DNA from: Candidatus Shapirobacteria bacterium
GTDB lineage: Bacteria; Patescibacteriota; Microgenomatia; UBA12405
Direction: 5' to 3'
Length of the DNA stretch: 64,000 bases
Assembly (NCBI GenBank): GCA_022837635.1
Contig: JALHFY010000001.1
Location: 23,562 to 87,561 of the forward strand
The notes under the pieces: generated by a model
The model's input: only the letters and a program-made list of their open reading frames with translations
The model's database searches: none
Told to the model about the DNA's origin: nothing
Made by a program: the position numbers and the translations under genes
Part shown: piece by piece, positions 1 to 64,000 of the stretch
Position numbering within the stretch: position 1 is the stretch's first letter
How the letters are laid out: each line of letters begins with the position of its first letter

Positions 1-4
1 GGCG

Positions 5-430
5 ATGTATCAAAAATATCGACCTGATTGGGCTGAACCTCTGAAGAAAATTATAGAAGGTGCTGATGTGGCGACAGAATATGCTCAAATGCCTAAGGGA
101 GCGATTGAGGAGGTAACTAAAGAGCTTTATAAAAACAATGGGGCGATGGTGGTAGAGTTACCTTTTGAATGGGTGGATTTTGGAACTTGGGAGTCACTAG
201 GAAAATATTTAAGTGATCATAATCTGATACAGTCTGATGGTGAAACTATAGAGTTGGATAGTACCAATAATGTGGTTAGAGCTAAAAAGATAGTCGCCTT
301 AATTGGAGTGAACGATATGATTATAGTTGACAAAGACGATGCCTTGTTGATTTGTAAAAAGGAAATGAGTGGTCGAGTAGGCGAGATAGTCGATAAACTT
401 AAGGCTGAAGAAAAAATGGATTTGGTGTGA
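5..430 (+). CDS. C-terminal part of a mannose-1-phosphate guanylyltransferase-like nucleotidyltransferase; the 5' end lies before the window
   Basis: Motifs such as DFGTWESL and IVDKDDALLI match the C-terminal region of GDP-mannose pyrophosphorylases. The ORF runs from the window edge. Confidence 0.45.
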   Translation: MYQKYRPDWAEPLKKIIEGADVATEYAQMPKGAIEEVTKELYKNNGAMVVELPFEWVDFGTWESLGKYLSDHNLIQSDGETIELDSTNNVVRAKKIVALIGVNDMIIVDKDDALLICKKEMSGRVGEIVDKLKAEEKMDLV

Positions 431-435
431 TAAAT

Positions 436-453
436 CTGTAATAATAATTACAG
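436..453. terminator. Perfect hairpin ctgtaat-aata-attacag downstream of the first CDS
   Basis: A 7-bp inverted repeat with a 4-nt loop was read directly. It lies in AT-rich flank. Confidence 0.3.
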
Positions 454-512
454 ATGAATTTTAAGAGGCGGTCAATTAGATTGGCGGGCTATGATTACAC
501 CCGACAGGGTTT

Positions 513-1175
513 TTGTTTTGGAAAAATGAAAGTATGTATGAGTTGAGTGAAGTAGGTGAAATGATCGAAAAATCGATTTTGGAAATTGAAAAATATTATA
601 TAGGAATAGGGGTGGAAAAATATGTGGTGATGCCAGATCACGTGCATATGATAATTAAAATTGTAGGGGCAGATTCCTATATCTGCCCGAATAAAAATAA
701 ATGGCATGCCAATAAAAATGGGCAGGAAATTGCAGATAATACGGGGAATAAAATTGTAGGTGATACAGAAAGGAAAATTGTAGGGGCAGATTCCTATATC
801 TGCCCTGGTGGTCAAAATGATATGGAGGGAAAATGGGATGTCGGTTGTAAAAATAATATGGGGCGGGGAATTTTAAATAATATGGAAAAAAATTTTTTAA
901 ATAATACGGGGCGGGGAATTTTAAATAATAAAGAGCGGAAATGGGATTCCGCCCGTACCGGAATTTCATTATGCGCCATAATTCAAAGATTTAAGATTTT
1001 TACCACCAATAAGTATATTCGAGGTGTGAAAAATCAAAATTGGCCAGGTTTTTATAAACGTTTTTGGCAACGCAATTATTATGAAAGAATTATCCGAAAT
1101 TATGGTGAATATAGGCGGATATGTAAATACATTGATGATAATCCGGACACATTTATTCATAAAAATTATCATTGA
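513..1175 (+). pseudogene. IS200/IS605-type Y1 HUH transposase, RAYT-like. It is N-terminally truncated and carries an internal repeat-rich insertion
   Basis: HUH motif VVMPDHVHMII is present. The C-terminal WQRNYYERIIRN...YIDDNP resembles the RAYT/IS200 Tyr region. About 270 nt between IVGA and ARTG contains two 32-bp direct repeats (aaaattgtaggggcagattcctatatctgccc at about 656 and 773) and two 28-bp repeats (ggggcggggaattttaaataata at about 856 and 907). Confidence 0.5.
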
Positions 1176-1206
1176 ATTGTAGAGTGAGAGAGATTAGAAT
1201 GGGGAG

Positions 1207-2652
1207 ATGGGGCAGGCCTTTGACAGCAATAAGTATTTGAAGGCGCAACGAGAAGCGATTGAAGACGGGTTGTCCAGGTTTGATGATCGTTTATATTTAG
1301 AATTTGGAGGTAAATTGATTGATGATTTTCATGCAGTCAGGACTTTGCCGGGCTATGAGGCTAACAATAAATTAAAATTACTTTTAAGCTTAAAAAGAAA
1401 GGTGGGAGTGATTTTTTGTGTTTCAGCCAAACAATTATCAGGTGGAAAAATTAGAGGAGATTCTGGAGAAAGTTATGAAGAAACAACTATTAGTGTGTTG
1501 AAAGATTTAAGAGAATTTGATTTAGAGATAGAGGGGGTAGTAATTAATCGTTATGAGGGAGAGAAAGAAGCGGATAATTTAGTCAGAAGATTAAAACTAA
1601 TGAAAATAAGAGTAGTGAAAAGAAGAGAAATAAAAAATTATCCAAAAAATTTAAGATTAACAATAAGTGAAAAGGGGTTTGGAAGTGATGAGTATTTAAG
1701 GGTAAAAAATAAGTTAATTGTAGTGTGGGGGGCCGGTCCGGGGTCAGGTAAATTATCCACTTGTTTGGGACAAATTTATCATGAAGAAAAGAGAGGAGAA
1801 AATTCAGGTTATGCGAAGTTTGAAACTTTTCCGGTATGGGATTTGCCTTTAGAACATCCAGTTAATGTAGCTTATGAGGCGGCTACGGCAGATTTGGGAG
1901 ATTTTAGTTTAATTGATCCTTGGCATTGGCAGGCTTATAGAATCAAGGCAGTTAACTACAATCGGGATGTGGGTTCTTTTCCGATAATTAAGAAAATGTT
2001 TTCTAGGATATTGGGAAAAAACAATTTTTCTAAAAATTATCAGTCACCGACAGATATGGGCGTGAATCGGTTGTCTGTAGGAATAATTGACGATGACAAA
2101 ATCAGGGAGGCGGCGAAAAAGGAAATTTGTTTTTATTGGTATCGGTATTTAGAGGAATATAAAAGAGGAATTATTAAGAAACAGGTTCTAGGGCGGATGC
2201 AAAAACTAATGAAAGAAGTAGGTATCAATGAAGAATATTTGGCGACGGTGATGCCGGCACGTAAAATTGAGGGAGCGGCAATAGAATTAAAGAGCGGTGA
2301 AATAGTGGTGGGTAAAAATAAAAAATTGTTAAGAGCTGAAGCAGCAGCGATTTTAAATTCACTTAAAATTTTGGCGGGGATTGAAGATGAATATAAATTG
2401 ATTTCTGAGTCAGTCTTAAAAGAGATATTGAAATTTAATAAAAATATAGGTAGAAATCGAGAGAGTTTGACAGCTTCGGAAGCATTATTGGCCTTGGCAG
2501 TATCTGGACGTGATAATCCTTTGGCTAAGAGAGCTTTAGGAAAATTGAAGGACTTAAAAAACTGTTTTATGCATAGTGTTTTAGATTTGAAGGCAGCGGA
2601 CAAGAGGTTGTTTTGGCGATTGAATTTGTGGACCACAACTGATGGTAAATAA
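1207..2652 (+). CDS. DUF1846/UPF0371 family protein
   Basis: A roughly 480-aa protein with the YLEFGGKLIDDFHAVRTLPGY-type N-terminus typical of the DUF1846 family. Confidence 0.6.
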   Translation: MGQAFDSNKYLKAQREAIEDGLSRFDDRLYLEFGGKLIDDFHAVRTLPGYEANNKLKLLLSLKRKVGVIFCVSAKQLSGGKIRGDSGESYEETTISVLKDLREFDLEIEGVVINRYEGEKEADNLVRRLKLMKIRVVKRREIKNYPKNLRLTISEKGFGSDEYLRVKNKLIVVWGAGPGSGKLSTCLGQIYHEEKRGENSGYAKFETFPVWDLPLEHPVNVAYEAATADLGDFSLIDPWHWQAYRIKAVNYNRDVGSFPIIKKMFSRILGKNNFSKNYQSPTDMGVNRLSVGIIDDDKIREAAKKEICFYWYRYLEEYKRGIIKKQVLGRMQKLMKEVGINEEYLATVMPARKIEGAAIELKSGEIVVGKNKKLLRAEAAAILNSLKILAGIEDEYKLISESVLKEILKFNKNIGRNRESLTASEALLALAVSGRDNPLAKRALGKLKDLKNCFMHSVLDLKAADKRLFWRLNLWTTTDGK

Positions 2653-2680
2653 AAGCCCCCGCCGCAGCGGGGGACTTTGA
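2653..2680. terminator. Bidirectional rho-independent terminator shared by convergent genes
   Basis: GC hairpin gcccccgc-cgca-gcgggggac between the convergent CDS 1207..2652 and rplL. Confidence 0.6.
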
Positions 2681-2696
2681 AGTGACAAGATGAGAA

Positions 2697-3089
2697 TTAT
2701 TTTAATTCTACCTGAGCACCAGCGGCTTCCAATTTAGTTTTAGCATCATTGGCAGCATCTTTTTTCATGGTTCCCAAGGAAGCGGGAGCGGCATCAACCA
2801 TGTCTTTGGCTTCTTTCAAACCAAGTTCGGGTTTGAATTCGCGGACAACTTTAATAACGGCGATTTTGTTGGCACCAGCATTGGTGATGGTGACATCAAA
2901 CTCGCTTTTTTCTTCGGCAGCAGCAGGAGCGGCACCAGCAGCAGCAGGAGCGGCACCAGCAGCAGCAGGAGCGGCCATAGCGACAGCTTTAACATCGAAC
3001 TTTTCTTCAAGAGCCTTGACCAATTCGGAGAGTTCAAGAACCGAAAGTTGACTGATTTGGTCGAGTATGGTTTCTAATTTTTTGTCCAT
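2697..3089 (-). CDS. rplL: 50S ribosomal protein L7/L12
   Basis: Ala/Pro-rich hinge ([13 protein letters not shown]) and a C-terminal domain ending [12 protein letters not shown]. Confidence 0.95.
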
Positions 3090-3109
3090 ATTTTTGAAAT
3101 AAATAATAA

Positions 3110-3628
3110 TTAATTAGTAGCTGGTTTGTCAGCTAAAGCTTTCAAAGTTAAAACAAGCTGTTGCTGATTAAAACGGAGAGCATAAGTAAGTCGCTCAAGG
3201 GGATTTCTGAGTCCACCAATAAATTGAGCGATGAGAGTGGATTTGGAAGGTAGAGAGAGGAATTTTTTAAGTTCTTCAACTGAAAGTAATTGTTGATTAT
3301 AAAAACCGTACTTAAAAGAAGTTTTTTCTTGATCTTTATTGACAGTATCGATTTCTTTTAATGGAGCGATTTCGTCAGTTTCAGAGTAGGCGATAGCAGT
3401 GGGGCCGGTAAGAACTTCGGGCAATTTAAGACCCATTTTGTCCAAGGCTCGCATAATGAGAGTGTTTTTAACCACTTCCATGGAACCTCCAGCTTGTTTG
3501 ATATTAGCTCTCAGAGTACTGAGATCGCCGGCACTAAGTCCTTGGTATTGGACTAAAGCGGCGGATTTGGCTTCGGAAAGTTTTTTGATGACTTCGTCAA
3601 CCTTGTCGATTTTTTGTTGAGTTGGCAT
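3110..3628 (-). CDS. rplJ: 50S ribosomal protein L10
   Basis: L10-like sequence located immediately upstream of rplL. Confidence 0.9.
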
Positions 3629-3760
3629 ATTTTTGATATAAAAAAACCTCGACCGAATCGAGGATAAAAATAAAGAATCATTTTCCCTCGGCTGGACTTA
3701 TTTGAATGCCGGCTGTCTTCGGTAGTACGAGGACTATTATACACTACTTTGGATGGTTGG
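3629..3760 (-). promoter_or_regulatory. Candidate L10 (rplJ) leader / autoregulatory 5' UTR
   Basis: A roughly 130-nt noncoding stretch upstream of rplJ with hairpins cctcgaccgaatcgagg and gtcttcggtagtacgaggac. The identification is by position only. Confidence 0.25.
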
Positions 3761-3818
3761 CAAAGAGAAGATTAAGGGTTACAATATAGGTCGTTGTAGG
3801 TTTTCATAGGGGAATACT

Positions 3819-4130
3819 ATGAAAAAAGAAATTGTTGATCAAATAATTAAAGGGATGTCTGGAGGTAATGTTTATTTGGAAACTTTGCTAAAGGAAGTGA
3901 AATGTGTGGGTGAAAGTAAGATTAATGAATGGGATGATTTGGAAGTGTCAAGATTAAAAAAGGTACTAAGTTCAGGAGTATGTATGTTGGTTGGTAGGCG
4001 AATTAGTTTTGAAGAGATTGAGGACGATTCTGAAAAATTTTGGCAAAGTCCACAAGGTCAGGTTGAGAATCGACTATTAATTAATTATATTGTTCCGAGA
4101 TTAGAGCGTGCCAAGAAAAGTAATCTTTGA
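3819..4130 (+). CDS. Hypothetical protein
   Basis: A 103-aa ORF with no recognisable motif. Its 3' end overlaps the next CDS by 23 nt. Confidence 0.35.
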   Translation: MKKEIVDQIIKGMSGGNVYLETLLKEVKCVGESKINEWDDLEVSRLKKVLSSGVCMLVGRRISFEEIEDDSEKFWQSPQGQVENRLLINYIVPRLERAKKSNL

Positions 4131-4704
4131 TTTTGATGGGACGCTGGCGGACACCTTTGATCAGCAGGTCAAACTGATTAAGGACATCAGACCGGAAACC
4201 AGTCAAAAGGAAGTCAATAGATTTCGAGAGGTAGGAGCCACGGCTTTAGTAAAAGAAATAAAATTACCTTTGTCACAACTGATAGTTATGACCAATAAAA
4301 TCAGTTTGAGACATGGAGAAGTGGTAAAAAAAGCCAAAGCTTTTACGGGGATAAAAAGATTGATAGCTGATTTGAGAAAAAAGCAGGTTAGGGTGGAAGT
4401 GTTAACTTCTAATAGAAGTAAAAATGTAAAGATATGGCTTGAAGACAAAGGCATAGTGGTGGATAAAATAATCGGAGGAATTGGGATTTTTGGTAAGGAT
4501 AAAAAACTAAAAACTCTTAAAGGTGATTTTATTTATGTAGGTGATGAGATTCGAGATATAGAAGCTTGCAGGAAGGTAGGAGTAAAAATAATTGCGGTAA
4601 GTTGGGGATTTAATAGCAAAAAGGCTTTAGTGAAAGCGAAACCCGATTATTTAGTGGAGAGAGTGACAGATTTGCGAAAATTGCTTTTGCGATTAAGCCA
4701 ATGA
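4108..4704 (+). CDS. HAD-superfamily hydrolase (phosphatase-like). Probable GTG start
   Basis: Motif I FDFDGTL and motif IV YVGDEIRDIEA are present. Confidence 0.7.
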   Translation: MPRKVIFDFDGTLADTFDQQVKLIKDIRPETSQKEVNRFREVGATALVKEIKLPLSQLIVMTNKISLRHGEVVKKAKAFTGIKRLIADLRKKQVRVEVLTSNRSKNVKIWLEDKGIVVDKIIGGIGIFGKDKKLKTLKGDFIYVGDEIRDIEACRKVGVKIIAVSWGFNSKKALVKAKPDYLVERVTDLRKLLLRLSQ

Positions 4705-5864
4705 GTTTCTTGGCGACAGATAAGGTGGTTAGATAAATAGTAATTTAATTGGACAGGGGGAATGAGAGTTTTAACCAGTTCTTCTAAAAAGATAGTGTTT
4801 TGAGAGCCTTTAACGAGAATAGTGGAATTGGGAGGGAGATGGTCTTTGAGATAGTCGGCAGCTTGCCACCAGTAGAGAAACTTCTGAGCTTTGGGACCAA
4901 AATGACGACTGGTTTCAGGACCGACGCTGATAATCAGATCGGCTGATTTTAAGGCGGATTTATAGAGTTGTTGATGGGATTCCGGGCTGGCTTGACCTAA
5001 TTCACGCATATCACCTAAGACGGCAATTTTAGGTAAAGGAAAGGTAGCTAGGAATTTTAGAAGTTCATTGGTGGCTAGGGGAGAGGAATTGTAGGAAGAG
5101 TCAATAATCAAAGAATCGTTAATACCTTTAATGAGGCTGGCTCGGCTGGCGGGAAGGCGGAAATTTTTGGAAAGATTGTCTAAAATTTGTGTTTTATCCA
5201 TACCCAAACTTTTAGCCAATTCATAAGCGGCGCCAATAGAGATGCTGTAAATGGGAGGCAAATAATAGTCTTTGAGAGTGATGTTTCGAGGCTTAATCAG
5301 AATTTTATGAGGATTTGTAGTAAATTTTTTGACGAGGGGATCTTTGGGATTGATAATGGCTAATTTGGCTTGGTTGACGAGTAGAGCTTTTTCCTGAGCA
5401 ATACTCTCCAGAGAAGGAAAATTTTCCAGGTGGACAGGAGAGACGTTTAAGAAGATGCCAATATCGGGTTGAACAATACTTAAAAGATAGGCCATGTTTT
5501 TAGGAGCTTTTTGAGAATCAATTCCCATTTCCAAAAGATAAACATCGATCTTGGGCCAGTAAAAAAGAATTTTGAAAGGAGTAAGTAGAGCAATTTTTAA
5601 CCAAGAGAGGAGGGAAAAATCGGGGGTAGAAAAACCGAGGATATTGAGAGGAATACCGGATTCAGAGTTGGCGCCATAATTACTTTTAACCTTAAATTGG
5701 CCGGTGAGGGCGGCTTCGGCGGCTAAAAGAGTGGAACTTTTGCCGGCTGAACCGGTAATACCAACTATTTTGAGATGGGGATTGGTTAATTTGTTTTTAG
5801 CAATTTGAATGCGGGCAAAAAAACGAAGATATTTAAGAAAAAGATGAGAGAGGATTTTTTTCAT
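4647..5864 (-). CDS. murF: Mur ligase family protein, probably UDP-MurNAc-tripeptide D-Ala-D-Ala ligase
   Basis: Mur-ligase P-loop GITGSAGKSST. The MurF assignment rests on its position next to alr and ddl. Confidence 0.55.
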   Translation of the reverse strand: MKKILSHLFLKYLRFFARIQIAKNKLTNPHLKIVGITGSAGKSSTLLAAEAALTGQFKVKSNYGANSESGIPLNILGFSTPDFSLLSWLKIALLTPFKILFYWPKIDVYLLEMGIDSQKAPKNMAYLLSIVQPDIGIFLNVSPVHLENFPSLESIAQEKALLVNQAKLAIINPKDPLVKKFTTNPHKILIKPRNITLKDYYLPPIYSISIGAAYELAKSLGMDKTQILDNLSKNFRLPASRASLIKGINDSLIIDSSYNSSPLATNELLKFLATFPLPKIAVLGDMRELGQASPESHQQLYKSALKSADLIISVGPETSRHFGPKAQKFLYWWQAADYLKDHLPPNSTILVKGSQNTIFLEELVKTLIPPVQLNYYLSNHLICRQETHWLNRKSNFRKSVTLSTK

Positions 5865-6988
5865 ATAATTGTTCTTCTAATGGAAGGGTTGATTCCGGTT
5901 AGGAGGGTATAAGGAATAGTATTGAGAATGGAAGCTAATTTGTAAAGAGAGCAAGGATCATTGGGATGAGGAGAAATAAGAGTGACTTTATCGCCAACAG
6001 CAGCTTTTATAGTCCGGGGAATTTTGATGGTGGTCATATTCATGTTGATGTTGCCTACAACTGGGCATTTAGTATGATGAAGAAGAAAAAAAGCCCGATT
6101 ACTAAGGTCTCGAGGCACACCTTCATAGTAACCAGCGGTGAGGATGGCAATACTTTCATCTTGTTTGGTAAGATAGGTGCCGCCATAATTAACTTCACTA
6201 CCGGAGGGAATTTGTTTAATAATGGCGAGCCGAGAGGTAAAGGTTAGAATAGGTTGAAGGGAAGCACGAAGTTGTCGTCCATCTTTGGTATGAGGACCAA
6301 AGGGTGAGTAGCCATAGAGTCCTAATCCAAGTCGACTAAGATTGAAATCAGGATCAGAAAGAGAGCAAGTTGAGGCGGTGGCAGCGATATGTTTGTATTT
6401 AAATTTGAAACCTGCCTCTTCAAAAATAGAGACCATTTTTTTAAATAGTTTGATTTGATTGTTGGTAAAAGTTTTTTTGAGAGGATTGTTAGCTTGAGAT
6501 AAATGAGAATAAATACCCTCGATTTGTAAACGAGAGGATTGTTTAAGGACTGAGATGAAGCTAGGGATTTGTTCTTCTCGAATACCCAGACGGCACATGC
6601 CAGTGTCGAGTTTGATATGAATTTTAGCTCCAGGTTGATATTGATTAAGAGCTTGTAATGATTGAAGGTCGTAAACACTAAAAGTAAAGGGTAATTTTTT
6701 CCAAAGGTGATAATTACGAGGATCGGTGTAGCCCATAATCATAATGGGGGTTTTGATTTTATTTTTGGAAAGTTGATAAGCCTCGTAAAGGGAGTCAACC
6801 ATAATGTAAGGAACAGAAAGTTTAGTATCAATAATTTTGGCAATTTGCAGTAGGCCGTGACCATAGGCGTTGGATTTAAGAACGGGACAAATCTGAGAAT
6901 TTGGATTAATTTTCTGAAAATAATGGTAATTATGAATCAAAGCCGAAGAATCAAGGATAATTTCATTAAGGGTGTGATAAGTGTACAT
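5861..6988 (-). CDS. alr: Alanine racemase
   Basis: PLP motif VLKSNAYGHG and overall length. Confidence 0.8.
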   Translation of the reverse strand: MYTYHTLNEIILDSSALIHNYHYFQKINPNSQICPVLKSNAYGHGLLQIAKIIDTKLSVPYIMVDSLYEAYQLSKNKIKTPIMIMGYTDPRNYHLWKKLPFTFSVYDLQSLQALNQYQPGAKIHIKLDTGMCRLGIREEQIPSFISVLKQSSRLQIEGIYSHLSQANNPLKKTFTNNQIKLFKKMVSIFEEAGFKFKYKHIAATASTCSLSDPDFNLSRLGLGLYGYSPFGPHTKDGRQLRASLQPILTFTSRLAIIKQIPSGSEVNYGGTYLTKQDESIAILTAGYYEGVPRDLSNRAFFLLHHTKCPVVGNINMNMTTIKIPRTIKAAVGDKVTLISPHPNDPCSLYKLASILNTIPYTLLTGINPSIRRTII

Positions 6989-7076
6989 GCTTTATTATAA
7001 CATTTATGTTATAAAGTCAATATTTAGCTTTGTTTTTTAAGTTGACAACATAAAATTTGGATATAAAATAAGGTTA

Positions 7077-7943
7077 ATGCAGAAAGTGAGAATTGCTATT
7101 TTAATGGGTGGGGAAAGTAGTGAGAGAGAAGTGTCCTTAATGACAGGTGAAGAAATGTGGAGGAATTTAAACAGAAAAAAGTATGAGGTAATGAAAATTG
7201 TGTGGCCGGAAGAAAGAAATAAATTAGAAAAAATCAAGGTAAATATAGCGTTAATTGCTTTACACGGAAGGGGAGGTGAAGATGGAGTAATTCAAGGTTA
7301 TTTAGAAACTTTGGGAATTAAATATACAGGATCAGGAATATTAGCTTCAGCTATAGGTATGAACAAGAGGATGTTTAGGAAATTGGCAGAAAAAGAAGGT
7401 TTTTTGATGCCGCGAGAAGTGAAAAGTGTGCCGTGTGTCGTTAAACCCAGTAACGGTGGTTCGAGTATAGGAGTAATAATAGTGAAGAGACAAAGTGATT
7501 TAGCTAGAGCAATTAAAGCGGTAGAGCAATATGACAAAGAATGGTTGTGTGAAGAATATATTAAAGGAATCGAAGTATCTTGTGCTGTATTGGGAAATAA
7601 AGCTTTACCGGTGATTGAGATTGTACCGAAAAATATTTTTTTTGATTATGAAGCGAAATATATTTCTGGCATGGCAGAGGAAATATGTCCAGCGAGAATC
7701 AGTCAAAAGTTAAGTAGAAAAGTACAATCAGAAAGTCTTAGGCTGTGTCAAATTTTGGGAGTAAGAGGTTACGCTAGAGTGGATTTTATAATTAGCAGAG
7801 GGAAAGTTTATCTGCTAGAGATAAATACTTTACCCGGAATGACGGCTAATTCATTATTTCCTAAAGCAGCCAAAGTGGCCGGAATCAGTTATCCAAAATT
7901 ACTGGATCAGATAATTAACCTTACTTTTCAAGAGCCACTTTGA
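7077..7943 (+). CDS. ddl: D-alanine--D-alanine ligase (short form)
   Basis: ATP-grasp Ddl pattern (IAILMGG..SEREVSL at the N-terminus, EINTLPGMT at the C-terminus). Confidence 0.8.
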   Translation: MQKVRIAILMGGESSEREVSLMTGEEMWRNLNRKKYEVMKIVWPEERNKLEKIKVNIALIALHGRGGEDGVIQGYLETLGIKYTGSGILASAIGMNKRMFRKLAEKEGFLMPREVKSVPCVVKPSNGGSSIGVIIVKRQSDLARAIKAVEQYDKEWLCEEYIKGIEVSCAVLGNKALPVIEIVPKNIFFDYEAKYISGMAEEICPARISQKLSRKVQSESLRLCQILGVRGYARVDFIISRGKVYLLEINTLPGMTANSLFPKAAKVAGISYPKLLDQIINLTFQEPL

Positions 7944-8649
7944 TACCGGGGCCCATGGTGGCACAGAGAGAAAGTTTCTTGATTTTAGGAGCCTTAATGA
8001 CTTTGATCAGTTCCGTGACATTGGCGATTAGTTCAGCTTCCGGTTGAGAAACTTTACCCACGATAATATGAACCAAGGGAGCCTTCTTTTCGGTTTTAAT
8101 GGAAGTCTTGGTGACAGCTAATTTTTTAACCGCTTCTTCTGGTTTATCAGTGAGAGTGCCGGTTTTAGGATTGGGCATAAGGCCTTTGGGTCCTAAAAGA
8201 CGGGCGAAGGGCATGAGTTTAGGCATGGTAACGGGAGTAGCAATAAGGATGTCAAAGTCGATTTTGCCATTTTTAAGATTGGCGAGAATTTTATCATCGA
8301 CAATAGCAATTTTTTTGGCGGTGCTTTCCAAGTGAGGGAAAGAGATTTCACCCAAGGTACCGGTGTCGGTAACAGTCAAGTGGGCTTCGACTTTGCCATC
8401 AAATTTGGAAAGAGAAGTTTCTTTGACCAATTTAACTGCTTCTTTGAGAGGGTAAAGTTTCAAGACGTCGACTTTCTTACGGGCATCTTGATATTTTTTG
8501 CCTCTAACACGGGCTTTTTTTTCACCAGGAGTGGTGCTTTTGCTGGTTTCGGTTTCAGGGGGAGTAACAGTTTCCTGAGCCTTTTGATCAACTTTTTGAT
8601 CTTCCACAGCAAGCTTCTTTTTTTTGAGTTCTTGTGAGGTTTTGCTCAT
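7921..8649 (-). CDS. rplA: 50S ribosomal protein L1 with a roughly 40-aa charged N-terminal extension
   Basis: L1 core motifs (LLGPKGLMPNPKTGT) and position next to rplK. Confidence 0.9.
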   Translation of the reverse strand: MSKTSQELKKKKLAVEDQKVDQKAQETVTPPETETSKSTTPGEKKARVRGKKYQDARKKVDVLKLYPLKEAVKLVKETSLSKFDGKVEAHLTVTDTGTLGEISFPHLESTAKKIAIVDDKILANLKNGKIDFDILIATPVTMPKLMPFARLLGPKGLMPNPKTGTLTDKPEEAVKKLAVTKTSIKTEKKAPLVHIIVGKVSQPEAELIANVTELIKVIKAPKIKKLSLCATMGPGIKVALEK

Positions 8650-8683
8650 TTTTGTTTTAATTTAACTTATAAAATTTATAAAT

Positions 8684-8807
8684 CCCAATAACCAAAAAAC
8701 AATTTCCAAACAAATTACAAATAACAAAAAACAAATTTCAAACCTTTTTGTAATTTGGAATTTGAAGAATTGGACATTGTTTGTTTCTTGTAGATTTGGT
8801 TATTGGT
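8684..8807. repeat. Long imperfect inverted repeat in the rplK-rplA intergenic region
   Basis: Arms such as caaattacaaa / tttgtaatttg and ccaataaccaaaaaacaa / ttggttattgg. It could be an L1-binding autoregulatory structure. Confidence 0.4.
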
Positions 8808-8813
8808 TATTTA

Positions 8814-9239
8814 TTAATCTGTAATTTCAATACCCATAGAACGGGCGGTGCCGGCCACCATTTTTTTAGCGGCTTCTAGATCTTTAGTATTGAGATCGAC
8901 GAGTTTGTCGGTGGCAATTTTTTCAATCTGAGCAGAGGTGATTTTACCGATTTTTTCCCGGCCGGCAGTGCCACTACCTTTACTGATACCGGTGATTTTT
9001 TTAATCATATCGGTGACAGGTGGTTTTTTGATAATGAAATCAAAGGAACGATCTTCATAAATAGTAATGATGGCGGGGATAAGAGAGCCACGCATTTCTT
9101 TGGTTTGTTCATTGAATTCGTTGCAAAAATCCATGATTTTGATACCATGAGGACCGAGAGCAGTACCAACAGGAGGGGCGGGATTAGCAGTACCAGCTTG
9201 AATTGCCAATTTAACAACAGTTTTAACTTTTTTAGCCAT
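8814..9239 (-). CDS. rplK: 50S ribosomal protein L11
   Basis: Motif PPVGTALGPHGI is present. Confidence 0.95.
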   Translation of the reverse strand: MAKKVKTVVKLAIQAGTANPAPPVGTALGPHGIKIMDFCNEFNEQTKEMRGSLIPAIITIYEDRSFDFIIKKPPVTDMIKKITGISKGSGTAGREKIGKITSAQIEKIATDKLVDLNTKDLEAAKKMVAGTARSMGIEITD

Positions 9240-9256
9240 AGAGATAAGTTAAATAA

Positions 9257-9853
9257 TTAAAGTTCTTTGGTAACTTGTAAAAAATCCAGTTCCACCGGAG
9301 TTTCTCTTTCAAAAAAGGACACTAAGACACGAAGTTTACCTTTTTTCTGGTCGATAGAGTCAATAGTACCAATGAAGTCGGCAAAGGGACCATTGGTGAT
9401 TTTGACAACATCGCCCAGAGAGAAGGGGGTTTGGTATTTAGGTTTGTCTTCTTGGGTGGTTTTAATGATATTGTCAACTTCCTTTTGGGAAATAGGAGTG
9501 GGTTTAGAACCGATACCGACAAAACCGGTGACACCTTGGGTAGTACGGACAGTAACCCAAGAATCATCAGTGACGATCATTTGGATTAGGACATAGCCAG
9601 GGAAGGTTTTTTCTTGAGTTTTGACTTTATTACCGCGGCGAATCACCATTTTGGATTGGATAGGGACAATGGCTTGAAAAATGTAGTTTTCGAGGCCCAT
9701 GGTTTTGATACGAGTTTTAAGAGCGTCAATAACTTTGTATTCGTGGCCGGAATAAGTATTGATGACATACCAAGCGGCATCAAGACTAGGTTCTTGTGAA
9801 GAGAGTTTAAATAAAAATTCTTTGCGTTTAGTTTTAGTGGAGTTATTGGGCAT
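9257..9853 (-). CDS. nusG: Transcription antiterminator NusG
   Basis: NGN domain followed by a KOW motif (GDVVKITNGPFADFIGTI). Confidence 0.9.
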   Translation of the reverse strand: MPNNSTKTKRKEFLFKLSSQEPSLDAAWYVINTYSGHEYKVIDALKTRIKTMGLENYIFQAIVPIQSKMVIRRGNKVKTQEKTFPGYVLIQMIVTDDSWVTVRTTQGVTGFVGIGSKPTPISQKEVDNIIKTTQEDKPKYQTPFSLGDVVKITNGPFADFIGTIDSIDQKKGKLRVLVSFFERETPVELDFLQVTKEL

Positions 9854-9855
9854 AT

Positions 9856-10089
9856 TTATTTGTTAGCCAGGGCGATTACCTGAGTGAATAAAAGGTCAAA
9901 TCCCCCTAAGATTAGGGAAACAATAACAGAAATGAATATTACCACAATCGTTAATTGAATTATAGAGTCGCGTTTGGGCCAGGCAATTTGTTTAAATTCT
10001 GCCTTGACTTCTCGGAAAAATTTAATGATTTTTTGCATCAGGGTATTATAGTATAGGTCAAAAATGAATTCCAGGTCCAGTTTAAGCAA
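9856..10089 (-). CDS. secE: Preprotein translocase subunit SecE
   Basis: Small protein with one transmembrane segment, located immediately upstream of nusG. Confidence 0.8.
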   Translation of the reverse strand: MLKLDLEFIFDLYYNTLMQKIIKFFREVKAEFKQIAWPKRDSIIQLTIVVIFISVIVSLILGGFDLLFTQVIALANK

Positions 10090-10106
10090 AGACTGGTATT
10101 TTGTAA

Positions 10107-10127
10107 ATGTACATTTATAATGTACAT
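10107..10127. promoter_or_regulatory. Perfect 21-bp palindrome atgtacatttataatgtacat, a putative TA operator overlapping a TATAAT box
   Basis: Read directly. It sits immediately 5' of the antitoxin ATG at 10128. Confidence 0.5.
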
Positions 10128-10373
10128 ATGAATATTATCAGCAGTACTAAGTTAAGAAATAATTTATCAGCAGCTTTTAAGAAGGTAAGTGGAGATAAAT
10201 ATTTATTGGTATCACATCGGGGAAAGATTAAATCGGCGATTGTAGACATTGATATGTTGGAGGATGTTTTGGAATTATCAGATAGTAAATATCTAAAAAG
10301 TATTCGTGAAGCGCGGGAACAATATAAAAGAGGGGAATACTATACTTTTGAAGAGGTATTTGGCAATATATAA
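10107..10373 (+). CDS. Phd/YefM-family antitoxin. The likely true start is the ATG at 10128
   Basis: MNIISSTKLRNNL... matches the YefM-type N-terminus. It is followed by a toxin gene 2 nt downstream. Confidence 0.6.
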   Translation: MYIYNVHMNIISSTKLRNNLSAAFKKVSGDKYLLVSHRGKIKSAIVDIDMLEDVLELSDSKYLKSIREAREQYKRGEYYTFEEVFGNI

Positions 10374-10375
10374 AT

Positions 10376-10600
10376 GTGAATTATGTAATATTACTAACTA
10401 AAAATGCGAAGAGGGATATAGAAAAGTTGGATGGAGTTTTACAGAGAAGAATTGCTAAAAAATTGATTTATCTAAAAAAGGATCTAATTCGTTTATCAAA
10501 GGCTTTGATTGATTTTGAACAGGGTCAATATCGATTTCGGGTGGGTGATTTTAGTAATACACAGAATTAGACATCGGCGGGAAGTTTATAAAATTTGATA
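10376..10600 (+). pseudogene. RelE/ParE-family toxin inactivated by a frameshift (GTG start)
   Basis: N-terminus LTKNAKRDIEKLD..RFRVGDF, then a stop. The +1 frame continues ...IRHRREVYKI, which is the typical RelE C-terminus. Confidence 0.5.
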
Positions 10601-10623
10601 TAGATTTACCCAGAAAGTGGTAT

Positions 10624-10678
10624 TTGACAAACGCTAAGGGTGGTGGGTATGATGTACGGGAAACACTAAACCTAGTGT
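10624..10678 (+). promoter_or_regulatory. Sigma70-like promoter (TTGACA, 18 nt, TATGAT) followed by a candidate NrdR box acactaaacctagtgt (10663-10678)
   Basis: Read from sequence. A 16-bp palindrome lies between the promoter and nrdR. Confidence 0.4.
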
Positions 10679-10732
10679 TTGAGTAAAAATGACCATAAAT
10701 TCAATAAAAATTGTTAAAAAAGGAGAACAATA

Positions 10733-11182
10733 ATGCTGTGTCCCTATTGTGCTTTTGATGAGTCTAATGTTTTGGAATCCAGAGGGGCTTTGGATGGTAA
10801 GGCAACTAGGCGACGACGGGAGTGCTTAAAATGTAAAAAACGTTTTACCACCTATGAGCGGATTGAAAATATAGAACTTAAAGTAATTAAAAAGGATGGT
10901 CGGATTGAAGATTATTCTCGGGAAAAATTGGACCGTTGTTTTGAGAAAGCTTGTTGGAAATTAAGTCCAGAGGAGAGGGCAGAAATAATTGATGAAATTG
11001 AAAGAAAACTCTTAAATTGGAAAAGTGTAGAAATTCCTTCTAAAGAGATTGGTAAATTGGTGATGAACAAGTTGCGAGATATTGATCCGGTGGCTTATAT
11101 CCGTTTTGCAACGATTTATCAGGATATTAAAAATGTAAAAGAATTTGAGATTTTGCTTAAAAATTATCAGAAGAAAAAATAA
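10733..11182 (+). CDS. nrdR: Transcriptional repressor NrdR
   Basis: N-terminal zinc ribbon CPYC...CLKC plus an ATP-cone. Located upstream of the RNR gene. Confidence 0.85.
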   Translation: MLCPYCAFDESNVLESRGALDGKATRRRRECLKCKKRFTTYERIENIELKVIKKDGRIEDYSREKLDRCFEKACWKLSPEERAEIIDEIERKLLNWKSVEIPSKEIGKLVMNKLRDIDPVAYIRFATIYQDIKNVKEFEILLKNYQKKK

Positions 11183-13671
11183 TGGACGAAATTAATCAAA
11201 GAGCCAAAAAAATAGACAAGGATTTAAGGGTACCACAATTGTCGGAAAATGCCCGATATATTGCGGAAACTAGATATGCGATTAAAAATGAGGTAGGACA
11301 GAGTACTGAAAAAGTAGAGGATATTTTTTGGCGGGTGGCTAGTAGTGTGGCTAGAGGCGATAAAAAGTCAGAAACGGAAATGGATAAAACAGCCAGAGCT
11401 TTTTATGAGGTTATGGCTGAGCAGAAGTTTTTGCCAAATACACCTTGTTTTGTGAATGCTGGTAGACAAAGGCAACAGTTGTCAGCTTGTTTTGTATTGC
11501 CAATTGATGACTCAATGGATTCAATTTTGGAGACATTGACTCATATGGCTCAGATTCATAAAAGTGGTGGAGGAACAGGTTTTTCTTTTACCAGATTAAG
11601 ACCGGCTGGAGATTATATTAAAAGTAGTGGGGGGACGACAGCTGGACCAGTGAGTTTTATGCAGGCTTACAATGATGTAACGGGACAGGTGAAACAGGGA
11701 GGAGTTAGACGAGGAGCTAATATGGGAATGTTATCGATTGATCACCCAGATGTATTGCGTTTTGCAGTGGTTAAATTGGATGAGTATTCGTTGACCAATT
11801 TTAATATTTCTTTGGCAGTAACTAATGCTTTTATGGAGAGAGTGGACAAAGACAAGGCTTTTGTGGAGGATGAATCTATTCCTGAGGAAATAGTGGAAAA
11901 GATTAGAATAGCTGAAGGCAATCGGGATGTGGATGCCAAATTGAGAGAAATGGAGGCGGAAATTGCCAAACTTTATGATTGGGCAGAAGCGACTAAGGAA
12001 GGAGAGGGTTACGAATTGATTAATCCTCGAGACGGAAGTGTGACTACGAAATTAAATGCTTATAAAGTGTTTAATTTGGTGACTAGATTGGCGTGGCAAT
12101 ATGGTGATCCGGGATTGGTATTTATTGACAGGATGAATGAGCCTAGTTCAAATCCAGTGCCTCATTTGGGTAGAATTGAAGCGACGAATCCTTGTGGGGA
12201 ACAACCATTATTGCCTTATGATGCTTGTAATCTAGGGAGTATAAATTTGTCTAGATTTGTAAAAGATGAAGATTTAGACTGGGATGAGTTGAGAAGGGTG
12301 GTTCATGAGGCGGTACATTTTTTGGATAATGTGGTGGAGATTAATGAGTTTCCGGTACCACAAATTAGAGAAATGGTTTCCAAGACTAGAAGAATTGGAT
12401 TAGGGATTATGGGTTTTGCGGATATGCTTTTCAAACTGAAAGTGACCTATGATTCGGAGGAAGCTCTGATTTGGGCAGAAAAAGTAATGAAATTTATTTC
12501 TGATGAGGCCAAGATGGCGACACAAGCTTTGGCAGTCGAAAGAGGTACTTTTCCGGAATGGGAAAGGAGTGTTTTTGGAAAAACAAATTATCGACCGCGA
12601 AATATGGCTCTGACGACAATTGCGCCGACAGGAACTATTTCCATGATTGCGGATGCCAGTTCAGGGATTGAACCCTTGTTTTCTTTGGGATATCAGAAAA
12701 ATACAGTTGAGGGTAAGACTTTATACATCATGAATCCGATTTTTGTGAAGACCTTGAAAGAAAGAGAAATTTATAGTGAGGAGTTGATGGATAAGGTTGT
12801 CAAAAATGGTGGTAAGCTAAGTGGAATTGAGGAAGTTCCAGAGGATTTGAAAAAGATTTTTAGGACAGCTTTAGAAATTAGTCCCGAGTGGCATATAAAA
12901 GTTCAGGCGGCTTTTCAGAAATATGTGGACAACGCGGTTAGTAAAACGATTAATTTTCCTAAAGAAGCAACAGTGGAGGAAGTGAGGACAGCGTATAGAC
13001 TGGCTTATTCTTTGGGGACTAAGGGAATAACTATATACAGAAGTGGTAGTCGAGAAAAGGAAGTAATACAGGAAGTGAAAGATCAGAAAACAGATACTAG
13101 AAATGAGAAACAAGAGATAAAAGCTGTTAAAAAAAGGACGCCGGATGCGGCTAGAGGAGTAAGATTACGCAAGGCTTGTGACGTGGGTAAAGTGTATACT
13201 TCGGTATTTTTTGAGGAAGGTGATGGACCGGTGGAGGTGTTTGTAAATTTGGGTAAATCGGGTGGTTATTTGGCTGGATCGGCGGAGATAACTGGCCGCT
13301 TGGCATCACTAGCTCTCAAGTATGGGGCTAATTTGGAAGAGGTGGCAGATGAGTTGGTAGGGATTTCTTGTGGACAAAGAGTCGGTTTTGGTAATGGAGC
13401 TATTTTGAGTATGTTTGATGCTGTTGGGAAAACTTTATTAGAGATATCAAAAGGAGAACAATTGGATTTATTTGAAGGAGAGAAGCATAAATTAGAGATG
13501 CCAGTGAAGGAAAAAAGTCAGATTGAAGAGGTGATGGCGGAGATTAAAAGTAAACAGACGAGTGAGGAAAGTGCTTTTAGCAGTTGTCCGGATTGTGGTA
13601 GTCCTTTGTATGCAGAGGAAGGATGTTTTAAGTGCAGTAACAGTTATTGTGGGTATAGCAAATGCAGTTAA
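11182..13671 (+). CDS. nrdJ: Class II (adenosylcobalamin-dependent) ribonucleotide reductase
   Basis: Motifs include NPCGEQPL and LSACFVLPIDDSMDSI. A C-terminal zinc ribbon is present. Confidence 0.85.
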   Translation: MDEINQRAKKIDKDLRVPQLSENARYIAETRYAIKNEVGQSTEKVEDIFWRVASSVARGDKKSETEMDKTARAFYEVMAEQKFLPNTPCFVNAGRQRQQLSACFVLPIDDSMDSILETLTHMAQIHKSGGGTGFSFTRLRPAGDYIKSSGGTTAGPVSFMQAYNDVTGQVKQGGVRRGANMGMLSIDHPDVLRFAVVKLDEYSLTNFNISLAVTNAFMERVDKDKAFVEDESIPEEIVEKIRIAEGNRDVDAKLREMEAEIAKLYDWAEATKEGEGYELINPRDGSVTTKLNAYKVFNLVTRLAWQYGDPGLVFIDRMNEPSSNPVPHLGRIEATNPCGEQPLLPYDACNLGSINLSRFVKDEDLDWDELRRVVHEAVHFLDNVVEINEFPVPQIREMVSKTRRIGLGIMGFADMLFKLKVTYDSEEALIWAEKVMKFISDEAKMATQALAVERGTFPEWERSVFGKTNYRPRNMALTTIAPTGTISMIADASSGIEPLFSLGYQKNTVEGKTLYIMNPIFVKTLKEREIYSEELMDKVVKNGGKLSGIEEVPEDLKKIFRTALEISPEWHIKVQAAFQKYVDNAVSKTINFPKEATVEEVRTAYRLAYSLGTKGITIYRSGSREKEVIQEVKDQKTDTRNEKQEIKAVKKRTPDAARGVRLRKACDVGKVYTSVFFEEGDGPVEVFVNLGKSGGYLAGSAEITGRLASLALKYGANLEEVADELVGISCGQRVGFGNGAILSMFDAVGKTLLEISKGEQLDLFEGEKHKLEMPVKEKSQIEEVMAEIKSKQTSEESAFSSCPDCGSPLYAEEGCFKCSNSYCGYSKCS

Positions 13672-13733
13672 TCATTCGTCAAATTAAATTTACGATGGAT
13701 TGCGCGCGGAAAATTTATTTGACTCATTAGTAA

Positions 13734-14198
13734 ATGAATATGTCAATTGTGAGTAAGAAAGGAGATCGAGGGGAGACTTGGTATTTTGATAAAAGAGTGA
13801 GGAAGGATTCGGAGTTGATGGAAGCGGTAGGGAGTTTGGATGAATTGCAGGCGATTTGTGGGCTGGTTAAGTTAGAAAAAATACAAAAAGATTTATATGA
13901 AATAATGGCGAACTTAGACAAAGAAACTAGAAACAAGAAACTAGAAACCAGAATAAGGGAGATAGAGAAGGAGATAGAGATGATGGAGAAAAAGATAAAG
14001 GTGCCGAGGGAATTTGTGATTTTCAAAAAAGAGAAGGCGGTCAAGTTAAATTGGGTGAGAACGGTGGTGAGGAGAGCGGAGAGAATGATAATGAAACTAG
14101 AAACTAGAAACCAGAAACCAGATAAAGGTGTAATGATTTATTTAAATAGACTGTCCGATTTTATTTATTTAAGAGCTTTACAAGAAGAATTAAAATAA
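13734..14198 (+). CDS. PduO-type ATP:cob(I)alamin adenosyltransferase
   Basis: GDRGET...EAVGSLDEL at the N-terminus and VRTVVRRAERM...YLNRLSDFIYL at the C-terminus. The gene contains two CYAGAAA heptamer tracts. Confidence 0.65.
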   Translation: MNMSIVSKKGDRGETWYFDKRVRKDSELMEAVGSLDELQAICGLVKLEKIQKDLYEIMANLDKETRNKKLETRIREIEKEIEMMEKKIKVPREFVIFKKEKAVKLNWVRTVVRRAERMIMKLETRNQKPDKGVMIYLNRLSDFIYLRALQEELK

Positions 14199-14272
14199 AT
14201 TGGAATCAGGTGTAAGTCCTGAGCAGTGCCGCTACGGTAACAGCCCGAGCGAGAAAGCTTTCGAGCAAAAGT

Positions 14273-15118
14273 ATGAACAATAAAGAAAATTTTAAGCCTT
14301 ATTATGATATTAATCTACATAGTCATGAGGTGGTTGCCAGAGTGTTTCAAGAAGAAAGAAAAGGAGTGGGATTGGAATTGCGGATTGTTCATGCCGAAAA
14401 TTATGAAGAAAGTCGAATAAAGACTGATGATTGGGAATATAATCTCCATTCGGGAGCAGAAAAAAAAGCGACTCAAAATGTGTTTGAGTTATTGAGACAG
14501 GGTGCTCAAATGGTGATTTGGATTAGTCCACCCAGTGAAGTTTATGAAGAAGGGAGACTAAATGTAATGTTGAAAGGAGAGAAAGAGGGAGAATTGTTTT
14601 TCGATCCATACGGGTTACCATTGGATTTAAACAGAGAGGAGAGTTTGGAATTGGGACAGAGATTATGGAGAATGGAGGGTAAAAGTTTAGTTGCGCCATC
14701 AGATATAGAGATTTTACGGGAACAACCGATTGGTTTTTATCTGAGAGATAAAAATTGGTTGCAAAAGTGTCGGGAATTAATGCCAGAAATGGAATGGGCC
14801 TGGAAAACAATTGAGACGGGAAAGGTGGAGGAAAATATGAAAATAATTGCCGGTGAAGTGAAAGAAGCTAGACAAAAAGCTGGCGGAGATAATTATTTAT
14901 TTGAGGCGATAATGGCTAGAAATGGGTATTATTTGAACGTATCAGGAAGTCATGGAGGTTCGTGGTTGAGTCAGGAATTAGTCAGAAGTACACAGGGTAT
15001 AATCGCCTTTGATATAAATGGAAGAATAGAATATCGATTAGGAAGAACTGAGGGTTTACATTACTGCGAACGTTGTGGTTGTTGGTACAGTGGTGAAAAA
15101 TGTCCGGTCTGTAAATGA
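14273..15118 (+). CDS. Hypothetical protein with a C-terminal zinc ribbon (CERCGC...CPVC)
   Basis: No recognisable family. Confidence 0.4.
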   Translation: MNNKENFKPYYDINLHSHEVVARVFQEERKGVGLELRIVHAENYEESRIKTDDWEYNLHSGAEKKATQNVFELLRQGAQMVIWISPPSEVYEEGRLNVMLKGEKEGELFFDPYGLPLDLNREESLELGQRLWRMEGKSLVAPSDIEILREQPIGFYLRDKNWLQKCRELMPEMEWAWKTIETGKVEENMKIIAGEVKEARQKAGGDNYLFEAIMARNGYYLNVSGSHGGSWLSQELVRSTQGIIAFDINGRIEYRLGRTEGLHYCERCGCWYSGEKCPVCK

Positions 15119-15144
15119 GGAAATAATAGGTTTATAATGAAATT

Positions 15145-15858
15145 ATGAAAAAAACATGGTCGTGGATAGTTCTTATTGTTGTATTATTAATTTTTTTACC
15201 AAAGGTAAATTGGGGTAGGATAAGTCTGTTGCCGGTGGAAACAGTGACAGTTAATGGGGAGGCTAAAAGTCAACAAAAAAATGAAATAGCCACTTTTACG
15301 GCTGGAGTGGAAGTGGTCAGTTCGGTTAAAGAAGAGGCAGTGACAGAGGTGAATGAGAAAATCGCTGAATTAACTAAAGCGATAAAAGACTTTGGCATTA
15401 CCGAAGCAGATATCAAGACACAAAATATCTCTATTTATCAGCAAGAAGATTCTTATTGGGATGGTGGAGTCCAAAAAAGTCGCAAAGGTTTGTGGCGGGT
15501 AAATAATTCAATAGAGATAGTGCTGAGAGATGTGACTAGAGTGAATGATTTTGCAGACCTATTAAATAAAAGTGCGGCCAACAATGTTTATGGACCTAAT
15601 TTTGCTATGAGTGATGTGAACGAGGTTGAGAAAAGTCTCTATGAGGGGGCGATGGAAGATGCTAAAGAAAAGGCAGCCACAATTGCCAGATATTCAGGGC
15701 GGAGAATTGGTAAGGTTATCAGTGTCAATGAAACATCTGGTAGTCAGATGATGCCAGTATATATGAAAAGTGTCATGTTGGATGCTGGAGGTGCCGGAGT
15801 TGAGCCGGGTAGCAGTACGGTCTATAAAGGTCTGACAGTGGTGTTTGAATTGAAATAA
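15145..15858 (+). CDS. SIMPL/DUF541-family secreted protein
   Basis: N-terminal transmembrane or signal segment and a DUF541-like body. Confidence 0.5.
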   Translation: MKKTWSWIVLIVVLLIFLPKVNWGRISLLPVETVTVNGEAKSQQKNEIATFTAGVEVVSSVKEEAVTEVNEKIAELTKAIKDFGITEADIKTQNISIYQQEDSYWDGGVQKSRKGLWRVNNSIEIVLRDVTRVNDFADLLNKSAANNVYGPNFAMSDVNEVEKSLYEGAMEDAKEKAATIARYSGRRIGKVISVNETSGSQMMPVYMKSVMLDAGGAGVEPGSSTVYKGLTVVFELK

Positions 15859-15935
15859 ACTCAAATAAACCGCAATTTGAATTTTTGATATAGATGAGAT
15901 TGTTGAGTTAAGGTGTACTTTGGTTAGAATAGGGC

Positions 15936-16700
15936 ATGATAAAAGAAAGCAGGCTTAGAGTTCATTTACTTGATAGTTATAAAGATCCGGATGCGATAGC
16001 AGCGATTGCTATTCGTCGATGTTATAGCAATGATTCGTACGAAGAATTAATAGAGAAAATTAGTCCTGAGAAGAGAAAACAATTAGTGGCTCAGGTTGGA
16101 GCCAGTGGTCATACCTCGACTTTGGAACATCAAATGTTTACTTTTGCAGTAGAAGGTTTGAGTAGAATTGCAGAAACCCAATTAGTTAGGAAAAGGGTGG
16201 GAGCCAGTTATTCGATTAGGTCTGGTCGATATGTAAACATGACAGAGGCTGAGTACGTGATTCCTGAATCGATTAAGAATAGTTCGTTATTACCTCAATA
16301 TAGGGAACATTTGGAATCAGTGCAAAAGATGTATAAAGAATTAACTGACTCAGGCATTCCCGAAGAGGATGCACGTTTTATTCAGCCACAATCTTTAGCG
16401 ACAAAATTAGTTGTTTCCATGTCTGGTTTGGCACTAATGCAGTTTTTAGAAAAAAGAGAGTGTACTAGAGCACAATGGGAAATTAGAAAAATGGCTACAG
16501 AGATGCATAAATTGGCAAAAGAAGTGTCACCTGTAGTTTTTGATAATGCGGGACCTACCTGTAAAACACAAGGTATCTGTTGGGAAGGGAAGAGGAGTTG
16601 TGGTTTATGGAAGCAGATTGAGGGAGCGACATTAAAAATACGTCAAAAGCATCTATTTAAGGGGGGTGCTGGTGGTGATTTGAAATTCATTGATGAGTAG
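15936..16700 (+). CDS. thyX: FAD-dependent thymidylate synthase ThyX
   Basis: HTSTLEHQMFTFAVEGLSRIAETQLVRKRVGASYSIRSGRYV is the ThyX signature region. The usual RHR is RKR here. Confidence 0.75.
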   Translation: MIKESRLRVHLLDSYKDPDAIAAIAIRRCYSNDSYEELIEKISPEKRKQLVAQVGASGHTSTLEHQMFTFAVEGLSRIAETQLVRKRVGASYSIRSGRYVNMTEAEYVIPESIKNSSLLPQYREHLESVQKMYKELTDSGIPEEDARFIQPQSLATKLVVSMSGLALMQFLEKRECTRAQWEIRKMATEMHKLAKEVSPVVFDNAGPTCKTQGICWEGKRSCGLWKQIEGATLKIRQKHLFKGGAGGDLKFIDE

Positions 16701-17310
16701 TGAAAGAGGGAAACTGATTGTTTTTGAAGGGGTGGGGGGATGTGGTAAAGGAACTCAGGTGGAAATGTTAAGACAAGCACTGACAGAGAGAGGTAAAAAA
16801 GTATTGGTAACTTGTGAACATACCAGAGATACTCCAATAGGAAGATTAATTGAAGAGACGATTAAGAAAAAAAATGAGGGAATGGATCCGGATGCGCTGC
16901 AGGTGGCTTTTATTTCTGACAGAATCAATCACACTAACAGAGTGATTGTGCCAGCTTTGGAAAGTCATGATTTTGTCTTAGCTGATCGTTATGAGGCTTC
17001 AACTATTAGTTATGTGAGAGCTGATAAAAGACAGACGATATTTGATTTTCAAAGAAATATGGGAACAAGAGTAGCTGATTTGACTTTAATTATTGATTTA
17101 GATTTAAAAGAGGCAGTTAAGAGAGTATATGGACGTGGGGATCAGGATATTTTTGATAATATAGAAAAGTTTAGGAAGGTAAGGAAGGGTTATGAATGGT
17201 ATACACAAATGAGTCAAGGAGAGGTGGTTTGGGTGGATGGAAACGGTAGTCGAGAAGAGGTGCATGGACGAGTAATGGAGGAAATAGTGAGTCGAGGGTG
17301 GTTGAGGTAA
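16690..17310 (+). CDS. tmk: Thymidylate kinase
   Basis: P-loop FEGVGGCGKGTQ and LID region. The start overlaps the end of thyX. Confidence 0.7.
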   Translation: MMSSERGKLIVFEGVGGCGKGTQVEMLRQALTERGKKVLVTCEHTRDTPIGRLIEETIKKKNEGMDPDALQVAFISDRINHTNRVIVPALESHDFVLADRYEASTISYVRADKRQTIFDFQRNMGTRVADLTLIIDLDLKEAVKRVYGRGDQDIFDNIEKFRKVRKGYEWYTQMSQGEVVWVDGNGSREEVHGRVMEEIVSRGWLR

Positions 17311-17318
17311 AATAAGTT

Positions 17319-18482
17319 ATGGATAAAATATTTGATTTAATTTCTCAGGAAGATAAATATCAACAAGAGGCGATTAGATTGATTCCCAGCGAGAATTTTA
17401 TCAGTGAAGAGGTAAAGAAGGCTTTGGGTAGTAATTTATCCAATAAATATGCTGAAGGTTATCCGGGGAGGCGCTATTATCAGGGCAATAAATACATTGA
17501 TGAAATTGAAAATTTGGCTATAGAAAGGGGTAAAAAGTTGTTTGGGGTGGAGCATATGAATGTACAGGCTTATTCCGGTAGTCCGGCTAATGTGGCGGTA
17601 CTTTTGGCGCTATTAAAGCCGGGTGACAAGATATGCGGGATGAGATTAGCCGATGGGGGACATTTAACTCATGGACATCCGGGAATTACTTTTTCAGGCA
17701 AATACTTTGAAAGTATTCAATATGGAGTTAATCAGGAAGGGAAAATAGATTATGAGGCAGTGGCAGAGATGCTTAAACAGGAAAAACCACAGTTAATTTT
17801 TTGCGGAGGGAGTGCTTATCCTTGGAAAATCAATTGGCAGAGATTTTCTGAGATTGCTAGCAGTGTTAATGCGTATTTGATAGCTGATATTGCCCATATT
17901 GCGGGTTTAATTGCCGGAGGAGTACATGAGAGTCCTGTAAATTATGTGGACATAATTACCTCTACGACACATAAAACTCTGAGAGGTCCCAGAGGAGCTT
18001 TTATCGGAGTGACGAAAAGAGGGATAAAAATAGCTGAGATGAAAGGTGACGGTGAGTTAAATAAAAAAATCGATAAGGCGGTTTTCCCGGGTTTACAGGG
18101 GGGACCGCATATGAATGCGATTGCGGCTATGGCGGTGGCTTTTGAAGAAGCCAGCCGACCGGAGTTTAAGGAATATGCGCAGGCAGTGGTGGAGAATGCA
18201 AAGGTATTAGCAGAAAGCTTAAAAGCGGCAGGAATCAGAGTTTTTGGAACAGAAAATCATTTGATGTTGGTGGATTGTGGAGTGGGGAGAGGGAAGGAAG
18301 TGGCGGTGAAGTTGGAAAATGAGGGCATAATTGTGAATGCCAATATGATTCCCAGGGATCAAGGTAGCCCGATGAAGCCCTCGGGAATCAGGGTGGGTAG
18401 CCCGGCGATGACTACCAAGGGTTGGGGAAAAAAGGAATTTGAAGAAGTGGGTAAGAGAATTGCGAAGGTAATAAAATCGTAA
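17319..18482 (+). CDS. glyA: Serine hydroxymethyltransferase
   Basis: Motif TSTTHKTLRGPRG with the PLP-binding lysine. Confidence 0.9.
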   Translation: MDKIFDLISQEDKYQQEAIRLIPSENFISEEVKKALGSNLSNKYAEGYPGRRYYQGNKYIDEIENLAIERGKKLFGVEHMNVQAYSGSPANVAVLLALLKPGDKICGMRLADGGHLTHGHPGITFSGKYFESIQYGVNQEGKIDYEAVAEMLKQEKPQLIFCGGSAYPWKINWQRFSEIASSVNAYLIADIAHIAGLIAGGVHESPVNYVDIITSTTHKTLRGPRGAFIGVTKRGIKIAEMKGDGELNKKIDKAVFPGLQGGPHMNAIAAMAVAFEEASRPEFKEYAQAVVENAKVLAESLKAAGIRVFGTENHLMLVDCGVGRGKEVAVKLENEGIIVNANMIPRDQGSPMKPSGIRVGSPAMTTKGWGKKEFEEVGKRIAKVIKS

Positions 18483-18519
18483 TTTTTGTTACAATTATGT
18501 GTGATATTAAGAGAGAGAA

Positions 18520-18745
18520 AACGGAATAGGTTGGTGGGGTTTGATTATTCACAAGCAGGTTGGTATTTTGTCACCATTTGTAGTCAGGAAAAAGGAAATA
18601 TTTTTGGGGAGGTGGTGAAAGGGAAGGTGAAATAAATCAAAATATATTTTTGGATGAATATATAATCATGCCGGATCATGTGCATGGGATTATTGAAATC
18701 GTAGGGGCCGGGCAGTGCCCGGCCCGTACCAATTCGAAATTATAT
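18520..18745 (+). pseudogene. Degenerate fragment of an IS200/RAYT-type HUH transposase
   Basis: MPDHVHGIIEIVGAG, followed by the GC hairpin gggccgggcagtgcccggccc and ...ARTNSKL. The fragment is frameshifted and has no full ORF. Confidence 0.45.
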
Positions 18746-21399
18746 TATCGGGAATCCGAGGAATTTTTTAAAAGCCAAAAAAGGGTGATGATTAACAAGC
18801 CAAAGCCGAGGAATTGAAGCAGTTGAGGCCAGAATAAAATATAGATATCGGGACAGGGCGATGTCTTGTCTGTACATAGGGAATCAGGTAATTCCCAGGC
18901 ATTGGCCCAATTGTTCAAAAGATAATGGTTTTTAAGGAGATGTATTTTGCTGTTTTGTCGGTAAAAAGCCAACCAACCGGAAGAATAAGATTGAGGTAGG
19001 ATCAGAGTATGGGCTAGGGCATCAAGATTTATTTTGTAATAAAAAATACTGTTTTTAGAGTCGAGATAATGTCGATTAAGGGGAGCCGGATAATTTGGGG
19101 GACTGGAGAATAAGTTATAAACAGTGATGTTGTCAATATAGTTTTTGTTGGCTTGATGAAAACTGGTGTTATTGAAAATAAAATTAAGACCATAATCAAA
19201 AGTATCGGACTGTCGAGCGGGAATATAAAACCACGAAGTGGCGGGATTGGGAGAGATAGGGAGAAGGGTTTCAAAATACTTATTTAAAAGATTATCGGAA
19301 ATGGCGGAAATTTTGAGAGGCAATCCAGCTTCATGTCGAGAATTTATTTTGACCAGATAATTTTGGGAGAGAGAGGCTTTGGGGAAGTGAAAAGCAAAAA
19401 TGTTTTGCGTGGTATCTGAATGTTCCTGACTTTGAGTAACCAATACATTTTCGGTTAATAAAAGCGAGTTGGGATCAAAGTTTAATTCTGATTGCAGACG
19501 AGAAGTGAAATAATTATCAAAATTGGGGGAGGCTTGGTGGTCGACAAGATAGTCGCCCAATCTTTGATAATCATAATCGACTAGAGCAAAATCGAAAGCT
19601 GGGGCGGAAGGAAGTTGGGAGGTGGTAGCAATTTTAGTGGAAAAATTAGTTTGATAAACAGAAATATTTTGAGTTTGTTTGACCAGGATTAAATTAGGTA
19701 AACTGTCGAGTAAATTTTTGGTCGGTTGGGATAATTTACCGTAGATGTTTTCATCGGGAAAATAAATATTGTTGTCAAAAATAATGTATTCAATAAAATA
19801 TTTGGAAAAGACATTGTTTAACAGTAATGGATCTTGGCTTTGAATGGCATGACTTAATTCCCAATAATATTGTTCGTTTTTTAAATTCCAAGTATCAAAG
19901 GCACGGTCTAAAATTGGTTGAGGGATGGCATACCAAATGAAGCCAGAACCGGATAGATTCCATTTATAGTTGGTCCAACCCCAAAAAGAACCTTGGGGGA
20001 GATTGGCGATACGAGCGGTCGGGGCGACTTGAGATTGAAAAAAGTTAAAGATTTCCATGTATTCTTGGGGAATTTTTTGTCGAACATCAGGTGAGAAATA
20101 GTTACCACTAAAACTAGGTTGAGAGAAGAAATAAAGACAAAGAAGAGACAGAAAAATTGGCAACTTGGCGACAAAAGAAGAGTATTTTAATTGAGTTGCG
20201 ATTTGATAAAGGAGTTGTAAGCCTAAAGCAAAGAGGTAACTAAAAAGGAAGGCGGCGGGTACCAGAAATTTGGTCCAAGGTGAACGAAAAATTTGGTTGA
20301 TAATGGGCAGTGAACGGAGAGCTTGATTTAAAAGATTGAAAGGAAATTGGTTGGAAAGTAAAGTTAGGGCGGAGAGGAGTAATAAAAAAATAAGGGAGAT
20401 TTTAATATACTTGGGGGTATGTCGATGAGTAAAGAGAGAAATAAAACCTAAGATAACCACAAGAGATAAAAGATAGCCACAGAGGAGAAAATAATGATTG
20501 GAAAAATGTTGTTGCCACGCGGCTAAAAGAGCGGTATTGTTACTGGGAAAATCGTAATAATAGCCACGCAAGAGCAAAAAATCGCTTAGATTGCCCCGGG
20601 CCTGATTGCGAGCAAAGGTTTCATTGTTACTCATGAAATTGCCAATGCCGGCAGTGGGGTTTTGAAGATTGGTTTTGAGAAAATAAAGTTGAGATAAGAG
20701 CCAAAAAGAATTAATTAAGAAGATAATTAGATAAATAGATAAGTAGTTGGGAAGATGAGAAATTTTTGGACGGGTTATAAAATGGGCGAGTAAAATTAAC
20801 GAGATACACAGTAGATAGACAATAAAAATAGTTTGGACGTGGAAAGAGGGGATGGCTAGGATATTTAAGATAATCAGTTTTTTGAGGTGTTTTTTATTTT
20901 CCAAAAAATCCCAAAAAGTAAAAATCAGCCAGGGAAAAAAGCCCCAAAAGGTGGAAAATGATTCCAAAGGGACACGGAAATATTGAACAGAGCCGAAATT
21001 CAGAAGATAAAAAAGAGCAGCGGCGAGAGGGATTAATTTTTGGGACAGATGTTTTTTGAGACCAAAATAAATACCAAAGGTACCTAAAAAGAGCATGGCA
21101 AAATGCCAAAAATAACGGATTAATCTGACAGGTAGAATGAGGGTTAGGGGTAAGATGAGCAGTTGACGGATAAGATCAGTAGCGTGGGCCATACCACCGA
21201 CTAAACCTAGACCTTGATATTCTTGCCAGACGGCTAAAAAAGATCTTTTTAGATTTAAGCTGAGATTGAGTTCCGGCATGAGATTGTCCCAACCGATCAA
21301 AAAGGTACCGGGAGTATAGTTTTTAAGGCACAAAAGAGAGAGGACAGCGACTAAAATAATTTCGCTAAGATGTCGTTTACACCAGGCAAAGATAGGCAT
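18745..21399 (-). CDS. Large polytopic membrane protein, probably a GT-C-type glycosyltransferase
   Basis: An 884-aa protein with many transmembrane segments, adjacent to a GT2 gene. Confidence 0.4.
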   Translation of the reverse strand: MPIFAWCKRHLSEIILVAVLSLLCLKNYTPGTFLIGWDNLMPELNLSLNLKRSFLAVWQEYQGLGLVGGMAHATDLIRQLLILPLTLILPVRLIRYFWHFAMLFLGTFGIYFGLKKHLSQKLIPLAAALFYLLNFGSVQYFRVPLESFSTFWGFFPWLIFTFWDFLENKKHLKKLIILNILAIPSFHVQTIFIVYLLCISLILLAHFITRPKISHLPNYLSIYLIIFLINSFWLLSQLYFLKTNLQNPTAGIGNFMSNNETFARNQARGNLSDFLLLRGYYYDFPSNNTALLAAWQQHFSNHYFLLCGYLLSLVVILGFISLFTHRHTPKYIKISLIFLLLLSALTLLSNQFPFNLLNQALRSLPIINQIFRSPWTKFLVPAAFLFSYLFALGLQLLYQIATQLKYSSFVAKLPIFLSLLCLYFFSQPSFSGNYFSPDVRQKIPQEYMEIFNFFQSQVAPTARIANLPQGSFWGWTNYKWNLSGSGFIWYAIPQPILDRAFDTWNLKNEQYYWELSHAIQSQDPLLLNNVFSKYFIEYIIFDNNIYFPDENIYGKLSQPTKNLLDSLPNLILVKQTQNISVYQTNFSTKIATTSQLPSAPAFDFALVDYDYQRLGDYLVDHQASPNFDNYFTSRLQSELNFDPNSLLLTENVLVTQSQEHSDTTQNIFAFHFPKASLSQNYLVKINSRHEAGLPLKISAISDNLLNKYFETLLPISPNPATSWFYIPARQSDTFDYGLNFIFNNTSFHQANKNYIDNITVYNLFSSPPNYPAPLNRHYLDSKNSIFYYKINLDALAHTLILPQSYSSGWLAFYRQNSKIHLLKNHYLLNNWANAWELPDSLCTDKTSPCPDIYILFWPQLLQFLGFGLLIITLFWLLKNSSDSR

Positions 21400-21406
21400 T
21401 AACTAA

Positions 21407-22285
21407 TTATACTGATTTGGAGAAAGAAACGACAGGGAAGTTTGATTTAGGTTGAGTGACACCACGAACTAAATACCACAAATGATAAATAGTATTGGAA
21501 GGTAGAATTGAGATGGCAAAAATTTGAGCCAAGTTAATCAGAATAGAAAGAAAGGTAGGTCGATATCCATTTTTAAGAGCTAAAAGACGACTTTGTAGAG
21601 TGAGAGCAAAGGTTTTTTTAGGATTAAGACGAGAGAGGGAACCCTCGACTTGACGATAAAAATAAAGGTTGTCGGGTAAATTGGTGATATCACCATATTT
21701 AATCAGTTGAAAATAGAGATTAACTTCTTCAGCGGAACGTTTAGAGGGTTCATACCAATTGAATTTTTTAGGCAACAGAGAACGATTGACCATCATGTAA
21801 CCTTGCTGAGTTGGTACGGCCCAAAACATCATATTTTTGACTTTTTGGGGATTAGTGGGAAAAGATTTGGTGCCGATAACTTGATTTTGTTCATTGACAA
21901 GAGTGCATTGACCACCGACCAAAACAGTTTTTTTATGTTTTTTAAGATAGGCCAGTTGTTTTTCGAGACGGTTGGAAACAGAGATGTCGTCGGCATCCAT
22001 GCGGGCCAAGTATTTGCAACGAGCATGGGCAATAGCGATATTACTGGTCAGAGAAACGCCTAAATTAATTTTGTTTTTATAGGCACGGATACGTTTATCC
22101 AGGCGAGCGTATTTTTTGATGATTTTCCAAGAGTCATCATCAGAGGCGTCATCAATGATGATAAATTCAAAGCGGGTGAAGGTTTGAGAGAGGATGGATT
22201 CAATGGCAGCGGGCAGATAGGTGGCGGCATTCCAGACCGGCATATAGACGGAAATTAGAGGTTTTTTAAATTTAAAGTTGGTCAT
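21407..22285 (-). CDS. Family 2 glycosyltransferase
   Basis: ISVYMPVWNAATYL...IIIDDASDD...DADD motifs. Confidence 0.8.
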   Translation of the reverse strand: MTNFKFKKPLISVYMPVWNAATYLPAAIESILSQTFTRFEFIIIDDASDDDSWKIIKKYARLDKRIRAYKNKINLGVSLTSNIAIAHARCKYLARMDADDISVSNRLEKQLAYLKKHKKTVLVGGQCTLVNEQNQVIGTKSFPTNPQKVKNMMFWAVPTQQGYMMVNRSLLPKKFNWYEPSKRSAEEVNLYFQLIKYGDITNLPDNLYFYRQVEGSLSRLNPKKTFALTLQSRLLALKNGYRPTFLSILINLAQIFAISILPSNTIYHLWYLVRGVTQPKSNFPVVSFSKSV

Positions 22286-22437
22286 GGTAGTTTCGCCTTG
22301 TAACTAAGGACTCATCAGCTCCGCAGTGGCGGAGGACTACCAACAATCTCTTTCTTTCTTTCCTTTCTTTTTCCCCATGCTCCCGCGGGAACTTTGCCTA
22401 TTGGCATTGTTCCCACGAGGGGTTAAGGGGGAGGGGG

Positions 22438-23412
22438 TTATGGCATGATTACAATCTGCACACCTACCAAAATTTCATCAGGGAGATATTCTTTGAGTGA
22501 GTCAGTTACAGCTAGCCCCAGACGGCTGGTTATATCAAAATTGCCATTGAGGATTTCATCGACTACTCGATTGCTAATATCTTTTGTGAGGTGTGGTTGG
22601 TCAAACCATAAGACAAGTTCTGCGTTTCGTAGCTCGATGTCTTGGATACCAGACTTGAGTTGAAATAATGCACCTTCATTAAATTCGAGTCCATTAATAC
22701 GGATACCACCGCCAAAAATGACAGGGATGGTTTCACATGTATTAAGACGAACTTTGATCCAGGTATTTTCAACAGTCCTTAATTCAGTTTCTGTTAATGA
22801 TTCATTCCAAGCTTTGCCTGGTACGATGGTACGCCGCGAGGTCCAAACAACTCGGTTGCCGATATCGTGGACTGATTCGGTTTGGATATACTCTCCGGCA
22901 TCTGTCCAATTGACACCATCGATGGATATTTGAATGGTGTCACAAGCGACAACTTTGTCGTTAGGTTCTTCGGATGTTTCCGACTCTGTCGTTTCGACTG
23001 TCGGAGTAGGGGTGACGACCTCAACTTCTTCCGTTTCTGGTGTGGGAGTGACCTCAACTACAGGTTCTTCGGATGTTTCCGACTCTGTCGTTTCGACTGT
23101 TGGAGTGGGGGTGGGGGGAGTAACGTTGGTAGCTTTCGGTCGAAATACGATTAGAGCTATAATACCCGCCGCCAGTGCTATACCTACAAGCAACGGCCAC
23201 CACGGTCGACGTTGCGGTTCCTCCTGGGTGGTATTGGGGGTAGGGTCGACTTCGATGAAGTCGCCCTCTTCGATATTATTTTCATGGTCCATTATATTTT
23301 CCTTTCTTATCGGTGCCCAACCAGCGGCGACCAGTTTGCGTATTGTTGCTTTTTTAAGCTGACGCTCACGGTAACCTCGGCGGGCATTGATCTTGGTTTG
23401 TCTGGGGTCCAT
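22438..23412 (-). CDS. Membrane-anchored protein with a duplicated Thr/Pro/Glu-rich linker, lying in a GC-richer island. The likely start is the ATG at 23412 behind an AGGAGG Shine-Dalgarno sequence
   Basis: A transmembrane segment WWPLLVGIALAAGIIALIVF. The block TPTPTVETTESETSEEP occurs twice, encoded by 51-bp direct repeats at about 22964 and 23063. Confidence 0.5.
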   Translation of the reverse strand: MDPRQTKINARRGYRERQLKKATIRKLVAAGWAPIRKENIMDHENNIEEGDFIEVDPTPNTTQEEPQRRPWWPLLVGIALAAGIIALIVFRPKATNVTPPTPTPTVETTESETSEEPVVEVTPTPETEEVEVVTPTPTVETTESETSEEPNDKVVACDTIQISIDGVNWTDAGEYIQTESVHDIGNRVVWTSRRTIVPGKAWNESLTETELRTVENTWIKVRLNTCETIPVIFGGGIRINGLEFNEGALFQLKSGIQDIELRNAELVLWFDQPHLTKDISNRVVDEILNGNFDITSRLGLAVTDSLKEYLPDEILVGVQIVIMP

Positions 23413-23831
23413 TAACAGCCTCCTTTCTGGACGGGAGACCTCCCAGAATAAAAACATGTTGAATGCGAACTTCAGCCACCTGTGTGACAAGATCCGTCGT
23501 TGGACCTCTTATTGAACCCTCTCCTTTCAATAGAGTTCACTTAAGCCCGGAGTAGGGCGGGACTAAGTGAACTCTACTAAAGGAGTTTTTTTAGGAAAGA
23601 TTTTAGAAAGAGATTGTTAAAGAACTGTGTTTTTGGCTAATCCAAACGCGGTGTCTGGGTAGCCGCTGACACTGACTGGTGATAAACACCAGGGGAGAAA
23701 CGGAGTAAGTATGACGAGGAGCCACCTTACCCCGAGAGTCTCTCCTCTGATGTTTATTCAGAGGGAAGTTAAACTTCTAGTTGTTAAAAGATTGAAAGTT
23801 GACTATCACAATCAACAATCAATTGTAATGA
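23413..23831 (-). ncRNA. Long structured 5' leader / candidate cis-regulatory RNA of the CDS at 22438..23412
   Basis: About 410 nt with no ORF. A perfect 13-bp stem tagagttcactta / taagtgaactcta with a 20-nt GC loop lies at 23531-23576. Several additional hairpins are present, and a promoter sits upstream on the minus strand. Confidence 0.35.
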
Positions 23832-23860
23832 AGTGTATCAAGAAAAGACGATAATGTCAA
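23832..23860 (-). promoter_or_regulatory. Sigma70-like promoter on the minus strand: TTGACA, 17 nt, TACACT
   Basis: This is the reverse complement of agtgtatcaagaaaagacgataatgtcaa. Confidence 0.4.
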
Positions 23861-23912
23861 GTTATAGGATATGAAAAATTGGTATAAAATAAATTGAAAT
23901 TTTGAAGGTACA

Positions 23913-24281
23913 ATGTTACATATGACAACAATAAGTAAGATTATTAACAAATATAAAGAGTTCTATTTTCAACAATGGCGAGGTCATGAAAAAGAATGTC
24001 CGGTGTTTCAAGAAAAGGTATATGTAACTCGTTTGGGGTGGAATCATATTGTTTTTAACAAAAGACACAGATCAAAGGATGTGGTGATGAGATTGAAAGC
24101 GTTGATGTTAGCTAAAGAATTGTTGGAAAAAGCAACTATATATCAAGACAGACGAATTAAGAACGGCAATTATTTTTATGCGTTTGATGGTATTATTCGG
24201 AATAAAAAAATTAGAGTGATAGTGACTTCAAAGGGAAAGAAAGGTAAGAAGATCTTTTTGTCAGTGATTTATCGAGCATAA
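23913..24281 (+). CDS. Hypothetical protein
   Basis: A 122-aa ORF. Confidence 0.4.
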   Translation: MLHMTTISKIINKYKEFYFQQWRGHEKECPVFQEKVYVTRLGWNHIVFNKRHRSKDVVMRLKALMLAKELLEKATIYQDRRIKNGNYFYAFDGIIRNKKIRVIVTSKGKKGKKIFLSVIYRA

Positions 24282-24422
24282 AAAAAAGATTTTGTGTCTC
24301 CACTTTGGCCTTGATGAGGGTTGAGTGAGTCAAGGGTAAACCTTTCACAAAATCTTGAGTGTATTGTACCTGTTAATGTATGGTTTTGTCAATTGAGTAC
24401 TGGAATAGTCCCGGAAAAGAGA

Positions 24423-25322
24423 TTATTTTAGAGTTTTCAAAAAGTCTTTGATGTCGGTGGCGTAGTCGTCGTTGAGCATGGCTACGGCAATGTTGGCTTT
24501 GAGCCAGCGAAGAGGATCACCGGTGGTCATCCAGTCGGATTTATCGTCGAGGCTCTCGGTGATAACGATGTCAGTTTCAGCCAGGGTATTGATAGAATCG
24601 GCATACCAAAGTTCATTGTCTTTAGAGAGACCTTGTTTAGTGAGAACGGGCCAGAGTTTTTCGGCGTCAACGATAGAACGACCGACTTGTCCAAAGAAAG
24701 AAGGAGCATCTTTAGCGGTGGGTTTTTCAACCATACCGGAGATGCGGTGAGGATATTTTTTATCAGGCATAAATTTAACGGCACCATAGCGGTGAATTTC
24801 GGCGGGACCAACATCTTTAACGGAAACATTGATGGCCGGAGTGTATTTTTCAAAAGTTTTAATCATCTTTTTCAGAAAACGACCGGTTTCTTTTTCGATA
24901 ATCAAGTCATCACCGAACATATAGACAAAAGGGTCGTTGCCGATAAAAGAACGGGCGGCCAACAGAGGTGAACCGTTACCATAGGGAAGGTGGGTGGGTT
25001 GGGGAATTAATTTAAAAGTTTTAAGACTTTGGTGAATTTTTTTGAGAGAGTCGAGGGCGTCCAGTTTGTTAACAGATTTAAGGTATTGTTCCCAATCTTG
25101 ACTGGGTTGAAAATAGCCACGAACGGTTTTTTCACCATGACGGTGGACAATACAAATTTCAGTAATACCGGCAGCAATGGCTTCTTCGACTAGATATTGA
25201 ATATTGGGTTTGTTTAAGACGGGAACTAATTCTTTGGCATAGGCTTTGACGGTGGGGAGAAAACGGGTGCCACGGCCGGCAGCAGCAATAACAGCTTTTT
25301 TGACTTGGATTTTTTTGGTCAT
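24423..25322 (-). CDS. galU: UTP--glucose-1-phosphate uridylyltransferase (GalU-like)
   Basis: Motif AVIAAAGRGTRFLP..KELVPV. Confidence 0.75.
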   Translation of the reverse strand: MTKKIQVKKAVIAAAGRGTRFLPTVKAYAKELVPVLNKPNIQYLVEEAIAAGITEICIVHRHGEKTVRGYFQPSQDWEQYLKSVNKLDALDSLKKIHQSLKTFKLIPQPTHLPYGNGSPLLAARSFIGNDPFVYMFGDDLIIEKETGRFLKKMIKTFEKYTPAINVSVKDVGPAEIHRYGAVKFMPDKKYPHRISGMVEKPTAKDAPSFFGQVGRSIVDAEKLWPVLTKQGLSKDNELWYADSINTLAETDIVITESLDDKSDWMTTGDPLRWLKANIAVAMLNDDYATDIKDFLKTLK

Positions 25323-25350
25323 ATAAAAGATTTTAACAGATATAAATTAC

Positions 25351-25938
25351 TTAGATTTCAATCCAGCTAAAGTAAGTAGTTTTGTCAGGTTGGGTTTCTT
25401 TATAGCCAGTTTTGACTATCTGAGAGGGATTTAATTGTGTTTCATAAAAGAAACCGCGGTATTCGCTATTGAGGCCGGGATAACTAAGAGATGTACGTTT
25501 TGTTTGTGTGGTGCTAGTTGGTTGAAGAAATAAATTGTCGTTTCTAATACCAAGTTCTTCAGCCAGAGCTCTAAGAGCAGCTTTTTCGGGTTGTTCCCCA
25601 ATGTGTATTTTTTCGCTAACAGCACCGGTGGCATAATGTCTGGTTCTAATTCTTTCTTGGAGAGTGTTTTCATTGAAGACCTGTTTTTCTTCGATGAGTT
25701 GGTGCTTTTTGCCATCAAAAAATCCCAAAACATTGATGTCAACAAAATCAACTCTTCTGGTGAGCTCATTATTTTGAGATGTGAGATAACTATCGTGATT
25801 TTTTAACTCTTCAAAGAGGTGTTGAGGGGTTTTTGCGTAACCTTTTCCCCATTCGTTAATAGATATGTTAAATTTTTTAAGGATAGAGATTAGTGAAGGG
25901 AGGTCGGCGGGGACAGTGATTAACTGAGCTTCAATCAT
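25351..25938 (-). CDS. Hypothetical protein with a Nudix-box-like motif. The start is the ATG at 25938, not the longer ORF in the track
   Basis: GEQPEKAALRALAEELGI approximates the GX5EX7REUXEEXGU Nudix box. The upstream ORF extension is a translation of tRNA repeats. Confidence 0.3.
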   Translation of the reverse strand: MIEAQLITVPADLPSLISILKKFNISINEWGKGYAKTPQHLFEELKNHDSYLTSQNNELTRRVDFVDINVLGFFDGKKHQLIEEKQVFNENTLQERIRTRHYATGAVSEKIHIGEQPEKAALRALAEELGIRNDNLFLQPTSTTQTKRTSLSYPGLNSEYRGFFYETQLNPSQIVKTGYKETQPDKTTYFSWIEI

Positions 25939-26085
25939 GTGGACCCAAGGGGACTCGAACCCCTGACCTGTCCGATGTCCATCGGACCGCGTTGACAAAT
26001 GGATAACATACTGTGAACCCAAGGGGACTCGAACCCCTGACCTGTCCGATGTCCATCGGACCGCGTTGACAAATGGATAACATAC
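25938..26085 (-). repeat. Two tandem 74-bp units, each made of the 3' 31 nt of tRNA-Ala fused to a 24-nt palindromic core
   Basis: Unit starts are at 25938 and 26012. The core tgacctgtccgatgtccatcggac lies at 25964-25987 and 26038-26061. Confidence 0.85.
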
Positions 26086-26087
26086 TG

Positions 26088-26160
26088 TGGACCCAAGGGG
26101 ACTCGAACCCCTGACCTTCCCCATGCCATGGGGACGCGCTACCAACTACGCTATGGGCCC
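26088..26160 (-). tRNA. tRNA-Ala (anticodon GGC)
   Basis: Cloverleaf GGGCCCA..TTGGCAT loop..GGTTCGAGTCC..TGGGTCCA. Confidence 0.85.
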
Positions 26161-26186
26161 AAAAGGTAGGTATATTTTAACAAAAC

Positions 26187-26260
26187 TGGCAGGCCCATGA
26201 GGATTCGAACCTCAAATAAAGGTTTTGGAGACCTTGGTGATACCATTTCACTATGGGCCT
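26187..26260 (-). tRNA. tRNA-Trp (anticodon CCA), with an encoded CCA 3' end
   Basis: AGGCCCATAGTGAAATGGTATCACCAAGGTCTCCAAAACCTT...GGTTCGAATCC. Confidence 0.85.
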
Positions 26261-26294
26261 GGATTATGTATTTTATCATTGATATATTACACCA

Positions 26295-26864
26295 ATGAGT
26301 CGAAGTAGGTTAATTTTAGGAATTACGGGAACAAATGGAGCGGGAAAGGGGACGGTGGTGGAGTATTTAGTTAAAAATCATGGTTTTGCACATTTTAGCG
26401 CCAGTGCTTTGATCAGTGAGGAAATTGAAAAAAGAAAAATGCCGGTAAACAGAGAATCAATGATAGAGGTGGGCAATGATTTGAGAGCCAAATTTGGAGC
26501 CGGTTTTATTGCTCAAGAATTGATTAAAAGAGCATCACAAACAGACAAGAATGCGATTGTGGAGAGTATTAGAACTGTAGGAGAAATAGAAAAACTGCGT
26601 GAAGTTGGGGGAATTTTACTGGCAGTTGATGCTTTGCAGAAATTAAGATACGAGAGAAATTTGAAACGGGGTAGTAATAAAGATAATGTGATTTGGGAGG
26701 AGTTTGTGGATCAAGAATTAAGAGAATCAGAGTCGACTGATCCGAATAAACAGAACTTGATAGCTTGCAGGGACAGAGCGGATTATCGATTGGAAAATAA
26801 TGGCAGTTTGGAAGATTTATATGAACAAATAGAAAAAATATTAAATATTATTAAAAACAAATGA
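26295..26864 (+). CDS. P-loop NTPase, putative nucleotide / nucleoside monophosphate kinase
   Basis: Walker A GITGTNGAGKGT. Confidence 0.45.
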   Translation: MSRSRLILGITGTNGAGKGTVVEYLVKNHGFAHFSASALISEEIEKRKMPVNRESMIEVGNDLRAKFGAGFIAQELIKRASQTDKNAIVESIRTVGEIEKLREVGGILLAVDALQKLRYERNLKRGSNKDNVIWEEFVDQELRESESTDPNKQNLIACRDRADYRLENNGSLEDLYEQIEKILNIIKNK

Positions 26865-27349
26865 GCAAAAAATATCAAAGACCAAGTTGGGACGATTATT
26901 TTTTTGAGGTAGCCGATGCTATTTCTAAACGGGCTACTTGTGATCGAGGTAGAGCTGGCAGTGTCGCTGTTAAAGATAATCAAATTTTAGTAACTGGTTA
27001 TGTGGGTTCGCCGGTGGGTTTTCCTCATTGTGATGAAGAAGGCCATGATTTAAGAAAGGTGCTCCATGAAGATGGTAGTATCAGCCAACATTGTATGAGA
27101 ACAGTACATTCGGAGCAGAATTTAATTTGTCAAGCAGCCAAAAGAGGAGTTTCTCTGGATGGAGCCACAGTGTATACCCGGATGACTCCTTGTCGAACTT
27201 GTGCCATGCTTTTGATTAATTGTGGAGTAAAAAAAGTTTTTTGTGAAAGAAAATATCACACTGGTAGTGAAACTGAAGAGATGTTTAAGAGAGCGGGAAT
27301 AGAATTGGTTTATAAGTATGATGAAGTTCAGAAGTATCCGAATCAGTAA
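26861..27349 (+). CDS. dCMP / cytidine-family deaminase
   Basis: HCDEEGH...HSEQN...PCRTC zinc-binding motifs. Confidence 0.75.
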   Translation: MSKKYQRPSWDDYFFEVADAISKRATCDRGRAGSVAVKDNQILVTGYVGSPVGFPHCDEEGHDLRKVLHEDGSISQHCMRTVHSEQNLICQAAKRGVSLDGATVYTRMTPCRTCAMLLINCGVKKVFCERKYHTGSETEEMFKRAGIELVYKYDEVQKYPNQ

Positions 27350-27375
27350 TTAACTTTGTTATACAAAGTTAACTT

Positions 27376-27882
27376 ATGAAATACTTTGAAGCTAATTATA
27401 AAATCGTCGAAGGGATTAGTGAAAAAAATATTGAGGAGTTGATTTTATTCAGTCGTCAAGATGAAGAGGTATTGAAGTTTACCGGGGATAGGGAAAGATT
27501 TGCGAATAGAGAGAAATTTGACCAATGGTGTGAAAAAGGAAGATATATTTATACTTTGGTTGATCAAGAGGGTAAATTAGGTGGAATTGTGTGGTTTGGG
27601 GAGAAAGAGGGAGCTTGGACATTGGCCATCAGGATGTATGGAGCGGCTAGGGGCAGAGACTGGTCCTATGATTTTTTATCCGAGTCGATGAAAAAATTGA
27701 TGGAAAGAAAGGTGTTTAAGACATCGATGGTTAAGGATTGGTGGTTGGAATGTAGTGAAGATAATATGCCGGCGAGAAAATTATACGAAAAAATGGGATT
27801 CAAGCTGAGCGGAAAAGGAAAGGAAGAGGGGAAGATTATTTACCGCCGGAGCCACGACTTTGGGTCCGAAAAGAAGAATTGA
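27376..27882 (+). CDS. GNAT-family N-acetyltransferase
   Basis: C-terminal NMPARKLYEKMGF motif. Confidence 0.6.
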   Translation: MKYFEANYKIVEGISEKNIEELILFSRQDEEVLKFTGDRERFANREKFDQWCEKGRYIYTLVDQEGKLGGIVWFGEKEGAWTLAIRMYGAARGRDWSYDFLSESMKKLMERKVFKTSMVKDWWLECSEDNMPARKLYEKMGFKLSGKGKEEGKIIYRRSHDFGSEKKN

Positions 27883-28026
27883 AACGGTTGTTGTTAAATT
27901 TAGGTAAATTGGGACGGCTTTGAAATTGGGGGTTTTGGAAAGGTGATTGTGGTTTGAAAGGTCTAGGATTGGGAGGAGTTACCGGTGTGGTTTTTTTAGG
28001 TTCTTGTTGAGTAGTCATATCTGAGT

Positions 28027-28803
28027 TTATTTTAGCAGATTTAAGAAACGATCTATGCCTAGACCCACACCACTGCAAAGTGAGAGGCGGCTGCAATAAT
28101 CGATAAAATCGGTGGAAATAGGATGGAGGGGTAGATGATGTTGCTGGCGATATTCTTTTTCCGCTTCAAAAGCGGATTTAATAGAATTGGTATCGGTATT
28201 TTCGACGCAACCATTGGCGATTTCGATGCCGTTGATGTAAAGTTCGAAACGATCGGCAATGGTTTGACCTGTCGAATTATCGACAGGTTTAGCCAGGGGT
28301 GAGAGATAAGCGGGGTAGCCGGTGACAAAGGTGCCACCTTGATGGGGGAGTTTTGCTTCAATTTCATTGAGAAAGTATTGGTTAAAATCAGCTTCATTTT
28401 GAGGTAGATTGGGGGGGAGTTTGAATTCGGTAAAATCAATTTTAAGAAAATGACGAACAAAATTTTTAGTAAATTTGATTAAATCGGCCAGATTTTGGTC
28501 AGGCAAATACCACTCTAACATGAGAAATTCAGGACTATGAAGCTCATTGCTGGCTTCCAGATCTCGAAAACAATGACCGATAGCAAAGCATTTTTGGCGA
28601 TTTTGAGACAGATGTTTTTTCAAAGCCAGCTCAGGGGAAGCGGGAAGATAAAAAGTTTGCTGTTGATGTTTCCAAATAGTTTCAAAAGAGTAGAGATTGG
28701 GTTCTAGAGGCAGACTAGAATTGAGATAAGGCACCTCAACTTCGACAAAGCCCCGGCGCCAAAAGTATTTCCTAATGGACTTTAATAATTCAGACTGTGT
28801 CAT
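28027..28803 (-). CDS. Class II aminoacyl-tRNA-synthetase-like core protein (EpmA/PoxA/GenX-like or a truncated KRS/NRS/DRS catalytic domain)
   Basis: Motif 2 CFRDLEASNELHSPEFLMLEWY and motif 3 GVGLGIDRFL. Confidence 0.55.
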   Translation of the reverse strand: MTQSELLKSIRKYFWRRGFVEVEVPYLNSSLPLEPNLYSFETIWKHQQQTFYLPASPELALKKHLSQNRQKCFAIGHCFRDLEASNELHSPEFLMLEWYLPDQNLADLIKFTKNFVRHFLKIDFTEFKLPPNLPQNEADFNQYFLNEIEAKLPHQGGTFVTGYPAYLSPLAKPVDNSTGQTIADRFELYINGIEIANGCVENTDTNSIKSAFEAEKEYRQQHHLPLHPISTDFIDYCSRLSLCSGVGLGIDRFLNLLK

Positions 28804-28818
28804 ATATTTGTTGGTTTA

Positions 28819-28905
28819 TATATATCGAAAATATAATTTTGCCGTGCTCACGCGCTGGCGGCTTCGCCTGGCATGATTGCGCGTGGAAAATTATATTTTC
28901 GATAT
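28819..28905. repeat. Long AT-rich inverted repeat (about 22-bp arms atatcgaaaatataattttgcc / ggaaaattatattttcgatat) enclosing a 41-nt GC-rich loop
   Basis: Read directly. It lies between two minus-strand genes. Confidence 0.6.
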
Positions 28906-28914
28906 TACCATAAT

Positions 28915-29835
28915 TTATGGTTTTAAATTGCAAAAATAATGAGGGTCGGGGCAGAGAGGAGAGGCGAGGTAACGAGATAAATAGTTGGTGACGATTACAG
29001 AAATAGGGTCGGAAAGGGAGCCGAGTTTGAGGGCGGATTCACAACAAGGATAAAAATTACCGTTTGATTGTAAGGAGAGCATGGCACAGCCGAAATTTTT
29101 TGGTGGATAGACAGGGTATTTTTGGCGAATATGTTTAACTTGAGCCGGAGTGAGAGAACCGAGACGGTCGGTTAAAAAAGTGAAATTAAGAGCTTTAGAA
29201 CTATAGAGCTTTAGAGCTTTAGAGAGGGATTGGGGGAAGGAATGGCGGTAGGGATAGGAGTCTTTGGTGATTAGATAAAAAATTTCCACTGGAAAATCGA
29301 GTTGGAGGGCATGTTTGACAAAGTTAAGACTTTTTTGAAAATTACCGGAGCCACGGTTGTGGTCATGAATTTTTTGGGGGCCGTCAAAGGAAACAATGAG
29401 TTGACAATTTTTTGGATCTGTAATTTGGTCTAACTTATCAATAGTGCCGTTGGTGATTATGGTGATAAAAATGTTTTTTTTGAGCAGAGTGTTGACCAGA
29501 CGGGGAAAAGAGGGGAGGGTAAAAACTTCACCTCCACAAAAAATGATAGATTTCAATTTAAGCTTCTTGTCAACGAATTTTTTGCCTTCGGCCAATCCGT
29601 TACCGGGTTGGATGTTGTCAAAAAATTGTTGACTGCGAAACTTTGATAAAAAAATGTGATAGCGGTTGACAAATTTTAAGATTTGCCGGTTGTTTAGGAT
29701 ATTTTTGGTCTTGCGGGTATAGCAATAACGACACCGGAGATTACAGAGCTCCAAGGGAGAAATGTAGATATTTTCCAGGCTAGAAATTATTTTAGCTTGG
29801 TTGATTCTTTGTGTTCGGTATTTTTTTTGCACCAA
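28915..29835 (-). CDS. Radical SAM protein with a SPASM-like C-terminal Cys cluster
   Basis: CNLRCRYC near the N-terminus and GCAMLSLQSNGNFYPCC at the C-terminus. Confidence 0.7.
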   Translation of the reverse strand: MVQKKYRTQRINQAKIISSLENIYISPLELCNLRCRYCYTRKTKNILNNRQILKFVNRYHIFLSKFRSQQFFDNIQPGNGLAEGKKFVDKKLKLKSIIFCGGEVFTLPSFPRLVNTLLKKNIFITIITNGTIDKLDQITDPKNCQLIVSFDGPQKIHDHNRGSGNFQKSLNFVKHALQLDFPVEIFYLITKDSYPYRHSFPQSLSKALKLYSSKALNFTFLTDRLGSLTPAQVKHIRQKYPVYPPKNFGCAMLSLQSNGNFYPCCESALKLGSLSDPISVIVTNYLSRYLASPLCPDPHYFCNLKP

Positions 29836-29966
29836 CGACAGTATTTATTGAACTTCAACTTATCAGGAGTATTAGTCTTGTTTTTTTCGGTCAAATAATT
29901 TTGAGCGCCACAGACTGAACAGTTGAGGGCGAGTAAAATACGAGGTGTTTTTTTTGCTTTGGACAT
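29797..29966 (-). CDS. rpmG: 50S ribosomal protein L33. It is absent from the ORF track because it is under 60 aa
   Basis: Translation MSKAKKTPRILLALNCSVCGAQNYLTEKNKTNTPDKLKFNKYCRWCKKNTEHKE. It overlaps the radical SAM start by about 39 nt. Confidence 0.8.
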
Positions 29967-29978
29967 GGGGCTATTTTA

Positions 29979-30761
29979 TCAATTAATTAAATGGCCGTCA
30001 AAGGCAGTTTTTGCTAAGGTATCGCAAAAGAACTCGCTACCTAGATCAGATGGGTGAATGTTGCTACCGGAATCAATCAGTTCCGGAAAACCGTCTTGAT
30101 TGATTAAACTAGGGCGATAGGCGTCAGCTAGGGATAGTTGATTTTTTTGACTGAAAGCGATGAAATTATCTAAATACAGTTTAATAGTGTTAGTTTTTTC
30201 AATTTTATCCATAGCGGTGAAATGGAGATTACTAAGACCATTGCCAAAGGTGACCGAATTGGGGGCAATAGTGGCGGCCATCATGATTTTGGTCTGAGGT
30301 AAGGAAGTTTTGATGGTGGAAATAATTTTTTCCAGTTCCTGCAGGTAGCGATTGAGACTGTTTTGAGAATTACCCAAATGATTGTAGGCAAAAGATTCGA
30401 GAATAATCAGGTCCGGTAATTGGGAGATAATAGAGGGATTTTGTTGATCCAGATAGCGAGTGCTTTGGGTTAAACGGTCGTAGGCGCTTTCGATAGTGGT
30501 GGCGCCATAACCATATTTGAGAAAATTGATTTGGGTTTGGGGATAGTATTTTTGAAAAGATTTTTGACAGAGATCGAGATTGAGAGTGTCAATCATGGAA
30601 TCACCTAGGAGAACAATTTTTTTGATTTGGGTTTGAGTACCTAGAACGGCTGGGGCGCTGGTGGGTAGAACTGGAGTGGGGGTGGGGGATACGGGAGTAG
30701 AAGCTACCGGTTTGTAGGCTTGAAGAAGTTGATAATAGAGAGGCACAATAGCTAAGAGCAT
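29979..30761 (-). CDS. SGNH/GDSL-family hydrolase, probably secreted
   Basis: GDS motif VLLGDSMID with a Pro/Thr-rich N-terminal linker. Confidence 0.6.
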   Translation of the reverse strand: MLLAIVPLYYQLLQAYKPVASTPVSPTPTPVLPTSAPAVLGTQTQIKKIVLLGDSMIDTLNLDLCQKSFQKYYPQTQINFLKYGYGATTIESAYDRLTQSTRYLDQQNPSIISQLPDLIILESFAYNHLGNSQNSLNRYLQELEKIISTIKTSLPQTKIMMAATIAPNSVTFGNGLSNLHFTAMDKIEKTNTIKLYLDNFIAFSQKNQLSLADAYRPSLINQDGFPELIDSGSNIHPSDLGSEFFCDTLAKTAFDGHLIN

Positions 30762-30806
30762 ATTTATATTTCAGGATATCATTTATTGATATAATGGGCT
30801 GTATTA

Positions 30807-30893
30807 GGAGGGTTGGCCGAGTGGTTTATGGCGCTAGTTTTGAAAACTAGTGAGCGCAAGCTCTCAGGGGTTCGAATCCCTTACCCTCCGCTG
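30807..30893 (+). tRNA. tRNA-Ser (anticodon TGA), long variable arm
   Basis: GGAGGGTTGGCCGAGTGG...CTAGTTTTGAAAACTAG...GGTTCGAATCC. Confidence 0.85.
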
Positions 30894-30920
30894 AAAAGTT
30901 TCTTGAGAAAAATTTATATT

Positions 30921-30975
30921 GAGCCTGGAATGGAATTTGAATCCATGACCTGTCCGATGTCCATCGGACTGCTCG
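30921..30975 (-). repeat. Duplicated 3' half of tRNA-Thr (T-arm plus acceptor 3' strand) fused to the 24-nt palindromic core
   Basis: gagcctggaatggaatttgaatccatgacc is identical to the 3' end of the intact tRNA-Thr at 31245-31274. The core lies at 30946-30969. Confidence 0.85.
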
Positions 30976-30976
30976 A

Positions 30977-31243
30977 TTAAAATGATTTGGTTATTTTTTG
31001 ATTCGCAATAATTTGTTCAATTAAAGTTTTACTTTTTTGTCGTTTGAGCCAAAATTCAATTTTTCGAGCCATTGTTAATGTTGGATATTCCTGTTGAAAG
31101 ACGAGTTTAAGGGGTAAAGAAAAACTGGTGTAAGTGCTGCGTCCACTAAGATGTTCTTGAAGTCGGCGATTTAAATCAGCGGTGCTACCAATGTAAAAAC
31201 GAGAGTTTTTGAGAGATTGGAGAATATAAACGTAGGCAGACAT
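30977..31243 (-). CDS. GIY-YIG nuclease-domain protein. The start is the ATG at 31243
   Basis: MSAYVYILQSLKNSRFYIGSTADLNRRLQEH. The longer ORF in the track runs into the tRNA. Confidence 0.75.
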   Translation of the reverse strand: MSAYVYILQSLKNSRFYIGSTADLNRRLQEHLSGRSTYTSFSLPLKLVFQQEYPTLTMARKIEFWLKRQKSKTLIEQIIANQKITKSF

Positions 31244-31244
31244 T

Positions 31245-31318
31245 GAGCCTGGAATGGAATTTGAATCCATGACCTTCCCCTTACCAAGGGGATGCTCTAC
31301 CAACTGAGCTATCCAGGC
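31245..31318 (-). tRNA. tRNA-Thr (anticodon GGT)
   Basis: GCCTGGATAGCTCAGTTGGTAGAGCATCCCCTTGGTAAGGGGAAGGTCATGGATTCAAATTCCAT... Confidence 0.85.
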
Positions 31319-31320
31319 AA

Positions 31321-31437
31321 ATTGTTAATCCATGACCTGTCCGATGTCCATCGGACTGCTCTCAACTGAGCCATGAGTCAAAGTTAATCCATGACCTGTC
31401 CGATGTCCATCGGACTGCTCTCGCCTCTAGGCTGGCT
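31321..31437 (-). repeat. Two tandem pseudo-tRNA units (about 59 nt each). Each has a D-arm-like segment, then the palindromic core in place of the anticodon arm, then a truncated T-arm
   Basis: Both units share the exact 41-mer gttaatccatgacctgtccgatgtccatcggactgctctc. The cores lie at 31334-31356 and 31393-31415. Confidence 0.8.
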
Positions 31438-31532
31438 GACCTGAGAGATTGCTTGTTATTTTAACAAATAAAGGTGAGATTGTGGTGGATATTGTATTTA
31501 TGACTAACTCATACTAAAATAGTGCGAGTTGT

Positions 31533-32231
31533 ATGCTTCAATTAAAAAACATTACCCTGGAAAAAGAGGGGAAGAAAATCTTAAACAAGATAAACTTAAA
31601 ATTGGATGATAACCGGTTTTATGTGTTAACCGGACCCAATGGTAGTGGCAAATCAAGTTTGGCCAAGGTGATTATGGGAATAGAAAGCCCTAATGAGGGG
31701 GAGATTTGGTGGCAAGATAGGGAAATAACTAGGGAAAGGATTGAGTTGAGAGCCAAAGAGGGTATAGCTTTTGCTTTTCAGCAACCGGTGCGTTTTAAGG
31801 GGATAAAGGTATCGAAGTTGTTGGAATTGGCGGCGGGGACTAAAAAAATCAGAGGTTGTGGGGTTTTAGCTCAGGTAGGTTTGTGTCCAAAGGATTATTT
31901 AGACAGGGAAATGAATGGATCGCTGTCTGGAGGGGAATTAAAAAGGATTGAGATGGCGACAGTAATTTTGCGAAAACCAAAATTGGTAATTTTCGATGAG
32001 CCGGAGGCGGGAATTGATTTATGGAGTTTTCAAAATTTGATTGAAGTTTTTAAGAAATTGAGAAAAAATTACCACGGAACGATATTAGTCATCTCTCATC
32101 AAGAGAAAATTATGGAAATTGCCGATAAAATATTGCTTTTGAAAAGAGGTAAATTAGAGGAGGTAGAGAAAATTGACAATTTAAGAATTCGCCAAAAATG
32201 TGGTTGTCGGGGAGGTTGTATTCATGAATAA
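31533..32231 (+). CDS. sufC: Fe-S cluster assembly ATPase SufC
   Basis: ABC ATPase motifs GPNGSGKSS and LSGGELKR, with a Cys-rich C-terminal tail CGCRGGC. Confidence 0.75.
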   Translation: MLQLKNITLEKEGKKILNKINLKLDDNRFYVLTGPNGSGKSSLAKVIMGIESPNEGEIWWQDREITRERIELRAKEGIAFAFQQPVRFKGIKVSKLLELAAGTKKIRGCGVLAQVGLCPKDYLDREMNGSLSGGELKRIEMATVILRKPKLVIFDEPEAGIDLWSFQNLIEVFKKLRKNYHGTILVISHQEKIMEIADKILLLKRGKLEEVEKIDNLRIRQKCGCRGGCIHE

Positions 32232-33135
32232 ATTGGAAAAAAAATTATTAAAACAGGTTAATGATTCGAAAATGACGGGGGCGGTGAATATTCGTAAAAA
32301 TGGGAAGACATGGCAGAGAAAAAACAGTCAGTGGGTGACGATTAAAGATAGTCAAGATGGGCGGGGTTTGGAAATTTGGGTAAAGGACAATGCACCAATG
32401 GCAATGGTGGATATTCCGGTATTGTTGACGGAAAGTGGTTTGATAGAAACTGTCGATAACAATTTTTATATCGGTAAAAATTCCAAAGTGGTGATTTATG
32501 CCGGTTGTGGAATTAATAATTGTGGGACTAAAGATACGGTTCATAGTGGTCGACATCGTTTTGTGGTGGGCCAAGGAGCGGAGGTGAAATATATTGAAAA
32601 ACATTATGGAGAAGGTGGAAATTTAGGGCAAAAAGAGATAAATCCGGTGACGGAGATAGAGTTGGTGAAGGATGCGAAAATGATGATTGAGACGGTACAA
32701 ATAGAAGGGGTTGATCAGACTGAGAGGGTGACTAAAGCGGTGTTGCAGGCGGGAGCCAGTTTAGTGATTAATGAAAAAATAAAAACATCGGGAAAACAAA
32801 AAGCCATTTCCAGTTTTGAAGTGAAAATGGTAGGAGAGGGATCAAGTTGTCGGGTGATGTCTCGGGCGGTAGCGACAGATGTATCAGAACAGAAATTTAT
32901 TTCCAATATTGTGGGTAATCAAAAATGTTTTGCTCATGTGGCTTGTGATTCAATTATTAAAGATAAAGGTAAGGTGACGGCGATACCCAAAATTAAAGCT
33001 AATCATGTGGAAGCGGAATTAATTCATGAGGCGACGATTGGAAAAATTGCCGGGGAACAATTATTGAAATTAATGAGTTTAGGGTTGAAAAAAGAAGAAG
33101 CGGAAGAGGAAATCATGGCCGGTTTTTTAAATTGA
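32224..33135 (+). CDS. SufB/SufD-family Fe-S assembly protein
   Basis: Beta-helix SufBD core located downstream of sufC. The ATG at 32224 is in frame with the track ORF. Confidence 0.65.
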   Translation: MNKLEKKLLKQVNDSKMTGAVNIRKNGKTWQRKNSQWVTIKDSQDGRGLEIWVKDNAPMAMVDIPVLLTESGLIETVDNNFYIGKNSKVVIYAGCGINNCGTKDTVHSGRHRFVVGQGAEVKYIEKHYGEGGNLGQKEINPVTEIELVKDAKMMIETVQIEGVDQTERVTKAVLQAGASLVINEKIKTSGKQKAISSFEVKMVGEGSSCRVMSRAVATDVSEQKFISNIVGNQKCFAHVACDSIIKDKGKVTAIPKIKANHVEAELIHEATIGKIAGEQLLKLMSLGLKKEEAEEEIMAGFLN

Positions 33136-33207
33136 GCCTGAAGTCAGACTTGAACTGACGACCTAGTGTTTACAAAACACTTGCTCTACCAACTGAGCTA
33201 TTCAGGC
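33135..33207 (-). tRNA. tRNA-Thr (anticodon TGT)
   Basis: GCCTGAATAGCTCAGTTGGTAGAGCAAGTGTTTTGTAAACACT...GTTCAAGTC. Confidence 0.8.
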
Positions 33208-33248
33208 GTGGTTAAGGCATTTGGTAATGGGATATTATAGAATACTCT

Positions 33249-34394
33249 ATGGCTAAAAAGAAAATTTTGGTGATGACGGATGATATGCCCTGGGGCCACA
33301 GGTCAATTGCCAAGGCGATTTACAGCTTTTTAAAATCACAGGAAAAAAAGGAAAATTTTGAAGTGCATTATGCCGAAGTTAAGGCTAATACTGGTATTGC
33401 CGGAGATGCTTATTTATTTGCTTATCGCTATTTGCCGGTATCAAACAAGGTAGCCGGTTGGGTGTCGTATAACAAGGTGGCCAGGCGAATGATAGAAGAG
33501 TCTTCTCGACTAAATTTACCCGGCCCTAAAAGAATAGTAGACAGATTAAAACCAGATTTGGTAATTTCCACTTATTGGTTTCACAGTCAATCGCTGGCGG
33601 GATGGTTTAAGAAAACTAAATCAAAGATTAAATTATGGACGGTAGTGGCTGATCCTTGGTCGGTAATGCCGGTATCTTACAACAAAAACATAGATTTACA
33701 TTTGGTTTATGATGAGAAAGGGGAAGAGGTTGGAATTAAAGAGATAGGTTTGAGTAAGGAGGCGATTTTGAAAACCGGGTGGTGGACCAGACCGGAAATG
33801 TTTAAAAAATATGATAAATGGGAAATTAGAAAAAAATGGGGAATTAAAGACAGAAGACCGGTGGTGTTTGTGGGTGGAGGGAGTTTGGGCACTAATTCTT
33901 TGACCAGATTGTTGCCAGCGTTGTTGATGCTGAGAAAAAAGGCGGCTTTTATCTTTAACACCGGTACAGATAAATTAGCCTTTAATTTAGTGGAAGAATA
34001 TGTCAGATTGTTTAAGAAAATGAGACGGGGAAATGAGGTGATAATTAAAAATTTTGGTTGGATTGAAAATATGGCGGAAACATTGGCAGGAGTGGATATT
34101 GTTTTTGGTAAAGCCGGACCTAATTTTTTATTTGATGTGGTAGCGCAACAGAAACCATTTGTGGCGATTACTCATATTGGGGGACAGGAGGATGGCAATA
34201 TTGAGTTAATTAAAGAGAAAAAACTAGGTTGGGTAAAAGAAAAGAGAGGTGAAGCAGCCGATTTTTTGTTGGAATATTTAAATAATCCTAGAAAATATCA
34301 GAAAAAATATCGGGAGAATGTGAAACAAGAGGCGGCTAGAAACCAAAAGAGCATGGGAATAATACTAAAGAGGATAAAGAAAGACTTGAAGTAA
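33249..34394 (+). CDS. GT28 / MGDG-synthase-like (MurG-like) glycosyltransferase
   Basis: N-terminus LVMTDDMPWGHRSIA and overall similarity to the MGDG synthase / UgtP family. Confidence 0.55.
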   Translation: MAKKKILVMTDDMPWGHRSIAKAIYSFLKSQEKKENFEVHYAEVKANTGIAGDAYLFAYRYLPVSNKVAGWVSYNKVARRMIEESSRLNLPGPKRIVDRLKPDLVISTYWFHSQSLAGWFKKTKSKIKLWTVVADPWSVMPVSYNKNIDLHLVYDEKGEEVGIKEIGLSKEAILKTGWWTRPEMFKKYDKWEIRKKWGIKDRRPVVFVGGGSLGTNSLTRLLPALLMLRKKAAFIFNTGTDKLAFNLVEEYVRLFKKMRRGNEVIIKNFGWIENMAETLAGVDIVFGKAGPNFLFDVVAQQKPFVAITHIGGQEDGNIELIKEKKLGWVKEKRGEAADFLLEYLNNPRKYQKKYRENVKQEAARNQKSMGIILKRIKKDLK

Positions 34395-34599
34395 CTCCGA
34401 TGAATGCTGGTAAACCAGAAGACCAAATTTAACCTGCCAAAAGTAGGGGCTTCGATAGTGGCTTTTCCACGCAAAAATACGTGGGGAGAACTAGTCTGTA
34501 GAAGCAAGCCTCTAAAGACAAACATCCTCCATTTTTATACTTTAGCTAGAAAAAACACCTTCTCAAAGACTGCTTTCAGCAGGCTGATATAATTGTAGC

Positions 34600-34989
34600 A
34601 TGATTACGGTCTCGAAAAAAGTTGAATATAGTGTGGATTTTTTGAGTTTTTTATCGAAAAATAAGGGTAAAAATGTGTCTTTGGCGGAGGTGAGTCGAAA
34701 AATGCATTTACCTTATCGTTTTTTGTCACAATTAGCAACGGATTTGAAAAAATCTGGACTAGTTAAGTCTCAGGAAGGTAGGGGTGGAGGTTATCAATTA
34801 AGTAGAGATTGGGAAAAGAAAACTCTTTATGATTTAGTGGAAGCTTTGGGAGAAAACAAGGCTCCAGTAGCATGTTTGGGTGAAGGTGGCTGTCATCGGA
34901 TAGCTAAATGTCAACAGAGATTTTTTTGGCAAAAGGTTGGTAATTTATGGCAACGAGAATTAAAAAAAATTAAATTAAAGGAGATATAA
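34600..34989 (+). CDS. Rrf2-family transcriptional regulator
   Basis: HTH region VSLAEVSRKMHLPYRFLSQLATDLKKSGLV and the Cys-containing C-terminus. Confidence 0.75.
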   Translation: MITVSKKVEYSVDFLSFLSKNKGKNVSLAEVSRKMHLPYRFLSQLATDLKKSGLVKSQEGRGGGYQLSRDWEKKTLYDLVEALGENKAPVACLGEGGCHRIAKCQQRFFWQKVGNLWQRELKKIKLKEI

Positions 34990-34990
34990 G

Positions 34991-35269
34991 ATGAAAATCA
35001 GTAAGAATACAATTTTATTGGATTTAATAGAAAGATATCCGAAATTAGCGGAGATTTTGGTATTTAAGTATGGGTTACATTGTGTGGGTTGTGGGATGGC
35101 GCAAATGGAGACATTGGAAGAGGGGGCTTTGGCTCATGGAATGAAGGCGTCAGAAATTAAATCAATGGTTGAGTATCTAAACAATCAAATCAGTAAAGAA
35201 ACTTCAAGCAAAAAGCCAAAATCGGATTCATTATCTGGGATAAAAGGCCGGAAAAAAGTAACAAAATAA
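34991..35269 (+). CDS. DUF1858-family small redox-associated protein
   Basis: ILVFKYGLHCVGCGMAQMETLEEGALAHG. Confidence 0.55.
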   Translation: MKISKNTILLDLIERYPKLAEILVFKYGLHCVGCGMAQMETLEEGALAHGMKASEIKSMVEYLNNQISKETSSKKPKSDSLSGIKGRKKVTK

Positions 35270-35759
35270 TTAACAGGTGACCATATTGTTCTAAAGCTTG
35301 TTGCCAGCGATGAGCGGATTCAATGGGTAAGAGATTGAGAAGAATTTTGGAACCATCCAGAGGAGGTAGTGGTAGGAGATTAAAAATACCTAAAACCAGA
35401 CTGGTAACCACAAAGGTAATACTGAGAGGGTGGTGAATTCGAGAAAAGAGAAAGGCTAAAAGAAAATTACTGAGAGGTCCGGCCAGGGCGACAATAATTT
35501 CATCACGACGGGGGTTTTGGAAATTGTAGGGATCAATAGGGGTGGGTTTGGCCCAGCCAATGACCGGTAGGCCACTCAGAGCGCCAACAAGAGGGATGAG
35601 AATAGTGCCGACAGGGTCAATATGAGCTAAAGGATTAAGAGTTAAGCGGCCATAGGCCCGAGGAGTGGGGTCGCCAAGTTTATCAGCGGCGAGAGCATGG
35701 CAGAATTCATGCAGGCTAATAGAGATGATTAGAGCTAAAATTGAAGTTATGAGAAGCAT
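35190..35759 (-). CDS. Site-2 protease / M50-family membrane metalloprotease
   Basis: HEFCHAL (HExxH) in a multi-TM protein. Its 3' end overlaps the convergent CDS. Confidence 0.7.
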   Translation of the reverse strand: MLLITSILALIISISLHEFCHALAADKLGDPTPRAYGRLTLNPLAHIDPVGTILIPLVGALSGLPVIGWAKPTPIDPYNFQNPRRDEIIVALAGPLSNFLLAFLFSRIHHPLSITFVVTSLVLGIFNLLPLPPLDGSKILLNLLPIESAHRWQQALEQYGHLLIILLLFSGLLSQIMNPILAFCLKFLY

Positions 35760-35782
35760 AAATTTATGATATAGTATAGCCT

Positions 35783-35986
35783 ATGAGAAAATGCAGTTTA
35801 TGTGGAAAGGGCACGACTATTGGTCGAAACCGCTCCCATGCTCAAAATAGAACCAGTCGCACTTTTAAGGCTAACGTGCAAAAAGTGACCATGAAAATGG
35901 GTGAAGAAAAAATTGGAGGGGTGTTTTGTAGTCGTTGTCTAAAAAAGATTAAGAGTGAGATTAAGAAAGATAATAGTAGGGCTTGA
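35783..35986 (+). CDS. rpmB: 50S ribosomal protein L28
   Basis: MRKCSLCGKGTTIGRNRSHAQNRTSRTFKANVQ. Confidence 0.85.
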   Translation: MRKCSLCGKGTTIGRNRSHAQNRTSRTFKANVQKVTMKMGEEKIGGVFCSRCLKKIKSEIKKDNSRA

Positions 35987-36827
35987 TTTGGGACCAGTCA
36001 GTTTTATTTTTACCTTCAATTTGAACGGTTTTTGGGGTTAGAGTTTGAGTGGAAGGATTAAAGTCGGCAGAGAAAATTTTCATTTTTAGAATTTGTTGCT
36101 TGGAGTTGGAAACTGTAGTCCAAGCAATAGGAAAAGGGTTTAAGGCTCTGATGAAATTATAAATATTCCGGGGTGATTGTTGCCAATCAATTTTAGCCTT
36201 TTCTTTGGTAATTTTTGGGAAGTAACTTTTTTGAGAATGATCTTGAGCTTGAAGTCGGGTGGGGTTTTGAAGATAGTTTTTTAGTACGGTGTCGAGGTGG
36301 TCAGCAGCTAATTGAAAAGCACGGTCGTAGAAAGTTCCAGCGGTATCATGGGGGTTAATTTTTAGAGGCAGTGAAGCAATAATTGGTCCATGGTCAGGGA
36401 GAAGATCGATTTGAAAAAAAGTGACGGCACTATTCTCTTCCCCTTTAATAATTTGCCAGGGTCCAGGAGTAGCTCCGCGATAACGGGGGAGTGGAGAAGG
36501 ATGAATATTGATGATTTTTCTGGGAAACAGATCGATAGTGGCTTGGTCAAAGAAAGGTGGGCCAAAGGCGACACAAAGACCAAGATCTGGAGAATAATTA
36601 GAAACTAGAGATAAGAAATGAGAATCAAAAGCGTCGACTTGGAGGAGGGGAAGATGTTTTTCTTGACAAAATTGGGCGACAGGATTGGGAGTAATTTTTT
36701 GATCACGACCGGAAGCTTTATCGGTTTTGGTGACAATTAAGGGAACTTGGAAGTCGGCCAGAGTTAAAAGTTTTTGAAGAATAGGTAGGGAATAAGGGGA
36801 AGCTCCAAAAAAAATAACCTTGGTCAT
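35961..36827 (-). CDS. fmt: Methionyl-tRNA formyltransferase
   Basis: Motifs NIHPSPLPRYRGATP and SLPIL. Confidence 0.85.
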   Translation of the reverse strand: MTKVIFFGASPYSLPILQKLLTLADFQVPLIVTKTDKASGRDQKITPNPVAQFCQEKHLPLLQVDAFDSHFLSLVSNYSPDLGLCVAFGPPFFDQATIDLFPRKIINIHPSPLPRYRGATPGPWQIIKGEENSAVTFFQIDLLPDHGPIIASLPLKINPHDTAGTFYDRAFQLAADHLDTVLKNYLQNPTRLQAQDHSQKSYFPKITKEKAKIDWQQSPRNIYNFIRALNPFPIAWTTVSNSKQQILKMKIFSADFNPSTQTLTPKTVQIEGKNKTDWSQIKPYYYLS

Positions 36828-36862
36828 GAGAGGATTATATCTAAGTTTTGGTAAAATAGACT

Positions 36863-37417
36863 ATGACAGGGATAGTTATGTTTCCGCATCCGGTATTGCG
36901 CCAAAAGGTGGCGGAGGTGAAAAAATTAGACAAAAAGACTTTGAGTGAAATTAATAAATTAAAAGAAATTTTACAAAAAAGTGAAAACGGAGCCGGTTTG
37001 GCGGCCACCCAGATTGGGGTGAGTAAGAGTTTTTTAGGAATGAAGGAAAGAAATGGGGTTAGAGTGTTGATAAATCCTAAATTAGTGGCTTATTTTGGGG
37101 AAAAAGTTTATCCGAAGATGGTAGATGAGAAAGGTGTTGAGAGTGATTTTTTAGAGGGTTGTTTGTCTTTTCCTGATTTATATGGAACGGTCAAAAGGTA
37201 TTTGAAAATCGAGGCACAGTGGCAGGAAATTAAAGATCAGAAACTAGAAGGCAAAAACAAGATTCTGGAAGGTTTTGAAGCGATTTTGTGGCAGCATGAA
37301 TATGATCATTTATTGGGTATTTTGTTTGTGGATCATATTAAAAGAGATGGGGGTAAGTTTTATTTATGGAAAGAGGGTGAGGACAAGAAGGTAGTGGATA
37401 TAAACACGATTATTTGA
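36863..37417 (+). CDS. def: Peptide deformylase
   Basis: Motifs GLAATQIG, EGCLSFP and HEYDHL. Confidence 0.9.
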   Translation: MTGIVMFPHPVLRQKVAEVKKLDKKTLSEINKLKEILQKSENGAGLAATQIGVSKSFLGMKERNGVRVLINPKLVAYFGEKVYPKMVDEKGVESDFLEGCLSFPDLYGTVKRYLKIEAQWQEIKDQKLEGKNKILEGFEAILWQHEYDHLLGILFVDHIKRDGGKFYLWKEGEDKKVVDINTII

Positions 37418-39287
37418 TGTTTTTCAGATAATCTTGGGCGTCGGTGTTGTTGGGGGCATATTTTAAGACGGTTTCAAAGTAATTTTTGGCTTCGGCATAT
37501 TTTTTCTGGTCAAAGTAAATTTTGCCAATAGCAAAGGCGGAATAATCATCATTACTCTTAAGAGAAAAGGCCTTTTGATAATGTTTGAGAGCGGTGTCAA
37601 TGTCACCAGCAGCTTCATAAAAACGACCTAAGAGATAGAAGGTTTTGGCATCGGTGGGAGCTAGTTTGGCAGTAGTTTCTAGAGCTTCCAAGGAATGGAT
37701 AAAGGCAGGAGGGTCGGTGACGGCAATTTGGGCAAAAAGTTGAGCTCGTTCTTTCCATAGATTAGTAGAAGCGGGGGCGAGATAAACACTTTTATTGGAA
37801 GCGGCAATAGCTTGATCGATTTGCTTATTTTGGAAGTAAGTTTTGGCGGCCAAATTCCAATAAATGGCTTCATGAGGGCGGTATTTGAGGCTTTTAGTAA
37901 TTAATTTTTGGGCCAATGGCGGATTTGAGGTTAATTGTTTTTCGGCGGAGTGGTAGTAAATGTCTGATAAAAGGAAGGTAATATTTTTATAAAAAAGAAA
38001 GGCAAAAAGAAGGATTGAGGCGTATATGAGTGGAGGAAAAGATGTTTTTTGGGATGATTTTTTGAATTTGGGTAAACTCAGAACTGGAAGAAGAAAAAAA
38101 AGGAGAGCGGTGACGACGACAGAGAAACCAGCAAAATTAGTAATGAGAATGGAGATAAAGGCGGCCAACAGAGCCGGTTTTTTTCTTAAAAAATAAAGAA
38201 AATAAGCGATTAAAAAGAGATAGGCGGCGAGTCCAAGAATGCCGGTGGTGGCTAAATAATTAAGGTATTCATTATGAGCTTTGTTGTAGAGAAAGTCCCA
38301 TTCGGAAGTAAGATTGTGGGCGGCTGGTCGAGTCCAGTAATAGGTGTAAGCAAAGGTTTCCGGACCAGTACCAAAGAGAGGAAAACGTTTCCATAAATCA
38401 ACACTACCTTGCCAAACGATGTGCCTGATGTCTTGGCTAGGAGTGATATTCAAAATATTAGTTTGAGTGGTTGGCGGAGGATTTTTGGGAGGAAAAACTA
38501 AATCTTTGATAGGGTTTGAGATAGTTAAGGAAAGAGAGAGAAAGACAATTAGATAAGTAGATAAGTAGATAAGTAGATGTTTGCGGGTGAAGAAAATGTA
38601 AATAAAATAAATTGATAAAGAAATGGTGGCGGCGCCAAGACCGCTTTTTGATTTGGTGAACAATAAACAAAGAAACAAGAGACTAGAAACGAGAAACCAG
38701 AAAGCAGAATGAGATTTTTTGGTGTTTTTAAGTGAGCGATGAATAGACAGTGGTAAGAGAATACAGAGGTGTGCCGCCAGCCAATTAGGTTGACCTAAAG
38801 TAGAAAAGACTCGAGCTTGGACGTCTTGAACCCATTGGTTTTTATCGATACCAAAATGCTGGAGAATACCGTACAAAGTGACTAATAGACCAGAAAAGAG
38901 AGTGTAATTAATAATTTTTTCCTTAAATTTAGGGGTAATATAGACGGAGAGAATGATAAAAAGAACTATATAAGCGAGTAGAGAGAATAAACCGCCATTG
39001 AGGCGGGAGTAATAACCAAAAATTGAGGTGTAAGGATCGACGGAAAAAAAAGTAGAAACTAGTTGAGAGAGAAAAAAGAGACAAAGGGGCAGGAGAAGTC
39101 GATGGGGCCGCCACAGAGGGACGTGAGTGCGTAAATGATTGGCAAAATGGGCAATGAGAATCAATAGAGTCAGAGCATAAACAAAATACATTTTAGGGAG
39201 TTCAAAGAGTTCGGAAGTGTTGAGGGTGTAGATAAGAGGGGTAAAAAAAACTAGGAGGAAATAGAGTGAATGGACTAAAGAGGTCAC
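37410..39287 (-). CDS. O-antigen-ligase-like (Wzy_C) membrane protein with C-terminal TPR repeats
   Basis: Polytopic N-terminal domain plus TPR-like YYHSAEKQL..AKTYFQNKQIDQAI repeats. It contains the (AGATAAGT)3 tract and a CYAGAAA heptamer tract. Confidence 0.6.
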   Translation of the reverse strand: MTSLVHSLYFLLVFFTPLIYTLNTSELFELPKMYFVYALTLLILIAHFANHLRTHVPLWRPHRLLLPLCLFFLSQLVSTFFSVDPYTSIFGYYSRLNGGLFSLLAYIVLFIILSVYITPKFKEKIINYTLFSGLLVTLYGILQHFGIDKNQWVQDVQARVFSTLGQPNWLAAHLCILLPLSIHRSLKNTKKSHSAFWFLVSSLLFLCLLFTKSKSGLGAATISLSIYFIYIFFTRKHLLIYLSTYLIVFLSLSLTISNPIKDLVFPPKNPPPTTQTNILNITPSQDIRHIVWQGSVDLWKRFPLFGTGPETFAYTYYWTRPAAHNLTSEWDFLYNKAHNEYLNYLATTGILGLAAYLFLIAYFLYFLRKKPALLAAFISILITNFAGFSVVVTALLFFLLPVLSLPKFKKSSQKTSFPPLIYASILLFAFLFYKNITFLLSDIYYHSAEKQLTSNPPLAQKLITKSLKYRPHEAIYWNLAAKTYFQNKQIDQAIAASNKSVYLAPASTNLWKERAQLFAQIAVTDPPAFIHSLEALETTAKLAPTDAKTFYLLGRFYEAAGDIDTALKHYQKAFSLKSNDDYSAFAIGKIYFDQKKYAEAKNYFETVLKYAPNNTDAQDYLKNIK

Positions 39288-39323
39288 CTGTTAATTTTAC
39301 CAGCAATTGGCTATACTGGAGCC

Positions 39324-40358
39324 ATGAAAAGCTTGGGGGAGTGGATGACAAATTTTTATTGGCAGGTGGGAGTGGATTTGGGTAGCAGCAATATCAGAAT
39401 TTATACCAAGGACAAAGGAGTGATTGTGGAAGAACCAACAGTGGTAGCCAGACTGAAAAAGAAGAGGAATGGGGTACAGCGGATTTTAGTTTATGGGCAA
39501 GGGGCCAAGGATATGTACAATCGTGAACCGAAACAAATTGAGGTGGTGGCACCGATTTGGCGAGGCACCATTGCCGATATGGAGATGGTGGAAGCGTTAG
39601 TGGCTTATTTTATGAAATTTGTTTATGACATCCCCAGTGCTTATCCAAAAATCCTTAAACCTCGGTTAATAGTGGCGGTACCGGGGACAATCAGTAAAGT
39701 ACAAATGAGAACTTTTAGAAATATTTTTAGTCAGATTGGAGTAGCTAAGGTGACATTGGTGGAAAGTGCGGTTTTGGGAGTATTGGGAAGTGGTTTTAAG
39801 TTGGAAGAAAGTAGTGGGGTACTATTTTTGGATATTGGTGGCGGCAAGACCGAAGTCTCACTGGTGTCTATGGGGGGAATTGTCTTGAGTCGAGGTTTAG
39901 ATTTGGGAGGGAGGGATTTTGATGAGGCGATTATCAATTACGTTAAAATGAAGTACGGGTTGTTAATCGGAATCAATACGGCTGAGAAAGTGAAAATTGA
40001 GAAAGGAGGGATTATTAGAGGTCGGGATTTGGAAAGTAATTTACCTAAAAGTATTCGACTAAGAGAAGAGGAAATAGCGGAGGCAACGGCCATGCTGGTT
40101 AAAAAAATTGCTAGTTTAGTCAAGTTAATTTTAGATGAAATGCCAACAGAAATGACTGATGATGTCTTGAAAAAAGGAGTTATTTTATCGGGAGGTGGGG
40201 CTAAATTTGCCGGAATTGATAAATACATAGAAGGAGAGGTGAAGGTTAATGCGGCAGTAGTTAATGATCCGGAATATGGAGTAGTGAGGGGAATGGGAGA
40301 ATTGTTGGAAAATAAAGATTGGTTGACTCGAGTTAAATTAATTTCAGGAATGAATTAA
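39324..40358 (+). CDS. mreB: Rod-shape-determining actin homologue MreB
   Basis: VGVDLGSSNIRIY...LDIGGGKTEVSLVSMGG...VILSGGGA. Confidence 0.8.
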   Translation: MKSLGEWMTNFYWQVGVDLGSSNIRIYTKDKGVIVEEPTVVARLKKKRNGVQRILVYGQGAKDMYNREPKQIEVVAPIWRGTIADMEMVEALVAYFMKFVYDIPSAYPKILKPRLIVAVPGTISKVQMRTFRNIFSQIGVAKVTLVESAVLGVLGSGFKLEESSGVLFLDIGGGKTEVSLVSMGGIVLSRGLDLGGRDFDEAIINYVKMKYGLLIGINTAEKVKIEKGGIIRGRDLESNLPKSIRLREEEIAEATAMLVKKIASLVKLILDEMPTEMTDDVLKKGVILSGGGAKFAGIDKYIEGEVKVNAAVVNDPEYGVVRGMGELLENKDWLTRVKLISGMN

Positions 40359-41878
40359 TGAAATACTGGTGGTTGAGAGGTTTATTGATAGCGACTTTTG
40401 GAGTGTTGTTAGTAGTGGTTTTGAAACTAAATGTAATTAAAGGAGCTTATTATCGAGATTTAGCGCAAAACAATCGATTAACTCGGACAATAATTCCGGC
40501 AGCCCGAGGGGAAATTTTTGACAAAAAAGGGAGAACTATGGCGACTAATGTGGAGTTAAACGGGGAAATGAAGAGATTTTATCCTTATGGAGTGTCGACT
40601 TCAAATATTTTAGGGTATTTAGGAAAGGTTAATGAAGAAGAATTAAAAAAAGGTAAATGTGGACAAAATTTGAATAACTTGAGTGTGGTTGGTAGGGCTG
40701 GAATTGAAGCGGTGTTGGATTGTGAATTGATGGGAAACGATGGTTATAAATTAACAGAAACTGATGCGACCGGGAAGACAGTCAGAGAGTTGGGACAAAT
40801 GGATTTTGTGAAAGGTAAAGATATAAATTTGAGTATTGATGCTTTTTGGCAGGATAAGATTTATAAATTATTGGAGGGTAAAAAAGCGGTGGTGATAGTC
40901 AGTCAACCGGAAAACGGCAAGATTTTAGCTATGGTGAGTTCACCTAGCTATGATGCTAATAATTTTGGTTATGGTTATGATTTAACTACCATTAGGAGTT
41001 ATTTGGAAGACAGTCAAAATTTACCAATGATGAATCGGGCGATATCGGCCAAATATCATCCGGGAAGTATTTTTAAGCCGATAATTGCTTTGGGAGCCTT
41101 GGAAGACGGGACTATTAATGCGGGGACGACTTTTGAGGATACAGGGAAAATTACCATTGGAGAATATGAATTCAAAAATTGGTTGTGGACCAAAAGAGGT
41201 GGCACCGATGGTATGGTGGATGTGGTTAAAGGTTTAAAAAGATCAAATGATATTTTCTTTTATAAATTAGGAGAGAAAATGGGAGTGGAGGCCATGGATA
41301 AATGGGCTCATGTTTTTGGTTTGGGAAAAGTTACTGGGATAGAATTGCCCGGAGAAGTGGAGGGACTGGTCCCTAATGATGCTTGGAAAAAGAAGCATAT
41401 GGGAGAGAGATGGTATCTGGGAGACAGTTATCATATGGCCATAGGTCAGGGAAATTTGGCAGTGACTCCGTTGCAAATGAATCTGGCTACAAATATTATT
41501 GCCAGTCGAGGGAAAAAGTGTCAACCAAGTGTATTGGCAGAGAGTGAGCCTAATTGTACTCAAGTGAAGGCTAAAAATGACAATTGGGATTTAGTAATCA
41601 GAGGTATGGTAGAGGCTTGCAATGAAGGAGGGACGGCGTGGCCACTATTTAATTTTAAGACTGAAATTGCTTGTAAGACAGGTACGGCAGAATTGGGAGA
41701 CGGAAGTAAAGACACCCATGCTTGGTTAACGGCTTTTGCCCCGGTCAACAATCCAGAAATATCAGTGACAGTGCTGGTGGAAAGAGGCGGGGAGGGTAGT
41801 GATGTGGCGGCACCAATTGTGGGCGATATATTAAAAGAGTGGTTTAATGAGCCAGAAACCATAGTGCCCAGAAAATGA
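40358..41878 (+). CDS. mrdA: Penicillin-binding protein 2-type transpeptidase
   Basis: SIFKP (SxxK) and KTGTA motifs. Confidence 0.8.
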   Translation: MKYWWLRGLLIATFGVLLVVVLKLNVIKGAYYRDLAQNNRLTRTIIPAARGEIFDKKGRTMATNVELNGEMKRFYPYGVSTSNILGYLGKVNEEELKKGKCGQNLNNLSVVGRAGIEAVLDCELMGNDGYKLTETDATGKTVRELGQMDFVKGKDINLSIDAFWQDKIYKLLEGKKAVVIVSQPENGKILAMVSSPSYDANNFGYGYDLTTIRSYLEDSQNLPMMNRAISAKYHPGSIFKPIIALGALEDGTINAGTTFEDTGKITIGEYEFKNWLWTKRGGTDGMVDVVKGLKRSNDIFFYKLGEKMGVEAMDKWAHVFGLGKVTGIELPGEVEGLVPNDAWKKKHMGERWYLGDSYHMAIGQGNLAVTPLQMNLATNIIASRGKKCQPSVLAESEPNCTQVKAKNDNWDLVIRGMVEACNEGGTAWPLFNFKTEIACKTGTAELGDGSKDTHAWLTAFAPVNNPEISVTVLVERGGEGSDVAAPIVGDILKEWFNEPETIVPRK

Positions 41879-42276
41879 AAATAGCGGTGGTGGGGAGCAG
41901 GAGAATGAGCGCTTATGGCAGGGAGATAATTGGGAAATTAATGGCTGAATTGAAGCATGAGGAGGTAGTGACGATAGAGGTGAGTGGTTGTAATCAAGAA
42001 GTGATGAGACGGGGAGCTAAAAAAGTTTTTAAGGGTAACGATTTTGAGAAGTTGAATGAAGAAGTGGCAAATTATGCCGATAAATTGATAGTAGTTGAGG
42101 GTGGTAGACAGAGTGGAACTTTACTGTTGGCAGGGAAATTTGCAGAGAAAGGGAAGTCGGTATACGGAATTGTAGGCAGAATTAATGAGGAAAATAGTTT
42201 TGCTCCGAATTGGTTGGTGGCTCAAGGGGCGATACCTATCGTGGAGATTGAACGCTTGACAGAGATATTACAATAG
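41875..42276 (+). CDS. Minimal DprA/Smf-like Rossmann (SLOG) domain protein
   Basis: IAVVGSRR...SGTLLLAGKFAEKGKSVYGIVGRI...LVAQGAIPI. Located upstream of topA, as dprA often is. Confidence 0.55.
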   Translation: MKIAVVGSRRMSAYGREIIGKLMAELKHEEVVTIEVSGCNQEVMRRGAKKVFKGNDFEKLNEEVANYADKLIVVEGGRQSGTLLLAGKFAEKGKSVYGIVGRINEENSFAPNWLVAQGAIPIVEIERLTEILQ

Positions 42277-42337
42277 ATGACAATGAACAGAGTTTAATAA
42301 AGAAACTAGAAACTAGATTTTAGAAACTAGAATAATA

Positions 42338-44320
42338 ATGCAGAAAAAAAGATTATTAATAGTAGAATCTCCAACCAAAGCGAAAACTATTTCCAAGTAT
42401 TTGGGGAAGGATTTTGAAGTGATGGCAACAGTGGGGCATTTTCGGGATTTGCCCCAGAATAAAATGGGAGTGGATTTGAAGAGTTTTGAGATTGAGTATG
42501 TATTGGATCCTAAAAAAAAGGAAGTAATTTCTCAATTAGGAAGATTGTCGTCAAAGGCAGACGAGATTTTTTTAGCCTCCGATCCGGACCGGGAAGGAGA
42601 GGCAATTGCGTGGCATGTGGAGTGGTTGTTGACTGAGGGTCAGAAAAAGAAAATTAAAAAAGAGAAAATTGCCAGAGTGTCCTTTCATGAAATTACCAAG
42701 GAGGCAATAGAAGCGGCGCTTAAAAAAGCGGCTAAAATTGATATGGATTTGGTCAATGCCCAACAAGGAAGACGGGTGTTGGATAGAGTAGTAGGATATT
42801 CATTATCGCCAGTGTTATGGAAAAAAGTTAGAAAAGGTTTATCAGCGGGACGAGTCCAGTCGGTGGCGGTGAGATTGATTTGTGAACGAGAAAAGGAAGT
42901 AGAAAAATTTGCTCGGGAAAAGTTTTTTAAGATCAAAGCTTTATTTAAGAGAGGAGTTAAGTTTGAAGCAGAATTGGTTGAGATTGGGGATAAAAATTTT
43001 ATCAACAGTCAGAGAATAAAGTTGTTTGATGGTAGTTATACTTTTTCAAAATCACTCTTTACCAGTAAATCTGAGGCAGAAAAGTATGAGTCTGAACTAG
43101 AAAAAGAATTTACAGTTAAGGCGATTAAAAGTCGTCAATTGAGTAAAAGTCCGGTACCGGCTTTTACGACTTCGAAATTACAACAGGCTGGAGCTAGAGG
43201 TTTTGGGTGGTCGGGAAAACAAACTATGACTTTGGCACAAAGATTGTATGAACAGGGATTAATCACTTATCATCGAACAGATTCAGTGTATTTATCAGAC
43301 AAGGCGATTAAAGAATTTCGTGAATATATCGGTAAAAATTATGGACAGGATTATGTGGCGGAGAGGGTGAGAGTTTATAAAAACCGGTCCAAAAATGCTC
43401 AAGAAGCCCATGAGGCGATTAGGCCAACTCGGGTAGCAATTAAAACACCTGAGGGGTTGGATGCCAAGGAGACAAAATTGTATCAGCTGATTTGGCAAAG
43501 AGCGGTAGCGACACAAGCGGCGAGTGCGCGCTTGGAAAGTAGCAGTATTGAGTTGGGTAATGGTAATTCGATTTTTAAGGCTAGTGGATTGAGAGTGCTT
43601 TTTGATGGGTTTTACCGAATTTATGGTAATAAACATGAAGATCAGTTGTTGCCGGAATTAAAAGAAGGAGAAAAATTGAAGGCAGAAAAAATACTGATTG
43701 AGGAAGGAGAAACGGCCCCGCCCCCACGTTATTCAGATGCATCATTGGTGGCATCTTTGGAAAAACAGGGAATCGGGAGACCTTCGACTTATGCACCGAT
43801 TATTTCGACAATTATTGCCAGACAATATATTGAAAGGGAAGAGGGTAAATTTAAGCCGACAGCCTTGGGGATGGCAACTAATGAATTTTTAACTAAAAAT
43901 TTTCCAAAAATTTTATCTTTGCCTTTTACGGCGGAGATGGAGGCAGACTTGGATAAGGTAGCTTTGGGTAAAACTGAATGGAAGAAGATGATGAAGCAAT
44001 TTTGGAGCCAATTTGAACCTGAAGTGAAGAAGGTAGAGGCGGTGGCTGACAGGGTTAAGGTGGCAACCGAATCAACGGGTAGGCCTTGTCCTGAGTGCAG
44101 GCAGGGGGAGTTGGTGATTAGATTGGGTCGATTTGGAAAATTTATTTCTTGCAGTCGTTTTCCGGAGTGTAAATATACCGCTACTTACCAAGAAAAGGCT
44201 GGATTTAAGTGTCCGAGTTGCGGTAAAGAAGGAGTGATCAAGAGAACCAGAGCCGGGAGAAAGTTTTATGGTTGCAGTGATTACCCGAATTGCAAGTGGG
44301 CTAGTTGGAAGAAGCCCTAA
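42338..44320 (+). CDS. topA: DNA topoisomerase I with C-terminal zinc ribbons
   Basis: TOPRIM domain LLIVESPTKAKTI...DPDREGE and two CPxC...CxxC ribbons. Confidence 0.9.
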   Translation: MQKKRLLIVESPTKAKTISKYLGKDFEVMATVGHFRDLPQNKMGVDLKSFEIEYVLDPKKKEVISQLGRLSSKADEIFLASDPDREGEAIAWHVEWLLTEGQKKKIKKEKIARVSFHEITKEAIEAALKKAAKIDMDLVNAQQGRRVLDRVVGYSLSPVLWKKVRKGLSAGRVQSVAVRLICEREKEVEKFAREKFFKIKALFKRGVKFEAELVEIGDKNFINSQRIKLFDGSYTFSKSLFTSKSEAEKYESELEKEFTVKAIKSRQLSKSPVPAFTTSKLQQAGARGFGWSGKQTMTLAQRLYEQGLITYHRTDSVYLSDKAIKEFREYIGKNYGQDYVAERVRVYKNRSKNAQEAHEAIRPTRVAIKTPEGLDAKETKLYQLIWQRAVATQAASARLESSSIELGNGNSIFKASGLRVLFDGFYRIYGNKHEDQLLPELKEGEKLKAEKILIEEGETAPPPRYSDASLVASLEKQGIGRPSTYAPIISTIIARQYIEREEGKFKPTALGMATNEFLTKNFPKILSLPFTAEMEADLDKVALGKTEWKKMMKQFWSQFEPEVKKVEAVADRVKVATESTGRPCPECRQGELVIRLGRFGKFISCSRFPECKYTATYQEKAGFKCPSCGKEGVIKRTRAGRKFYGCSDYPNCKWASWKKP

Positions 44321-44723
44321 TCTGAGGTAAGTCAGGATCGGGAGTAAAAGCCGATTTAAATTCATCACCAAGGTGGTTGATGCGATTATTGGCTTCAACT
44401 TTATAAAAACGGGGTTGTGGTTTTTCGGTCATATGTGGTTAATTGATAATTTTTAACTTAAAACGGAAGCAATAAAATCGAGCTCTTTGTCAGTGGCTTG
44501 ATTGAGAGCCATATCTTTAAGACTGAGAGGGGGGATAATTCTAGCTTCTATAAAATTTTGCCTAACTTCAGGCATTTCAGCCAAGTTTGTTGGTTTATAT
44601 CCTATAGTTTCTTTAGACATATGTTTTTTTAAAAATGTGTATATCTAATATAAATATAGGATAGTCTTATAATATTTGTCAAGAGGCAAATTGAAGCTAA
44701 AAGGTTAGGAAAAAACCAGAGGC

Positions 44724-45059
44724 TTATTTTGTGGAATTTTGAAAAATACTGAGGACGGCTTCAAATGTGTGACCAGTCTTTTTTTGAGTTTCTATTTCCA
44801 TTCGAAGAATAGATAGCAGACTTTGACGATGGTAGTGAGGCCATGCTTCTAGGGGAACACCTAAGTCGTCAGCTTGAATAAAAAGTTCGTTTATGCCTGT
44901 ACTGAGTTTTTTAATTTCGTAGGGGTGATAAGTATCCATGTTATCTAAGAAATTTAGAAGTGTTTGACGATCACCCTGATAAACATCTTTGGTTAAAGCT
45001 TCACCGGCTTGTTGAAATGTATTTGACGGAAAATATCTTTCAAGCTTGCTAATTTCCAT
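44724..45059 (-). CDS. Hypothetical protein
   Basis: A 111-aa ORF downstream of the VirD4-like gene. Confidence 0.4.
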   Translation of the reverse strand: MEISKLERYFPSNTFQQAGEALTKDVYQGDRQTLLNFLDNMDTYHPYEIKKLSTGINELFIQADDLGVPLEAWPHYHRQSLLSILRMEIETQKKTGHTFEAVLSIFQNSTK

Positions 45060-45081
45060 AGCCAGTGTATTTTAACACAAA

Positions 45082-47250
45082 CTATAGGATTTTTTTGCCC
45101 CAGCGTTCTTGGGAATTGCGAATGACTTTATTTCGACCTTGATTTTTACAGGCTAGAGGAGGGAGAGTAGTGGCGTAAAAGGGACTTTGAGTTTCGGAGT
45201 CAATACTGAGTTTGCAAATAATCTGGTACTTACCAATTTTAACCAAATCTTCAGCCGGGAACTTGGGACCGAATTCTTTTTGGAGAATATAGGCATCTTG
45301 GTTGCCGACAACGAAAGATAAGAGAGAACCGACGTTGCCAAAGAGAGCGTCTTGAATAGAGCGATCAAGTTGGGCCATATATTGATTAGCCACAATCAGG
45401 TTGAGTTTGAATTTACGAGCTTCAGACAGGATTTTAATAAAGGCTTCGGTGGCAAAATTTTGGAATTCGTCAACATAGAGATAAAAATCGGAGCGTTCAG
45501 ATTCGGATTGAAAAACCCGGTTCATGGCGGATAATTGAATTTGGGTGATTAACATGGCGCCCAAGAGAGCGGAGTTGTCTTCACCGAGTTTGCCGGTAGA
45601 CAGGTCGGCAATCAGAATCTTTTTTTGATTCATAATATCTTCAATACGGACCTTGGATTTGGGGTGAGCGATAGTGTTTCTGATTTTACTTGAGGAAATA
45701 AATTGGCCGACTTTGTTGAGGATAGGAGCGATAGCTTCCTGTTGGAATTTATCGTCCATGCGGTCGAATTCATTTTTCCAAAAGTTGACTAGAGTCTGAT
45801 TTTTAAGCTGGGAAACGACTTTTTGACGGTAAGGCTTGCTGGTTAAAATTTCGACAATATGGGTTAAATCAGAATTGGGAGTGTTGACCAAGGTGAGAAC
45901 GGCATTTCTGAGAATGTGTTCCAATCTGGGTCCCCAGGAAATATTGCCATACAGTTTTTTGAAAATGGAAATGACACCAGAGGCGACCAACTCTCGTTGG
46001 GAGTCATTTTGAGCCTCTAGAACATTGAGAGGATAGACGTAGTCGGGGTCGGCAGGATTGAAGTAGCAACAATCATTGATGCGGGAGGCGGGAATATAGT
46101 CAAGAATAGTTTGGCAAAGATCGCCATGAGGGTCGATAATGGCGACACCACGGCCTTTTCTGATGTCGTCAATGGCCATATTGGCAATAAGAGTGGTTTT
46201 ACCGGTACCGGATTTTCCGATGATATAGGTATGGCGACGACGATCCTCGCCTTCTTTGATACCAAAAATCGCCTCTTGGTTGTGAAATTCGGTTTTGGCA
46301 AAAAAGGTAATTTTAGCTTTTTCTTCGTCGGAGAGGCCGGTGGCGACCGGCAGATTTTCCGGGGGGTCGGCAAAGAGATGTTTGCCCCAGGCAATGTTGG
46401 GTAATTGAGTTTGAACGGTGGGGAAGTGCCAGAGAGCGGAAAGTTCGTCAACATTGAGGATTTGAGTGGAAAGACCGGGTAAAAAAGTACGCTTAAAAAG
46501 TGATTTTTGCAGATTTTTTCGGAACAAAATTCCGGGTTGAGAACTTTTGAGAAAATTGCCACGGGGGTTGGTATAAATACCAAAAGAGGAACTGAGAGAA
46601 TTGAGTAGTCCGGGGTTGTTGCTCATGAGATTAATTTGGGTCAACAGTCCGGGAAATTGGATTTTGCTTTCAAAAACGGCTTTGTCAGGGTGGGCTTGAC
46701 GAAAACCTTTTTCTTTGTCGATTAAAATACCATTTTGAATCAGGGAAATAATACTTCCCTGCCAATTTTTGGGAGGAGCGGCTAAAAGAATTTGGTAGAT
46801 GAAGAAATCACTGTCTAATGGAGAGCGGGCCAAGGGAGAGAGAACTGAGGAGAGGGGATCGGTATCACGGAAATCACGATTGGTTTTGAGAGGGTATTTA
46901 AGGTCTTTGGCGAGAGTCAGTTGAGAAAAATGTAGAGGTTGGGTTTCGGTAAGGGAGAGATAATCCGGACTGTCTTTGGTAATGGCAGTGGGGTATTGGG
47001 CTAAAATTTGGGCGCGGAAAAATTCCAGATTGGCGGCGGGAACGGTGACATAAAAATGGATTTGACCGTCTTTAAGGACAATTTCTAAGGAGGTAATAGT
47101 GGATTTTTTTCTCAAAATTTTATCTAAAAGAGAAGAATGACTCATTTGGACAAAGTTGCTGAGAAGTGAAGACATGGATTCGGGGGTGAACTCATTGTCC
47201 TGTGGGAGACGGATTTCCAGTATTTTCCAAGGAGAGTTAGTTTCGGGCAT
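45082..47250 (-). CDS. VirD4/TraG/TraD-like type IV coupling-protein ATPase
   Basis: Walker A GKSGTGKTT, motif IDPHGDL, Walker B YLYVDEFQNF. The C-terminus is TraD/TraG-like. Confidence 0.6.
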   Translation of the reverse strand: MPETNSPWKILEIRLPQDNEFTPESMSSLLSNFVQMSHSSLLDKILRKKSTITSLEIVLKDGQIHFYVTVPAANLEFFRAQILAQYPTAITKDSPDYLSLTETQPLHFSQLTLAKDLKYPLKTNRDFRDTDPLSSVLSPLARSPLDSDFFIYQILLAAPPKNWQGSIISLIQNGILIDKEKGFRQAHPDKAVFESKIQFPGLLTQINLMSNNPGLLNSLSSSFGIYTNPRGNFLKSSQPGILFRKNLQKSLFKRTFLPGLSTQILNVDELSALWHFPTVQTQLPNIAWGKHLFADPPENLPVATGLSDEEKAKITFFAKTEFHNQEAIFGIKEGEDRRRHTYIIGKSGTGKTTLIANMAIDDIRKGRGVAIIDPHGDLCQTILDYIPASRINDCCYFNPADPDYVYPLNVLEAQNDSQRELVASGVISIFKKLYGNISWGPRLEHILRNAVLTLVNTPNSDLTHIVEILTSKPYRQKVVSQLKNQTLVNFWKNEFDRMDDKFQQEAIAPILNKVGQFISSSKIRNTIAHPKSKVRIEDIMNQKKILIADLSTGKLGEDNSALLGAMLITQIQLSAMNRVFQSESERSDFYLYVDEFQNFATEAFIKILSEARKFKLNLIVANQYMAQLDRSIQDALFGNVGSLLSFVVGNQDAYILQKEFGPKFPAEDLVKIGKYQIICKLSIDSETQSPFYATTLPPLACKNQGRNKVIRNSQERWGKKIL

Positions 47251-47279
47251 ATAAGGATTATATATTACTGGAGTGACAA

Positions 47280-47582
47280 TTAGTCTCGAAGACGTGGATC
47301 ACGGTTCAACAGACTGCGCTGTTCTTCTAGTCGTGCTCGTTTACAGGGTGGTAAACCACTACGGTTAAGAGGGATTGCACTGGAATACATATTTTCTGTT
47401 TCAATGGCATGATCAAGAGCATTTTTGATCCTGAATTCTTCGTTTCTATCTTCTTCTAAACTAGAGGCTCGAAAACCATGTTGCTTTAATTCAGCGGTAA
47501 TCCGTTTCTTGATGGGCGATAAGCCTTCAGAGGCGAGGATTTGTTCCCATTTATTGATTTCAGTATGATTTTCTTTACTCAT
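47280..47582 (-). CDS. Hypothetical protein
   Basis: A 100-aa ORF. Confidence 0.4.
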   Translation of the reverse strand: MSKENHTEINKWEQILASEGLSPIKKRITAELKQHGFRASSLEEDRNEEFRIKNALDHAIETENMYSSAIPLNRSGLPPCKRARLEEQRSLLNRDPRLRD

Positions 47583-47671
47583 ATGTTTTATTATAAGATA
47601 TTTTTTATAAAAATCAAGTAGTCAAATATAAAGATGACTTTGGGTTAATTTGGGTATTAATTAAGTTATAC

Positions 47672-47701
47672 TTGACAATATTAGAGGATATAGTATATAA
47701 T
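47672..47701 (+). promoter_or_regulatory. Strong sigma70-like promoter TTGACA, 18 nt, TATAAT. It ends 6 nt before an ATG, suggesting a possibly leaderless mRNA
   Basis: Read directly. Confidence 0.5.
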
Positions 47702-47707
47702 GTAATT

Positions 47708-47974
47708 ATGCCATTTATTAAAAATTCAGAAGGACGTCCTTCTGGTACTGAAGTTGTGGATTTAAAACCGGATGGTGGAGAATCGCGTATCATTCATTAT
47801 ACTTGTAATTCTCCCCATAATGATGTGCTTAAGAAGCATAACATTCTACCGATAGGAGGAGGTTTTGATGTAGAGCCTAGAGAAGTATTATTAATTCCGA
47901 TAAAATTAATGGATGGTAGAGGTGATCCAGGGGATACTGCAGGGGTGGAACATATGCTTAGAGATTTAAAATAA
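47708..47974 (+). CDS. Hypothetical protein. The ATG at 47708 is preferred over the TTG start in the track
   Basis: The ORF begins MPFIKNSEGRP. Confidence 0.4.
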   Translation: MPFIKNSEGRPSGTEVVDLKPDGGESRIIHYTCNSPHNDVLKKHNILPIGGGFDVEPREVLLIPIKLMDGRGDPGDTAGVEHMLRDLK

Positions 47975-47981
47975 ATAAAAA

Positions 47982-48296
47982 ATGACGAAAGAACAACCAA
48001 CTCCAGGACAAGGAGAATTGTTTCCGGGTTTACGAGAAGCATCAATAAAGCGATTTGATGATATAGATTTTGTGAAACCTAATGGGAAACCTAAAGGATG
48101 GGAGCCGAGAGCAAAGAGAGAGGCAAGATCGGCGGCGATGATGCCAATATCGAGAGATACAACAACAGGTAAAGTTAATGACAATGGAGAAAGTGGACCA
48201 AAACCAGAGGCGACAATGCCGGTGCCAAGAAATAACAATGAGTCAGATCAAGAAAGTCGTCTAGATCGTTATACGCAGTGGATAAACGATCATTAG
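47982..48296 (+). CDS. Hypothetical protein predicted to be disordered
   Basis: A 104-aa ORF. Confidence 0.35.
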   Translation: MTKEQPTPGQGELFPGLREASIKRFDDIDFVKPNGKPKGWEPRAKREARSAAMMPISRDTTTGKVNDNGESGPKPEATMPVPRNNNESDQESRLDRYTQWINDH

Positions 48297-48384
48297 CAGT
48301 GATATAATCTTTTGACTATTACCACGATCCCCGCAAAGCTTGGTGGTAGATCATCCTTCTCCCGTAAACGGGATACGGATTGAC

Positions 48385-48404
48385 AAAGGCGCTCGCCTTT
48401 ATTT
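48385..48404 (+). terminator. Rho-independent terminator aaaggcg-ctc-gccttt followed by a T-run
   Basis: Read directly. Confidence 0.5.
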
Positions 48405-48423
48405 AACAATTAGTGTTTTTCTT

Positions 48424-48498
48424 TCCCCCTTAGCTCAGTGGTAGAGCGCTCGCCTGTTAAGCGATTGGTCCTAAGTTCGAATCTTAGAGGGGGAGCCA
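48424..48498 (+). tRNA. tRNA-Asn (anticodon GTT), with an encoded CCA
   Basis: TCCCCCTTAGCTCAGTGGTAGAGC...CTGTTAA loop...GGTCCTAAGTTCGAATCTTAGAGGGGGAGCCA. Confidence 0.8.
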
Positions 48499-49959
48499 AC
48501 TTTGACGAGAGGCGTAAAAAGCTATCTTGTCAAACGGTTTTATCCAGTCATATCGGGCTTTTTTGCCCTTTAGCTCTAAGTTCTGAAGTGCCATCTTCAA
48601 AAGTAGCCGTTTTTCGTGGGCTTCAGAACTTTCAAAGACTTTTCCAGCGTTTTCAGCCAGCTTTAGCAGGTAAGATGAGGTTACATAGTATTCCTCGTCG
48701 GCAAATTGTAGCTTCTCAATTTTTTTATTGATTGTCTTCTGTTTTGCCCGATACTCTTTTCGTTTTTTCTCATAGTAGCTCTCAGTAATACTACCGTCTA
48801 TTTTGTCTTCCCAAGCCCGCTCAATGCGGTTCTCGTATTTCTTATACTCGGACTGATAGCGGTTGAGTAGACTTTGGTGAAACTCTGATTTGTCTTTGTG
48901 CGAGCTTTTAAGCGAATTGGCAATATCCTCAACAACATCAGGGGGCATTTGGAGCTTGTCAAACACGCTTACAAACTGTTTGGTTAAGTCGTCCTCTGTC
49001 AGCCACTCAGCCCCGTGTTTACCGTTGTATTGTGTGCAGTGGTAGTAGTGATAGACATTACCGCTTTTCTTTATCTTACGCTCAGGCGTAATCATACAAC
49101 CGCAGTCGGCACATCTGATTAAGCCCCTGTAAGGAAAAGCTAGACCCGCATACTTAAAGCGTTTTTTATTAAACCCTGCTTTTATATCCTGCACTTTGTC
49201 AAAAAGTTCCTCGTCAATCACTCTATCGTAGTTGTGCGGGTATTCTTGTCCGTCATAGAGCATTGTCCCGCAGTAAAAGGGGTTTTTGAGGATAAAATCA
49301 ATTTTGCCTTTGGAAAAGTCCAAGCCAAACACTTCTTTAACCTTATTTCTTACCTCAAGCATTGAGTAACTGCCTGTGGAATACCATTGATACATTTTCT
49401 CAACGATTTCTGCTTCTGGCTCGTCAACACCTATCCACTTTGAGCCGTCATCTCTGGTTATATTTTTGTAACCGTAGGGGGCTTTGCCAGGATACTCGTT
49501 TTTGCTTATTTTGAATTTGGCTGTATTGATAGCGTCTTCTTTGAGGCGGTTAAGATATTGCTTGGCAAGAAAAACCTTTAAGTCCCAATCCTGAATATCC
49601 CTGCCTACGCTGTCTTTGTTGATAACGAGGTGGTCATAAACAAAGTGAATTTCTTTGCCGTAATCAAGCCTTAGCTCGTCTATTTTTACGGCATCTCGGT
49701 AATTTCTGGTTATGCGGTCAACTCGGTAAGAGATAATAGCTTTGATGTCCTCATTTTGCTTTACAAAGTCAATCATCTCGTTAAACTTCTTTCTGATTTT
49801 ATAGTCGGCACTTTCGCTAAAAACAAATTCTCGGACTACCTCAAAATCTCTTTTGGTTGCGTAATCCCTTAGTTCGGGAAGTTGAATATCTTTAAGAGAT
49901 AATCCTTCTTTTTCCTGCCTGAGCGTTGATACTCTGGCTAATATAACTGCTTTGGTCAT
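48484..49959 (-). mobile_element. Large serine recombinase (integrase). Its 3' end overlaps tRNA-Asn by 15 nt
   Basis: Resolvase N-domain AVILARVSTLRQ..., recombinase domain, and zinc ribbon CADCGC...YHYYHC. Confidence 0.8.
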
Positions 49960-49962
49960 AAT

Positions 49963-50850
49963 TTATTTCTTCCTAAACTGCTTCCAATTTTTATCAACTC
50001 TTGTTCTATGGACTTTTTCAAGTCTATTCTGTTGCTCCAAAATTCTGGCATACGAACCTCTTATTAAGGCTTTATTGCCTGTTTTTTCAAAAAAATTAAA
50101 TAGCTCAAACCAATGGTTAAAATCTAACTGGCTCGGTTTTGAGTTAGTAGAAAAGCCTACTGTTCTTGCTAAATTAAGTATCGTTTGTTTCCCGAAGACA
50201 TCGGATAATCCTTCAATCACATTAGGCTTGAACTGATTGAAGGTGTAAACAATAAAGTCTTGATATTGACTTTTTGCCTCGTCTTTAATCAAAGGATTTT
50301 TTCTCTTGTTAATTTTTAGTAATACCGTCTCTACTTGCGGTTTTGGGGAAAAATCATCTCTGTTGAATTTATGGGAAATTTCCAATTCAAACCACGGTCT
50401 CAATAAAATAGCCATCTGACTATTTTTACTATCGTGGGGTTTGCCTATAAACTTTTTAGCGGCTTCGTTCTGAACAATAAGAAACGCATCGTCAGGTGGT
50501 TTTGGTGCTTGTGTTAATTTTTTTATAACATCTGAGGTGATATTGAAGGGTATATTAGAAAAAACTTTATAGGGATAACTTGGCAGGGAATAAGTTAAAA
50601 AATTGCCGTGTATTAAGTCTAAGGATTTATTACCCGTAAATTTTCGTGCTAATATCCTAAATAAGTTTTCGTCTATTTCAAAAGCAACTACCTTCCTACT
50701 TCTTTTTAGCAATTCTTCTGTGATAATTCCTTGACCTGCACCAATTTCATAAACAACATCATTAGTTGTTATAGCTGATTTTGCTATCAGATTGGCTATC
50801 AGAGCCTTATCTTTCAGAAAGTTTTGTGAGTAGGCAATTCTTTTTCTCAT
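49963..50850 (-). CDS. Erm-family rRNA adenine N6-methyltransferase
   Basis: YSQNFL, VYEIGAGQGIIT, FEID, YKVFSNIPFNITSDVIKKL, FSPKPQVETVLLKI. These correspond block by block to Erm(B)-type methylases. Confidence 0.65.
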   Translation of the reverse strand: MRKRIAYSQNFLKDKALIANLIAKSAITTNDVVYEIGAGQGIITEELLKRSRKVVAFEIDENLFRILARKFTGNKSLDLIHGNFLTYSLPSYPYKVFSNIPFNITSDVIKKLTQAPKPPDDAFLIVQNEAAKKFIGKPHDSKNSQMAILLRPWFELEISHKFNRDDFSPKPQVETVLLKINKRKNPLIKDEAKSQYQDFIVYTFNQFKPNVIEGLSDVFGKQTILNLARTVGFSTNSKPSQLDFNHWFELFNFFEKTGNKALIRGSYARILEQQNRLEKVHRTRVDKNWKQFRKK

Positions 50851-51050
50851 TCTGTTTTTCTGGGTTTCTTCATTTGCATAAACTCTTTTAAGTCGGTCTT
50901 TTCAATTCGGTATTGCTTGCCCGCTTTGTGAGCCTTGAGTTTGTCGTCCTGTATCCAACGATAGACTGTGAGATAAACTACCTTGAGCATTTTTGCCACT
51001 TCCTCTATGGTGTAGTATTTTTCTTCTGTCATATTAGTTATATTTAACAT
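50847..51050 (-). CDS. Excisionase / HTH_17-like DNA-binding protein
   Basis: YYTIEEVAKMLKVVYLTVYRWIQDDKLKAHKAGKQYRI. Confidence 0.55.
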   Translation of the reverse strand: MLNITNMTEEKYYTIEEVAKMLKVVYLTVYRWIQDDKLKAHKAGKQYRIEKTDLKEFMQMKKPRKTE

Positions 51051-52206
51051 TATTTAACATTTTGTCTTGAATTGCAAGTAGTTTTAACGGCTCAAACTTG
51101 TTTACCTGCTCTTTAAGTAGAGAGAATACGCTTGGTTCGTCGGTTTTGGTAAGGGCTTTCATCTCTTTATTTAAGCTATACCACGCAGAACTGCCGTAAT
51201 GTTTGGTCATTTCCCTAAACTCTCTTACCCCAATCTCGTCAAGTAAAACCCGCAGTCCTAGCATTTTGAGGGCTTGTGTGAGCTTGGTTGTGTGGTTAGC
51301 TCGTATAAAGCCTGAAAAGAACTTTTTGGGGCTATCATATTGGTAAGTGAGTAATGGTGGGTATGCTTCCTCAATCTCGCTGATGTAGTGAAGTAAGACC
51401 TTTTTGGCTGTGTCTTGGCTAAATATGTTGGTAAAAGTCGGTTCTACTTCCTTGCCTATTTTTTTGAGGATTTGGTTGATTTTTTGCCGTCTATTTAGTC
51501 TTATCTCAACTCGCAACACCTCAAGCGGTTTCTGCTTGGTCAGCACATCAAATAAATTAAGCTGTAAGGCATTATCTTCTTCTTCAGCCCGTTTCTCGCT
51601 AATCTTAGCTTGCTCTAAGTCTTTGATTTTGTCGTAAAAAACTATCTCAAACGAGTTAGCCCGATACTTGAAGCTGTGCCCTTCGTTCCTAAAGTCTGTC
51701 CTGTTAGTGTCCAGCCGTTTATTGATGTTGAGCTTGTTGAGTTGAGAGAAGTAGGTATAGGGTGTAGTGTAGTCCGTCAAGGCTATATTTTTGGAGTAGT
51801 GGACTGAGGAAACGGGAGCGTCAATTAAGTGTTGCTCAAGGATATAAACTCCCATTTCTCGTAGTATGATTTTCAGCTTTTGGATAACTGCGGGAAAATC
51901 AGCCTCGGTTAGCTCGTCAAAGTTATTGCCGTATAGAAGTTTGGGGATTGAAAACTCAATTTTCAGAGTTATCTCAAAGTTTCGCTCTCGGTTTATTCGT
52001 TTGGTAACGGTCAATCGGGGTTTGTATACGCCTTGCTTTAACTCGTTAGGAGTTGGGTTCTGTTTGCAGGTAATGTTAGACCTGCCCCCCAAGCGATAAT
52101 AGCCAATAGAGGCGTCATAAAGCCCTTTGGTTGACGGACTAAATTTGTCGTGGTCAAGTATTGTAAACATACCTGTTTTAAGTGTTAAAACGATTGTGTC
52201 TATCAT
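51034..52206 (-). CDS. Putative replication-initiation (Rep_trans-like) protein of a mobile element
   Basis: A 390-aa protein lying between xis and spoVG in a compact minus-strand module. The family assignment is tentative. Confidence 0.25.
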   Translation of the reverse strand: MIDTIVLTLKTGMFTILDHDKFSPSTKGLYDASIGYYRLGGRSNITCKQNPTPNELKQGVYKPRLTVTKRINRERNFEITLKIEFSIPKLLYGNNFDELTEADFPAVIQKLKIILREMGVYILEQHLIDAPVSSVHYSKNIALTDYTTPYTYFSQLNKLNINKRLDTNRTDFRNEGHSFKYRANSFEIVFYDKIKDLEQAKISEKRAEEEDNALQLNLFDVLTKQKPLEVLRVEIRLNRRQKINQILKKIGKEVEPTFTNIFSQDTAKKVLLHYISEIEEAYPPLLTYQYDSPKKFFSGFIRANHTTKLTQALKMLGLRVLLDEIGVREFREMTKHYGSSAWYSLNKEMKALTKTDEPSVFSLLKEQVNKFEPLKLLAIQDKMLNNVKYN

Positions 52207-52471
52207 AGTTGTTCATTACTTCTTCAAACTGCTTTACAACTTCACTCTCTATTAACTGGGCGGTTTCTCTGTTTATTGGGTAAAAAATGTTGAGGTTTCT
52301 GTCGGCTATCTTTTTCGTGGGATAAACGAGCCTGTAACCGCCTTGTGGTCGGGTCATAATTCCTATTGAGCCAAGATAGAGGTTTTTATCCCAAACAAAG
52401 CTGGCAAAGGCTACTAAGCCGTTTTGCGGTTTTATGGGTATGATTTGAACTTCACTTAGTCGGTTTATCAT
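52178..52471 (-). CDS. SpoVG-family protein
   Basis: GLVAFASFVWDKNLYLGSIGIM...YRLVYPTK...YPINRETAQLIESEVVKQFEEV. Confidence 0.6.
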   Translation of the reverse strand: MINRLSEVQIIPIKPQNGLVAFASFVWDKNLYLGSIGIMTRPQGGYRLVYPTKKIADRNLNIFYPINRETAQLIESEVVKQFEEVMNNYDRHNRFNT

Positions 52472-52706
52472 AGAATTTCGTTACATTTTCCCTGCGGTCA
52501 ATTTCTATCAAGAGGGCAAAGAAATCGGTAAGCCGTTTCTTTTCTTCGGGCGTCAAAACTAAACCCTTTGTCTGGGGTTTGTTTTTTTCAAGCTGACTGA
52601 CTTTGCCGTTTTCCATCAAGCAAAGTTTAGGAAACGCCAGGAGAATTGTCGTTGTGGTAGGAAGGAGTAGGTAACCTTAGGTATAAAAGGGGACAAAAAG
52701 GGACGA

Positions 52707-53822
52707 TTAGTGAGGAATAACGAGTTTACCCCCGCCTTTAACAAGTTTAATAAGCGGTTTTTTCATTTCTTCTAAGTCCTTCTTTGTTATCGGGTTTCTG
52801 AACTCAATGGCATTTTTTGATACGCTAAAAAAGACTTCTTTTGTGTCGCCTTCAAAGCCAAGATTTTCAACTATCTTATGTAGAGATTTTGTCAATTTTC
52901 CACCCATAGCCTTCTCAAGTTCTTCTCTGGTTACTCTTTTATTTGGGTGTTCATACAGGAATGAAAAAACAAGGTCGTTTTCACTGTTAAAGTCTGGTTT
53001 ACTAATTTGTGCATTGTTCATTAACACCTGCCTCTGCTTGGTATAGATAATTTGATACAACGGCTCGTCTTTCTCGTCGGTTTTCTTGGTTGCTGCTTGC
53101 TTAGGAATGTCTTTAACCTTTTTTTCATCTATTTTGGTAGCTTTCTGTTTCCGCTTTTCAAACTCTTGTTTTATCTTTGCGTAGAAGTCATCAAAATTTG
53201 CTAGGTTTACCTTTACCCCAATAGAGCCGTAACCAAAAGTGTCGTCATTGTCATATTTTGCTTCAAAAACCGCTTTCTCTTTAATGAGATACTGAACCCC
53301 TTCCCAACGGTATTGCTGGTATGTTTTTCTTGTCCCGATAGTGTCGTAAGGAAATAGCTCTAAGAACCTACCAATATAGGGGTAAGGGAATGAGGGTATT
53401 CTAACAAGGTTTGTTCTAGCTAACTGCAGTTGCTTATCAATGTCTGAACACACATCAAGGGCTTTAAGTAGGTTAAGCCAATCTATATTTTCGGGTTTGG
53501 ACTTCTGCCTCATTCGGTATCGGATAAGCCAGTCGTCAAATGTGTCCAAAATTTTAATTAGGAAGTATTCTATCTTGCCTTCTACGGCTTCCATACTTGC
53601 GGTAATACCTGTTTTTAGCTCTGTTGGTATCTCCTCTACAGTTAAGACTTTTTCGTCGTCTTGAAGCTGTAACAAGAGTTCGTGAACTTCTTGAGGGATA
53701 ATCTTTTTTGTTAATTCCGTTTGTTTAGTAACAAAAATCTTTGCGGATTGACCAGAGCGGGTGCGTTTCTTGGCTTCCACAAGTTCACTGATAAGTAAAT
53801 TTAGTTTTTCTTCGTAAGTCAT
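52707..53822 (-). CDS. Hypothetical protein
   Basis: A 371-aa ORF. Confidence 0.4.
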   Translation of the reverse strand: MTYEEKLNLLISELVEAKKRTRSGQSAKIFVTKQTELTKKIIPQEVHELLLQLQDDEKVLTVEEIPTELKTGITASMEAVEGKIEYFLIKILDTFDDWLIRYRMRQKSKPENIDWLNLLKALDVCSDIDKQLQLARTNLVRIPSFPYPYIGRFLELFPYDTIGTRKTYQQYRWEGVQYLIKEKAVFEAKYDNDDTFGYGSIGVKVNLANFDDFYAKIKQEFEKRKQKATKIDEKKVKDIPKQAATKKTDEKDEPLYQIIYTKQRQVLMNNAQISKPDFNSENDLVFSFLYEHPNKRVTREELEKAMGGKLTKSLHKIVENLGFEGDTKEVFFSVSKNAIEFRNPITKKDLEEMKKPLIKLVKGGGKLVIPH

Positions 53823-53894
53823 AGGTCATTACATCTTCAACTTTGTTTATCATATTTTATCAATTTTTGCTAAAATTTATAATTAGATTAGGCT

Positions 53895-55700
53895 ATGTTG
53901 AAAAAAATATCCTTAAAGTTTACTAGGGACAAATTCCTGAGCTGGGTTATCAAAATCTCAGTTATTGTCTGGCTAACTTGTATCCTCGGCGTCTTTGCGG
54001 TGATTGGTTATGTTGTTGGTATTAGAAAAGAATTGTTTGATAAAGCACCCGATGCGTTTATGTTTTTGCTTCTTGGCTTAATCCTATTAGGATGTTTAGC
54101 TTTTTTGGTTGGAGTAGTAAGTTTTACTGCACAACTTATAACCAAAAGGTCTCAAAAGAAGCAAAATGTTTTTATCTTTTTAATAAGGTTGTTTTTTATT
54201 CTTGCCATCTTACCTTTCTACCTATTGGTTTATATTATTAGACCCCTTGAGATTGTTAGGAGATTGAGACATCTTGGATTCAAGGAGTTGCTAAAATCAC
54301 TAAACCCTAAGTTTTTATTGAGTAAGGCTGTTGCCCTAATCTTGGTTGGAGCTATAGTCTTCCCCATTTGGATTGGCGGGTATGCGACTGTCGGTGCTTT
54401 AGTCGCTGGCCAACTCGGTTATATAACAGAGGATATAAACATTGTGGGAACGGGTTCAATGTATCCAACTTGGGAAAAGGGAAGCAAGGGCAAGAGCAAT
54501 AAAGAATTAGCAAAAGAGATAATTTCTACAGCTGGATTTTTGCCCTATCCTAACGGAATTGTCATAGGAGGGAAAAGGTATTTTGGACACACATTGGGAA
54601 GGGGCGACATAATTACTTGGGAAAATGATGCAACAAGGGAGCTAACGAGCAGAGATGGAGCTGAACCTGCAGGGTTACTAAAGAGAATTATCGGTTTGCC
54701 AGGAGATAAGATAGAACTCAGAGACGGCATTGTTTATCTCAATGAGGAGCAACAAAGGGAACCATACATAGCTAAGCCACGCTCAACATTTGGTGAAAAA
54801 TTCTTAAAAGAGTGCCAAGTAATTACTGTCCCTCAAGATGCGGTGTTTGCGATGGGAGACAATAGAAAAGGCAGTTCTGATTCAAGAGAAATTGGCTTTG
54901 CCCCAATTAAGGATATTACTCGTGTTCTTCCCTTTGAGAAACAAAAGGGCAAATTAGATAAAAACTGGCACGACACAACCAACGACTTAGATGACACGGC
55001 AAAACCAACAGTAGATAGAAATAGGTTTGTTGAGCTTCTCAATGAAAAACGCAAAGAAAATGGGGCGACCCCAGTAAAATATGAACCAAAGTTAGACATA
55101 TCGGCAAAGGCACGGGGTGAATTGCTCTTAAAACACAATTCAATTCAAGAACAGGCTTCTTATGATGTTGTTTCAAATGCAATGTCAAAGGCTGGTTATT
55201 GGAATAGCTATGTTTGGGAATGGTCGTTAGAGGGATACTATACAGCTGATGAGTTGATTGAAGATTATCTTGAAAGAGATTCAACTGATGCAAAGAATGT
55301 ATGGTTTGACAAAAAATTTGACGACATTGGTATTGGAGAAGTTCAAGGGAACCTGAATGGGTGCCCCACACAGCTTATTATTGTTCACGCAGCTGGATAT
55401 GTTCCACCCAACTATAAAAAGGAGGATATTGAATCTTGGAAAACAAGTCTTTCCCGATTAAGAGAGATACAACCAAGTTGGGCAAATCTTAAAAACAATT
55501 CCAATTTTTATCAAAACAATAAGAGTGATGTTGATAGAATCAACGAAATCATTTCTATAAGAATTGCCAACATTTCAACTATCGTAGCTAAAATGGAAGC
55601 TAACCAGTGGTTGGGTGCTACCGAACAAAGAATGATAGAACAAGACAAACCCTTATATGATGAGCAAGAAACAATAGCGACAAGATTAAATAGTCGCTAG
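53895..55700 (+). CDS. Three-part fusion protein: polytopic membrane domain, signal peptidase I (S26) and a CAP/SCP domain
   Basis: S26 boxes GTGSMYPTW and VFAMGDNRKGSSDSR. The C-terminal segment resembles the two CAP paralogues downstream. Confidence 0.6.
   Translation: MLKKISLKFTRDKFLSWVIKISVIVWLTCILGVFAVIGYVVGIRKELFDKAPDAFMFLLLGLILLGCLAFLVGVVSFTAQLITKRSQKKQNVFIFLIRLFFILAILPFYLLVYIIRPLEIVRRLRHLGFKELLKSLNPKFLLSKAVALILVGAIVFPIWIGGYATVGALVAGQLGYITEDINIVGTGSMYPTWEKGSKGKSNKELAKEIISTAGFLPYPNGIVIGGKRYFGHTLGRGDIITWENDATRELTSRDGAEPAGLLKRIIGLPGDKIELRDGIVYLNEEQQREPYIAKPRSTFGEKFLKECQVITVPQDAVFAMGDNRKGSSDSREIGFAPIKDITRVLPFEKQKGKLDKNWHDTTNDLDDTAKPTVDRNRFVELLNEKRKENGATPVKYEPKLDISAKARGELLLKHNSIQEQASYDVVSNAMSKAGYWNSYVWEWSLEGYYTADELIEDYLERDSTDAKNVWFDKKFDDIGIGEVQGNLNGCPTQLIIVHAAGYVPPNYKKEDIESWKTSLSRLREIQPSWANLKNNSNFYQNNKSDVDRINEIISIRIANISTIVAKMEANQWLGATEQRMIEQDKPLYDEQETIATRLNSR

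Positions 55701-64000: not shown

What the first reader, a model, noticed from the sequence alone, without database searches (positions are those of the whole stretch)
513..1175. RAYT/IS200-type HUH transposase remnant expanded by nested short direct repeats. A second remnant at 18520-18745 carries a GC hairpin at the same position
Both copies keep MPDHVH(M/G)II(K/E)IVGA. The copy at 18660 then encodes GAGQCPARTN through a perfect GC palindrome gggccgggca(g)tgcccggccc. The copy at 513 has about 270 nt inserted at exactly that point. The insert is built from two 32-bp repeats, each containing the palindrome gggcagat...atctgccc, and two 28-bp repeats ggggcggggaattttaaataata. It then resumes with ARTGISLCAIIQRFK and the catalytic Tyr region. 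Either the palindromic stretch after the HUH motif is a hotspot for slippage / REP-like insertion, or these are domesticated fragments. Antisense ORFs here (495..815, 655..969, 969..1172) are repeat artefacts.
Basis: partly seen in the sequence, partly recalled or inferred. Interest (0 to 1): 0.5.

Follow-up and report, generated by a model that had tools for sequence, protein, structure and literature searches.

The report
REP hairpins inside a decayed RAYT gene
This is a broken copy of a REP-associated tyrosine transposase gene whose middle is filled with the small GC hairpins (REP elements) that such enzymes act on, a peculiarity already described for this enzyme subclass, so the case is well documented but ordinary.

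Summary
Window 454-1175 and 18504-18770 are two diverged remnants of RAYT/TnpA_REP genes. Each carries a GTAG-footed GC hairpin that starts exactly 20 nt after the HUH motif. Copy 1 has about 267 extra nt there, built from direct repeats.

The repeats are not a sign of decay. An intact 268-aa allele at the same chromosomal position in three other assemblies carries the same 117-nt unit and more 24-nt units (six, against four in the window). What breaks the window copy is a 37-nt deletion that removes strand beta1 and shifts the frame.

The insert is the hypervariable stretch between beta3 and alphaC that defines TnpA_Y1 subclass 2.4 (Bertels group 4). Quentin et al. 2018 already reported REP sequences inserted in frame within these genes.

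In 59 related loci, hairpin density in this stretch is 8.1 per kb, against 0.38 per kb in the rest of the gene. Copy number differs between near-identical strains, always at direct-repeat boundaries.

The window holds no free REPs. Relatives carry the same REP in frame in other genes, including glyA.

Verdict: a new member of a known kind, from a Microgenomates-group (CPR) bacterium. Interest is low.

The parts
454..510 (+). N-terminal coding remnant of copy 1 (MNFKRRSIRLAGYDYTRQG), in a different frame from ORF 513
   Evidence: tblastn with full-length homologues; identical to the start of the intact allele P0106
508..520 (+). Junction of a 37-nt deletion (between TTTATTTTG and TTTGTTTTG microhomology). 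It removes YFVTLDLNFKRN (strand beta1) and shifts the frame, making the gene a pseudogene
   Evidence: DNA alignment with the intact alleles L002, L003 and L004. AF2 model of P0106 has a strand at residues 19-27. L001 carries the same deletion; the same 59-nt spacing of tblastn segments in L088 and L094 suggests it there too.
513..1175 (+). Remaining ORF of copy 1 (220 codons): alphaA to the C-terminus of a class 2 TnpA_Y1 / RAYT
633..647 (+). HUH motif PDHVH
   Evidence: read from the sequence; invariant H75/H77 in alignment A3
657..773 (+). 117-nt unit bounded by the 32-nt direct repeats. Present in the window and the intact allele, absent in strain L001
663..688 (+). REP(+) no. 1: GTAG foot plus an 8-bp stem and 6-nt loop (GGGCAGAT-tcctat-ATCTGCCC), encoding VGADSYICP
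780..805 (+). REP(+) no. 2, identical to no. 1
819..850 (+). Probable decayed REP(-) copy (20/32 identical to the 927-958 unit; encodes DMEGKWDVGC against NKERKWDSAR)
   Evidence: only 2 hits at 19/32 or more on the rest of the + strand of the window, and 2 on the - strand; family D4
851..930 (+). Tandem array, period 24 nt (8 aa), 3.3 copies, of AAATAATAnGGGGCGGGGAATTTT, which is the left arm of REP(-) plus its leader. A 48-nt block (aligned as 860-907) is absent in L001. The intact allele has six units
933..958 (+). REP(-): hairpin GAGCGGAA-atggga-TTCCGCCC plus GTAC, with one base of the stem mutated in the window. It is perfect (GGGCGGAA) in L001, L002, L085, L087 and 20 metagenome loci. 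Encodes ERKWDSART
1065..1100 (+). WQRNYYERIIRN: W/Q/E/R/R positions that align with the GTAG-recognition residues W94, Q95, E100, H101, R104 of E. coli TnpA_REP
   Evidence: phmmer alignment of homologue P0006 to 4er8_A; residue roles from PMC6006769
1128..1145 (+). Y motif YIDDNP (catalytic Tyr and the class 2 signature Y---NP)
   Evidence: alignment to 4er8 Y115...N119-P120; Table 1 of PMC6006769
18507..18611 (+). Copy 2, N-terminal fragment (RNRLVGFDYSQAGWYFVTICSQEKGNIFGE)
   Evidence: tblastn
18644..18700 (+). Copy 2, HUH fragment in another frame (IFLDEYIIMPDHVHGIIEI)
18701..18729 (+). Copy 2 REP: GTAG + GGGCCGGGC-agt-GCCCGGCCC + GTAC (9-bp stem, footed on both sides)
18732..18767 (+). 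Copy 2 C-terminal tail (IRNYIIGNPRNF), joined directly to the hairpin. The whole alphaC-to-Tyr region is deleted
   Evidence: weak tblastn hit to P0013 residues 212-223 (E=9, so suggestive only)

Best explanation
Window 454-1175 is a pseudogenised allele of a vertically inherited, single-locus REP-associated tyrosine transposase (TnpA_Y1 class 2, subclass 2.4 / Bertels group 4). The host is a Microgenomates-group (CPR) bacterium.

The roughly 270-nt 'insert' after the HUH motif is the hypervariable beta3-alphaC stretch that characterises this subclass. It consists of in-frame copies of the enzyme's own kind of substrate. These are REP hairpins with an 8-bp stem, three G-C pairs at the base, and a GTAG or GTAC foot. 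One orientation opens the stretch (VGADSYICP, twice) and the inverted orientation closes it (ERKWDSART). Between them lie decayed copies and a 24-nt tandem array derived from the left arm of the closing REP.

Shown here: the stretch changes length between near-identical strains by loss or gain of whole units exactly at direct-repeat boundaries.

Inferred: the mechanism is replication slippage or unequal recombination, probably helped by hairpin stalling. The REPs originally arrived, or are kept matched to the genome's REP family, through RAYT-type single-strand cleavage and joining. The encoded loop is tolerated because it is a disordered peripheral extension.

The gene in the window is dead for a separate reason, a 37-nt microhomology deletion that removes strand beta1. 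Copy 2 (18504-18770) is an older remnant of a different RAYT lineage with its own REP. It was deleted from the hairpin to the C-terminal tail.
For: Family identity:
- Pfam Y1_Tnp.
- HUH, WQ and Y---NP motifs.
- The AF2 model of the intact allele matches 4er8 (TnpA_REP bound to a REP) and IS200/IS608/ISDra2 transposases.

Intact allele:
- P0106 sits in the same synteny in L002, L003 and L004.
- It has the same 117-nt unit and six 24-nt units.

Polymorphism:
- L001 differs from the window by exactly 117 and 48 nt at repeat boundaries.
- Cluster members carry 2 to 6 units.
- Relatives P0003, P0004, P0005 and P0007 differ only in copies of GKGRKWDSNDD and NIRPNDNINS.

Family-wide pattern, from 59 loci across many phyla:
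- Hairpins occur at 8.1 per kb in the post-HUH stretch, 0.38 per kb in the rest of the gene, 0.67 per kb in the flanks and 0.29 per kb elsewhere.
- 44 of 59 loci have an internal hairpin.
- 41 of those 44 remain in frame.
- 19 of those 44 have same-stem copies outside the gene.

The constraint is on nucleic acid, not on the peptide:
- The same element read in other frames or orientations gives VGADxxxCP, GRKWDSART, GQTQGSART, GEHTGSPL and VGAEMGFRPY.
- Stems differ between lineages yet stay paired: 5 of 8 pairs have changes on both sides (sequences were pre-selected for pairing).
- The 26-nt REP(-) is identical in species whose RAYT proteins are only 41-60% identical.

Disorder: residues 84-197 of the model have pLDDT below 50 and lie between the HUH strand and the next helix.

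Prior description: PMC6006769.
Against: - The window has no REP outside the two RAYT remnants in 64 kb. L085 has none in 20 kb. So an active REP population in this genome is not shown.
- The HuH and Y motifs are DHVH and YIDDNP, not the subclass consensus NH[IFV]H and YIxNNP.
- The first hairpin starts 17-26 nt after the HUH in 16 of 44 loci, and in both window copies. This fits an ancestral fixed feature at least as well as repeated insertions.
- No activity has been tested for any subclass 2.4 protein here.
- The covariation count used sequences pre-selected for pairing, so it is partly circular.
Confidence: 0.85

Rival explanations
1. The internal REP pair is not a passive insertion. It is a functional, ancestral cis element of subclass 2.4 genes. 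It could be a protected master copy from which REPs are seeded and which travels with the gene. Alternatively it could be a self-target through which the enzyme or the hairpin RNA regulates expression.
For: - The hairpin starts 20 nt after the HUH in both window copies and 17-26 nt after it in 16 of 44 loci from distant phyla.
- The stem keeps pairing while its sequence changes.
- The REP(-) is identical across species whose proteins have diverged to 41-60% identity.
- In the window and in 10 of 44 loci, the only such hairpins in the DNA held are inside the gene.
Against: - 15 of 59 loci have no internal hairpin.
- Numbers, order and orientation vary widely.
- Hairpins decay once the gene is dead: L108-L110 and the G-to-A change at window 934.
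- Only 10 kb or less per locus was examined.
- A preferred target site would explain the position equally well.
Confidence: 0.12
2. The stretch is a native low-complexity protein linker kept by selection on the peptide, and the DNA palindromes are incidental.
For: - The stretch stays in frame in 41 of 44 loci.
- VGAD..CP is nearly invariant in alignment A3.
Against: - The same DNA element appears in other frames and orientations, giving unrelated peptides.
- It occurs outside RAYT genes and in intergenic flanks.
- Between alleles the stretch shows 0 synonymous and 4 non-synonymous changes, against 3 and 1 in the core (small numbers).
- The model predicts disorder.
- A peptide cannot impose a perfect 8-bp palindrome plus a GTAG foot.
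Confidence: 0.03
3. One reading: the repeats are decay, meaning slippage that expanded an already dead remnant.
For: - Copy number kept changing after the 37-nt deletion. L001 shares the deletion but lacks 117 + 48 nt.
Against: - The intact allele has the full set and more units, so the changes seen after inactivation are contractions.
- Intact homologues in many phyla have the same kind of stretch.
Confidence: 0.08
4. The repeat structure is an assembly artefact.
For: Short tandem and dispersed repeats are error-prone in short-read metagenome assemblies.
Against: - Three independent assemblies (ENA, NCBI, ENA) give the identical six-unit allele.
- The deleted allele appears in the window and L001, and the tblastn segment spacing suggests it also in L088 and L094.
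- Every variant differs by whole units.
Confidence: 0.02

Closest known systems
TnpA_Y1 subclass 2.4 (Quentin, Siguier, Chandler, Fichant 2018, PMC6006769), equal to RAYT group 4 of Bertels et al. 2017 (PMC5581495)
   Same: - HUH/WQ/Y---NP core with no C-terminal extension.
- A highly variable insertion between beta3 and alphaC, made of short DNA repeats.
- GT[AG]G-footed REPs with three G-C pairs at the stem base, inserted in frame inside the gene.
- A 'double-foot' form, seen here in copy 2.
- Low copy number and scattered phyla.
   Different: - The motifs here are DHVH and YIDDNP, not NH[IFV]H and YIxNNP.
- The host is a CPR/Microgenomates bacterium, a group not listed for the subclass.
- The closing foot is GTAC, not C[TC]AC.
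- There are no flanking or extragenic REPs in 64 kb.
- A 24-nt half-REP tandem array is present.
- The window allele is a pseudogene.
E. coli TnpA_REP with REP/BIME (PDB 4ER8; Messing et al. 2012, PMC3479197; subclass 2.2)
   Same: - HUH-Y1 fold (Foldseek E 2.3e-4).
- The W94/Q95/E100/R104 and Y115/N119 positions are conserved.
- The substrate type is a GTAG foot plus a GC hairpin.
   Different: - E. coli TnpA_REP has no insertion after the HUH.
- Its REPs are extragenic, in hundreds of copies, and flank the gene (a REPtron).
- Sequence identity is only about 13%.
Intragenic REPs / RPEs (Di Nocera et al. 2013, PMC3733652; Rickettsia palindromic elements)
   Same: Short palindromic repeats inserted in frame in protein-coding genes and tolerated in loops. 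Relatives of this organism carry the same REP in frame in glyA and other genes.
   Different: Here the host gene is the transposase itself, and the elements pile up at a single site.
IS200/IS605 insertion sequences (TnpA_IS200, subclass 1.1)
   Same: HUH-Y1 fold; recognition of DNA hairpins.
   Different: - IS200 has the Y---Q motif, subterminal hairpins at the IS ends, and many identical copies.
- Here the motif is Y---NP, and the gene sits at one syntenic locus across species. The second copy in the window is a diverged paralogue.

Membership tests
TnpA_Y1 class 2 (TnpA_REP / RAYT) | HUH motif on strand beta3 | tested here: met
   PDHVH at 633-647 and 18671-18685; invariant H-x-H in A3
TnpA_Y1 class 2 (TnpA_REP / RAYT) | Y motif with the class 2 signature Y---NP | tested here: met
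   YIDDNP at 1128-1145; aligns to Y115...N119-P120 of 4er8 through P0006. Copy 2 keeps only a weak tail.
TnpA_Y1 class 2 (TnpA_REP / RAYT) | Complete Y1_Tnp core domain (PF01797), including beta1 | tested here: not met
   The window allele lacks beta1 because of a 37-nt frameshifting deletion. Pfam matches only in two pieces, 26.7 bits. NCBIfam REP_Tyr_transpos scores 44.2 bits, below the 80 cut-off. The intact allele P0106 has the full core.
TnpA_Y1 class 2 (TnpA_REP / RAYT) | HUH-Y1 fold like 4ER8 | tested here: met
   The AF2 model of P0106 matches 4er8_A (E 2.3e-4, TM 0.59 normalised on the target) and the IS608/ISDra2/IS200 transposases. This was tested on the intact allele, not on the window ORF.
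TnpA_Y1 class 2 (TnpA_REP / RAYT) | GTAG-recognition residues (W94, Q95, E100, H/R101, R104 in E. coli numbering) | tested here: met
   WQRNYYERIIRN at 1065-1100
TnpA_Y1 class 2 (TnpA_REP / RAYT) | Sequence-specific cleavage and joining of single-stranded REP DNA | not testable with these tools
   Needs biochemistry.
TnpA_Y1 subclass 2.4 (Quentin 2018) | Key motifs NH[IFV]H, WQ, YIxNNP | tested here: inconclusive
   WQ is met. The HuH is DHVH (N replaced by D) and the Y motif is YIDDNP (fourth residue D, not N). The closest full-length relatives have NHVH with YIKNNP or YIKDNP.
TnpA_Y1 subclass 2.4 (Quentin 2018) | Insertion between beta3 and alphaC, variable in length and sequence, built from short DNA repeats | tested here: met
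   The HUH-to-WQ distance ranges from 35 to 159 aa in 59 loci.
TnpA_Y1 subclass 2.4 (Quentin 2018) | REP sequences inserted in frame within the gene | tested here: met
   663-688, 780-805 and 933-958. 44 of 59 related loci have them, and 41 of those 44 are in frame.
TnpA_Y1 subclass 2.4 (Quentin 2018) | No conserved C-terminal extension after the core | tested here: met
   The protein ends 9 residues after NP.
TnpA_Y1 subclass 2.4 (Quentin 2018) | 8-aa insertion at the end of alphaB | not tested
   No structure-based alignment to other subclasses was made.
TnpA_Y1 subclass 2.4 (Quentin 2018) | REPs flanking the gene within +/-1000 nt (REPtron) | tested here: not met
   None beside either window copy. 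Relatives L087, L090, L103 and many GTDB loci do have them.
REP / REPIN elements | 5' GT[AG]G tetranucleotide at the foot of a GC-rich imperfect palindrome | tested here: met
   GTAG is present at 663, 780 and 18701. The inverted copy at 933-958 has GTAC.
REP / REPIN elements | Many dispersed, mostly extragenic copies in the genome | tested here: not met
   There are 0 copies outside the RAYT remnants in 64 kb. Only this window was available, not the whole genome. In metagenomes, 5 of 20 loci with the exact 22-mer have no RAYT nearby, and those copies lie inside other ORFs.
IS200/IS605 insertion sequence | Y---Q motif, subterminal hairpins at the element ends, several near-identical copies | tested here: not met
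   The motif is Y---NP. The two window copies are diverged paralogues. The gene keeps the same neighbours across species.

The most novel reading that the evidence does not exclude
In subclass 2.4 RAYTs the REP pair right after the HUH motif may be an ancestral, structure-selected part of the gene, not an accident. On this reading it is a self-carried master REPIN that keeps the enzyme and its substrate together. It would re-seed REPs after loss or transfer and persist even in tiny CPR genomes that show no extragenic REPs. It might also be a self-target that tunes expression.
Probability: 0.12. Interest if true: 0.55.

Novelty: new member of a known kind. Interest (0 to 1): 0.25.

Why it matters
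The value is mainly practical.

- Annotation: the odd low-complexity middle of these 'transposase' ORFs, and short peptides such as VGADxxxCP, GRKWDSART or GEHTGSPL, are REP hairpins read in different frames. They should not be mistaken for decay, for new domains or for separate genes.
- Host range: the case extends REP/RAYT systems with in-gene REPs to a Microgenomates-group CPR bacterium.
- Timescale: it gives a clean population-level example of unit-by-unit length change at direct repeats, and of two independent N-terminal deletions that kill the gene. This shows how fast these stretches move.

A real advance would need a demonstration that the positionally fixed internal REP has a function. 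That is not shown here.

Tried and rejected
- Free REPs in the window: I searched for both hairpin types with up to 3 mismatches and ran a general scan for GC-based hairpins. I found none outside the two remnants.
- GTAGGGGC at 34443 is not followed by a palindrome, so I dropped it.
- Exact look-up of the window ORF (P0001) on contigs returned nothing.
Whole-genome REP counts could therefore not be made.
- Decayed REP copies: scanning the insert with the 32-nt REP units at 59% identity or more recovered only one extra copy, at 819. The other presumed decayed copies are no better than background. I describe them only as direct-repeat families.
- Sequence search of P0006 against the PDB was insignificant (E 0.3-0.5). 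I used it only for residue correspondence. The fold search gave the significant match.
- Substitution counts between alleles are too small for a dN/dS claim.
- A literature search for RAYT together with CPR terms surfaced no such paper among the 10 of 499 hits listed.
- I considered a diversity-generating or phase-variation mechanism. I rejected it because the changes are whole-unit indels at repeats, with no template repeat or reverse transcriptase nearby.
Full report
**1. The observation**

- ORF 513..1175 (+) encodes 220 aa with MPDHVHMIIKIVGA. It matches Pfam Y1_Tnp (PF01797, 26.7 bits against a cut-off of 23, in two pieces). It also matches NCBIfam REP_Tyr_transpos, but below cut-off (44.2 against 80).
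- The repeat finder gives an exact 32-nt direct repeat at 657-688 and 774-805: AAAATTGTAGGGGCAGATTCCTATATCTGCCC.
- It also gives a 31/32 repeat at 851-882 and 899-930.
- TRF shows that the second pair belongs to a 24-nt-period array at 851-930.
- Copy 2 reads MPDHVHGIIEIVGAGQCPARTN through GTAG-GGGCCGGGC-agt-GCCCGGCCC-GTAC at 18701-18729.
- In both copies the hairpin begins exactly 20 nt after the last HUH codon.
- A scan of the whole 64-kb window for GC-based hairpins with stems of at least 7 bp finds four, against a Markov expectation of 0.35. Three are these hairpins, each with a 5' GTAG. The fourth (2656-2673) is a terminator-like hairpin between convergent genes.

**2.

- The gene starts at 454, not 513. 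MNFKRRSIRLAGYDYTRQG lies in another frame.
- The protein cluster of the window ORF contains a 268-aa member, P0106. It is encoded in three independent assemblies with the same neighbours: NTP_transferase, RAYT, DUF1846, rplL. The assemblies are L002 (ENA), L003 (NCBI GCA_002304845.1) and L004 (ENA).
- The DNA alignment shows that the window and L001 carry a 37-nt deletion between the near-repeats TTTATTTTG and TTTGTTTTG. It removes YFVTLDLNFKRN and shifts the frame.
- In an AlphaFold model of P0106 these residues form strand E19-27 of the central sheet. The window copy is therefore a pseudogene. Its HUH, WQ...R and YIDDNP motifs are still intact.
- Two JGI loci (L088, L094) show the same 59-nt spacing between their N-terminal tblastn segments as the window (454 to 513), which suggests the same deletion; I did not align them.
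- Other alleles (P0108, P0110) carry a different N-terminal deletion between two NFKR-coding repeats.
- There is a third hairpin at 933-958: G(A)GCGGAA-atggga-TTCCGCCC-GTAC. It closes the insert and corresponds to the 3' half of the copy 2 element.

**3. The repeats are native and dynamic, not decay**

- The intact allele has the same 117-nt unit and six 24-nt units. The window has four and L001 has two.
- L001 is a syntenic strain about 98% identical to the window. It differs by exactly two gaps of 117 nt (657-773) and 48 nt, each bounded by the direct repeats.
- Other members of the 90% cluster have 2 to 6 units.
- In the nearest full-length relatives, P0003, P0004, P0005 and P0007 differ only in the number of GKGRKWDSNDD and NIRPNDNINS units.
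- The window and L001 share the 37-nt deletion, and L001 has fewer units. So contraction continued after the gene died, still in multiples of 24 or 117 nt. In-frame length here follows from the unit size and is not evidence of selection.
- Substitution counts point the same way but are too few to weigh. In the core there are 3 synonymous and 1 non-synonymous change between the window and the intact allele. In the variable stretch there are 0 and 4.

**4. The units are REP elements**

- REP(+) is GTAG + GGGCAGAT-6-ATCTGCCC. REP(-), read on the other strand, is GTAC + GGGCGGAA-6-TTCCGCCC.
- Both have 8-bp stems with three G-C pairs at the base and a 6-nt loop. They differ at two stem positions and in the foot.
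- The whole stretch folds better than shuffles (z = -2.65). All three hairpins appear in the minimum-energy and centroid structures.
- The 24-nt units are copies of the leader plus the left arm of REP(-).
- One further decayed REP(-) lies at 819-850 (20/32 identical).
- The same element read in different frames or orientations explains the recurring peptides in homologues: VGADxxxCP, GRKWDSART, GQTQGSART and GEHTGSPL.
- The exact 26-nt REP(-) is present in L001, L002, L085 and L087, and its 22-nt core in 20 metagenome loci. L085 is a syntenic orthologue whose protein is 41-60% identical. In L087 the REP flanks the gene on both sides as well as sitting inside it.
- Of the 20 metagenome loci, 15 place the REP in or next to a RAYT gene. 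The other 5 have no RAYT in the DNA held. There the REP lies inside other reading frames. One example is a clean 10-aa insertion, VGAEMGFRPY, in serine hydroxymethyltransferase.

**5. Family-wide test**

I scanned GTDB genomes with an alignment of full-length homologues. This returned 80 loci from Bacteroidota, Chloroflexota, Deltaproteobacteria, Firmicutes, CPR and others. In 59 of them I could locate both the HUH and the WQ motifs.

| Region | GC-based hairpins per kb |
|---|---|
| Post-HUH stretch | 8.1 |
| Rest of the gene | 0.38 |
| +/-1 kb flanks | 0.67 |
| Further away | 0.29 |

- 44 of the 59 loci have at least one internal hairpin, and 41 of those 44 stay in frame.
- The first hairpin starts 17-47 nt after the HUH in 29 of the 44 loci.
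- 19 of the 44 have same-stem copies outside the gene within the locus, and 10 have no other hairpin at all.
- The usual layout is GTAG-REP(+) ... REP(-)-CTAC.
- I took 20 distinct REP(+) sequences from behind HUH motifs. Five of the eight stem pairs show changes on both sides while pairing is kept. These sequences were selected for pairing, so this shows diversity of stems and is not an independent proof of structure.

**6. Comparison with the literature**

This is the published hallmark of TnpA_Y1 subclass 2.4 (Quentin et al. 2018, PMC6006769), which equals RAYT group 4 of Bertels et al. 2017. The paper describes:

- canonical long REPs with three G-C pairs at the stem base, plus 'double foot' REPs;
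- as 'a unique feature', REP sequences inserted within the tnpAREP genes without disrupting the reading frame, modelled as a peripheral extension.

My model agrees. Residues 84-197 have pLDDT below 50 and lie between the HUH strand (75-82) and helix 201-223. The model matches 4ER8 and the IS200-family transposases. Intragenic REPs in other genes are also known (Di Nocera et al. 2013, PMC3733652).

Departures from the subclass description:

- The motifs are DHVH and YIDDNP, not NH[IFV]H and YIxNNP.
- The closing REP has a GTAC foot.
- No flanking or extragenic REPs occur in the window.
- The host differs. The best named SHMT relatives are Candidatus Shapirobacteria at about 70% identity, so this is a Microgenomates-group CPR bacterium. 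A search for RAYT together with CPR terms surfaced no relevant paper: none of the 10 hits listed, out of 499, mentions RAYT.

**7. Copy 2**

- Copy 2 is a diverged paralogue. Its N-terminus resembles the ...YFVTICSQ...FGE group. Its REP is a different type, with a 9-bp stem and a 3-nt loop.
- It keeps three pieces: the N-terminus (18507-18611), the HUH piece in another frame (18644-18700), and one REP footed on both sides.
- A possible C-terminal tail (18732-18767) follows. The tblastn support is weak (E = 9).
- The same remnant, with the same deletions, sits downstream of glyA in strains with 97% identical SHMT. There the hairpin has acquired a mismatch, and L108 has lost the GTAG. The remnant is absent in an 81% relative. 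It is an old, neutrally decaying pseudogene.

**8. Mechanism, and what is shown against what is inferred**

Shown:

- the identity of the gene family;
- the existence of an intact allele with the repeats;
- whole-unit indels at direct repeats between strains;
- enrichment of footed hairpins at this site across the family;
- occurrence of the same REP elsewhere in relatives;
- predicted disorder of the encoded loop.

Inferred:

- that the indels arise by replication slippage or unequal recombination, promoted by the hairpins;
- that the REPs entered, or are homogenised, through RAYT-type single-strand cleavage and joining, as established for E. coli TnpA_REP (PMC3479197, PMC8266576; I saw only the abstracts);
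- that the loop is functionally neutral.

Not excluded: the positionally fixed REP right after the HUH may be an ancestral functional element, either a master copy or a self-target. I put this at about 0.12.

**9. Verdict**

The phenomenon has been described before. The 'remnant expanded by repeats' reading inverts cause and effect. This is a new member of a known kind, and interest is low (0.25).

Noticed in passing
L107 1395-1424 (also L089 1225 and 1373, L096 873, L105 2421): The same REP (GGGCGGAAATGGGATTCCGCCC plus GTAC) sits in frame inside other genes of related metagenomic bacteria. In L107 it is a clean 10-aa insertion, VGAEMGFRPY, in serine hydroxymethyltransferase. The window's glyA has no insertion at that point.
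   Followed up: partly
window 14156-14276 (+): Cobalamin riboswitch aptamer (Rfam RF00174, 35.9 bits against a gathering score of 31.5) just upstream of ORF 14273..15118.
   Followed up: no
window 2656-2673: GC hairpin CCCCCGC-cgca-GCGGGGG between the convergent DUF1846 gene and rplL. It is the only strong GC hairpin in the window outside the RAYT remnants and is probably a bidirectional terminator. It is conserved in L001, L002 and L085.
   Followed up: partly
window 434-455: AT-rich perfect hairpin ATCTGTAAT-aata-ATTACAGAT between the stop codon of the upstream gene and the RAYT start codon, which it overlaps.
   Followed up: no
window 1176-1200: Right after the RAYT stop codon, ATTGTAGAGTGAGAGAG (GTAGGG in L002-L004) resembles the internal AAAATTGTAGG... 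leader. It may be a decayed 3' flanking REP. It does not form a hairpin now.
   Followed up: no
P0108 / P0110 (alleles in the 90% cluster of the window ORF): A second, independent N-terminal deletion (MNFKR|NLFWKNES) lies between two NFKR-coding repeats. The gene has therefore been inactivated at least twice in this population.
   Followed up: partly
L085 10001-10564: A more distant species (SHMT 69% identical) keeps an intact RAYT at the same position after the NTP_transferase gene. This suggests long vertical inheritance at one locus, as reported for domesticated RAYTs.
   Followed up: partly
window 2816-3037 (rplL hinge); L002 8076-8640: The Ala/Pro-rich hinge of L7/L12 is encoded by a short tandem repeat ([20 protein letters not shown]). 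In L002 the rplL gene was called as only 34 aa, so this repeat may be variable or misassembled between strains.
   Followed up: no

What the first reader, a model, noticed from the sequence alone, without database searches (positions are those of the whole stretch)
22286..23900. GC-richer island: Thr/Pro-repeat membrane protein behind a roughly 410-nt structured leader with a perfect 13-bp stem
Base composition rises sharply here, with runs such as ggggttaagggggagggggtt and gttcccgcgggaac, and a CT-rich tract ctctttctttctttcctttctttttcccc. The only gene encodes an N-terminal transmembrane anchor, two exact copies of TPTPTVETTESETSEEP (51-bp DNA repeats 99 bp apart), and a C-terminal domain of unknown fold. 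Upstream lies about 410 nt with no ORF, driven by a TTGACA-17-TACACT promoter. It contains a perfect inverted repeat TAGAGTTCACTTA...TAAGTGAACTCTA (23531-23576) and several further hairpins, and ends in an AGGAGG Shine-Dalgarno sequence. Such a long leader is exceptional in a genome where most genes overlap. It suggests a riboswitch, an RNA thermometer or an sRNA, or a horizontally acquired surface-protein cassette with its own regulation. I could not assign it to a known riboswitch class by eye.
Basis: seen in the sequence. Interest (0 to 1): 0.6.

Follow-up and report, generated by a model that had tools for sequence, protein, structure and literature searches.

The report
Hammerhead ribozyme brackets a surface-protein mRNA
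The "GC-rich island" is a conserved RNA scaffold of uncultivated CPR bacteria (Shapirobacteria and relatives): a ribosomal-RNA-style leader, a long helix that joins the two ends of the message, and a previously unannotated self-cleaving hammerhead ribozyme, all wrapped around a surface-protein gene that differs between closely related strains.

Summary
A complete type III hammerhead ribozyme lies at 22285-22342 (-), between the surface-protein gene and the glycosyltransferase start codon. It scores below Rfam's cut-off. However, a model built only from homologues finds it (E=1.4e-5), and stems I and III covary (10 of 16 pairs compensatory).

The distal leader is not a riboswitch. It has a conserved strong promoter, hairpins and two boxA-like elements; the second matches E. 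coli rrn boxA at 16 of 20 bases.

The leader strand AACAAUCUCUUUCU (23605-23618) is perfectly complementary to the trailer (22342-22355). This "leader-trailer helix" abuts hammerhead stem III in 13 of 13 loci, and its sequence is entirely different, yet still complementary, in two lineages.

Against a near-identical strain (flanks 96-99% identical), exactly 22440-23606 (gene plus proximal leader) has no DNA similarity: a swapped cassette. Three lineages carry unrelated lipoprotein genes in the same scaffold.

Best model: Nus/boxA antitermination carries RNA polymerase through the untranslated leader, the two mRNA ends pair, and the ribozyme cuts at the base of that helix, leaving a sealed, stable mRNA. 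Cleavage and Nus binding are inferred. New variant of known kinds; interest 0.66.

The parts
23832..23860 (-). Promoter: TTGACA, 17-nt spacer, TG-extended TACACT. The transcript probably starts near 23825.
   Evidence: The block TATCCTATAACTTGACATTAT is conserved in related loci.
23791..23826 (-). Leader hairpin 1, in the position that boxB holds in rRNA operons, directly after the promoter.
   Evidence: RNAalifold on 12 leaders, alignment columns 10-48, with compensatory changes. Coordinates.
23780..23790 (-). First boxA-like element, CUUUUAACAAC.
   Evidence: UUUAACAA is nearly invariant across the 12 aligned leaders. Coordinates.
23676..23763 (-). Leader hairpin 3: a long stem with the invariant apical loop GGUGGCUCCUC. 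The search motif lies at 23694-23745. The short hairpin 2 (23764-23777) lies just upstream.
   Evidence: 30 or so pairs. The lower stem covaries. G-U pairs conserved in 11-12 of 12 sequences place the RNA on the minus strand.
23635..23664 (-). Leader hairpin 4, containing the conserved CACCGCG.
   Evidence: Folded; conserved sequence; coordinates.
23613..23629 (-). Second boxA-like element, CACAGUUCUUUAACAAU. Its 3' part overlaps the leader strand of the long-range helix.
   Evidence: 16 of 20 bases identical to E. coli rrn boxA plus spacer, CACugcucuuuaacaauuua (PMC2724277 Table 1). The exact 11-mer occurs only once in the window. Conserved in all loci.
23593..23618 (-). Leader strand of the leader-trailer helix: AACAAUCUCUUUCU (23605-23618) plus AUCUUUCCU (23593-23601).
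   Evidence: 14-nt perfect complement found by the repeat finder (pair I2). The duplex is bipartite, 21 bp, -26.7 kcal/mol.
23413..23592 (-). Proximal leader, which moves with the cassette.
   Evidence: Conserved only among loci that carry the MDPRK-type cassette (L020, L013, L007, L023, L032) and absent from L015, L011 and L012.
22438..23412 (-). Cargo gene, 324 aa: basic N-terminal tail, transmembrane anchor, Thr/Pro/Glu-rich linker with a duplicated 17-aa unit (DNA copies 22963-23014 and 23062-23113), and a C-terminal domain of about 170 aa predicted as a beta-sandwich.
22440..23606 (.). Swapped cassette: cargo gene plus proximal leader.
   Evidence: blastn against L015 (Ca. Shapirobacteria UBA1420): window 23607-24419 is 98.9% identical and 18644-22439 is 96.4% identical, with nothing detectable in between. 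The two proteins share only 34% identity over 119 aa.
22373..22422 (-). Stable hairpin just after the stop codon (CCCC..GUGGGAAC..GUUCCCGC..GGGG). It has no U tail, so it is not an intrinsic terminator.
   Evidence: Fold. A hairpin sits at this position in every locus, with a different sequence in L009, L011, L017 and L008. No terminator is called here.
22342..22372 (-). It is the trailer strand of the leader-trailer helix: AGAAAGAGAUUGUU (22342-22355) plus AGGAAAGA (22357-22364).
   Evidence: In 13 of 13 loci the helix ends 0 nt from hammerhead stem III.
22285..22342 (-). Type III hammerhead ribozyme. Stem III is UGGUAGU/ACUACCA; cleavage triplet GUC; stem I CUCCGC/GCGGAG; core CUGAUGA; stem II G-C plus CCUU/AAGG; then GAA. 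Predicted cleavage is between 22335 and 22334. Its last base, A22285, is the A of the GT2 start codon.
   Evidence: Rfam RF00008 at 32 bits, E=1.7e-4. Own model R1, built without this sequence, gives E=1.4e-5. Covariation. The canonical fold is -18.0 kcal/mol against an MFE of -19.8.
21407..22285 (-). Downstream GT2 glycosyltransferase gene (EpsE/TuaG-like). Its probable Shine-Dalgarno (AAGG) lies inside hammerhead stem II.
   Evidence: Stem II (UCC/GGA) is the only stem that never covaries.

Best explanation
The region is one transcription unit of a CPR bacterium (a close relative of Ca. Shapirobacteria UBA1420), built as an RNA "bracket" around an exchangeable surface-protein gene.

Proposed mechanism, step by step:
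1. A strong sigma-70-type promoter starts a leader of about 410 nt. The conserved distal half of the leader carries hairpins and two boxA elements like those of rRNA operons.
2. boxA is proposed to recruit NusB/S10 and the other Nus factors. RNA polymerase can then cross the long untranslated, hairpin-rich leader, which in some lineages contains terminator-like hairpins, without terminating. boxA may also keep the leader strand close to the RNA exit channel.
3. After the gene and a stable 3' hairpin have been transcribed, a polypurine trailer pairs with the polypyrimidine leader strand, which begins inside boxA. This forms a leader-trailer helix of about 21 bp that closes the 1.25-kb coding loop, as happens around 16S and 23S rRNA.
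4. The type III hammerhead that starts at the very next nucleotide folds, with its stem III able to stack on that helix, and cuts after C22335.
5. The upstream product is an mRNA whose 3' end carries a 2',3'-cyclic phosphate and is held in a duplex with its own leader. That should protect it from 3' exonucleases and allow high, stable expression of the surface protein.
6. The downstream product, carrying the glycosyltransferase genes (or, in three lineages, only a terminator), starts with a 5'-OH and has its own, probably different, fate.

Because the scaffold is conserved while the cargo is not, the flanks also serve as homology arms through which strains exchange cargo alleles.

Shown by computation: the motifs, their covariation, their fixed geometry and the cassette swap. 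Inferred: self-cleavage in the cell, Nus binding and mRNA stabilisation.
For: Hammerhead:
- All invariant core nucleotides are present, and H17 is C, U or A, never G, in 9 distinct sequences.
- 97.2% of cells form standard pairs, against 20-49% when the 3' partners are slid. 10 of 16 pairs carry compensatory changes.
- A model built from 6 homologues finds the window copy at E=1.4e-5 in 171 kb.
- The 58-nt ribozyme is identical in L004 although the adjacent protein is only 49% identical.

Leader-trailer helix:
- 14-nt perfect complement in the window; 0 of 300 shuffles pair as well.
- In 13 of 13 loci the trailer strand ends 0 nt from stem III and the leader strand begins inside boxA.
- L009 (CCUAGUUUCUU) and L008 (CUUGCAAAACUA) use unrelated sequences. 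Their cognate duplexes are -32.4 and -23.4 kcal/mol, against -7 to -20 and -9 to -19 for non-cognate partners.
- Window and L015 differ by a compensatory C-G to U-A change.

boxA:
- 16 of 20 bases match E. coli rrn boxA plus spacer. It is conserved in all leaders.
- The order hairpin, boxA, leader strand of the helix mirrors the rrn order boxB, boxA, boxC/leader-trailer helix (PMC10250234).
- L002 has terminator-like hairpins downstream of boxA inside the leader.

Role in 3'-end formation:
- There is no terminator between the gene and GT2 in the window.
- In L002, L008 and L009 a terminator-like hairpin follows the ribozyme directly. There the ribozyme cannot be serving a downstream cistron.

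Scaffold independent of cargo:
- L009, L010 and L017 carry unrelated lipoprotein genes in the same scaffold.
- The cassette swap has breakpoints at the stop codon and at the leader strand.

Strand:
- G-U pairs conserved in hairpin 3 place the RNA on the minus strand.
Against: - No experimental or transcriptome data are available. Cleavage, the transcript start and co-transcription are all inferred.
- The window hammerhead scores 32 bits against Rfam's gathering score of 48.5, and no family member reaches the cut-off (best 46.4).
- Some members depart from the canonical core. L002 and L010 have a swapped U15.1-A16.1 pair, and L008 has U-U at 10.1-11.1. They may cleave poorly.
- The helix is almost purely Watson-Crick, with 0-1 G-U pairs, so by itself it does not show whether selection acts on RNA or on DNA.
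- Among the many loci that share the AAUCUCUUUCU sequence, cognate and non-cognate pairings are equally good. Independent covariation therefore rests on a few lineages.
- boxA is identified by sequence and position only. I did not check the genome for nusB.
- I could not test whether the 16S leader of the same genomes looks alike.
- A helix of about 21 bp could equally be an RNase III site, in which case the hammerhead's contribution is unclear.
Confidence: 0.55

Rival explanations
1. Intercistronic insulator. The main job of the hammerhead is to separate the strongly expressed surface-protein message from the glycosyltransferase genes. It gives the downstream mRNA a 5'-OH end and frees, or controls, its ribosome-binding site, which is embedded in the ribozyme. 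On this view the long-range helix only helps the ribozyme fold.
For: In the window, L004, L015, L020, L011-L013, L017, L019 and L010 the start codon lies 0-5 nt after stem III. Stem II (UCC/GGA), about 10 nt upstream of the AUG, is the only stem that never covaries, as expected if it doubles as the Shine-Dalgarno sequence. No promoter or terminator separates the two genes. Hammerheads flanking genes in polycistronic bacterial and phage transcripts are documented (PMC3088659).
Against: In L002, L008 and L009 a terminator-like hairpin follows the ribozyme, so no cistron is being released there. This reading also does not explain why the helix to the distant leader is conserved and always abuts stem III. 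It is compatible with the best explanation as a second function.
Confidence: 0.2
2. rRNA-style RNase III processing. The leader-trailer helix is a substrate for RNase III, which removes the leader and trailer together. On this view the hammerhead is an accessory or a back-up.
For: The helix is bipartite, 15-23 bp, and sits next to boxA exactly as in pre-16S rRNA, where the RNase III site overlaps boxC.
Against: It does not account for strict conservation of a complete hammerhead at 0 nt from the helix in every lineage. RNase III cleavage cannot be predicted from sequence. The enzyme was not looked for in these genomes.
Confidence: 0.1
3. One reading: the leader is a riboswitch, an RNA thermometer or an sRNA that senses a signal and gates translation of the surface protein.
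For: The structure is very strong (z=-9). In the proximal leader, RNAalifold pairs GGGUUCA with the start-codon region. A competing partner (UGAACUC of the 13-bp hairpin) and a rival helix, UCUGGG/CCCAGA, that closes the ribosome-binding site would allow a switch. One compensatory change is seen in L032.
Against: No Rfam family matches at E<=10. The conserved distal leader is explained by boxA plus hairpins. The proximal leader is not conserved across cassettes: L015, L011 and L012 have unrelated sequences there. There is no conserved unpaired pocket typical of an aptamer. The pairing with the start codon has no covariation. There is no terminator that would define an sRNA.
Confidence: 0.1
4. 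DNA-level element. The inverted repeats are recombination or inversion sites of a mobile or phase-variable cassette, and the RNA pairing is incidental.
For: One cassette breakpoint (23606/23607) falls at the leader repeat. The helix is nearly pure Watson-Crick, so DNA pairing is as good as RNA pairing. The cassette's GC content and skew differ from those of its neighbours.
Against: The other breakpoint (22439/22440) lies 85 nt away from the trailer repeat, which sits in the conserved flank. All loci recovered (about 20) have the same orientation. No recombinase gene is adjacent. The leader motif has no real hit in viral contigs; the single hit is a chance GC-rich hairpin. The repeat is fixed relative to two RNA motifs, boxA and hammerhead stem III.
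Confidence: 0.05

Closest known systems
Type III hammerhead ribozymes (Rfam RF00008), including bacterial and phage hammerheads that flank genes in polycistronic transcripts (Perreault et al. 2011, PMC3088659)
   Same: The same catalytic core, the same three-helix junction and the same open stem III. It sits between genes on one transcript, where cleavage would cut a polycistronic RNA.
   Different: It is a single-copy chromosomal element in a conserved cell-envelope locus of CPR bacteria, not in a prophage or near an integrase. It is always fused to a long-range helix with the 5' leader and linked to boxA. In three lineages it precedes a terminator. It scores below the Rfam gathering cut-off. 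Full-text searches found no paper linking hammerheads to CPR/Patescibacteria.
rRNA operon leader: boxB-boxA-boxC antitermination signals and the leader-trailer helix around 16S/23S rRNA (Warner et al. 2023, PMC10250234; boxA sequence in PMC2724277)
   Same: A strong promoter, a hairpin, then boxA (16 of 20 bases identical to E. coli rrn boxA plus spacer), then directly a leader strand that pairs with a trailer more than 1 kb downstream. The helix (about 21 bp) is longer than the more than 17 bp that is critical in E. coli.
   Different: The enclosed RNA is a translated mRNA, not rRNA. The trailer is followed by a self-cleaving ribozyme rather than relying on RNase III. There are two boxA copies in the leader. 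Binding of Nus factors is untested.
glmS ribozyme (a self-cleaving ribozyme embedded in an mRNA that sets the mRNA's fate); from my own knowledge, cited within PMC3088659
   Same: A self-cleaving RNA inside a bacterial mRNA whose cleavage products (5'-OH and 2',3'-cyclic phosphate) are expected to differ in stability.
   Different: glmS lies in the 5' UTR, needs GlcN6P and destabilises its gene's mRNA. Here the ribozyme is 3' of the gene, has no evident ligand, and is proposed to stabilise the upstream product.
boxA on mRNAs outside rRNA operons (for example suhB autoregulation by Nus factors; recalled from memory, not checked here)
   Same: A boxA element in the leader of a protein-coding transcript.
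   Different: Those cases have no leader-trailer helix and no ribozyme. This is a lead, not a test.

Membership tests
Hammerhead ribozyme, type III | Invariant core: C3 U4 G5 A6 U7 G8 A9, G12 A13 A14, the A15.1-U16.1 pair, and a cleavage-site nucleotide H17 that is not G | tested here: met
   Window: GUC, then CUGAUGA, then GAA-A. All 9 distinct family members keep the core, with H17 = C, U or A. L002 and L010 are exceptions, with a U15.1-A16.1 pair.
Hammerhead ribozyme, type III | Three helices around the core, with I and II closed by loops and III open, supported by covariation | tested here: met
   97.2% of cells paired. 10 of 16 pairs have compensatory changes (5 of 6 in stem I, 5 of 6 in stem III). 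Slid controls give 20-49%.
Hammerhead ribozyme, type III | Reaches the Rfam RF00008 gathering score. This is an annotation threshold, not a chemical property of the class. | tested here: not met
   32 bits against 48.5 for the window; homologues score 28-46 bits. A lineage-specific model gives E=1.4e-5 for the window and 1e-18 to 1e-23 for the others.
Hammerhead ribozyme, type III | Site-specific self-cleavage giving 2',3'-cyclic phosphate and 5'-OH ends | not testable with these tools
   Needs in vitro transcription or end-specific RNA-seq.
Hammerhead ribozyme, type III | Tertiary contact between loop I and loop II, needed for fast cleavage | not tested
   The loops are short (4 nt and 4-6 nt). 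No pairing between them was examined.
boxA / Nus-factor antitermination signal (rrn type) | boxA consensus sequence | tested here: met
   CACAGUUCUUUAACAAUCUC against E. coli CACugcucuuuaacaauuua: 16 of 20 identical. Conserved in all leaders. The exact 11-mer occurs once in the 64 kb.
boxA / Nus-factor antitermination signal (rrn type) | Position in a promoter-proximal leader, after a hairpin and before the leader strand of a long-range helix | tested here: met
   compared with the rrn layout described in PMC10250234.
boxA / Nus-factor antitermination signal (rrn type) | Binding of NusB-S10 and read-through of terminators | not testable with these tools
   Terminator-like hairpins downstream of boxA in the L002 leader are only suggestive.
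rRNA-type leader-trailer helix | Complementary leader and trailer that enclose the mature RNA, maintained by covariation | tested here: met
   The whole helix is replaced by a different complementary sequence in L008 and L009. Window and L015 differ by a compensatory C-G to U-A change.
rRNA-type leader-trailer helix | Encloses a ribosomal RNA | tested here: not met
   It encloses a 324-aa coding sequence. No rRNA was found in the window or in any fetched locus. It therefore works like such a helix but is not a member of that class.
Riboswitch (any curated class) | Match to a known aptamer model | tested here: not met
   In 22200-24000 at E<=10 there are only chance microRNA-type hits and the hammerhead.
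RNA thermometer / translational switch | Shine-Dalgarno sequence or start codon held in a conserved, meltable helix | tested here: inconclusive
   The consensus fold pairs GGGUUCA with UGGACCC over the AUG in 5 sequences, but with no covariation. A rival helix has one compensatory change.
Horizontally acquired genomic island | Atypical composition, together with presence or absence, or replacement, relative to close relatives | tested here: met
   This holds only for the inner cassette, 22440-23606: GC 0.47, skew about 0.05, and replaced in L015. The scaffold and the locus position are vertically conserved.

The most novel reading that the evidence does not exclude
CPR bacteria have taken over the rRNA-operon folding machinery (boxA/Nus tethering of the leader plus a leader-trailer helix) for a messenger RNA, and have replaced terminator or RNase III processing by a hammerhead. 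The result is a "closed-loop" bacterial mRNA with a 2',3'-cyclic-phosphate 3' end paired to its own leader. The scaffold would act as a general, cargo-independent high-expression platform into which different surface-protein genes are recombined. A more extreme version, which the data do not exclude, is that the cyclic-phosphate end held next to the leader is a substrate for RtcB-type ligation.
Probability: 0.35. Interest if true: 0.85.

Novelty: new variant of a known kind. Interest (0 to 1): 0.66.

Why it matters
The biological roles of bacterial hammerhead ribozymes are still largely unknown; the main survey says their precise functions remain unclear (PMC3088659). Here a hammerhead sits at a fixed place in a conserved chromosomal operon. 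It has a defined partner helix, a defined upstream signal (boxA) and an obvious readout (abundance of a surface-protein mRNA), so its function can be tested directly with short synthetic constructs.

If the model holds, it shows two things. First, a leader-trailer helix and Nus-type antitermination, thought of as rRNA devices, can be used for an mRNA. Second, a ribozyme can serve as a 3'-end-forming element.

It also marks the most variable, probably most highly expressed, surface protein of Shapirobacteria and relatives. That protein is a candidate host-contact molecule in these episymbiotic, uncultivated bacteria. The conserved RNA flanks explain how alleles are exchanged between strains.

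On the practical side, Rfam's hammerhead model misses this lineage at its gathering cut-off.

Tried and rejected
- Rfam at gathering threshold over the whole window: nothing in the region.
- Known riboswitch, thermometer or sRNA: none at E<=10.
- A second ribozyme in the leader, which would be needed to excise or circularise the RNA: none found by Rfam or by the lineage model R1. The weak R1 hits at window 12482-12520 and L019 1680-1716 (E=0.025) lie in coding sequence and are taken as chance.
- Phage or mobile-element origin: the leader motif has one hit in IMG/VR, a GC-rich chance hairpin. Pattern hits L014, L016, L029 and L031 are likewise chance.
- MAFFT alignment of the hammerheads misaligned the window copy. 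I replaced it with a hand-made structural alignment and a model-based alignment.
- RNAduplex with long segments added spurious distal pairs. I repeated it with 45-nt and 34-nt segments.
- Looking up the window protein's own contig failed; it is not on record.
- Testing whether the leader is a paralogue of the 16S rRNA leader was not possible.
- G-U counting to decide between an RNA-level and a DNA-level helix was uninformative: 0-1 G-U pairs per helix.
Full report
OBSERVATION

Window 22286-23900 has GC 0.453 against 0.388 for the window (z=2.7 for blocks of equal size), and all of the GC-richest blocks overlap it. The + strand GC skew of the gene is about 0.05, while neighbouring genes on the same strand have 0.27-0.35.

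The gene is 22441-23412 on the minus strand: 324 aa, start at 23412 behind AGGAGG, no Pfam or NCBIfam family. TPTPTVETTESETSEEP occurs twice in the protein. The DNA copies are 52 nt long, 99 nt apart and 96% identical, not exact.

The promoter TTGACA-17-TACACT lies at 23860..23832 and has a TG extension. The 13-bp perfect inverted repeat is the core of a hairpin with 24-nt arms at 23526-23581. The 441-nt leader RNA folds at -156.6 kcal/mol, 9 sd below shuffles.

1. A hammerhead ribozyme. A permissive Rfam scan of 22200-24000 gave one meaningful hit: Hammerhead_3 at 22285-22342 (-), 32 bits, E=1.7e-4, below the gathering score of 48.5. The sequence reads UGGUAGUC / CUCCGC-CACU-GCGGAG / CUGAUGA / G-U-CCUU-AGUUAC-AAGG-C / GAA / ACUACCA. 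That is every invariant nucleotide of the core, a GUC cleavage triplet, and three helices with stem III open. Predicted cleavage is between 22335 and 22334. The last base of stem III, A22285, is the A of the start codon of the GT2 gene.

2. A long-range helix. The repeat finder independently reported a 14-nt perfect inverted repeat: 22342-22355 against 23605-23618, 1249 nt apart. On the minus-strand RNA, the leader AACAAUCUCUUUCU pairs with the trailer AGAAAGAGAUUGUU.

3. boxA. The leader strand begins inside CACAGUUCUUUAACAAUCUC. This matches the E. coli rrn boxA-spacer RNA CACugcucuuuaacaauuua at 16 of 20 positions (PMC2724277 Table 1). A second copy, CUUUUAACAAC, lies at 23780-23790, just after the first leader hairpin.

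RELATED LOCI

The protein has only four homologue clusters in the word-indexed search (45-52% identity). A full HMM search finds 73 cluster representatives among 1.84 billion. Their contigs (L001-L007) showed the same leader pieces, the same 3' module, and in L004 an identical 58-nt hammerhead next to a protein that is only 49% identical.

I scanned GTDB genomes and JGI metagenomes with a motif from the leader's main hairpin (GGAGAGA..GGUGGCUCCUC..UCUCC). This returned about 20 genuine loci:
- Ca. Shapirobacteria, Ca. Woesebacteria and an unclassified Patescibacteria genome;
- two contigs binned under other names (a Gammaproteobacteria MAG and a Methanoperedens MAG) that carry the same locus.

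Five pattern hits were chance: L014, L016, L029 and L031 from those two scans, plus the single IMG/VR hit from a separate viral-contig scan.

The window is 96-99% identical in its flanks to Ca. Shapirobacteria UBA1420 (L015). There is one copy per genome, always in the same neighbourhood: tRNAs and a GalU-like gene upstream; a GT2 gene and an 884-aa membrane protein downstream.

ARCHITECTURE COMMON TO ALL LOCI

1. Promoter (TATCCTATAACTTGACATTAT... then the -10).
2. Hairpin 1.
3. boxA-1.
4. Hairpin 2.
5. A long hairpin 3 with an invariant apical loop.
6. Hairpin 4.
7. boxA-2.
8. A polypyrimidine leader strand.
9. A variable proximal leader.
10. A Shine-Dalgarno sequence and a gene for a secreted or anchored protein.
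11. A stable hairpin without a U tail.
12. A polypurine trailer strand.
13. A type III hammerhead.
14. Either the GT2 start codon within 0-5 nt, or (L002, L008, L009) a terminator-like hairpin.

IS THE HAMMERHEAD REAL?

Rfam scores for the homologues are 28-46 bits, all below the cut-off. I therefore built a covariance model from six homologues, leaving out the window. It finds the window copy at E=1.4e-5 in 171 kb, and the copies in L015, L004 and L020.

On the nine distinct sequences, 97.2% of cells form standard pairs, against 20-49% when the 3' partners are slid by 1-3 columns. Ten of 16 pairs show compensatory double changes, five of six in each of stems I and III. No shuffle reaches the observed covariation score (hand alignment). 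H17 is C, U or A, never G.

Stem II (UCC/GGA) never varies. It lies about 10 nt upstream of the GT2 AUG and probably doubles as the Shine-Dalgarno sequence (inference). The canonical secondary structure costs only 1.8 kcal/mol more than the MFE.

Variants exist:
- L002 and L010 have a swapped U15.1-A16.1 pair (triplet GAA), and L001 probably does too.
- L019 has a 19-nt insertion in loop II.
- L008 has U-U at 10.1-11.1.

The activity of these variants is uncertain. An "NHH rule" paper listed in the references of PMC3088659 suggests that 16.1 variants can be cleaved, but I did not read it.

IS THE LEADER-TRAILER HELIX REAL?

With 45-nt segments, the best duplex in 13 of 13 loci ends 0 nt from hammerhead stem III and begins at positions 5-9 of boxA-2. 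It is bipartite (13-14 bp plus 7-8 bp) and totals 15-23 bp.

Most loci share AAUCUCUUUCUU, so their cognate and non-cognate pairings are equally good. Two lineages use unrelated sequences. L009 has ACCUAGUUUCU-UUACCC and L008 has CUUGCAAAACUA-UUUCUC. Their own trailers give -32.4 and -23.4 kcal/mol, against -7 to -20 and -9 to -19 with foreign trailers. L017 has its own compensated variant, and window and L015 differ by a C-G to U-A change.

The helix has almost no G-U pairs, so the strand and the level of selection (RNA or DNA) cannot be read from it. Its fixed register against two RNA motifs argues for RNA. Hairpin 3 has G-U pairs conserved in 11-12 of 12 sequences, which places the transcript on the minus strand.

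THE CASSETTE

blastn of the window against L015 gives 98.9% identity for 23607-24419 and 96.4% for 18644-22439, and nothing for 22440-23606. The breakpoints are the stop codon and the leader strand. The two proteins share 34% identity over 119 aa.

The proximal leader moves with the gene. It is conserved among loci with MDPRK-type proteins (L020, L013, L007, L023, L032) and replaced in L015, L011 and L012.

Cargo across loci:
- Eight loci carry divergent members of one family: a signal-anchor or a lipobox, a Pro/Thr/Ala-rich linker and a conserved C-terminal domain.
- L009, L010 and L017 carry lipoproteins with no detectable similarity to that family.
- Cargo genes are always GC-richer (0.43-0.60) than the leader (0.36-0.42).

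The distal leader is more conserved than the adjacent coding genes: 80-84% against 67-75%. So the scaffold is the conserved unit and the cargo is exchangeable.

THE PROTEIN

The Thr/Pro-rich linker next to GalU-like, GT2 and large polytopic membrane proteins suggests a glycosylated surface protein. This is an inference.

MECHANISM

The layout of promoter, hairpin, boxA and leader strand, with a trailer strand more than 1 kb later, is that of rRNA operons. There, boxA nucleates the Nus antitermination complex and is thought to hold the leader near the RNA exit channel until the trailer emerges, forming the leader-trailer helix (PMC10250234).

I propose the same here for an mRNA:
- Antitermination protects a 410-nt untranslated leader. 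L002 even has terminator-like hairpins after boxA.
- The helix closes the coding loop.
- The hammerhead, starting at the next nucleotide, cuts.

The upstream product ends in a 2',3'-cyclic phosphate, seven nucleotides beyond a duplex of about 21 bp with its own leader, and behind a further stable hairpin. That end should resist 3' exonucleases. In three lineages the ribozyme is followed by a terminator rather than a gene, which shows that making this 3' end, not releasing a cistron, is the common denominator.

Where GT2 follows directly, cleavage also gives it a separate 5'-OH mRNA whose ribosome-binding site lies within the ribozyme. That is a likely second function.

None of these steps has been observed. 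The motifs, their geometry and their covariation are what the data show.

RIVALS

The rivals are an intercistronic insulator, RNase III processing, a riboswitch or thermometer in the proximal leader, and a DNA-level recombination site. Each is set out with its evidence in the structured fields.

The proximal leader does contain a possible switch. GGGUUCA could pair with the start-codon region or with the 3' arm of the 13-bp hairpin, and a rival helix UCUGGG/CCCAGA shows one compensatory change in L032. The support is thin.

COMPARISON AND NOVELTY

Hammerheads between genes of bacterial and phage polycistronic transcripts are known, and their function is described as unclear (PMC3088659). boxA and leader-trailer helices are known for rRNA. 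I found no paper linking hammerheads with CPR/Patescibacteria, and none describing a hammerhead fused to a boxA-linked leader-trailer helix around an mRNA. The library is limited to open-access texts.

I therefore rate it a new variant of known kinds. The ribozyme itself is a new lineage of a known class, and the composite scaffold is new.

VERDICT

- Observation: confirmed.
- Interpretation: partly supported.
- Main finding: a conserved hammerhead plus leader-trailer helix plus boxA scaffold around a swappable surface-protein gene.
- Confidence: about 0.9 that the hammerhead motif is genuine; about 0.8 that the long-range helix is selected; about 0.55 for the integrated mechanism.
- Interest: 0.66.

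Noticed in passing
window 14156-14276 (+): Cobalamin riboswitch aptamer above Rfam's gathering score (35.9 bits against 31.5), ending at the start of ORF 14273-15118. It may be worth a look in a reduced CPR genome.
   Followed up: no
window about 24270-24392 (-): Possible small RNA: promoter-like TTGACA-18-TACAAT (24392..24363), then an RNA of about 85 nt closed by an 11-bp stem and followed by U8 (fold z only -1.2). It lies at the 3' end of, and antisense to, ORF 23913-24281. No Rfam match.
   Followed up: partly
window 25939-25991 and 26013-26065: Two partial tRNA-Ala-like copies (81-91% identical to part of the tRNA-Ala genes of related loci) lie in tandem next to the intact tRNA-Ala at 26087-26160. 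The mechanical 264-aa ORF 25351-26145 runs through them, so its N-terminal third is probably not coding. Such partial copies can be remnants of integration at a tRNA gene.
   Followed up: no
window 1-64000, especially 48500-54000: The + strand GC skew is very high (+0.2 to +0.55) over most of the window, whatever the gene orientation. It drops to about 0 only in the cassette (22.0-23.5 kb) and in 48.5-54 kb, where the AT skew also turns negative. The second block may be a rearranged or foreign segment.
   Followed up: no
L002 2231-2279; L010 (oriented unit positions about 1530-1640); end of L001: Hammerhead variants in which the A15.1-U16.1 pair is swapped to U15.1-A16.1 (cleavage triplet GAA, or UAU in L001) while the rest of the core is intact. 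Rfam does not detect them, and the lineage model detects them only weakly (E=0.14). These may be natural examples of cleavage at a non-NUH triplet, or dead copies.
   Followed up: partly
L008 2792-2822 (-), L009 5038-5057 (+), L002 2291-2318 (+): In three lineages an intrinsic-terminator-like hairpin follows the hammerhead within about 10 nt. Self-cleavage would therefore remove the terminator hairpin from the finished mRNA.
   Followed up: yes
L019 1422-1494 (-): This hammerhead has a 19-nt insertion (UUUAUCCGCCUAUGGUGGA) in loop II that can form its own small hairpin. It still scores 63.5 bits with the lineage model.
   Followed up: no
L005 and L006 (Logan assemblies); L004 position 1153: Two independent assemblies both end exactly 37 nt after the stop codon, inside the conserved 3' hairpin. 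This is most simply an assembly-graph break where several co-occurring strains share the flank but differ in the cassette.
   Followed up: no
L008, oriented unit positions about 95-320: A small ORF (about 75-93 aa with a hydrophobic N-terminus) is inserted between leader hairpin 3 and boxA-2. The leader can therefore host an extra gene upstream of the helix.
   Followed up: no
window 23694-23745 (-), loop GGUGGCUCCUC: The apical loop of leader hairpin 3 is invariant in all loci (partly by search design). It is complementary to GGGAGC(C), which is found just after the 3' hairpin in 8 of 13 trailers, and also to Shine-Dalgarno-like AGGAG. This may be a second long-range contact or a protein site.
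   Followed up: partly

What the first reader, a model, noticed from the sequence alone, without database searches (positions are those of the whole stretch)
25938..26160. Tandem 74-bp array of tRNA-Ala 3' halves, each fused to a palindromic hairpin, abutting the intact tRNA-Ala
On the minus strand the intact tRNA-Ala(GGC) is followed immediately by two near-identical 74-bp units (starts at 25938 and 26012). Each unit reproduces the last about 31 nt of the tRNA, that is the variable loop AGGTC, the T-arm and the acceptor 3' strand. Each unit is joined precisely at the anticodon-stem / variable-loop boundary to an 18-nt palindrome GTCCGATGGACATCGGAC (7-bp stem, GGAC loop), which takes the place of the 17-nt anticodon arm. 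The start codon of the downstream CDS sits exactly at the array edge. The 264-aa ORF in the supplied track is an artefact of translating these repeats, visible as the repeated VRVPLGPQYVIHLSTRSDGHRTGQGFESPWVH. The architecture looks like serial integration / excision scars of an element that targets the tRNA 3' end, or like a tRNA-derived miniature repeat. I do not recognise it as a described element.
Basis: seen in the sequence. Interest (0 to 1): 0.8.

Follow-up and report, generated by a model that had tools for sequence, protein, structure and literature searches.

The report
Hairpin-tagged tRNA fragments from a selfish nuclease cassette
The repeated tRNA-Ala tail pieces are most likely the leftover, locally duplicated edge of a small and apparently undescribed selfish DNA cassette, common in ultra-small (CPR/Patescibacteria) bacteria, that replaces the anticodon arm of a tRNA gene copy with a conserved 18-base hairpin while an intact tRNA copy remains beside it.

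Summary
tRNA-Ala(GGC) at 26087-26160 (minus strand) is followed by two 74-nt units. Each unit is a 25-nt spacer, the 18-nt palindrome GTCCGATGGACATCGGAC (PAL) and 31 nt of the tRNA 3' part.

The array is not unique. The same PAL occurs three more times in the window, around tRNA-Thr(GGT), flanking an 88-aa Slx1-like GIY-YIG nuclease gene. An exact-PAL scan of GTDB genomes found 104 loci, mostly Patescibacteria. In about 38 of them PAL sits in a tRNA gene copy, standing in for exactly the 17-nt anticodon arm (47 of 52 comparisons). Sixteen of those 38 have a GIY-YIG ORF of one clade alongside, against 0 of 66 other loci.

The usual layout is [tRNA 5' half]-PAL-{GIY-YIG + intact tRNA}-PAL-[tRNA 3' half]. 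Relatives of the window have clean empty sites at the Thr locus. Five assemblies of a close relative carry one Ala unit instead of two. Nuclease homologues found by protein search carry different palindromes with compensatory stem changes.

Best reading: the Ala array is the ORF-less, tandemly duplicated right junction of such a cassette. How the cassette moves is inferred, not shown. I found no description of it in the literature searched.

The parts
26087..26160 (-). Intact tRNA-Ala(GGC). It is the functional copy next to the array.
   Evidence: ARAGORN. Rfam tRNA 64.7 bits. 74/74 identical to the tRNA-Ala that sits inside a complete cassette in L085.
26062..26086 (-). Spacer of the proximal unit (25 nt). 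Its last 4 nt, cgcg, match the D-stem 3' strand plus nt 26.
   Evidence: Weak similarity to the first codons of a cassette GIY-YIG ORF in L021 (score 20 against 14.3 +/- 2.1; 8 of 300 shuffles reach it).
26044..26061 (.). PAL copy: GTCCGATGGACATCGGAC in tRNA sense, 7-bp stem and GGAC loop. It replaces the 17-nt anticodon arm.
26013..26043 (-). Copy of the tRNA-Ala 3' part (variable loop, T arm, acceptor 3' strand), with one mismatch.
25988..26012 (-). Spacer of the distal unit, identical to the proximal spacer.
25970..25987 (.). PAL copy.
25939..25969 (-). Outermost tRNA-Ala 3' part. It directly abuts the NUDIX ATG (25938-25936). Inferred to be the displaced original 3' end of the resident gene.
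   Evidence: Analogy with L088, where the outermost 3' half alone keeps a different tail and terminator.
25351..25938 (-). NUDIX hydrolase CDS (195 aa). A neighbour, not part of the element. It marks the old downstream flank.
   Evidence: Pfam NUDIX. Homologues P0001 and P0002.
30920..30951 (-). Outer tRNA-Thr(GGT) 3' half, identical to the 3' part of the intact tRNA-Thr.
   Evidence: It occupies the position next to tRNA-Ser that the single tRNA-Thr has in empty-site relatives.
30952..30969 (.). PAL copy (right end of the Thr cassette), preceded on the tRNA-sense strand by gagca, the D-stem 3' strand.
30977..31243 (-). GIY-YIG nuclease gene (88 aa), a minimal Slx1/UPF0213-type domain.
   Evidence: Pfam PF01541, E 7e-13. 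PDB 1zg2, E 1e-7. AF2 pLDDT 89.6, with best folds UPF0213 and Slx1. 10 synonymous against 5 non-synonymous differences to L098.
31245..31318 (-). Intact tRNA-Thr(GGT) inside the cassette.
   Evidence: One nt different from the single tRNA-Thr of empty-site relative L112.
31324..31415 (-). Two 59-nt left-end units. Each is a D-arm piece (gagagca), then PAL (31339-31356 and 31398-31415), then the variable loop and the start of the T stem (aggtcatggattaac).
   Evidence: L098, at about 95% nt identity, has three such units.
31416..31436 (-). Degenerate outer tRNA 5' half (gccagcctagaggcgagagca), at the place where the tRNA-Thr 5' end lies in empty-site relatives.

Best explanation
The 74-nt array is the ORF-less, tandemly duplicated right-hand junction of a small selfish cassette that lives in tRNA genes of Patescibacteria.

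A complete cassette looks like this: [tRNA 5' half up to nt 26]-PAL-{about 90-aa Slx1-like GIY-YIG nuclease gene + an intact tRNA, in either order}-PAL-[tRNA from nt 44 to the 3' end]. One tRNA gene copy has lost exactly its anticodon arm to a palindromic hairpin and is split by the cargo. The intact tRNA in the cargo keeps the cell supplied.

Proposed history of the Ala locus, inferred from anatomy and relatives:
1. Such a cassette occupied tRNA-Ala(GGC), as it still does in the Shapirobacteria contig L085.
2. Its left side was lost by recombination between the outer 5' half and the inner tRNA.
3. The nuclease ORF was deleted, leaving a 25-nt spacer.
4. The remaining [3' part-spacer-PAL] unit was duplicated by slippage or unequal exchange between the 31-nt direct repeats.

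Proposed way the family works, inferred:
- The nuclease has no DNA-binding domain and resembles Slx1, which cuts branched DNA. It would act on the hairpin or cruciform formed by the palindrome, and possibly by the anticodon-arm repeat of a tRNA gene.
- The break is repaired by copying the cassette, in a homing-like gene conversion that uses the conserved D-arm and T-arm sequences as flanks.
- The palindrome-bearing copy is no longer a tRNA.

Shown: the anatomy, the exact 17-nt replacement, the nuclease association, the empty sites, the copy-number variation, and the covariation of the palindrome stem. Not shown: cleavage, the actual transfer step, and the order of events at the Ala locus.
For: 1. 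The same 18-mer occurs five times in the window, always fused to fragments of tRNA-Ala or tRNA-Thr and always in tRNA orientation.
2. The genome scan found 104 loci. My estimate of the chance expectation is about 17. Most loci are from Patescibacteria of many classes.
3. In 47 of 52 comparisons with the neighbouring intact tRNA, PAL stands in for exactly the 17-nt anticodon stem-loop. This holds for Asp, Arg, Ile, Val, Ala, Pro and Thr.
4. The architecture recurs with two PALs enclosing a GIY-YIG ORF and an intact tRNA (L013, L017, L021, L050, L055, L063, L065, L085, L088).
5. The outer halves have complementary acceptor strands even where they belong to a different tRNA from the inner one (L063; also L054 and L065).
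6. 16 of about 38 tRNA-context loci have a GIY-YIG ORF of one clade within 150 nt, against 0 of 66 other loci. That clade is 36-61% identical internally and 20-38% identical to other GIY-YIGs.
7. Empty sites: relatives with SufC 82%, 70% and 69% identical keep the same gene order with a single intact tRNA-Thr(GGT), no PAL and no nuclease.
8. Copy number varies. There is one Ala unit in L105-L109 against two in the window, three Thr left units in L098 against two, and twelve units in L088.
9. Nuclease homologues found by protein search sit at tRNA-Thr with other palindromes: GTCCGGTGGACACCGGAC, GTCCCGCCGCTGCGGGAC and GTCCGAAATTTCGGAC. The outer GTCC...GGAC is constant and the inner stem changes by compensation.
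10. The loop flips between GGAC and GTCC within a single array and within a single locus, which indicates hairpin formation in DNA.
11. The nuclease looks active and selected. Y6, Y17, R27, H31 and E63 are invariant, the substitution pattern indicates purifying selection, and the fold is Slx1/UPF0213-like.
12. L085 has the identical tRNA-Ala followed by an intact nuclease ORF, PAL and the 3' half.
Against: - The Ala locus itself has no nuclease gene and no left-hand PAL. Its history is reconstructed by analogy. The similarity of the spacer to an ORF start is weak.
- No empty site was recovered for the Ala locus.
- A classical homing endonuclease should not leave a cleavable intact tRNA inside its own cassette, and an 88-aa protein has no obvious way to read sequence. 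The homing step is therefore uncertain.
- Sequence right next to PAL is specific to the local tRNA (for example attacg|PAL|aggttc in L088). This is hard to obtain by plain homologous conversion from a foreign donor and hints at a structure-guided cut.
- PAL also occurs at the tips of ordinary intergenic hairpins with no nuclease gene nearby, so the palindrome may move on its own.
- The PAL scan required an exact 18-mer, so the apparent invariance of PAL across loci is partly built in.
Confidence: 0.65

Rival explanations
1. The palindrome is itself the mobile unit: a miniature REP- or MITE-like hairpin element that lodges in existing stem-loops, including tRNA arms and terminator tips. The GIY-YIG gene would be either its trans-acting mobiliser (by analogy with a RAYT) or merely a frequent neighbour. 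The Ala units would then be non-autonomous copies, never a decayed cassette.
For: - PAL sits at the tip or in the loop of longer intergenic hairpins in many Patescibacteria loci with no nuclease gene nearby.
- Other small palindromes interrupt the D loops and T loops of tRNA pseudo-copies: CCTGCCTGCCGGCAGGCAGG, TCCCGATGTGTATCGGGA and cccgatacatcggg.
- ORF-less one-sided forms are common.
Against: - In tRNA genes the whole arm is replaced, not the loop filled.
- PAL copies always come with duplicated tRNA parts and an intact copy alongside.
- The nuclease is adjacent in 16 of 38 tRNA-context loci and 0 of 66 others.
- The palindrome changes together with the nuclease lineage.
- No terminal inverted repeats plus target duplication, and no HUH transposase, were seen.
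Confidence: 0.17
2. The units are functional RNA modules: tRNA-like decoys, processing signals, or a repeat-RNA antitoxin in the manner of type III toxin-antitoxin systems. They would be transcribed with tRNA-Trp and tRNA-Ala, and would control the downstream NUDIX mRNA or buffer the nuclease.
For: - No promoter-like or terminator-like site separates the tRNAs, the array and NUDIX.
- Tandem repeat arrays next to a nuclease gene (L088, L098 and the window Thr locus) recall ToxI-type arrays.
- The stem of the palindrome is kept by compensatory change, which would also fit an RNA hairpin.
Against: - The unit length is not conserved: 74, 94, 59 and 58 nt.
- Copy number varies from 1 to 12 between close relatives.
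- The Ala array has no nuclease gene beside it.
- Most loci have just two palindromes around the cargo rather than an array.
- The loop flips orientation freely, which changes the RNA loop.
- No Rfam family matches.
Confidence: 0.08
3. The units are serial integration and excision scars (attL/attR remnants) of an integrase-type island that targets the 3' end of tRNA-Ala.
For: Partial 3' copies of a tRNA downstream of the intact gene are the classic footprint of island integration (PMC9897764).
Against: - No integrase or other recombinase lies within 5 kb on either side.
- Only 43 nt lie between the repeats.
- The copy is preceded by D-arm nucleotides and a palindrome that exactly fills the anticodon-arm slot.
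- The same palindrome is fused to 5' halves upstream of tRNA-Thr.
- Both units share one spacer, and relatives have one unit.
Confidence: 0.04
4. The second unit is an assembly duplication artefact.
For: - Five short-read assemblies of a close relative show one unit.
- Contigs of relatives often break inside such arrays: L119 and L120, L008/L050, L024/L039, and an N run in L121.
Against: - The two units differ at one base.
- The relatives also differ from the window in the spacer (agCatg against agTatg), so they are a different strain.
- Short-read collapse tends to remove copies rather than add them.
- A 12-unit array sits in a complete MAG chromosome.
Confidence: 0.04

Closest known systems
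Phage T4 SegB, a free-standing GIY-YIG homing endonuclease in a tRNA gene cluster
   Same: - A GIY-YIG nuclease gene is embedded among tRNA genes.
- SegB recognises a site that includes the conserved T-arm motif of tRNA genes.
- It drives inheritance of itself together with the neighbouring tRNA genes (PMC2330249).
   Different: - SegB is a long protein, about 220 aa by my recollection, with a recognition region. The protein here is 88 aa, catalytic domain only, and is nearer to Slx1 than to I-TevI in fold.
- No palindrome, no anticodon-arm replacement and no split tRNA copy are mentioned in the SegB abstract (the only part read).
Mobile endonuclease ORFs of fungal mitochondria that create gene hybrids, and the double-hairpin elements of Allomyces
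   Same: - The element brings a replacement for the part of the target gene it displaces.
- The displaced resident part is left as a downstream pseudo-fragment.
- Small mobile hairpin elements occur in the same genomes (cited in PMC3787672). The link between a hairpin and the ORF boundary is from my memory of Paquin et al. 1994 and 2000.
   Different: - The targets there are protein-coding genes in organelles.
- Here the target is a tRNA gene in free-living or episymbiotic bacteria.
- Here the junction is a defined structural element (nt 27-43), and the hairpin replaces an RNA-gene arm.
Integrase-mediated tRNA att duplications (genomic islands, prophages)
   Same: A complete tRNA gene plus a partial 3' copy in direct orientation (PMC9897764).
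   Different: - No recombinase is present.
- The insert is tens to hundreds of nt, not kilobases.
- 5' halves are duplicated as well.
- The junction carries a conserved palindrome in place of the anticodon arm.
REP elements with RAYT transposases, and other miniature palindromic repeats
   Same: A short conserved palindrome is scattered in the genome and linked to one small nuclease-type gene family.
   Different: - The enzyme is a GIY-YIG, not an HUH Y1 transposase.
- Copies are tied to tRNA gene structure.
- Only 5 copies occur in 64 kb, none of them free-standing in this window.
Slx1 structure-specific endonuclease and bacterial UPF0213 proteins
   Same: - Best sequence and fold matches: 1zg2, and 6seh at rmsd 2.2-2.7 A over 72 columns.
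- It is a minimal GIY-YIG domain without the C-terminal Asn motif (PMC1564403).
   Different: - Slx1 works with Slx4 in eukaryotic repair.
- No function in a mobile cassette or at tRNA genes is described for the bacterial proteins, as far as I could find.

Membership tests
Integrase-generated tRNA att scars (genomic island footprint) | A tyrosine or serine recombinase gene next to the tRNA or its partial copy | tested here: not met
   Pfam on all larger ORFs from 21.4 to 30.8 kb finds glycosyltransferase, NTP transferase, NUDIX, kinase-like AAA, deaminase, GNAT, class II synthetase-like, radical SAM and GDSL. Two ORFs have no hits. The same genes are found in L105.
Integrase-generated tRNA att scars (genomic island footprint) | Direct repeats of the tRNA 3' part bracket a kilobase-scale island, and only 3' parts are duplicated | tested here: not met
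   43 nt lie between the repeats. At the Thr locus, 5' halves and D-arm pieces are duplicated too.
Free-standing GIY-YIG homing endonuclease cassette | A GIY-YIG ORF with an intact catalytic core inside the element | tested here: met
   Met for the family and for the Thr locus of the window. The Ala array itself has no ORF.
Free-standing GIY-YIG homing endonuclease cassette | Presence/absence polymorphism at an orthologous site, including clean empty sites | tested here: met
   L112-L116 have a single intact tRNA-Thr(GGT) in the same gene order, with no PAL and no nuclease. No empty site was found for the Ala locus.
Free-standing GIY-YIG homing endonuclease cassette | Sequence-specific cleavage of the element-free allele, followed by copying of the element | not testable with these tools
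   Needs enzyme assays or crosses.
Free-standing GIY-YIG homing endonuclease cassette | A nuclease domain joined to a DNA-binding region that reads a long asymmetric site (I-TevI or SegB type) | tested here: not met
   The protein is 88 aa, a single domain. The fold is nearer to Slx1 and UPF0213 than to I-TevI.
REP/RAYT or MITE-type palindromic repeats | A cognate HUH (Y1) transposase, or terminal inverted repeats with a target-site duplication | tested here: not met
   No such gene lies near any inspected locus. The units have no terminal inverted repeats apart from the palindrome itself.
REP/RAYT or MITE-type palindromic repeats | The same short palindrome dispersed at many unrelated intergenic sites | tested here: inconclusive
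   All 5 copies in the window are tRNA-linked. In other genomes PAL also caps ordinary hairpins.
Split, permuted or intron-containing tRNA genes | The separated pieces together encode a complete tRNA, including its anticodon arm | tested here: not met
   The outer halves lack nt 27-43 altogether, and an intact tRNA lies beside them.
Type III toxin-antitoxin repeat RNA arrays | A tandem repeat array immediately upstream of its toxin gene, with conserved unit length | tested here: not met
   The Ala array is followed by NUDIX, not a nuclease. Unit lengths are 58-94 nt and copy number is 1-12.

The most novel reading that the evidence does not exclude
The family would be a new kind of DNA mobility guided by nucleic-acid shape rather than sequence.

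- On single-stranded or extruded DNA, a tRNA gene folds like a cloverleaf.
- The two palindromes at the cassette ends pair with each other (16 of 18 bp) and imitate a long anticodon stem.
- The Slx1-like nuclease cuts at the base of that arm, at 26/27 and 43/44.
- The whole cassette is then swapped for the 17-nt anticodon hairpin of a target tRNA gene and sealed by host ligase.

Because the cassette destroys one tRNA copy and carries the only working one, precise loss by recombination between the two palindromes would leave a dead gene. The tRNA would be held hostage as an addiction device. Smaller palindromes in D and T loops would be products of the same arm-targeting chemistry.
Probability: 0.18. 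Interest if true: 0.9.

Novelty: new variant of a known kind. Interest (0 to 1): 0.72.

Why it matters
If the reading is right, the tiny genomes of Patescibacteria carry a widespread selfish cassette that treats a structural module of tRNA genes (the anticodon arm) as its landing site and brings its own tRNA. Four consequences follow:

1. It explains stray tRNA fragments, tandem arrays and contig breaks next to tRNA genes in these genomes. It also warns annotators about false long ORFs and false tRNA calls.
2. It gives the large, function-less family of minimal bacterial GIY-YIG (UPF0213/Slx1-like) proteins a concrete and testable substrate: an 18-bp palindrome or a tRNA-gene cruciform.
3. It offers a route by which tRNA genes, or chimeric tRNAs, could be exchanged between lineages.
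4. A small nuclease that cuts at defined hairpin bases could be a useful tool.

Tried and rejected
- **Rfam.** An E-value search around the array and a gathering-threshold search of the whole window found only the true tRNAs and sub-threshold tRNA-like hits. Rfam on 20 loci where PAL is not in a tRNA found that PAL lies in no known RNA gene.
- **Promoter and terminator scan** of 25300-26700 found nothing.
- **Viral contigs** scanned for PAL gave 0 hits, so there is no sign of a phage vector.
- **Metagenome scan.** I spent the only one on the tRNA-end/NUDIX-start junction, hoping for empty sites at the Ala locus. It returned one chance hit in an unrelated high-GC contig.
- **More distant NUDIX homologue** (L110) has no tRNA upstream and is uninformative.
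- **Literature.** Six searches, including the literal palindrome sequence, found no description. The recent paper on group I introns in Patescibacteria tRNA genes does not mention it.
- **Fixed-length target-site duplication containing PAL.** I considered and dropped this idea. The inner flanks in L017 and L065 match the inner tRNA or neither tRNA, not the outer halves.
- **PAL as a mutated tRNA-Val(GAC) anticodon arm.** Considered, but it rests on a few shared bases only.
- **Origin of the spacer as an ORF remnant** is supported only weakly.
- **DNA fold of the array** shows that the two PALs can pair with each other instead of forming separate hairpins. This is suggestive, not evidence.
Full report
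**1. The observation**

The window carries tRNA-Trp(CCA) at 26187-26260 and tRNA-Ala(GGC) at 26087-26160, both on the minus strand. Downstream of tRNA-Ala, TRF reports a 74-nt period with 2.4 copies and 98% matches.

Read on the minus strand, each unit has three parts:
- a 25-nt spacer, agtatgttatccatttgtcaacgcg;
- the 18-nt palindrome GTCCGATGGACATCGGAC, called PAL below (7-bp stem, 4-nt loop);
- 31 nt identical to the tRNA from the variable loop AGGTC to the end of the acceptor strand, with one mismatch in the proximal unit.

The outermost copy runs straight into the ATG of a NUDIX gene (25938-25936). The 264-aa ORF is a read-through artefact.

**2. The array is not alone**

PAL occurs three more times in the window, at 30952-30969, 31339-31356 and 31398-31415. 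None of 100 shuffles of the window gave a match. These copies surround tRNA-Thr(GGT) at 31245-31318 (minus strand). Read in tRNA sense, the locus is:

[degenerate tRNA 5' half]-PAL-aggtcatggattaac-[D-arm piece]-PAL-aggtcatggattaac-[intact tRNA-Thr]-[88-aa ORF]-gagca-PAL-[complete tRNA-Thr 3' half]

The ORF is a GIY-YIG nuclease:
- Pfam E 7e-13.
- Best solved relatives are the UPF0213 protein BH0048 and Slx1.
- A confident AF2 model (pLDDT 89.6) matches UPF0213 and Slx1 better than I-TevI.
- Against the 95%-identical relative L098 it shows 10 synonymous and 5 non-synonymous differences.
- The catalytic residues are invariant among homologues.

**3. A family**

An exact-match scan of one genome per GTDB species found PAL in 104 stretches. 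My arithmetic gives about 17 expected by chance. A handful of hits in conserved coding regions of Actinobacteria, Deltaproteobacteria and Nitrospira fit that expectation. Most of the rest are Patescibacteria of many classes, plus some MAGs labelled Gammaproteobacteria.

- In about 38 loci PAL sits inside a tRNA gene copy.
- I compared the six bases on each side of PAL with the neighbouring intact tRNA. In 47 of 52 informative cases PAL stands in for exactly 17 nt, the anticodon stem-loop. This holds for tRNAs for Asp, Arg, Ile, Val, Ala, Pro and Thr.
- 16 of the 38 tRNA-context loci have, within 150 nt, a GIY-YIG ORF of one clade. None of the 66 other loci has one.

**4. Architecture**

Loci with two PALs show an outer tRNA gene split at nt 26/27 and 43/44. 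Between the two PALs lie the nuclease gene and an intact tRNA, in either order.

The outer halves can form an acceptor stem with each other. Sometimes they are identical to the inner tRNA (L013, L055, L050). Sometimes they belong to another tRNA (L063; also L054, L065 and the 5' half in L017 and L021). So the outer gene was a real tRNA gene and the inner tRNA travels with the cargo.

ORF-less forms are common:
- [tRNA]-spacer-PAL-[3' half], as at the window's Ala locus (L005, L009, L042, L046, L054, L070, L101).
- The mirror image upstream of a tRNA (L003, L010, L012, L040, L061, L076, L103).
- A complete PAL-tRNA next to an intact tRNA-Ala (L036).

These forms are what recombination between the direct repeats would leave. 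The relevant repeats are an outer half with the matching half of the inner tRNA, or PAL with PAL.

**5. Evidence for gain, loss and instability**

- *Empty sites.* Using SufC, the gene next to the Thr locus, I fetched relatives at 82%, 70% and 69% protein identity. They keep the gene order radical SAM, L33, GDSL, tRNA-Ser, tRNA-Thr(GGT), sufC. They have one intact tRNA-Thr, no PAL and no nuclease. The upstream flank of L112 runs directly into the tRNA at the point where the window has the degenerate outer 5' half. In the window, 464 nt (30952-31415) lie between the two outer halves.
- *Thr array.* L098, at about 95% nucleotide identity, has three left-end units where the window has two.
- *Ala locus.* Five independent assemblies of a strain with a 98%-identical NUDIX protein have the same Trp-Ala-unit-NUDIX arrangement with one unit.
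- *Complete Ala cassette.* L085, another Shapirobacteria contig with no other nucleotide similarity to the window, has the identical tRNA-Ala, followed by an intact nuclease ORF, PAL and a decaying 3' half, with a PAL-tagged 5' half upstream.
- *Large array.* L088, in a complete MAG chromosome, has twelve near-identical 94-nt units of the same kind. Only the outermost 3' half has a different tail and terminator, as expected for the displaced resident end.

**6. The palindrome is under selection and forms hairpins**

The PAL scan was biased towards exact copies, so I also looked at nuclease homologues found by protein search. Those at 74%, 60% and 61% identity all lie at tRNA-Thr(GGT) with the same layout, but the anticodon arm of the flanking pseudo-halves is replaced by other palindromes:
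- GTCCGGT-GGAC/GTCC-ACCGGAC
- GTCCCGC-CGCT-GCGGGAC
- GTCCGAAATTTCGGAC

The outer GTCC...GGAC is constant. The inner stem changes by compensatory pairs, and the palindrome differs with the nuclease lineage.

The 4-nt loop is found in both orientations, even within one array (L088) and within one locus (L121). From general knowledge, such flips are the signature of template switching at DNA hairpins.

**7. Interpretation of the finding**

The Ala array is best read as a reduced cassette. The nuclease ORF and the left end are gone. The remaining junction unit [3' part-spacer-PAL] has been duplicated in this strain.

The shared spacer and the one-unit relatives argue for local duplication rather than repeated integration. 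The resemblance of the spacer to the first codons of a cassette ORF is only suggestive.

The start codon "at the array edge" is simply the old arrangement, in which tRNA-Ala abutted NUDIX.

**8. Mechanism**

Nothing here shows cleavage or transfer. The precedents are:
- T4 SegB, a GIY-YIG homing endonuclease that recognises the T-arm motif of tRNA genes and spreads with neighbouring tRNA genes.
- Mitochondrial endonuclease ORFs that bring a replacement for the gene part they displace.

Against a simple homing model:
- The protein is only a catalytic domain of the Slx1 type.
- The cassette keeps an intact, presumably cleavable tRNA.
- The junctions are exact even where the bases next to PAL are specific to the local tRNA.

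I therefore favour a nuclease that acts on the branched or hairpin DNA formed by the palindrome, and perhaps by the anticodon-arm repeat, with repair copying the cassette. I rate the specific structure-guided arm-swap version separately, in the novel-case field.

**9. Rivals**

- *Integrase scars* are contradicted by the gene content and by the anatomy.
- *A free palindromic repeat with an incidental nuclease* is partly compatible with the data, because PAL also caps ordinary hairpins. It does not explain the duplicated tRNA parts or the association statistics.
- *A functional RNA array* is not excluded, but it fits poorly with the variable unit length, copy number and loop orientation.
- *An assembly artefact* is unlikely.

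**10. Novelty**

Six literature searches, including the literal sequence, and two topical papers gave no description. The library lacks most subscription journals, so this is not proof.

I class the finding as a new variant of a known kind: a selfish nuclease cassette associated with tRNA genes. Its unusual and well-defined feature is a conserved palindrome that replaces exactly the anticodon arm.

Noticed in passing
window 1-64000, with an exception at 48001-56000: Extreme strand asymmetry. The plus strand has G 16210 against C 8639, a GC skew of about +0.30 to +0.39 per 8 kb. The skew drops to about +0.05 in 48-56 kb. A similar disparity was reported for a Microgenomates genome (title of PMC7143001).
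   Followed up: partly
window 14156-14276 (+): A cobalamin riboswitch aptamer just above the Rfam gathering score (35.9 bits against 31.5).
   Followed up: no
L007 about 5100; L101 about 4590; L103 about 3700; L074 about 3560: A second, unrelated palindrome (CCTGCCTGCCGGCAGGCAGG; in L074 the related variant cctgcctgtcgacagacagg) interrupts the D loop or T arm of tRNA pseudo-copies in several Patescibacteria.
   Followed up: no
L085 1546-1575; L121-L124 outer halves; L127 1850-2100: The outer, non-functional tRNA halves often carry further hairpin inserts in the D loop and T loop, for example TCCCGATGTGTATCGGGA and cccgatacatcggg. In L127 a tRNA-Ile(TAT) pseudo-copy has three such inserts yet keeps its anticodon arm.
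   Followed up: partly
L117 and L118, upstream of tRNA-Thr(GGT), about 2815-2920: These otherwise empty sites still hold a tRNA 5'-half remnant with a D-loop hairpin insert but no palindrome in the anticodon position. This may be the trace of a lost cassette.
   Followed up: no
L005 about 7395-7500; L010 about 330-345: A 12-nt motif (ccccgccacct) lies directly upstream of the intact tRNA in L005 and L010. In L005 its reverse complement follows the tRNA, so there it flanks the tRNA as an inverted repeat. This may be another junction type.
   Followed up: no
L126 1430-1830 (Chitinophagales MAG): A 51%-identical GIY-YIG ORF outside Patescibacteria is flanked by direct repeats of a tRNA-3'-like fragment with a hairpin in the T loop, next to a phage-type integrase gene.
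   Followed up: no
L119 and L120 starts; L008/L050; L024/L039; N run in L121: Short-read contigs and scaffolds repeatedly end or gap inside these palindrome arrays, so the elements fragment MAG assemblies at tRNA loci.
   Followed up: partly
window 25925-26090 (-): Folded as single-stranded DNA, the two palindromes of the array pair with each other rather than forming two separate hairpins (minimum free energy -26.9 kcal/mol, z -2.3).
   Followed up: no
L060, L063, L036, L003, L061, L076 (records titled uncultured Gammaproteobacteria): Complete cassettes and one-sided forms with the identical 18-mer occur in MAGs labelled Gammaproteobacteria. Either the element crosses phyla or these bins are mislabelled. 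I did not check this.
   Followed up: no

Follow-up and report, generated by a model that had tools for sequence, protein, structure and literature searches.

The closest analogue of the element described here is, by shared organisation, phage SegB. SegB is a free-standing GIY-YIG endonuclease that cuts inside tRNA genes at RAWTSGAAC and drives recombination-dependent tandem amplification of tRNA+segB units (PMC13096335). In our reading, this target corresponds to the T-loop sequence in reverse complement. As in the T-even phage tRNA clusters, a GIY-YIG gene lies here beside tRNA genes of many isotypes, units form tandem arrays and the T loop is where many 5′ fragments stop. SegB, however, is encoded by phages and has a DNA-binding region at its C terminus, whereas the protein described here is a cellular catalytic domain of ~90 aa plus one helix, and no full-length relative was found in 2.9 million viral contigs; nor have tRNA halves with a conserved hairpin for an anticodon arm been reported at SegB loci. 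REP palindromes and their RAYT transposases (REPtrons) share other traits: a short conserved palindrome scattered in intergenic DNA, copies flanking a putative enzyme gene, and palindrome variants that track enzyme sub-clades, as they also do here. However, the enzyme is in this case a GIY-YIG nuclease and not a Y1 HUH transposase, the exact 18-nt palindrome occurs at only 1–3 loci per sampled genome, and more than half of its copies occupy the same exact position within tRNA-derived sequence. In candidate phyla radiation (CPR) bacteria, rRNA genes carry GIY-YIG-encoding insertion sequences, distinct from group I/II introns and placed at the tops or bases of stem-loops (PMC11270868). These insertions share with our loci the host group and the presence of GIY-YIG ORFs in stable-RNA genes; they differ in concerning rRNA genes only, the word tRNA being absent from that report (PMC11270868). 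Our literature search found no published description of a tRNA-linked hairpin/GIY-YIG element.

We analysed a 64,000-nucleotide stretch of Candidatus Shapirobacteria DNA (contig JALHFY010000001.1), hereafter the window. An earlier note on this DNA had reported a palindromic 24-mer, TGACCTGTCCGATGTCCATCGGAC, recurring five times next to tRNA-like sequence. Five exact copies were indeed found on the plus strand, starting at 25964, 26038, 30946, 31333 and 31392, the last two being one base off the positions first given. No further match with up to three mismatches exists in the window, and 100 dinucleotide-preserving shuffles produced none. The 24-mer is composed of an 18-nt hairpin, P, and the reverse complement of AGGTCA, which spans the variable loop and the first base of the T stem and is common to tRNA-Ala(GGC) and tRNA-Thr(GGT). 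The neighbouring tRNA genes lie on the minus strand and, in tRNA sense, P reads GTCCGAT-GGAC-ATCGGAC, with a 7-bp stem, a 4-nt loop and a folding energy as DNA of −5.5 kcal/mol. In this orientation P takes the place of the anticodon arm (positions 27–43) in truncated tRNA copies that adjoin the intact tRNA-Ala(GGC) and tRNA-Thr(GGT) genes. The variable loop and T stem follow P in all five copies and its other flank always consists of D-stem/position-26 residues (GAGCA or CGCG), so that all 17 nt of the anticodon arm are exchanged, up to either boundary, a junction as precise as the earlier note had proposed. Its statement that the palindrome is always fused to a tRNA 3′ portion holds for the variable loop and T stem, whereas a complete 3′ half (positions 44–76) is present only on the copies at 25964, 26038 and 30946, which differ there from the neighbouring intact tRNA by 0 or 1 base. 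The copies at 31333 and 31392 are instead 5′ fragments, in which D-arm-like 5′ pieces are joined through P to just 12 nt of the 3′ half (AGGTCATGGATT). None of the window units was called as a tRNA by ARAGORN or reported by Rfam RF00005 at E≤1, and all five lack a 5′ acceptor strand able to pair. In the best reading of these sequences, the five repeats would be disabled partial tRNA-gene duplicates with a small hairpin in place of the anticodon arm.

At the Ala locus, the intact tRNA-Ala(GGC) gene (26087..26160, minus strand; ARAGORN; Rfam RF00005, 64.7 bits) adjoins two 74-nt hairpin units on the same strand that duplicate its 3′ half. The proximal unit (26013..26086) carries P at 26044–26061 and one mismatch in its 3′ half copy (GGGTTCAC), and is 99% identical to the distal unit (25939..26012). 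The latter comprises, in sense order, a 25-nt spacer ending in CGCG, P (25970–25987) and a complete tRNA-Ala 3′ half (25939–25969), directly followed by the ATG (25938) of a NUDIX ORF.

The Thr locus, also on the minus strand, contains an intact tRNA-Thr(GGT) gene (31245..31318; ARAGORN; Rfam, 72 bits), the functional copy within the module, and an 88-aa GIY-YIG nuclease gene of the minimal UPF0213/Slx1-like type (30977..31243; PF01541). The nuclease gene is wedged between the tRNA gene and a hairpin unit: its ATG lies 2 nt past the tRNA-Thr 3′ end and its stop 2 nt ahead of the 3′ fragment (30920..30974), which consists of GAGCA (D-stem 3′ strand plus position 26), P (30952–30969) and a complete 3′ half that matches tRNA-Thr(GGT) at every base. 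On the other side of the tRNA gene, 5′ fragment B (31327..31379) contains a diverged tRNA 5′ half (GACTCATGGCTCAGTTGAGAGCA), P (31339–31356) and AGGTCATGGATT, that is, the variable loop, the T-stem 5′ strand and TT, so that it terminates in the T loop. The 5′ fragment A (31386..31436) is built likewise: a diverged 5′ half (GCCAGCCTAGAGGC..GAGAGCA; 6 nt longer in sister assemblies) is followed by P (31398–31415) and AGGTCATGGATT. The earlier note had seen no adjacent integrase, had suggested that the actor may be encoded elsewhere and had speculated about RAYT/HUH transposases. We found the nuclease gene between two hairpin copies, and the association of nuclease, tRNA and hairpin is kept in loci picked by the protein alone. 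Nothing was found that would connect the units with a RAYT/HUH transposase or with an integrase; among the neighbours examined there was no Y1 HUH (IS200/IS605-like) protein, the hairpin-flanked gene being GIY-YIG.

The protein matched Pfam PF01541 with 49.1 bits (cut-off 22.6; E=7.1e-13), and its best structure match by sequence was 1zg2 (E=1.4e-7). An AlphaFold2 model (pLDDT 89.2) presented the E-E-H-E-H-H topology of the GIY-YIG fold, in which helices flank a three-stranded sheet, and Foldseek matched it to UPF0213 1zg2, Slx1, HIGLE, I-TevI and the UvrC N-terminal domain; the Slx1 nuclease domain was ~30% identical, with an rmsd of 2.0–2.7 Å over ~70 residues. The catalytic residues expected of the superfamily are present: Y6 and Y17 (the tyrosines of the GIY and YIG motifs), G19, R27, H31 and the downstream E63 were invariant among 16 hairpin-associated proteins and 24 database relatives, and we equate them with Y6/Y17/R27/E75 of I-TevI. 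Together, sequence and model place the protein in the GIY-YIG nuclease superfamily. The Slx1/UPF0213 proteins (YhbQ, YazA, BH0048) are its best sequence and fold matches, and the activity of Slx1 on branched DNA (flaps, junctions, stem-loops), which it cuts, is in keeping with an element associated with hairpins and cloverleaves. Unlike Slx1, the window nuclease has no zinc-finger domain and no Slx4-like partner; unlike UPF0213 proteins, for which the literature searched describes no mobile-element role, the hairpin-associated nucleases group in a single clade marked by a conserved helix of its own at the C terminus (KSRxIIExII). Nucleases without the hairpin fell outside this clade. The 88-aa protein also has no separate DNA-binding domain and in its structure resembles I-TevI less than it does the structure-specific Slx1/HIGLE branch, two features that count against a homing-like role.

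The same architecture recurs in many Patescibacteria (CPR) classes. In sense order, an upstream part made of a tRNA 5′ half (1–26), the hairpin and a stub of variable loop and T arm is followed by a centre with the nuclease ORF and one intact tRNA, in either order, and by a downstream part made of a D-arm stub, the hairpin and a tRNA 3′ half (44–76). In the window, the Thr locus shows this plan in full, with two 5′ fragments, and the Ala locus has a pair of nuclease-less 3′ units. Among 80 metagenome loci picked by the nuclease protein alone, 78 had an intact same-strand tRNA ≤450 nt away, usually touching the ORF. The ORF ended 9 nt inside the tRNA in 30 of them, and inspection of four such loci at base level (L013, L032, L050, L088) showed the stop to be the tRNA's own U8-A9-G10 TAG. 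Hairpin patterns matched in 49/80 and further variants occupied the same position in 8 of 9 examined among the rest, so that most of these loci carry a CCG...CGG hairpin, with compensatory stem changes, at the anticodon-arm position. A search anchored on the flanks of the anticodon arm and blind to the hairpin gave 112 places where these flanks occur a second time, of which 99 enclosed a NNCCG..CGGNN hairpin; we read the remaining 13 mostly as arms of neighbouring true tRNA genes. A census of the exact 18-mer yielded 38 tRNA-linked loci (59 copies) from many CPR classes, in which P replaces exactly positions 27–43 of copies that neighbour intact tRNAs. That the palindrome is foreign to the tRNA, as first suggested, is supported by the bodies that bear it: Ala and Thr in the window and Val, Asp, Ile, Pro, Gly, Arg and Met elsewhere. 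Upstream units kept the 5′ half and lost the 3′ half, downstream units the reverse, with both halves duplicated equally often, and 0 of 124 units matched the neighbouring tRNA over both. The 5′ fragments ended right after the T-loop TT in 15 cases. In some loci the outer halves were unlike the inner tRNA (L065, outer Ala-like and inner Val; L063; L017). A few full-length units outside the window were called 'tRNA-???' with a 4-base anticodon.

Comparison with close relatives showed that the loci are dynamic. Contig L205 had 0 mismatches over 1,675 flanking bases and exactly lacked both Ala units, an empty/filled polymorphism whose sequence is equally consistent with insertion and with deletion. 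At the Thr locus, relatives carried 1, 2 or 3 5′ units. The window, L098 and L213 have an intact nuclease gene, L209/L210 carry an internal deletion in it and L077 a frameshift; L206/L207 had no Thr module beside tRNA-Ser, where synteny differs too, and the close relatives compared offered no unambiguous empty site for the nuclease gene. Solo units without a nuclease gene occur at the window Ala locus, in L036, L046, L070 and others. To judge from these sequences, the pattern fits the invasion-degeneration-loss cycle of a homing endonuclease gene.

The best explanation, which we consider probable, is a tRNA-gene-associated, homing-like nuclease element: a selfish, stand-alone ~90-aa GIY-YIG nuclease gene wedged against a tRNA gene, with the repeats as by-products and the hairpin marking disabled duplicate halves. 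The nuclease would break DNA in or near a tRNA gene, and repair from an element-carrying copy, with the conserved tRNA halves as homology arms, would bring in the nuclease gene and, with it, an intact tRNA. The resident halves would remain outside as direct repeats, and the family CCG...CGG hairpin would fill their anticodon arm, a route of entry that we infer. With a hairpin in this arm, the duplicate would be unable to decode and its homology to the live copy would be split into ≤26 and 33 nt. Unequal recombination between repeats would then amplify or delete units, while the nuclease gene would decay over time in a life cycle like that of homing endonucleases. Three further features sit less well with this scheme. 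An intact, presumably cleavable tRNA stays within the element, which leaves the immunity of the carrier unexplained. Precise arm replacement also occurs between dissimilar flanks (e.g., ...TATCACG|P|AGATAGC in L032), which homology alone does not easily produce. Finally, full-length cloverleaf copies with just the arm swapped (L115, L162, L036) do not fit a simple nested insertion.

A point that also counts against this scheme is the independence of the hairpin: about 36 further CPR loci, with no clade nuclease gene within 1.5 kb, carry the exact 18-mer on unrelated intergenic hairpins (e.g., L006, L016, L045, L051). Set beside the 38 tRNA-linked loci above, this gives a mixed outcome for the refuting condition of the earlier note, under which most copies would lie away from tRNA fragments. 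The 18-mer also adjoins 5S rRNA in L047 and lies upstream of 16S in L020. In addition, some dead tRNA copies have further hairpins of the same family inserted in the D loop or T arm (L085, L007, L130, L139), and the loop alternates between GGAC and GTCC inside the L088 array. P could accordingly be an independent REP-like palindromic module of CPR genomes that spreads into hairpin tips by its own route, with tRNA remnants as one favoured landing place and the nuclease as a neighbour rather than an agent. We hold this to be unlikely: tRNA genes make up <1% of a genome yet account for 59 of the ~96 CPR copies, all 14 exact copies in OY970181.1, the one complete chromosome sampled, are tRNA-linked (L046, L088), loci picked by the nuclease almost always have the hairpin family at the anticodon-arm position, and hairpin-less nucleases lie outside the clade. 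It is still less probable that the units are functional RNAs, acting as tRNA-toxin decoys, as processing or stability signals of the nuclease mRNA, or as tRNAs with an 8-nt anticodon loop. Some full-length units have perfectly paired acceptor, D and T arms (L115, L116, L162, L036), the A-U...A-U around the 4-nt loop resembles U33/A37 of an 8-nt loop, each unit of the long L088 arrays has its own terminator, and compensatory changes keep the stem. However, most units are truncated, and those of the window neither score as tRNAs nor possess a pairable 5′ acceptor strand. Moreover, base-pair covariation links position 6 with 13 and 7 with 12 (GT/AC and AC/GT variants), so that U33/A37 is not conserved as such, and L205 lacks the units without any other change.

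Tyrosine-integrase elements leave direct repeats of the tRNA 3′ half next to an intact tRNA, and such islands and prophages resemble our loci in targeting tRNA genes, duplicating part of them and keeping a functional gene. Nevertheless, there is hardly any chance that the units are attL/attR scars of an integrase-borne island or prophage. No integrase was found among the surrounding ORFs, the 'island' would measure ~270–400 bp with one small nuclease ORF, either half is duplicated, a foreign hairpin replaces the anticodon arm without duplicating it, and the viral contigs offered no full-length relative; with no recombinase and a duplication not limited to the 3′ part, this reading is contradicted. 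The chance that assembly artefacts or chimeric joins created the repeats is smaller still. Short-read unitigs do break inside the hairpin repeat, but the same Thr-locus structure appears in independent NCBI, ENA, JGI and Logan assemblies (L098, L110, L114, L209, L210, L213) and the architecture is repeated in >100 unrelated contigs, which contradicts such an origin.

Beyond the homing-like element that we favour, a site-specific mechanism recognising the anticodon-stem/variable-loop region, as proposed in the earlier note, is a possible candidate, and P may double as the nuclease recognition site. Tentatively, and with clearly less confidence, the CCG...CGG hairpin and the minimal Slx1-like nuclease might be a cognate pair, the GIY-YIG counterpart of REP/RAYT. 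The nuclease would then read the shape of DNA hairpins or cloverleaves. Its cut would fall at the foot of the anticodon arm, which in a tRNA gene folded as a single strand is the four-way junction; the arm would be swapped for the element's own hairpin and a tRNA half duplicated, bounded exactly by the tRNA terminus. If true, this would constitute a structure-guided invasion of stable-RNA genes and would explain why the hairpin also caps other stems and occurs close to rRNA genes.

The 24-mer TGACCTGTCCGATGTCCATCGGAC was present in five exact copies on the plus strand of the window, at 25964, 26038, 30946, 31333 and 31392. No further copies with up to three mismatches were found in the window, and 100 shuffles yielded none. 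The count and the first three coordinates agreed with the earlier note, whose last two were off by one. Since the local tRNA genes lie on the minus strand (tRNA-Ala(GGC) at 26087-26160, tRNA-Trp at 26187-26260 and an intact tRNA-Thr(GGT) at 31245-31318), the 24-mer has to be read as its reverse complement. In tRNA sense, it consists of the 18-nt hairpin GTCCGAT-GGAC-ATCGGAC (P; 7-bp stem, 4-nt loop, -5.5 kcal/mol as DNA) followed by AGGTCA, the variable loop and first T-stem base common to tRNA-Ala and tRNA-Thr. The 5′ neighbour of P is GAGCA or CGCG, made up of the D-stem 3′ strand and position 26. Being flanked by these residues and by the variable loop, P stands where the 17-nt anticodon arm (27-43) would be, with an exact fit at either boundary. 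As tRNAs, the P-bearing units of the window were scored by neither ARAGORN nor Rfam, and an Rfam search of the region returned only the true tRNAs, the units being covered by no family.

Read along the sense strand from 31436 down to 30920 (minus), the Thr locus comprises fragments A and B, a spacer, tRNA-Thr(GGT), an ORF and fragment C. Fragment A is a diverged 5′ half followed by P and AGGTCATGGATT, and fragment B is built likewise and separated by 7 nt from the intact tRNA-Thr(GGT). The 88-codon ORF (31243 to 30977, minus) lies 2 nt from this tRNA and 2 nt from fragment C, which joins GAGCA and P to a complete 3′ half identical to that of tRNA-Thr. This ORF encodes a GIY-YIG nuclease (PF01541, E=7.1e-13) that had been overlooked in the earlier note, which saw no adjacent integrase and suggested that the actor may be encoded elsewhere. 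At the Ala locus, two 74-nt units lie downstream of the intact tRNA-Ala(GGC), and the ATG of a NUDIX ORF comes directly after them. Each unit carries 43 nt of foreign sequence, made up of a 25-nt spacer ending in CGCG and P, and a 31-nt full duplicate of the tRNA 3′ half. The spacer was also considered as the remnant of a deleted nuclease gene, but the similarity (9/19) was too weak to support this. The tRNA-Ala 3′ half, or its copy, closes with CAC, and the NUDIX ATG (25936-25938, minus) comes immediately next; in the Logan contig L205 (590-595), which has the empty allele, the ATG adjoins the real tRNA-Ala. The nuclease genes show the same spacing between tRNA end and ATG, which suggests that gene and tRNA are transcribed together and that RNase Z cleavage leaves an mRNA with almost no leader. 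Promoter and terminator scans gave nothing above chance, and a sigma-70-like arrangement before tRNA-Thr (TGGACA from the hairpin loop, 18 nt and AACAAT; 31321-31350, minus; 9/12) was no better than shuffles. Elsewhere in the window, the space between two minus-strand genes contains a perfect 19-nt inverted repeat, ATATCGAAAATATAATTTT, around a GC-rich core of 46 nt (28822-28840/28887-28905); the sequence of this repeat is unrelated to P.

Both loci were polymorphic among close relatives. L205 encodes an identical NUDIX protein and matches the window over 1,675 nt without mismatch, the sole difference being the exact absence of the two Ala units (148 nt), with ...CCTTGGGTCCAC joined directly to ATGATTGAAG; gain or precise loss via the repeat would fit equally. 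For the Thr locus, we compared contigs encoding an identical L33 protein. They carried one (L213), two (the window, L110, L114 and L209) or three (L098) 5′ units, the nuclease gene was intact or internally deleted (L209 and L210), and P of the 3′ unit was intact in some contigs and decayed in others. Two contigs (L206 and L207) had tRNA-Ser without adjoining tRNA-Thr(GGT), nuclease or P, and their upstream genes also differed. The same Thr structure was recovered in independent NCBI, ENA, JGI and Logan assemblies, which rules out an assembly artefact. Short-read unitigs broke inside the hairpin repeat. Nine independent short-read contigs with the window's SufC-like gene (L105-L113, first 150 nt of each) terminated near the first hairpin unit, seven of them at the identical point, 14 nt into the hairpin. 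The hairpin repeat is a systematic source of assembly breaks at the Thr locus.

The hairpin-associated nucleases formed a single clade, separate from the hairpin-less GIY-YIG genes of the same contigs, in which isotypes and host classes were intermixed. Residues Y6, Y17, G19, R27, H31 and E63 were invariant, and a C-terminal helix, KSRxIIExII, was specific to the clade. The closest solved structures were UPF0213 proteins (1zg2, E=1.4e-7). Fold matches of the AlphaFold model (pLDDT 89) ranked UPF0213 first, followed by the Slx1 nuclease domain (~30% identity, rmsd 2.0-2.7 Å), plant HIGLE and I-TevI, a ranking that places the protein nearer to the structure-specific branch than to classical homing enzymes. 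A search of 2.9 million viral contigs returned no full-length homologue, only matches to 30-residue motifs, so a phage vector is unsupported.

In order to define the association independently of the hairpin, 80 metagenome loci were picked by the nuclease protein only (45-65% identity). An intact same-strand tRNA lay within 450 nt in 78 of them, usually touching the ORF, either with its 3′ end a few nucleotides ahead of the ATG or with the ORF running into it. Isotypes included Val (the commonest), Ala, Asp, Ile, Thr, Pro, Gly, Met, His and Arg. The ORF ended 9 nt inside the downstream tRNA at 30 of the 80 loci (among those with such an end are L119, L129, L134, L144, L151-L154, L160, L168, L173, L174, L180, L184-L190 and L194). 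In the four loci of this kind read base by base (L013, L032, L050 and L088), the stop was the tRNA's own U8-A9-G10 'TAG', so that the acceptor stem codes for the last residues of the protein. Processing by RNase P would strip the stop codon from such an mRNA. As for the hairpin, GTCCGAT-N4-ATCGGAC was found at 30 of the 80 loci and CCGAT-N3-6-ATCGG variants at 19 more, while eight of the nine remaining loci that were read had further variants at the same position. Examples of variants are GTCCGA-TTGGT-TCGGAC in L117, a relative of the window's Thr locus, GTCCGGT-GAAC-ACCGGAC (L122) and CTCCGAC-GTAAT-GTCGGAG (L123). A search anchored on the sequences bordering the anticodon arm of each intact tRNA, ignoring the content between them, found an NNCCG...CGGNN hairpin enclosed in 99 of 112 second copies; the rest, in our reading, were mostly arms belonging to genuine tRNA genes nearby. 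Of all cells in 30 distinct 18-nt hairpins, 99.5% were paired; CCG/CGG was invariant, and compensatory changes affected four of the seven pairs (25 cells, reached by none of 500 shuffles). Part of this set had been gathered with a pattern in which the inner stem is fixed; covariation was seen at the two outer pairs, on which the pattern set no constraint. The hairpin is kept by compensatory change.

The layout that recurred in tRNA-linked loci was a 5′ half, P and a stub of variable loop and T arm, then the GIY-YIG ORF and intact tRNA in either order, and finally a D-arm stub, P and a 3′ half (L013, L055, L017, L050, L085, L065, L021 and L049). An additional unit was present in each of L002 and L049, and a complete chromosome (OY970181.1, L088) carried an array of at least 12 tandem 94-nt 3′ units at 4934-6394, each comprising a terminator, a D-arm stub, the hairpin and a tRNA-Ala 3′ half. 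The loop of P read GGAC or GTCC, mixed even inside this array, where two units were flipped to GGAC and the others were GTCC. Loop orientation followed the 5′ or 3′ position of a unit only as a loose trend, and both direct and inverted pairs occurred. The full 5′ half was kept in 25 of 124 units, all upstream, and the full 3′ half in 22, all downstream; none of the 124 matched the neighbouring tRNA on both sides. Mapping revealed no preferred position of the D-arm stub breakpoints, and 15 5′ fragments ended directly after the T-loop TT. The outer halves can differ from the inner tRNA, as in L065 (outer Ala-like with G3:U70, inner Val), L063 and L017, indicating that the module can bring its own tRNA. 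Dead copies had sister hairpins inserted in their D loops and T arms (L085, L007, L130 and L139). Four loci contained full-length tRNA-like genes in which only the anticodon arm was the hairpin (L115 475-551, L116 1335-1411, L162 161-237 and L036 2733-2812). Their acceptor, D and T arms were perfectly paired, their bodies were unlike the neighbouring tRNA, and ARAGORN labelled them tRNA-??? with a 4-base anticodon; they lay directly upstream of an intact tRNA-Val and nuclease, or downstream of tRNA-Ala. In L007 (5100-5160), the D loop of a second tRNA-Phe copy, downstream of a GIY-YIG gene outside the hairpin clade, contained an inserted palindrome of another kind, perfect over 20 bp (CCTGCCTGCCGGCAGGCAGG), which was also found near other tRNA remnants (L101 ~4590 and L103 ~3690). 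The role of P may thus be filled by other palindrome families as well.

The exact 18-mer was also scanned over one genome per species, and contexts were assigned by reading the flanks. We listed 126 copies at 104 loci, where by our arithmetic ~17 would be expected by chance from the database size. Among them, 38 loci (59 copies) were tRNA-linked and came from many Patescibacteria (CPR) classes, including Shapiro-, Levy-, Davies-, Uhr- and Saccharibacteria, Parcubacteria and others. In ~36 more CPR loci, P sat atop unrelated intergenic stems, so that about half of the CPR loci with exact P had no tRNA link. The tRNA context seen by the earlier note thus extended to the 38 loci and not to these ~36, none of which had a nuclease of the clade within 1.5 kb. 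Most remaining loci were non-CPR by record titles, many of them inside homologous conserved genes, and Rfam placed P inside no known RNA family at 19 non-tRNA loci. P capped a stem directly after a 5S rRNA gene (L047 706-723) and lay ~65 nt upstream of a 16S rRNA gene (L020 2241-2258); it may be linked to stable-RNA genes more generally. Outside CPR, in bins labelled Elusimicrobia and Clostridia (L083 468, L090 6964 and L102 1459), it had a conserved 5′-UTR-like context, GTGGGAG-hairpin-CGCTA.TACCACCAGGAGGAA and then ATG. Typical elements were present in bins labelled 'uncultured Gammaproteobacteria' (L003, L027, L036, L060, L063, L076, L091 and L099) with a GC content of 39-44%, similar to CPR loci. 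The labels of these co-assembly bins look doubtful, and the host range is therefore not firmly delimited.

Several other origins were considered. An integrase or att scar was rejected as there is no recombinase and the 5′ halves are duplicated; for the RAYT transposases that the earlier note offered as a speculative candidate, no support was found. The A-U-NNNN-A-U loop could belong to a quadruplet-decoding tRNA, but truncation of the units and pairwise covariation of positions 6/13 and 7/12 led us to discard that reading. Derivation from the tRNA-Val(GAC) anticodon arm (ATGGACAT versus ATTGACAT) was dismissed since the loop varies freely (GAAC, GTAC, GGCC, AATT and others).

We classified the finding as a probable free-standing GIY-YIG selfish element at tRNA genes. 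The nuclease would start recombination at a tRNA gene, and repair templated by a copy that bears the element, in which the tRNA halves serve as homology arms, would bring in the ORF and a live tRNA. The hairpin-marked halves would remain outside, and unequal recombination between repeats could then generate arrays and deletions. At the least, the hairpin removes the anticodon from the dead copy; it also leaves no more than 26 and 33 nt of uninterrupted homology between dead and live copies, which should stabilise the element. The hairpin features would fit equally a symmetric recognition site of a dimeric nuclease, with the arm replaced through recognition of its shape, a more novel reading that we consider less likely than not. 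Such a site would equally show a CCG/CGG core without variation, symmetric covariation, a clade-specific helix in the protein, the hairpin on other stem tips and sister hairpins in the D loops and T arms of dead copies. Exact arm replacement despite dissimilar tRNA flanks (L032) or in full-length cloverleaf copies with the arm alone swapped (L115, L162 and L036) points towards shape recognition. Against the selfish-element model speaks the half of exact-P CPR loci lying away from tRNAs, and the model does not account for immunity of the carrier's own intact tRNA.

For a selfish element at tRNA genes, the nearest precedent is SegB, a free-standing GIY-YIG enzyme of phages; its cleavage site within tRNA genes is RAWTSGAAC, and it drives recombination-dependent tandem amplification of tRNA and segB (PMC13096335). 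To us this site reads as the T-loop sequence GTTCGAATC in reverse complement, and the likeness here lies in the 15 5′ fragments ending right after the T-loop TT. The closest CPR paper, which never mentions tRNA, describes non-intron insertions with GIY-YIG ORFs in rRNA genes (PMC11270868). In the literature surveyed, with many subscription papers outside its scope, no paper contained the hairpin sequence or GIY-YIG genes beside hairpin-substituted tRNA halves. What has no precedent is a dedicated hairpin standing where the duplicated halves should have their anticodon arm.

Few genomic sequences are as conserved as tRNA genes, and a CPR bacterium usually carries each as a single copy. If true, the element would represent a new way to parasitise an essential gene, adjoining it and keeping one live copy, silencing the leftover half with a dedicated hairpin and borrowing the tRNA's promoter and, in some relatives, its U8-A9-G10 as the nuclease stop codon. 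It would also provide a minimal nuclease of natural origin, ~90 aa long, for which a defined 18-bp palindrome may be the partner, and account for recurrent contig breaks and spurious 'tRNA-???' calls in CPR bins. The SegB-type link between GIY-YIG enzymes and tRNA genes would then reach beyond phages into cellular genomes, and the GIY-YIG insertions of CPR rRNA genes, so far without an explanation, may be related to the element.
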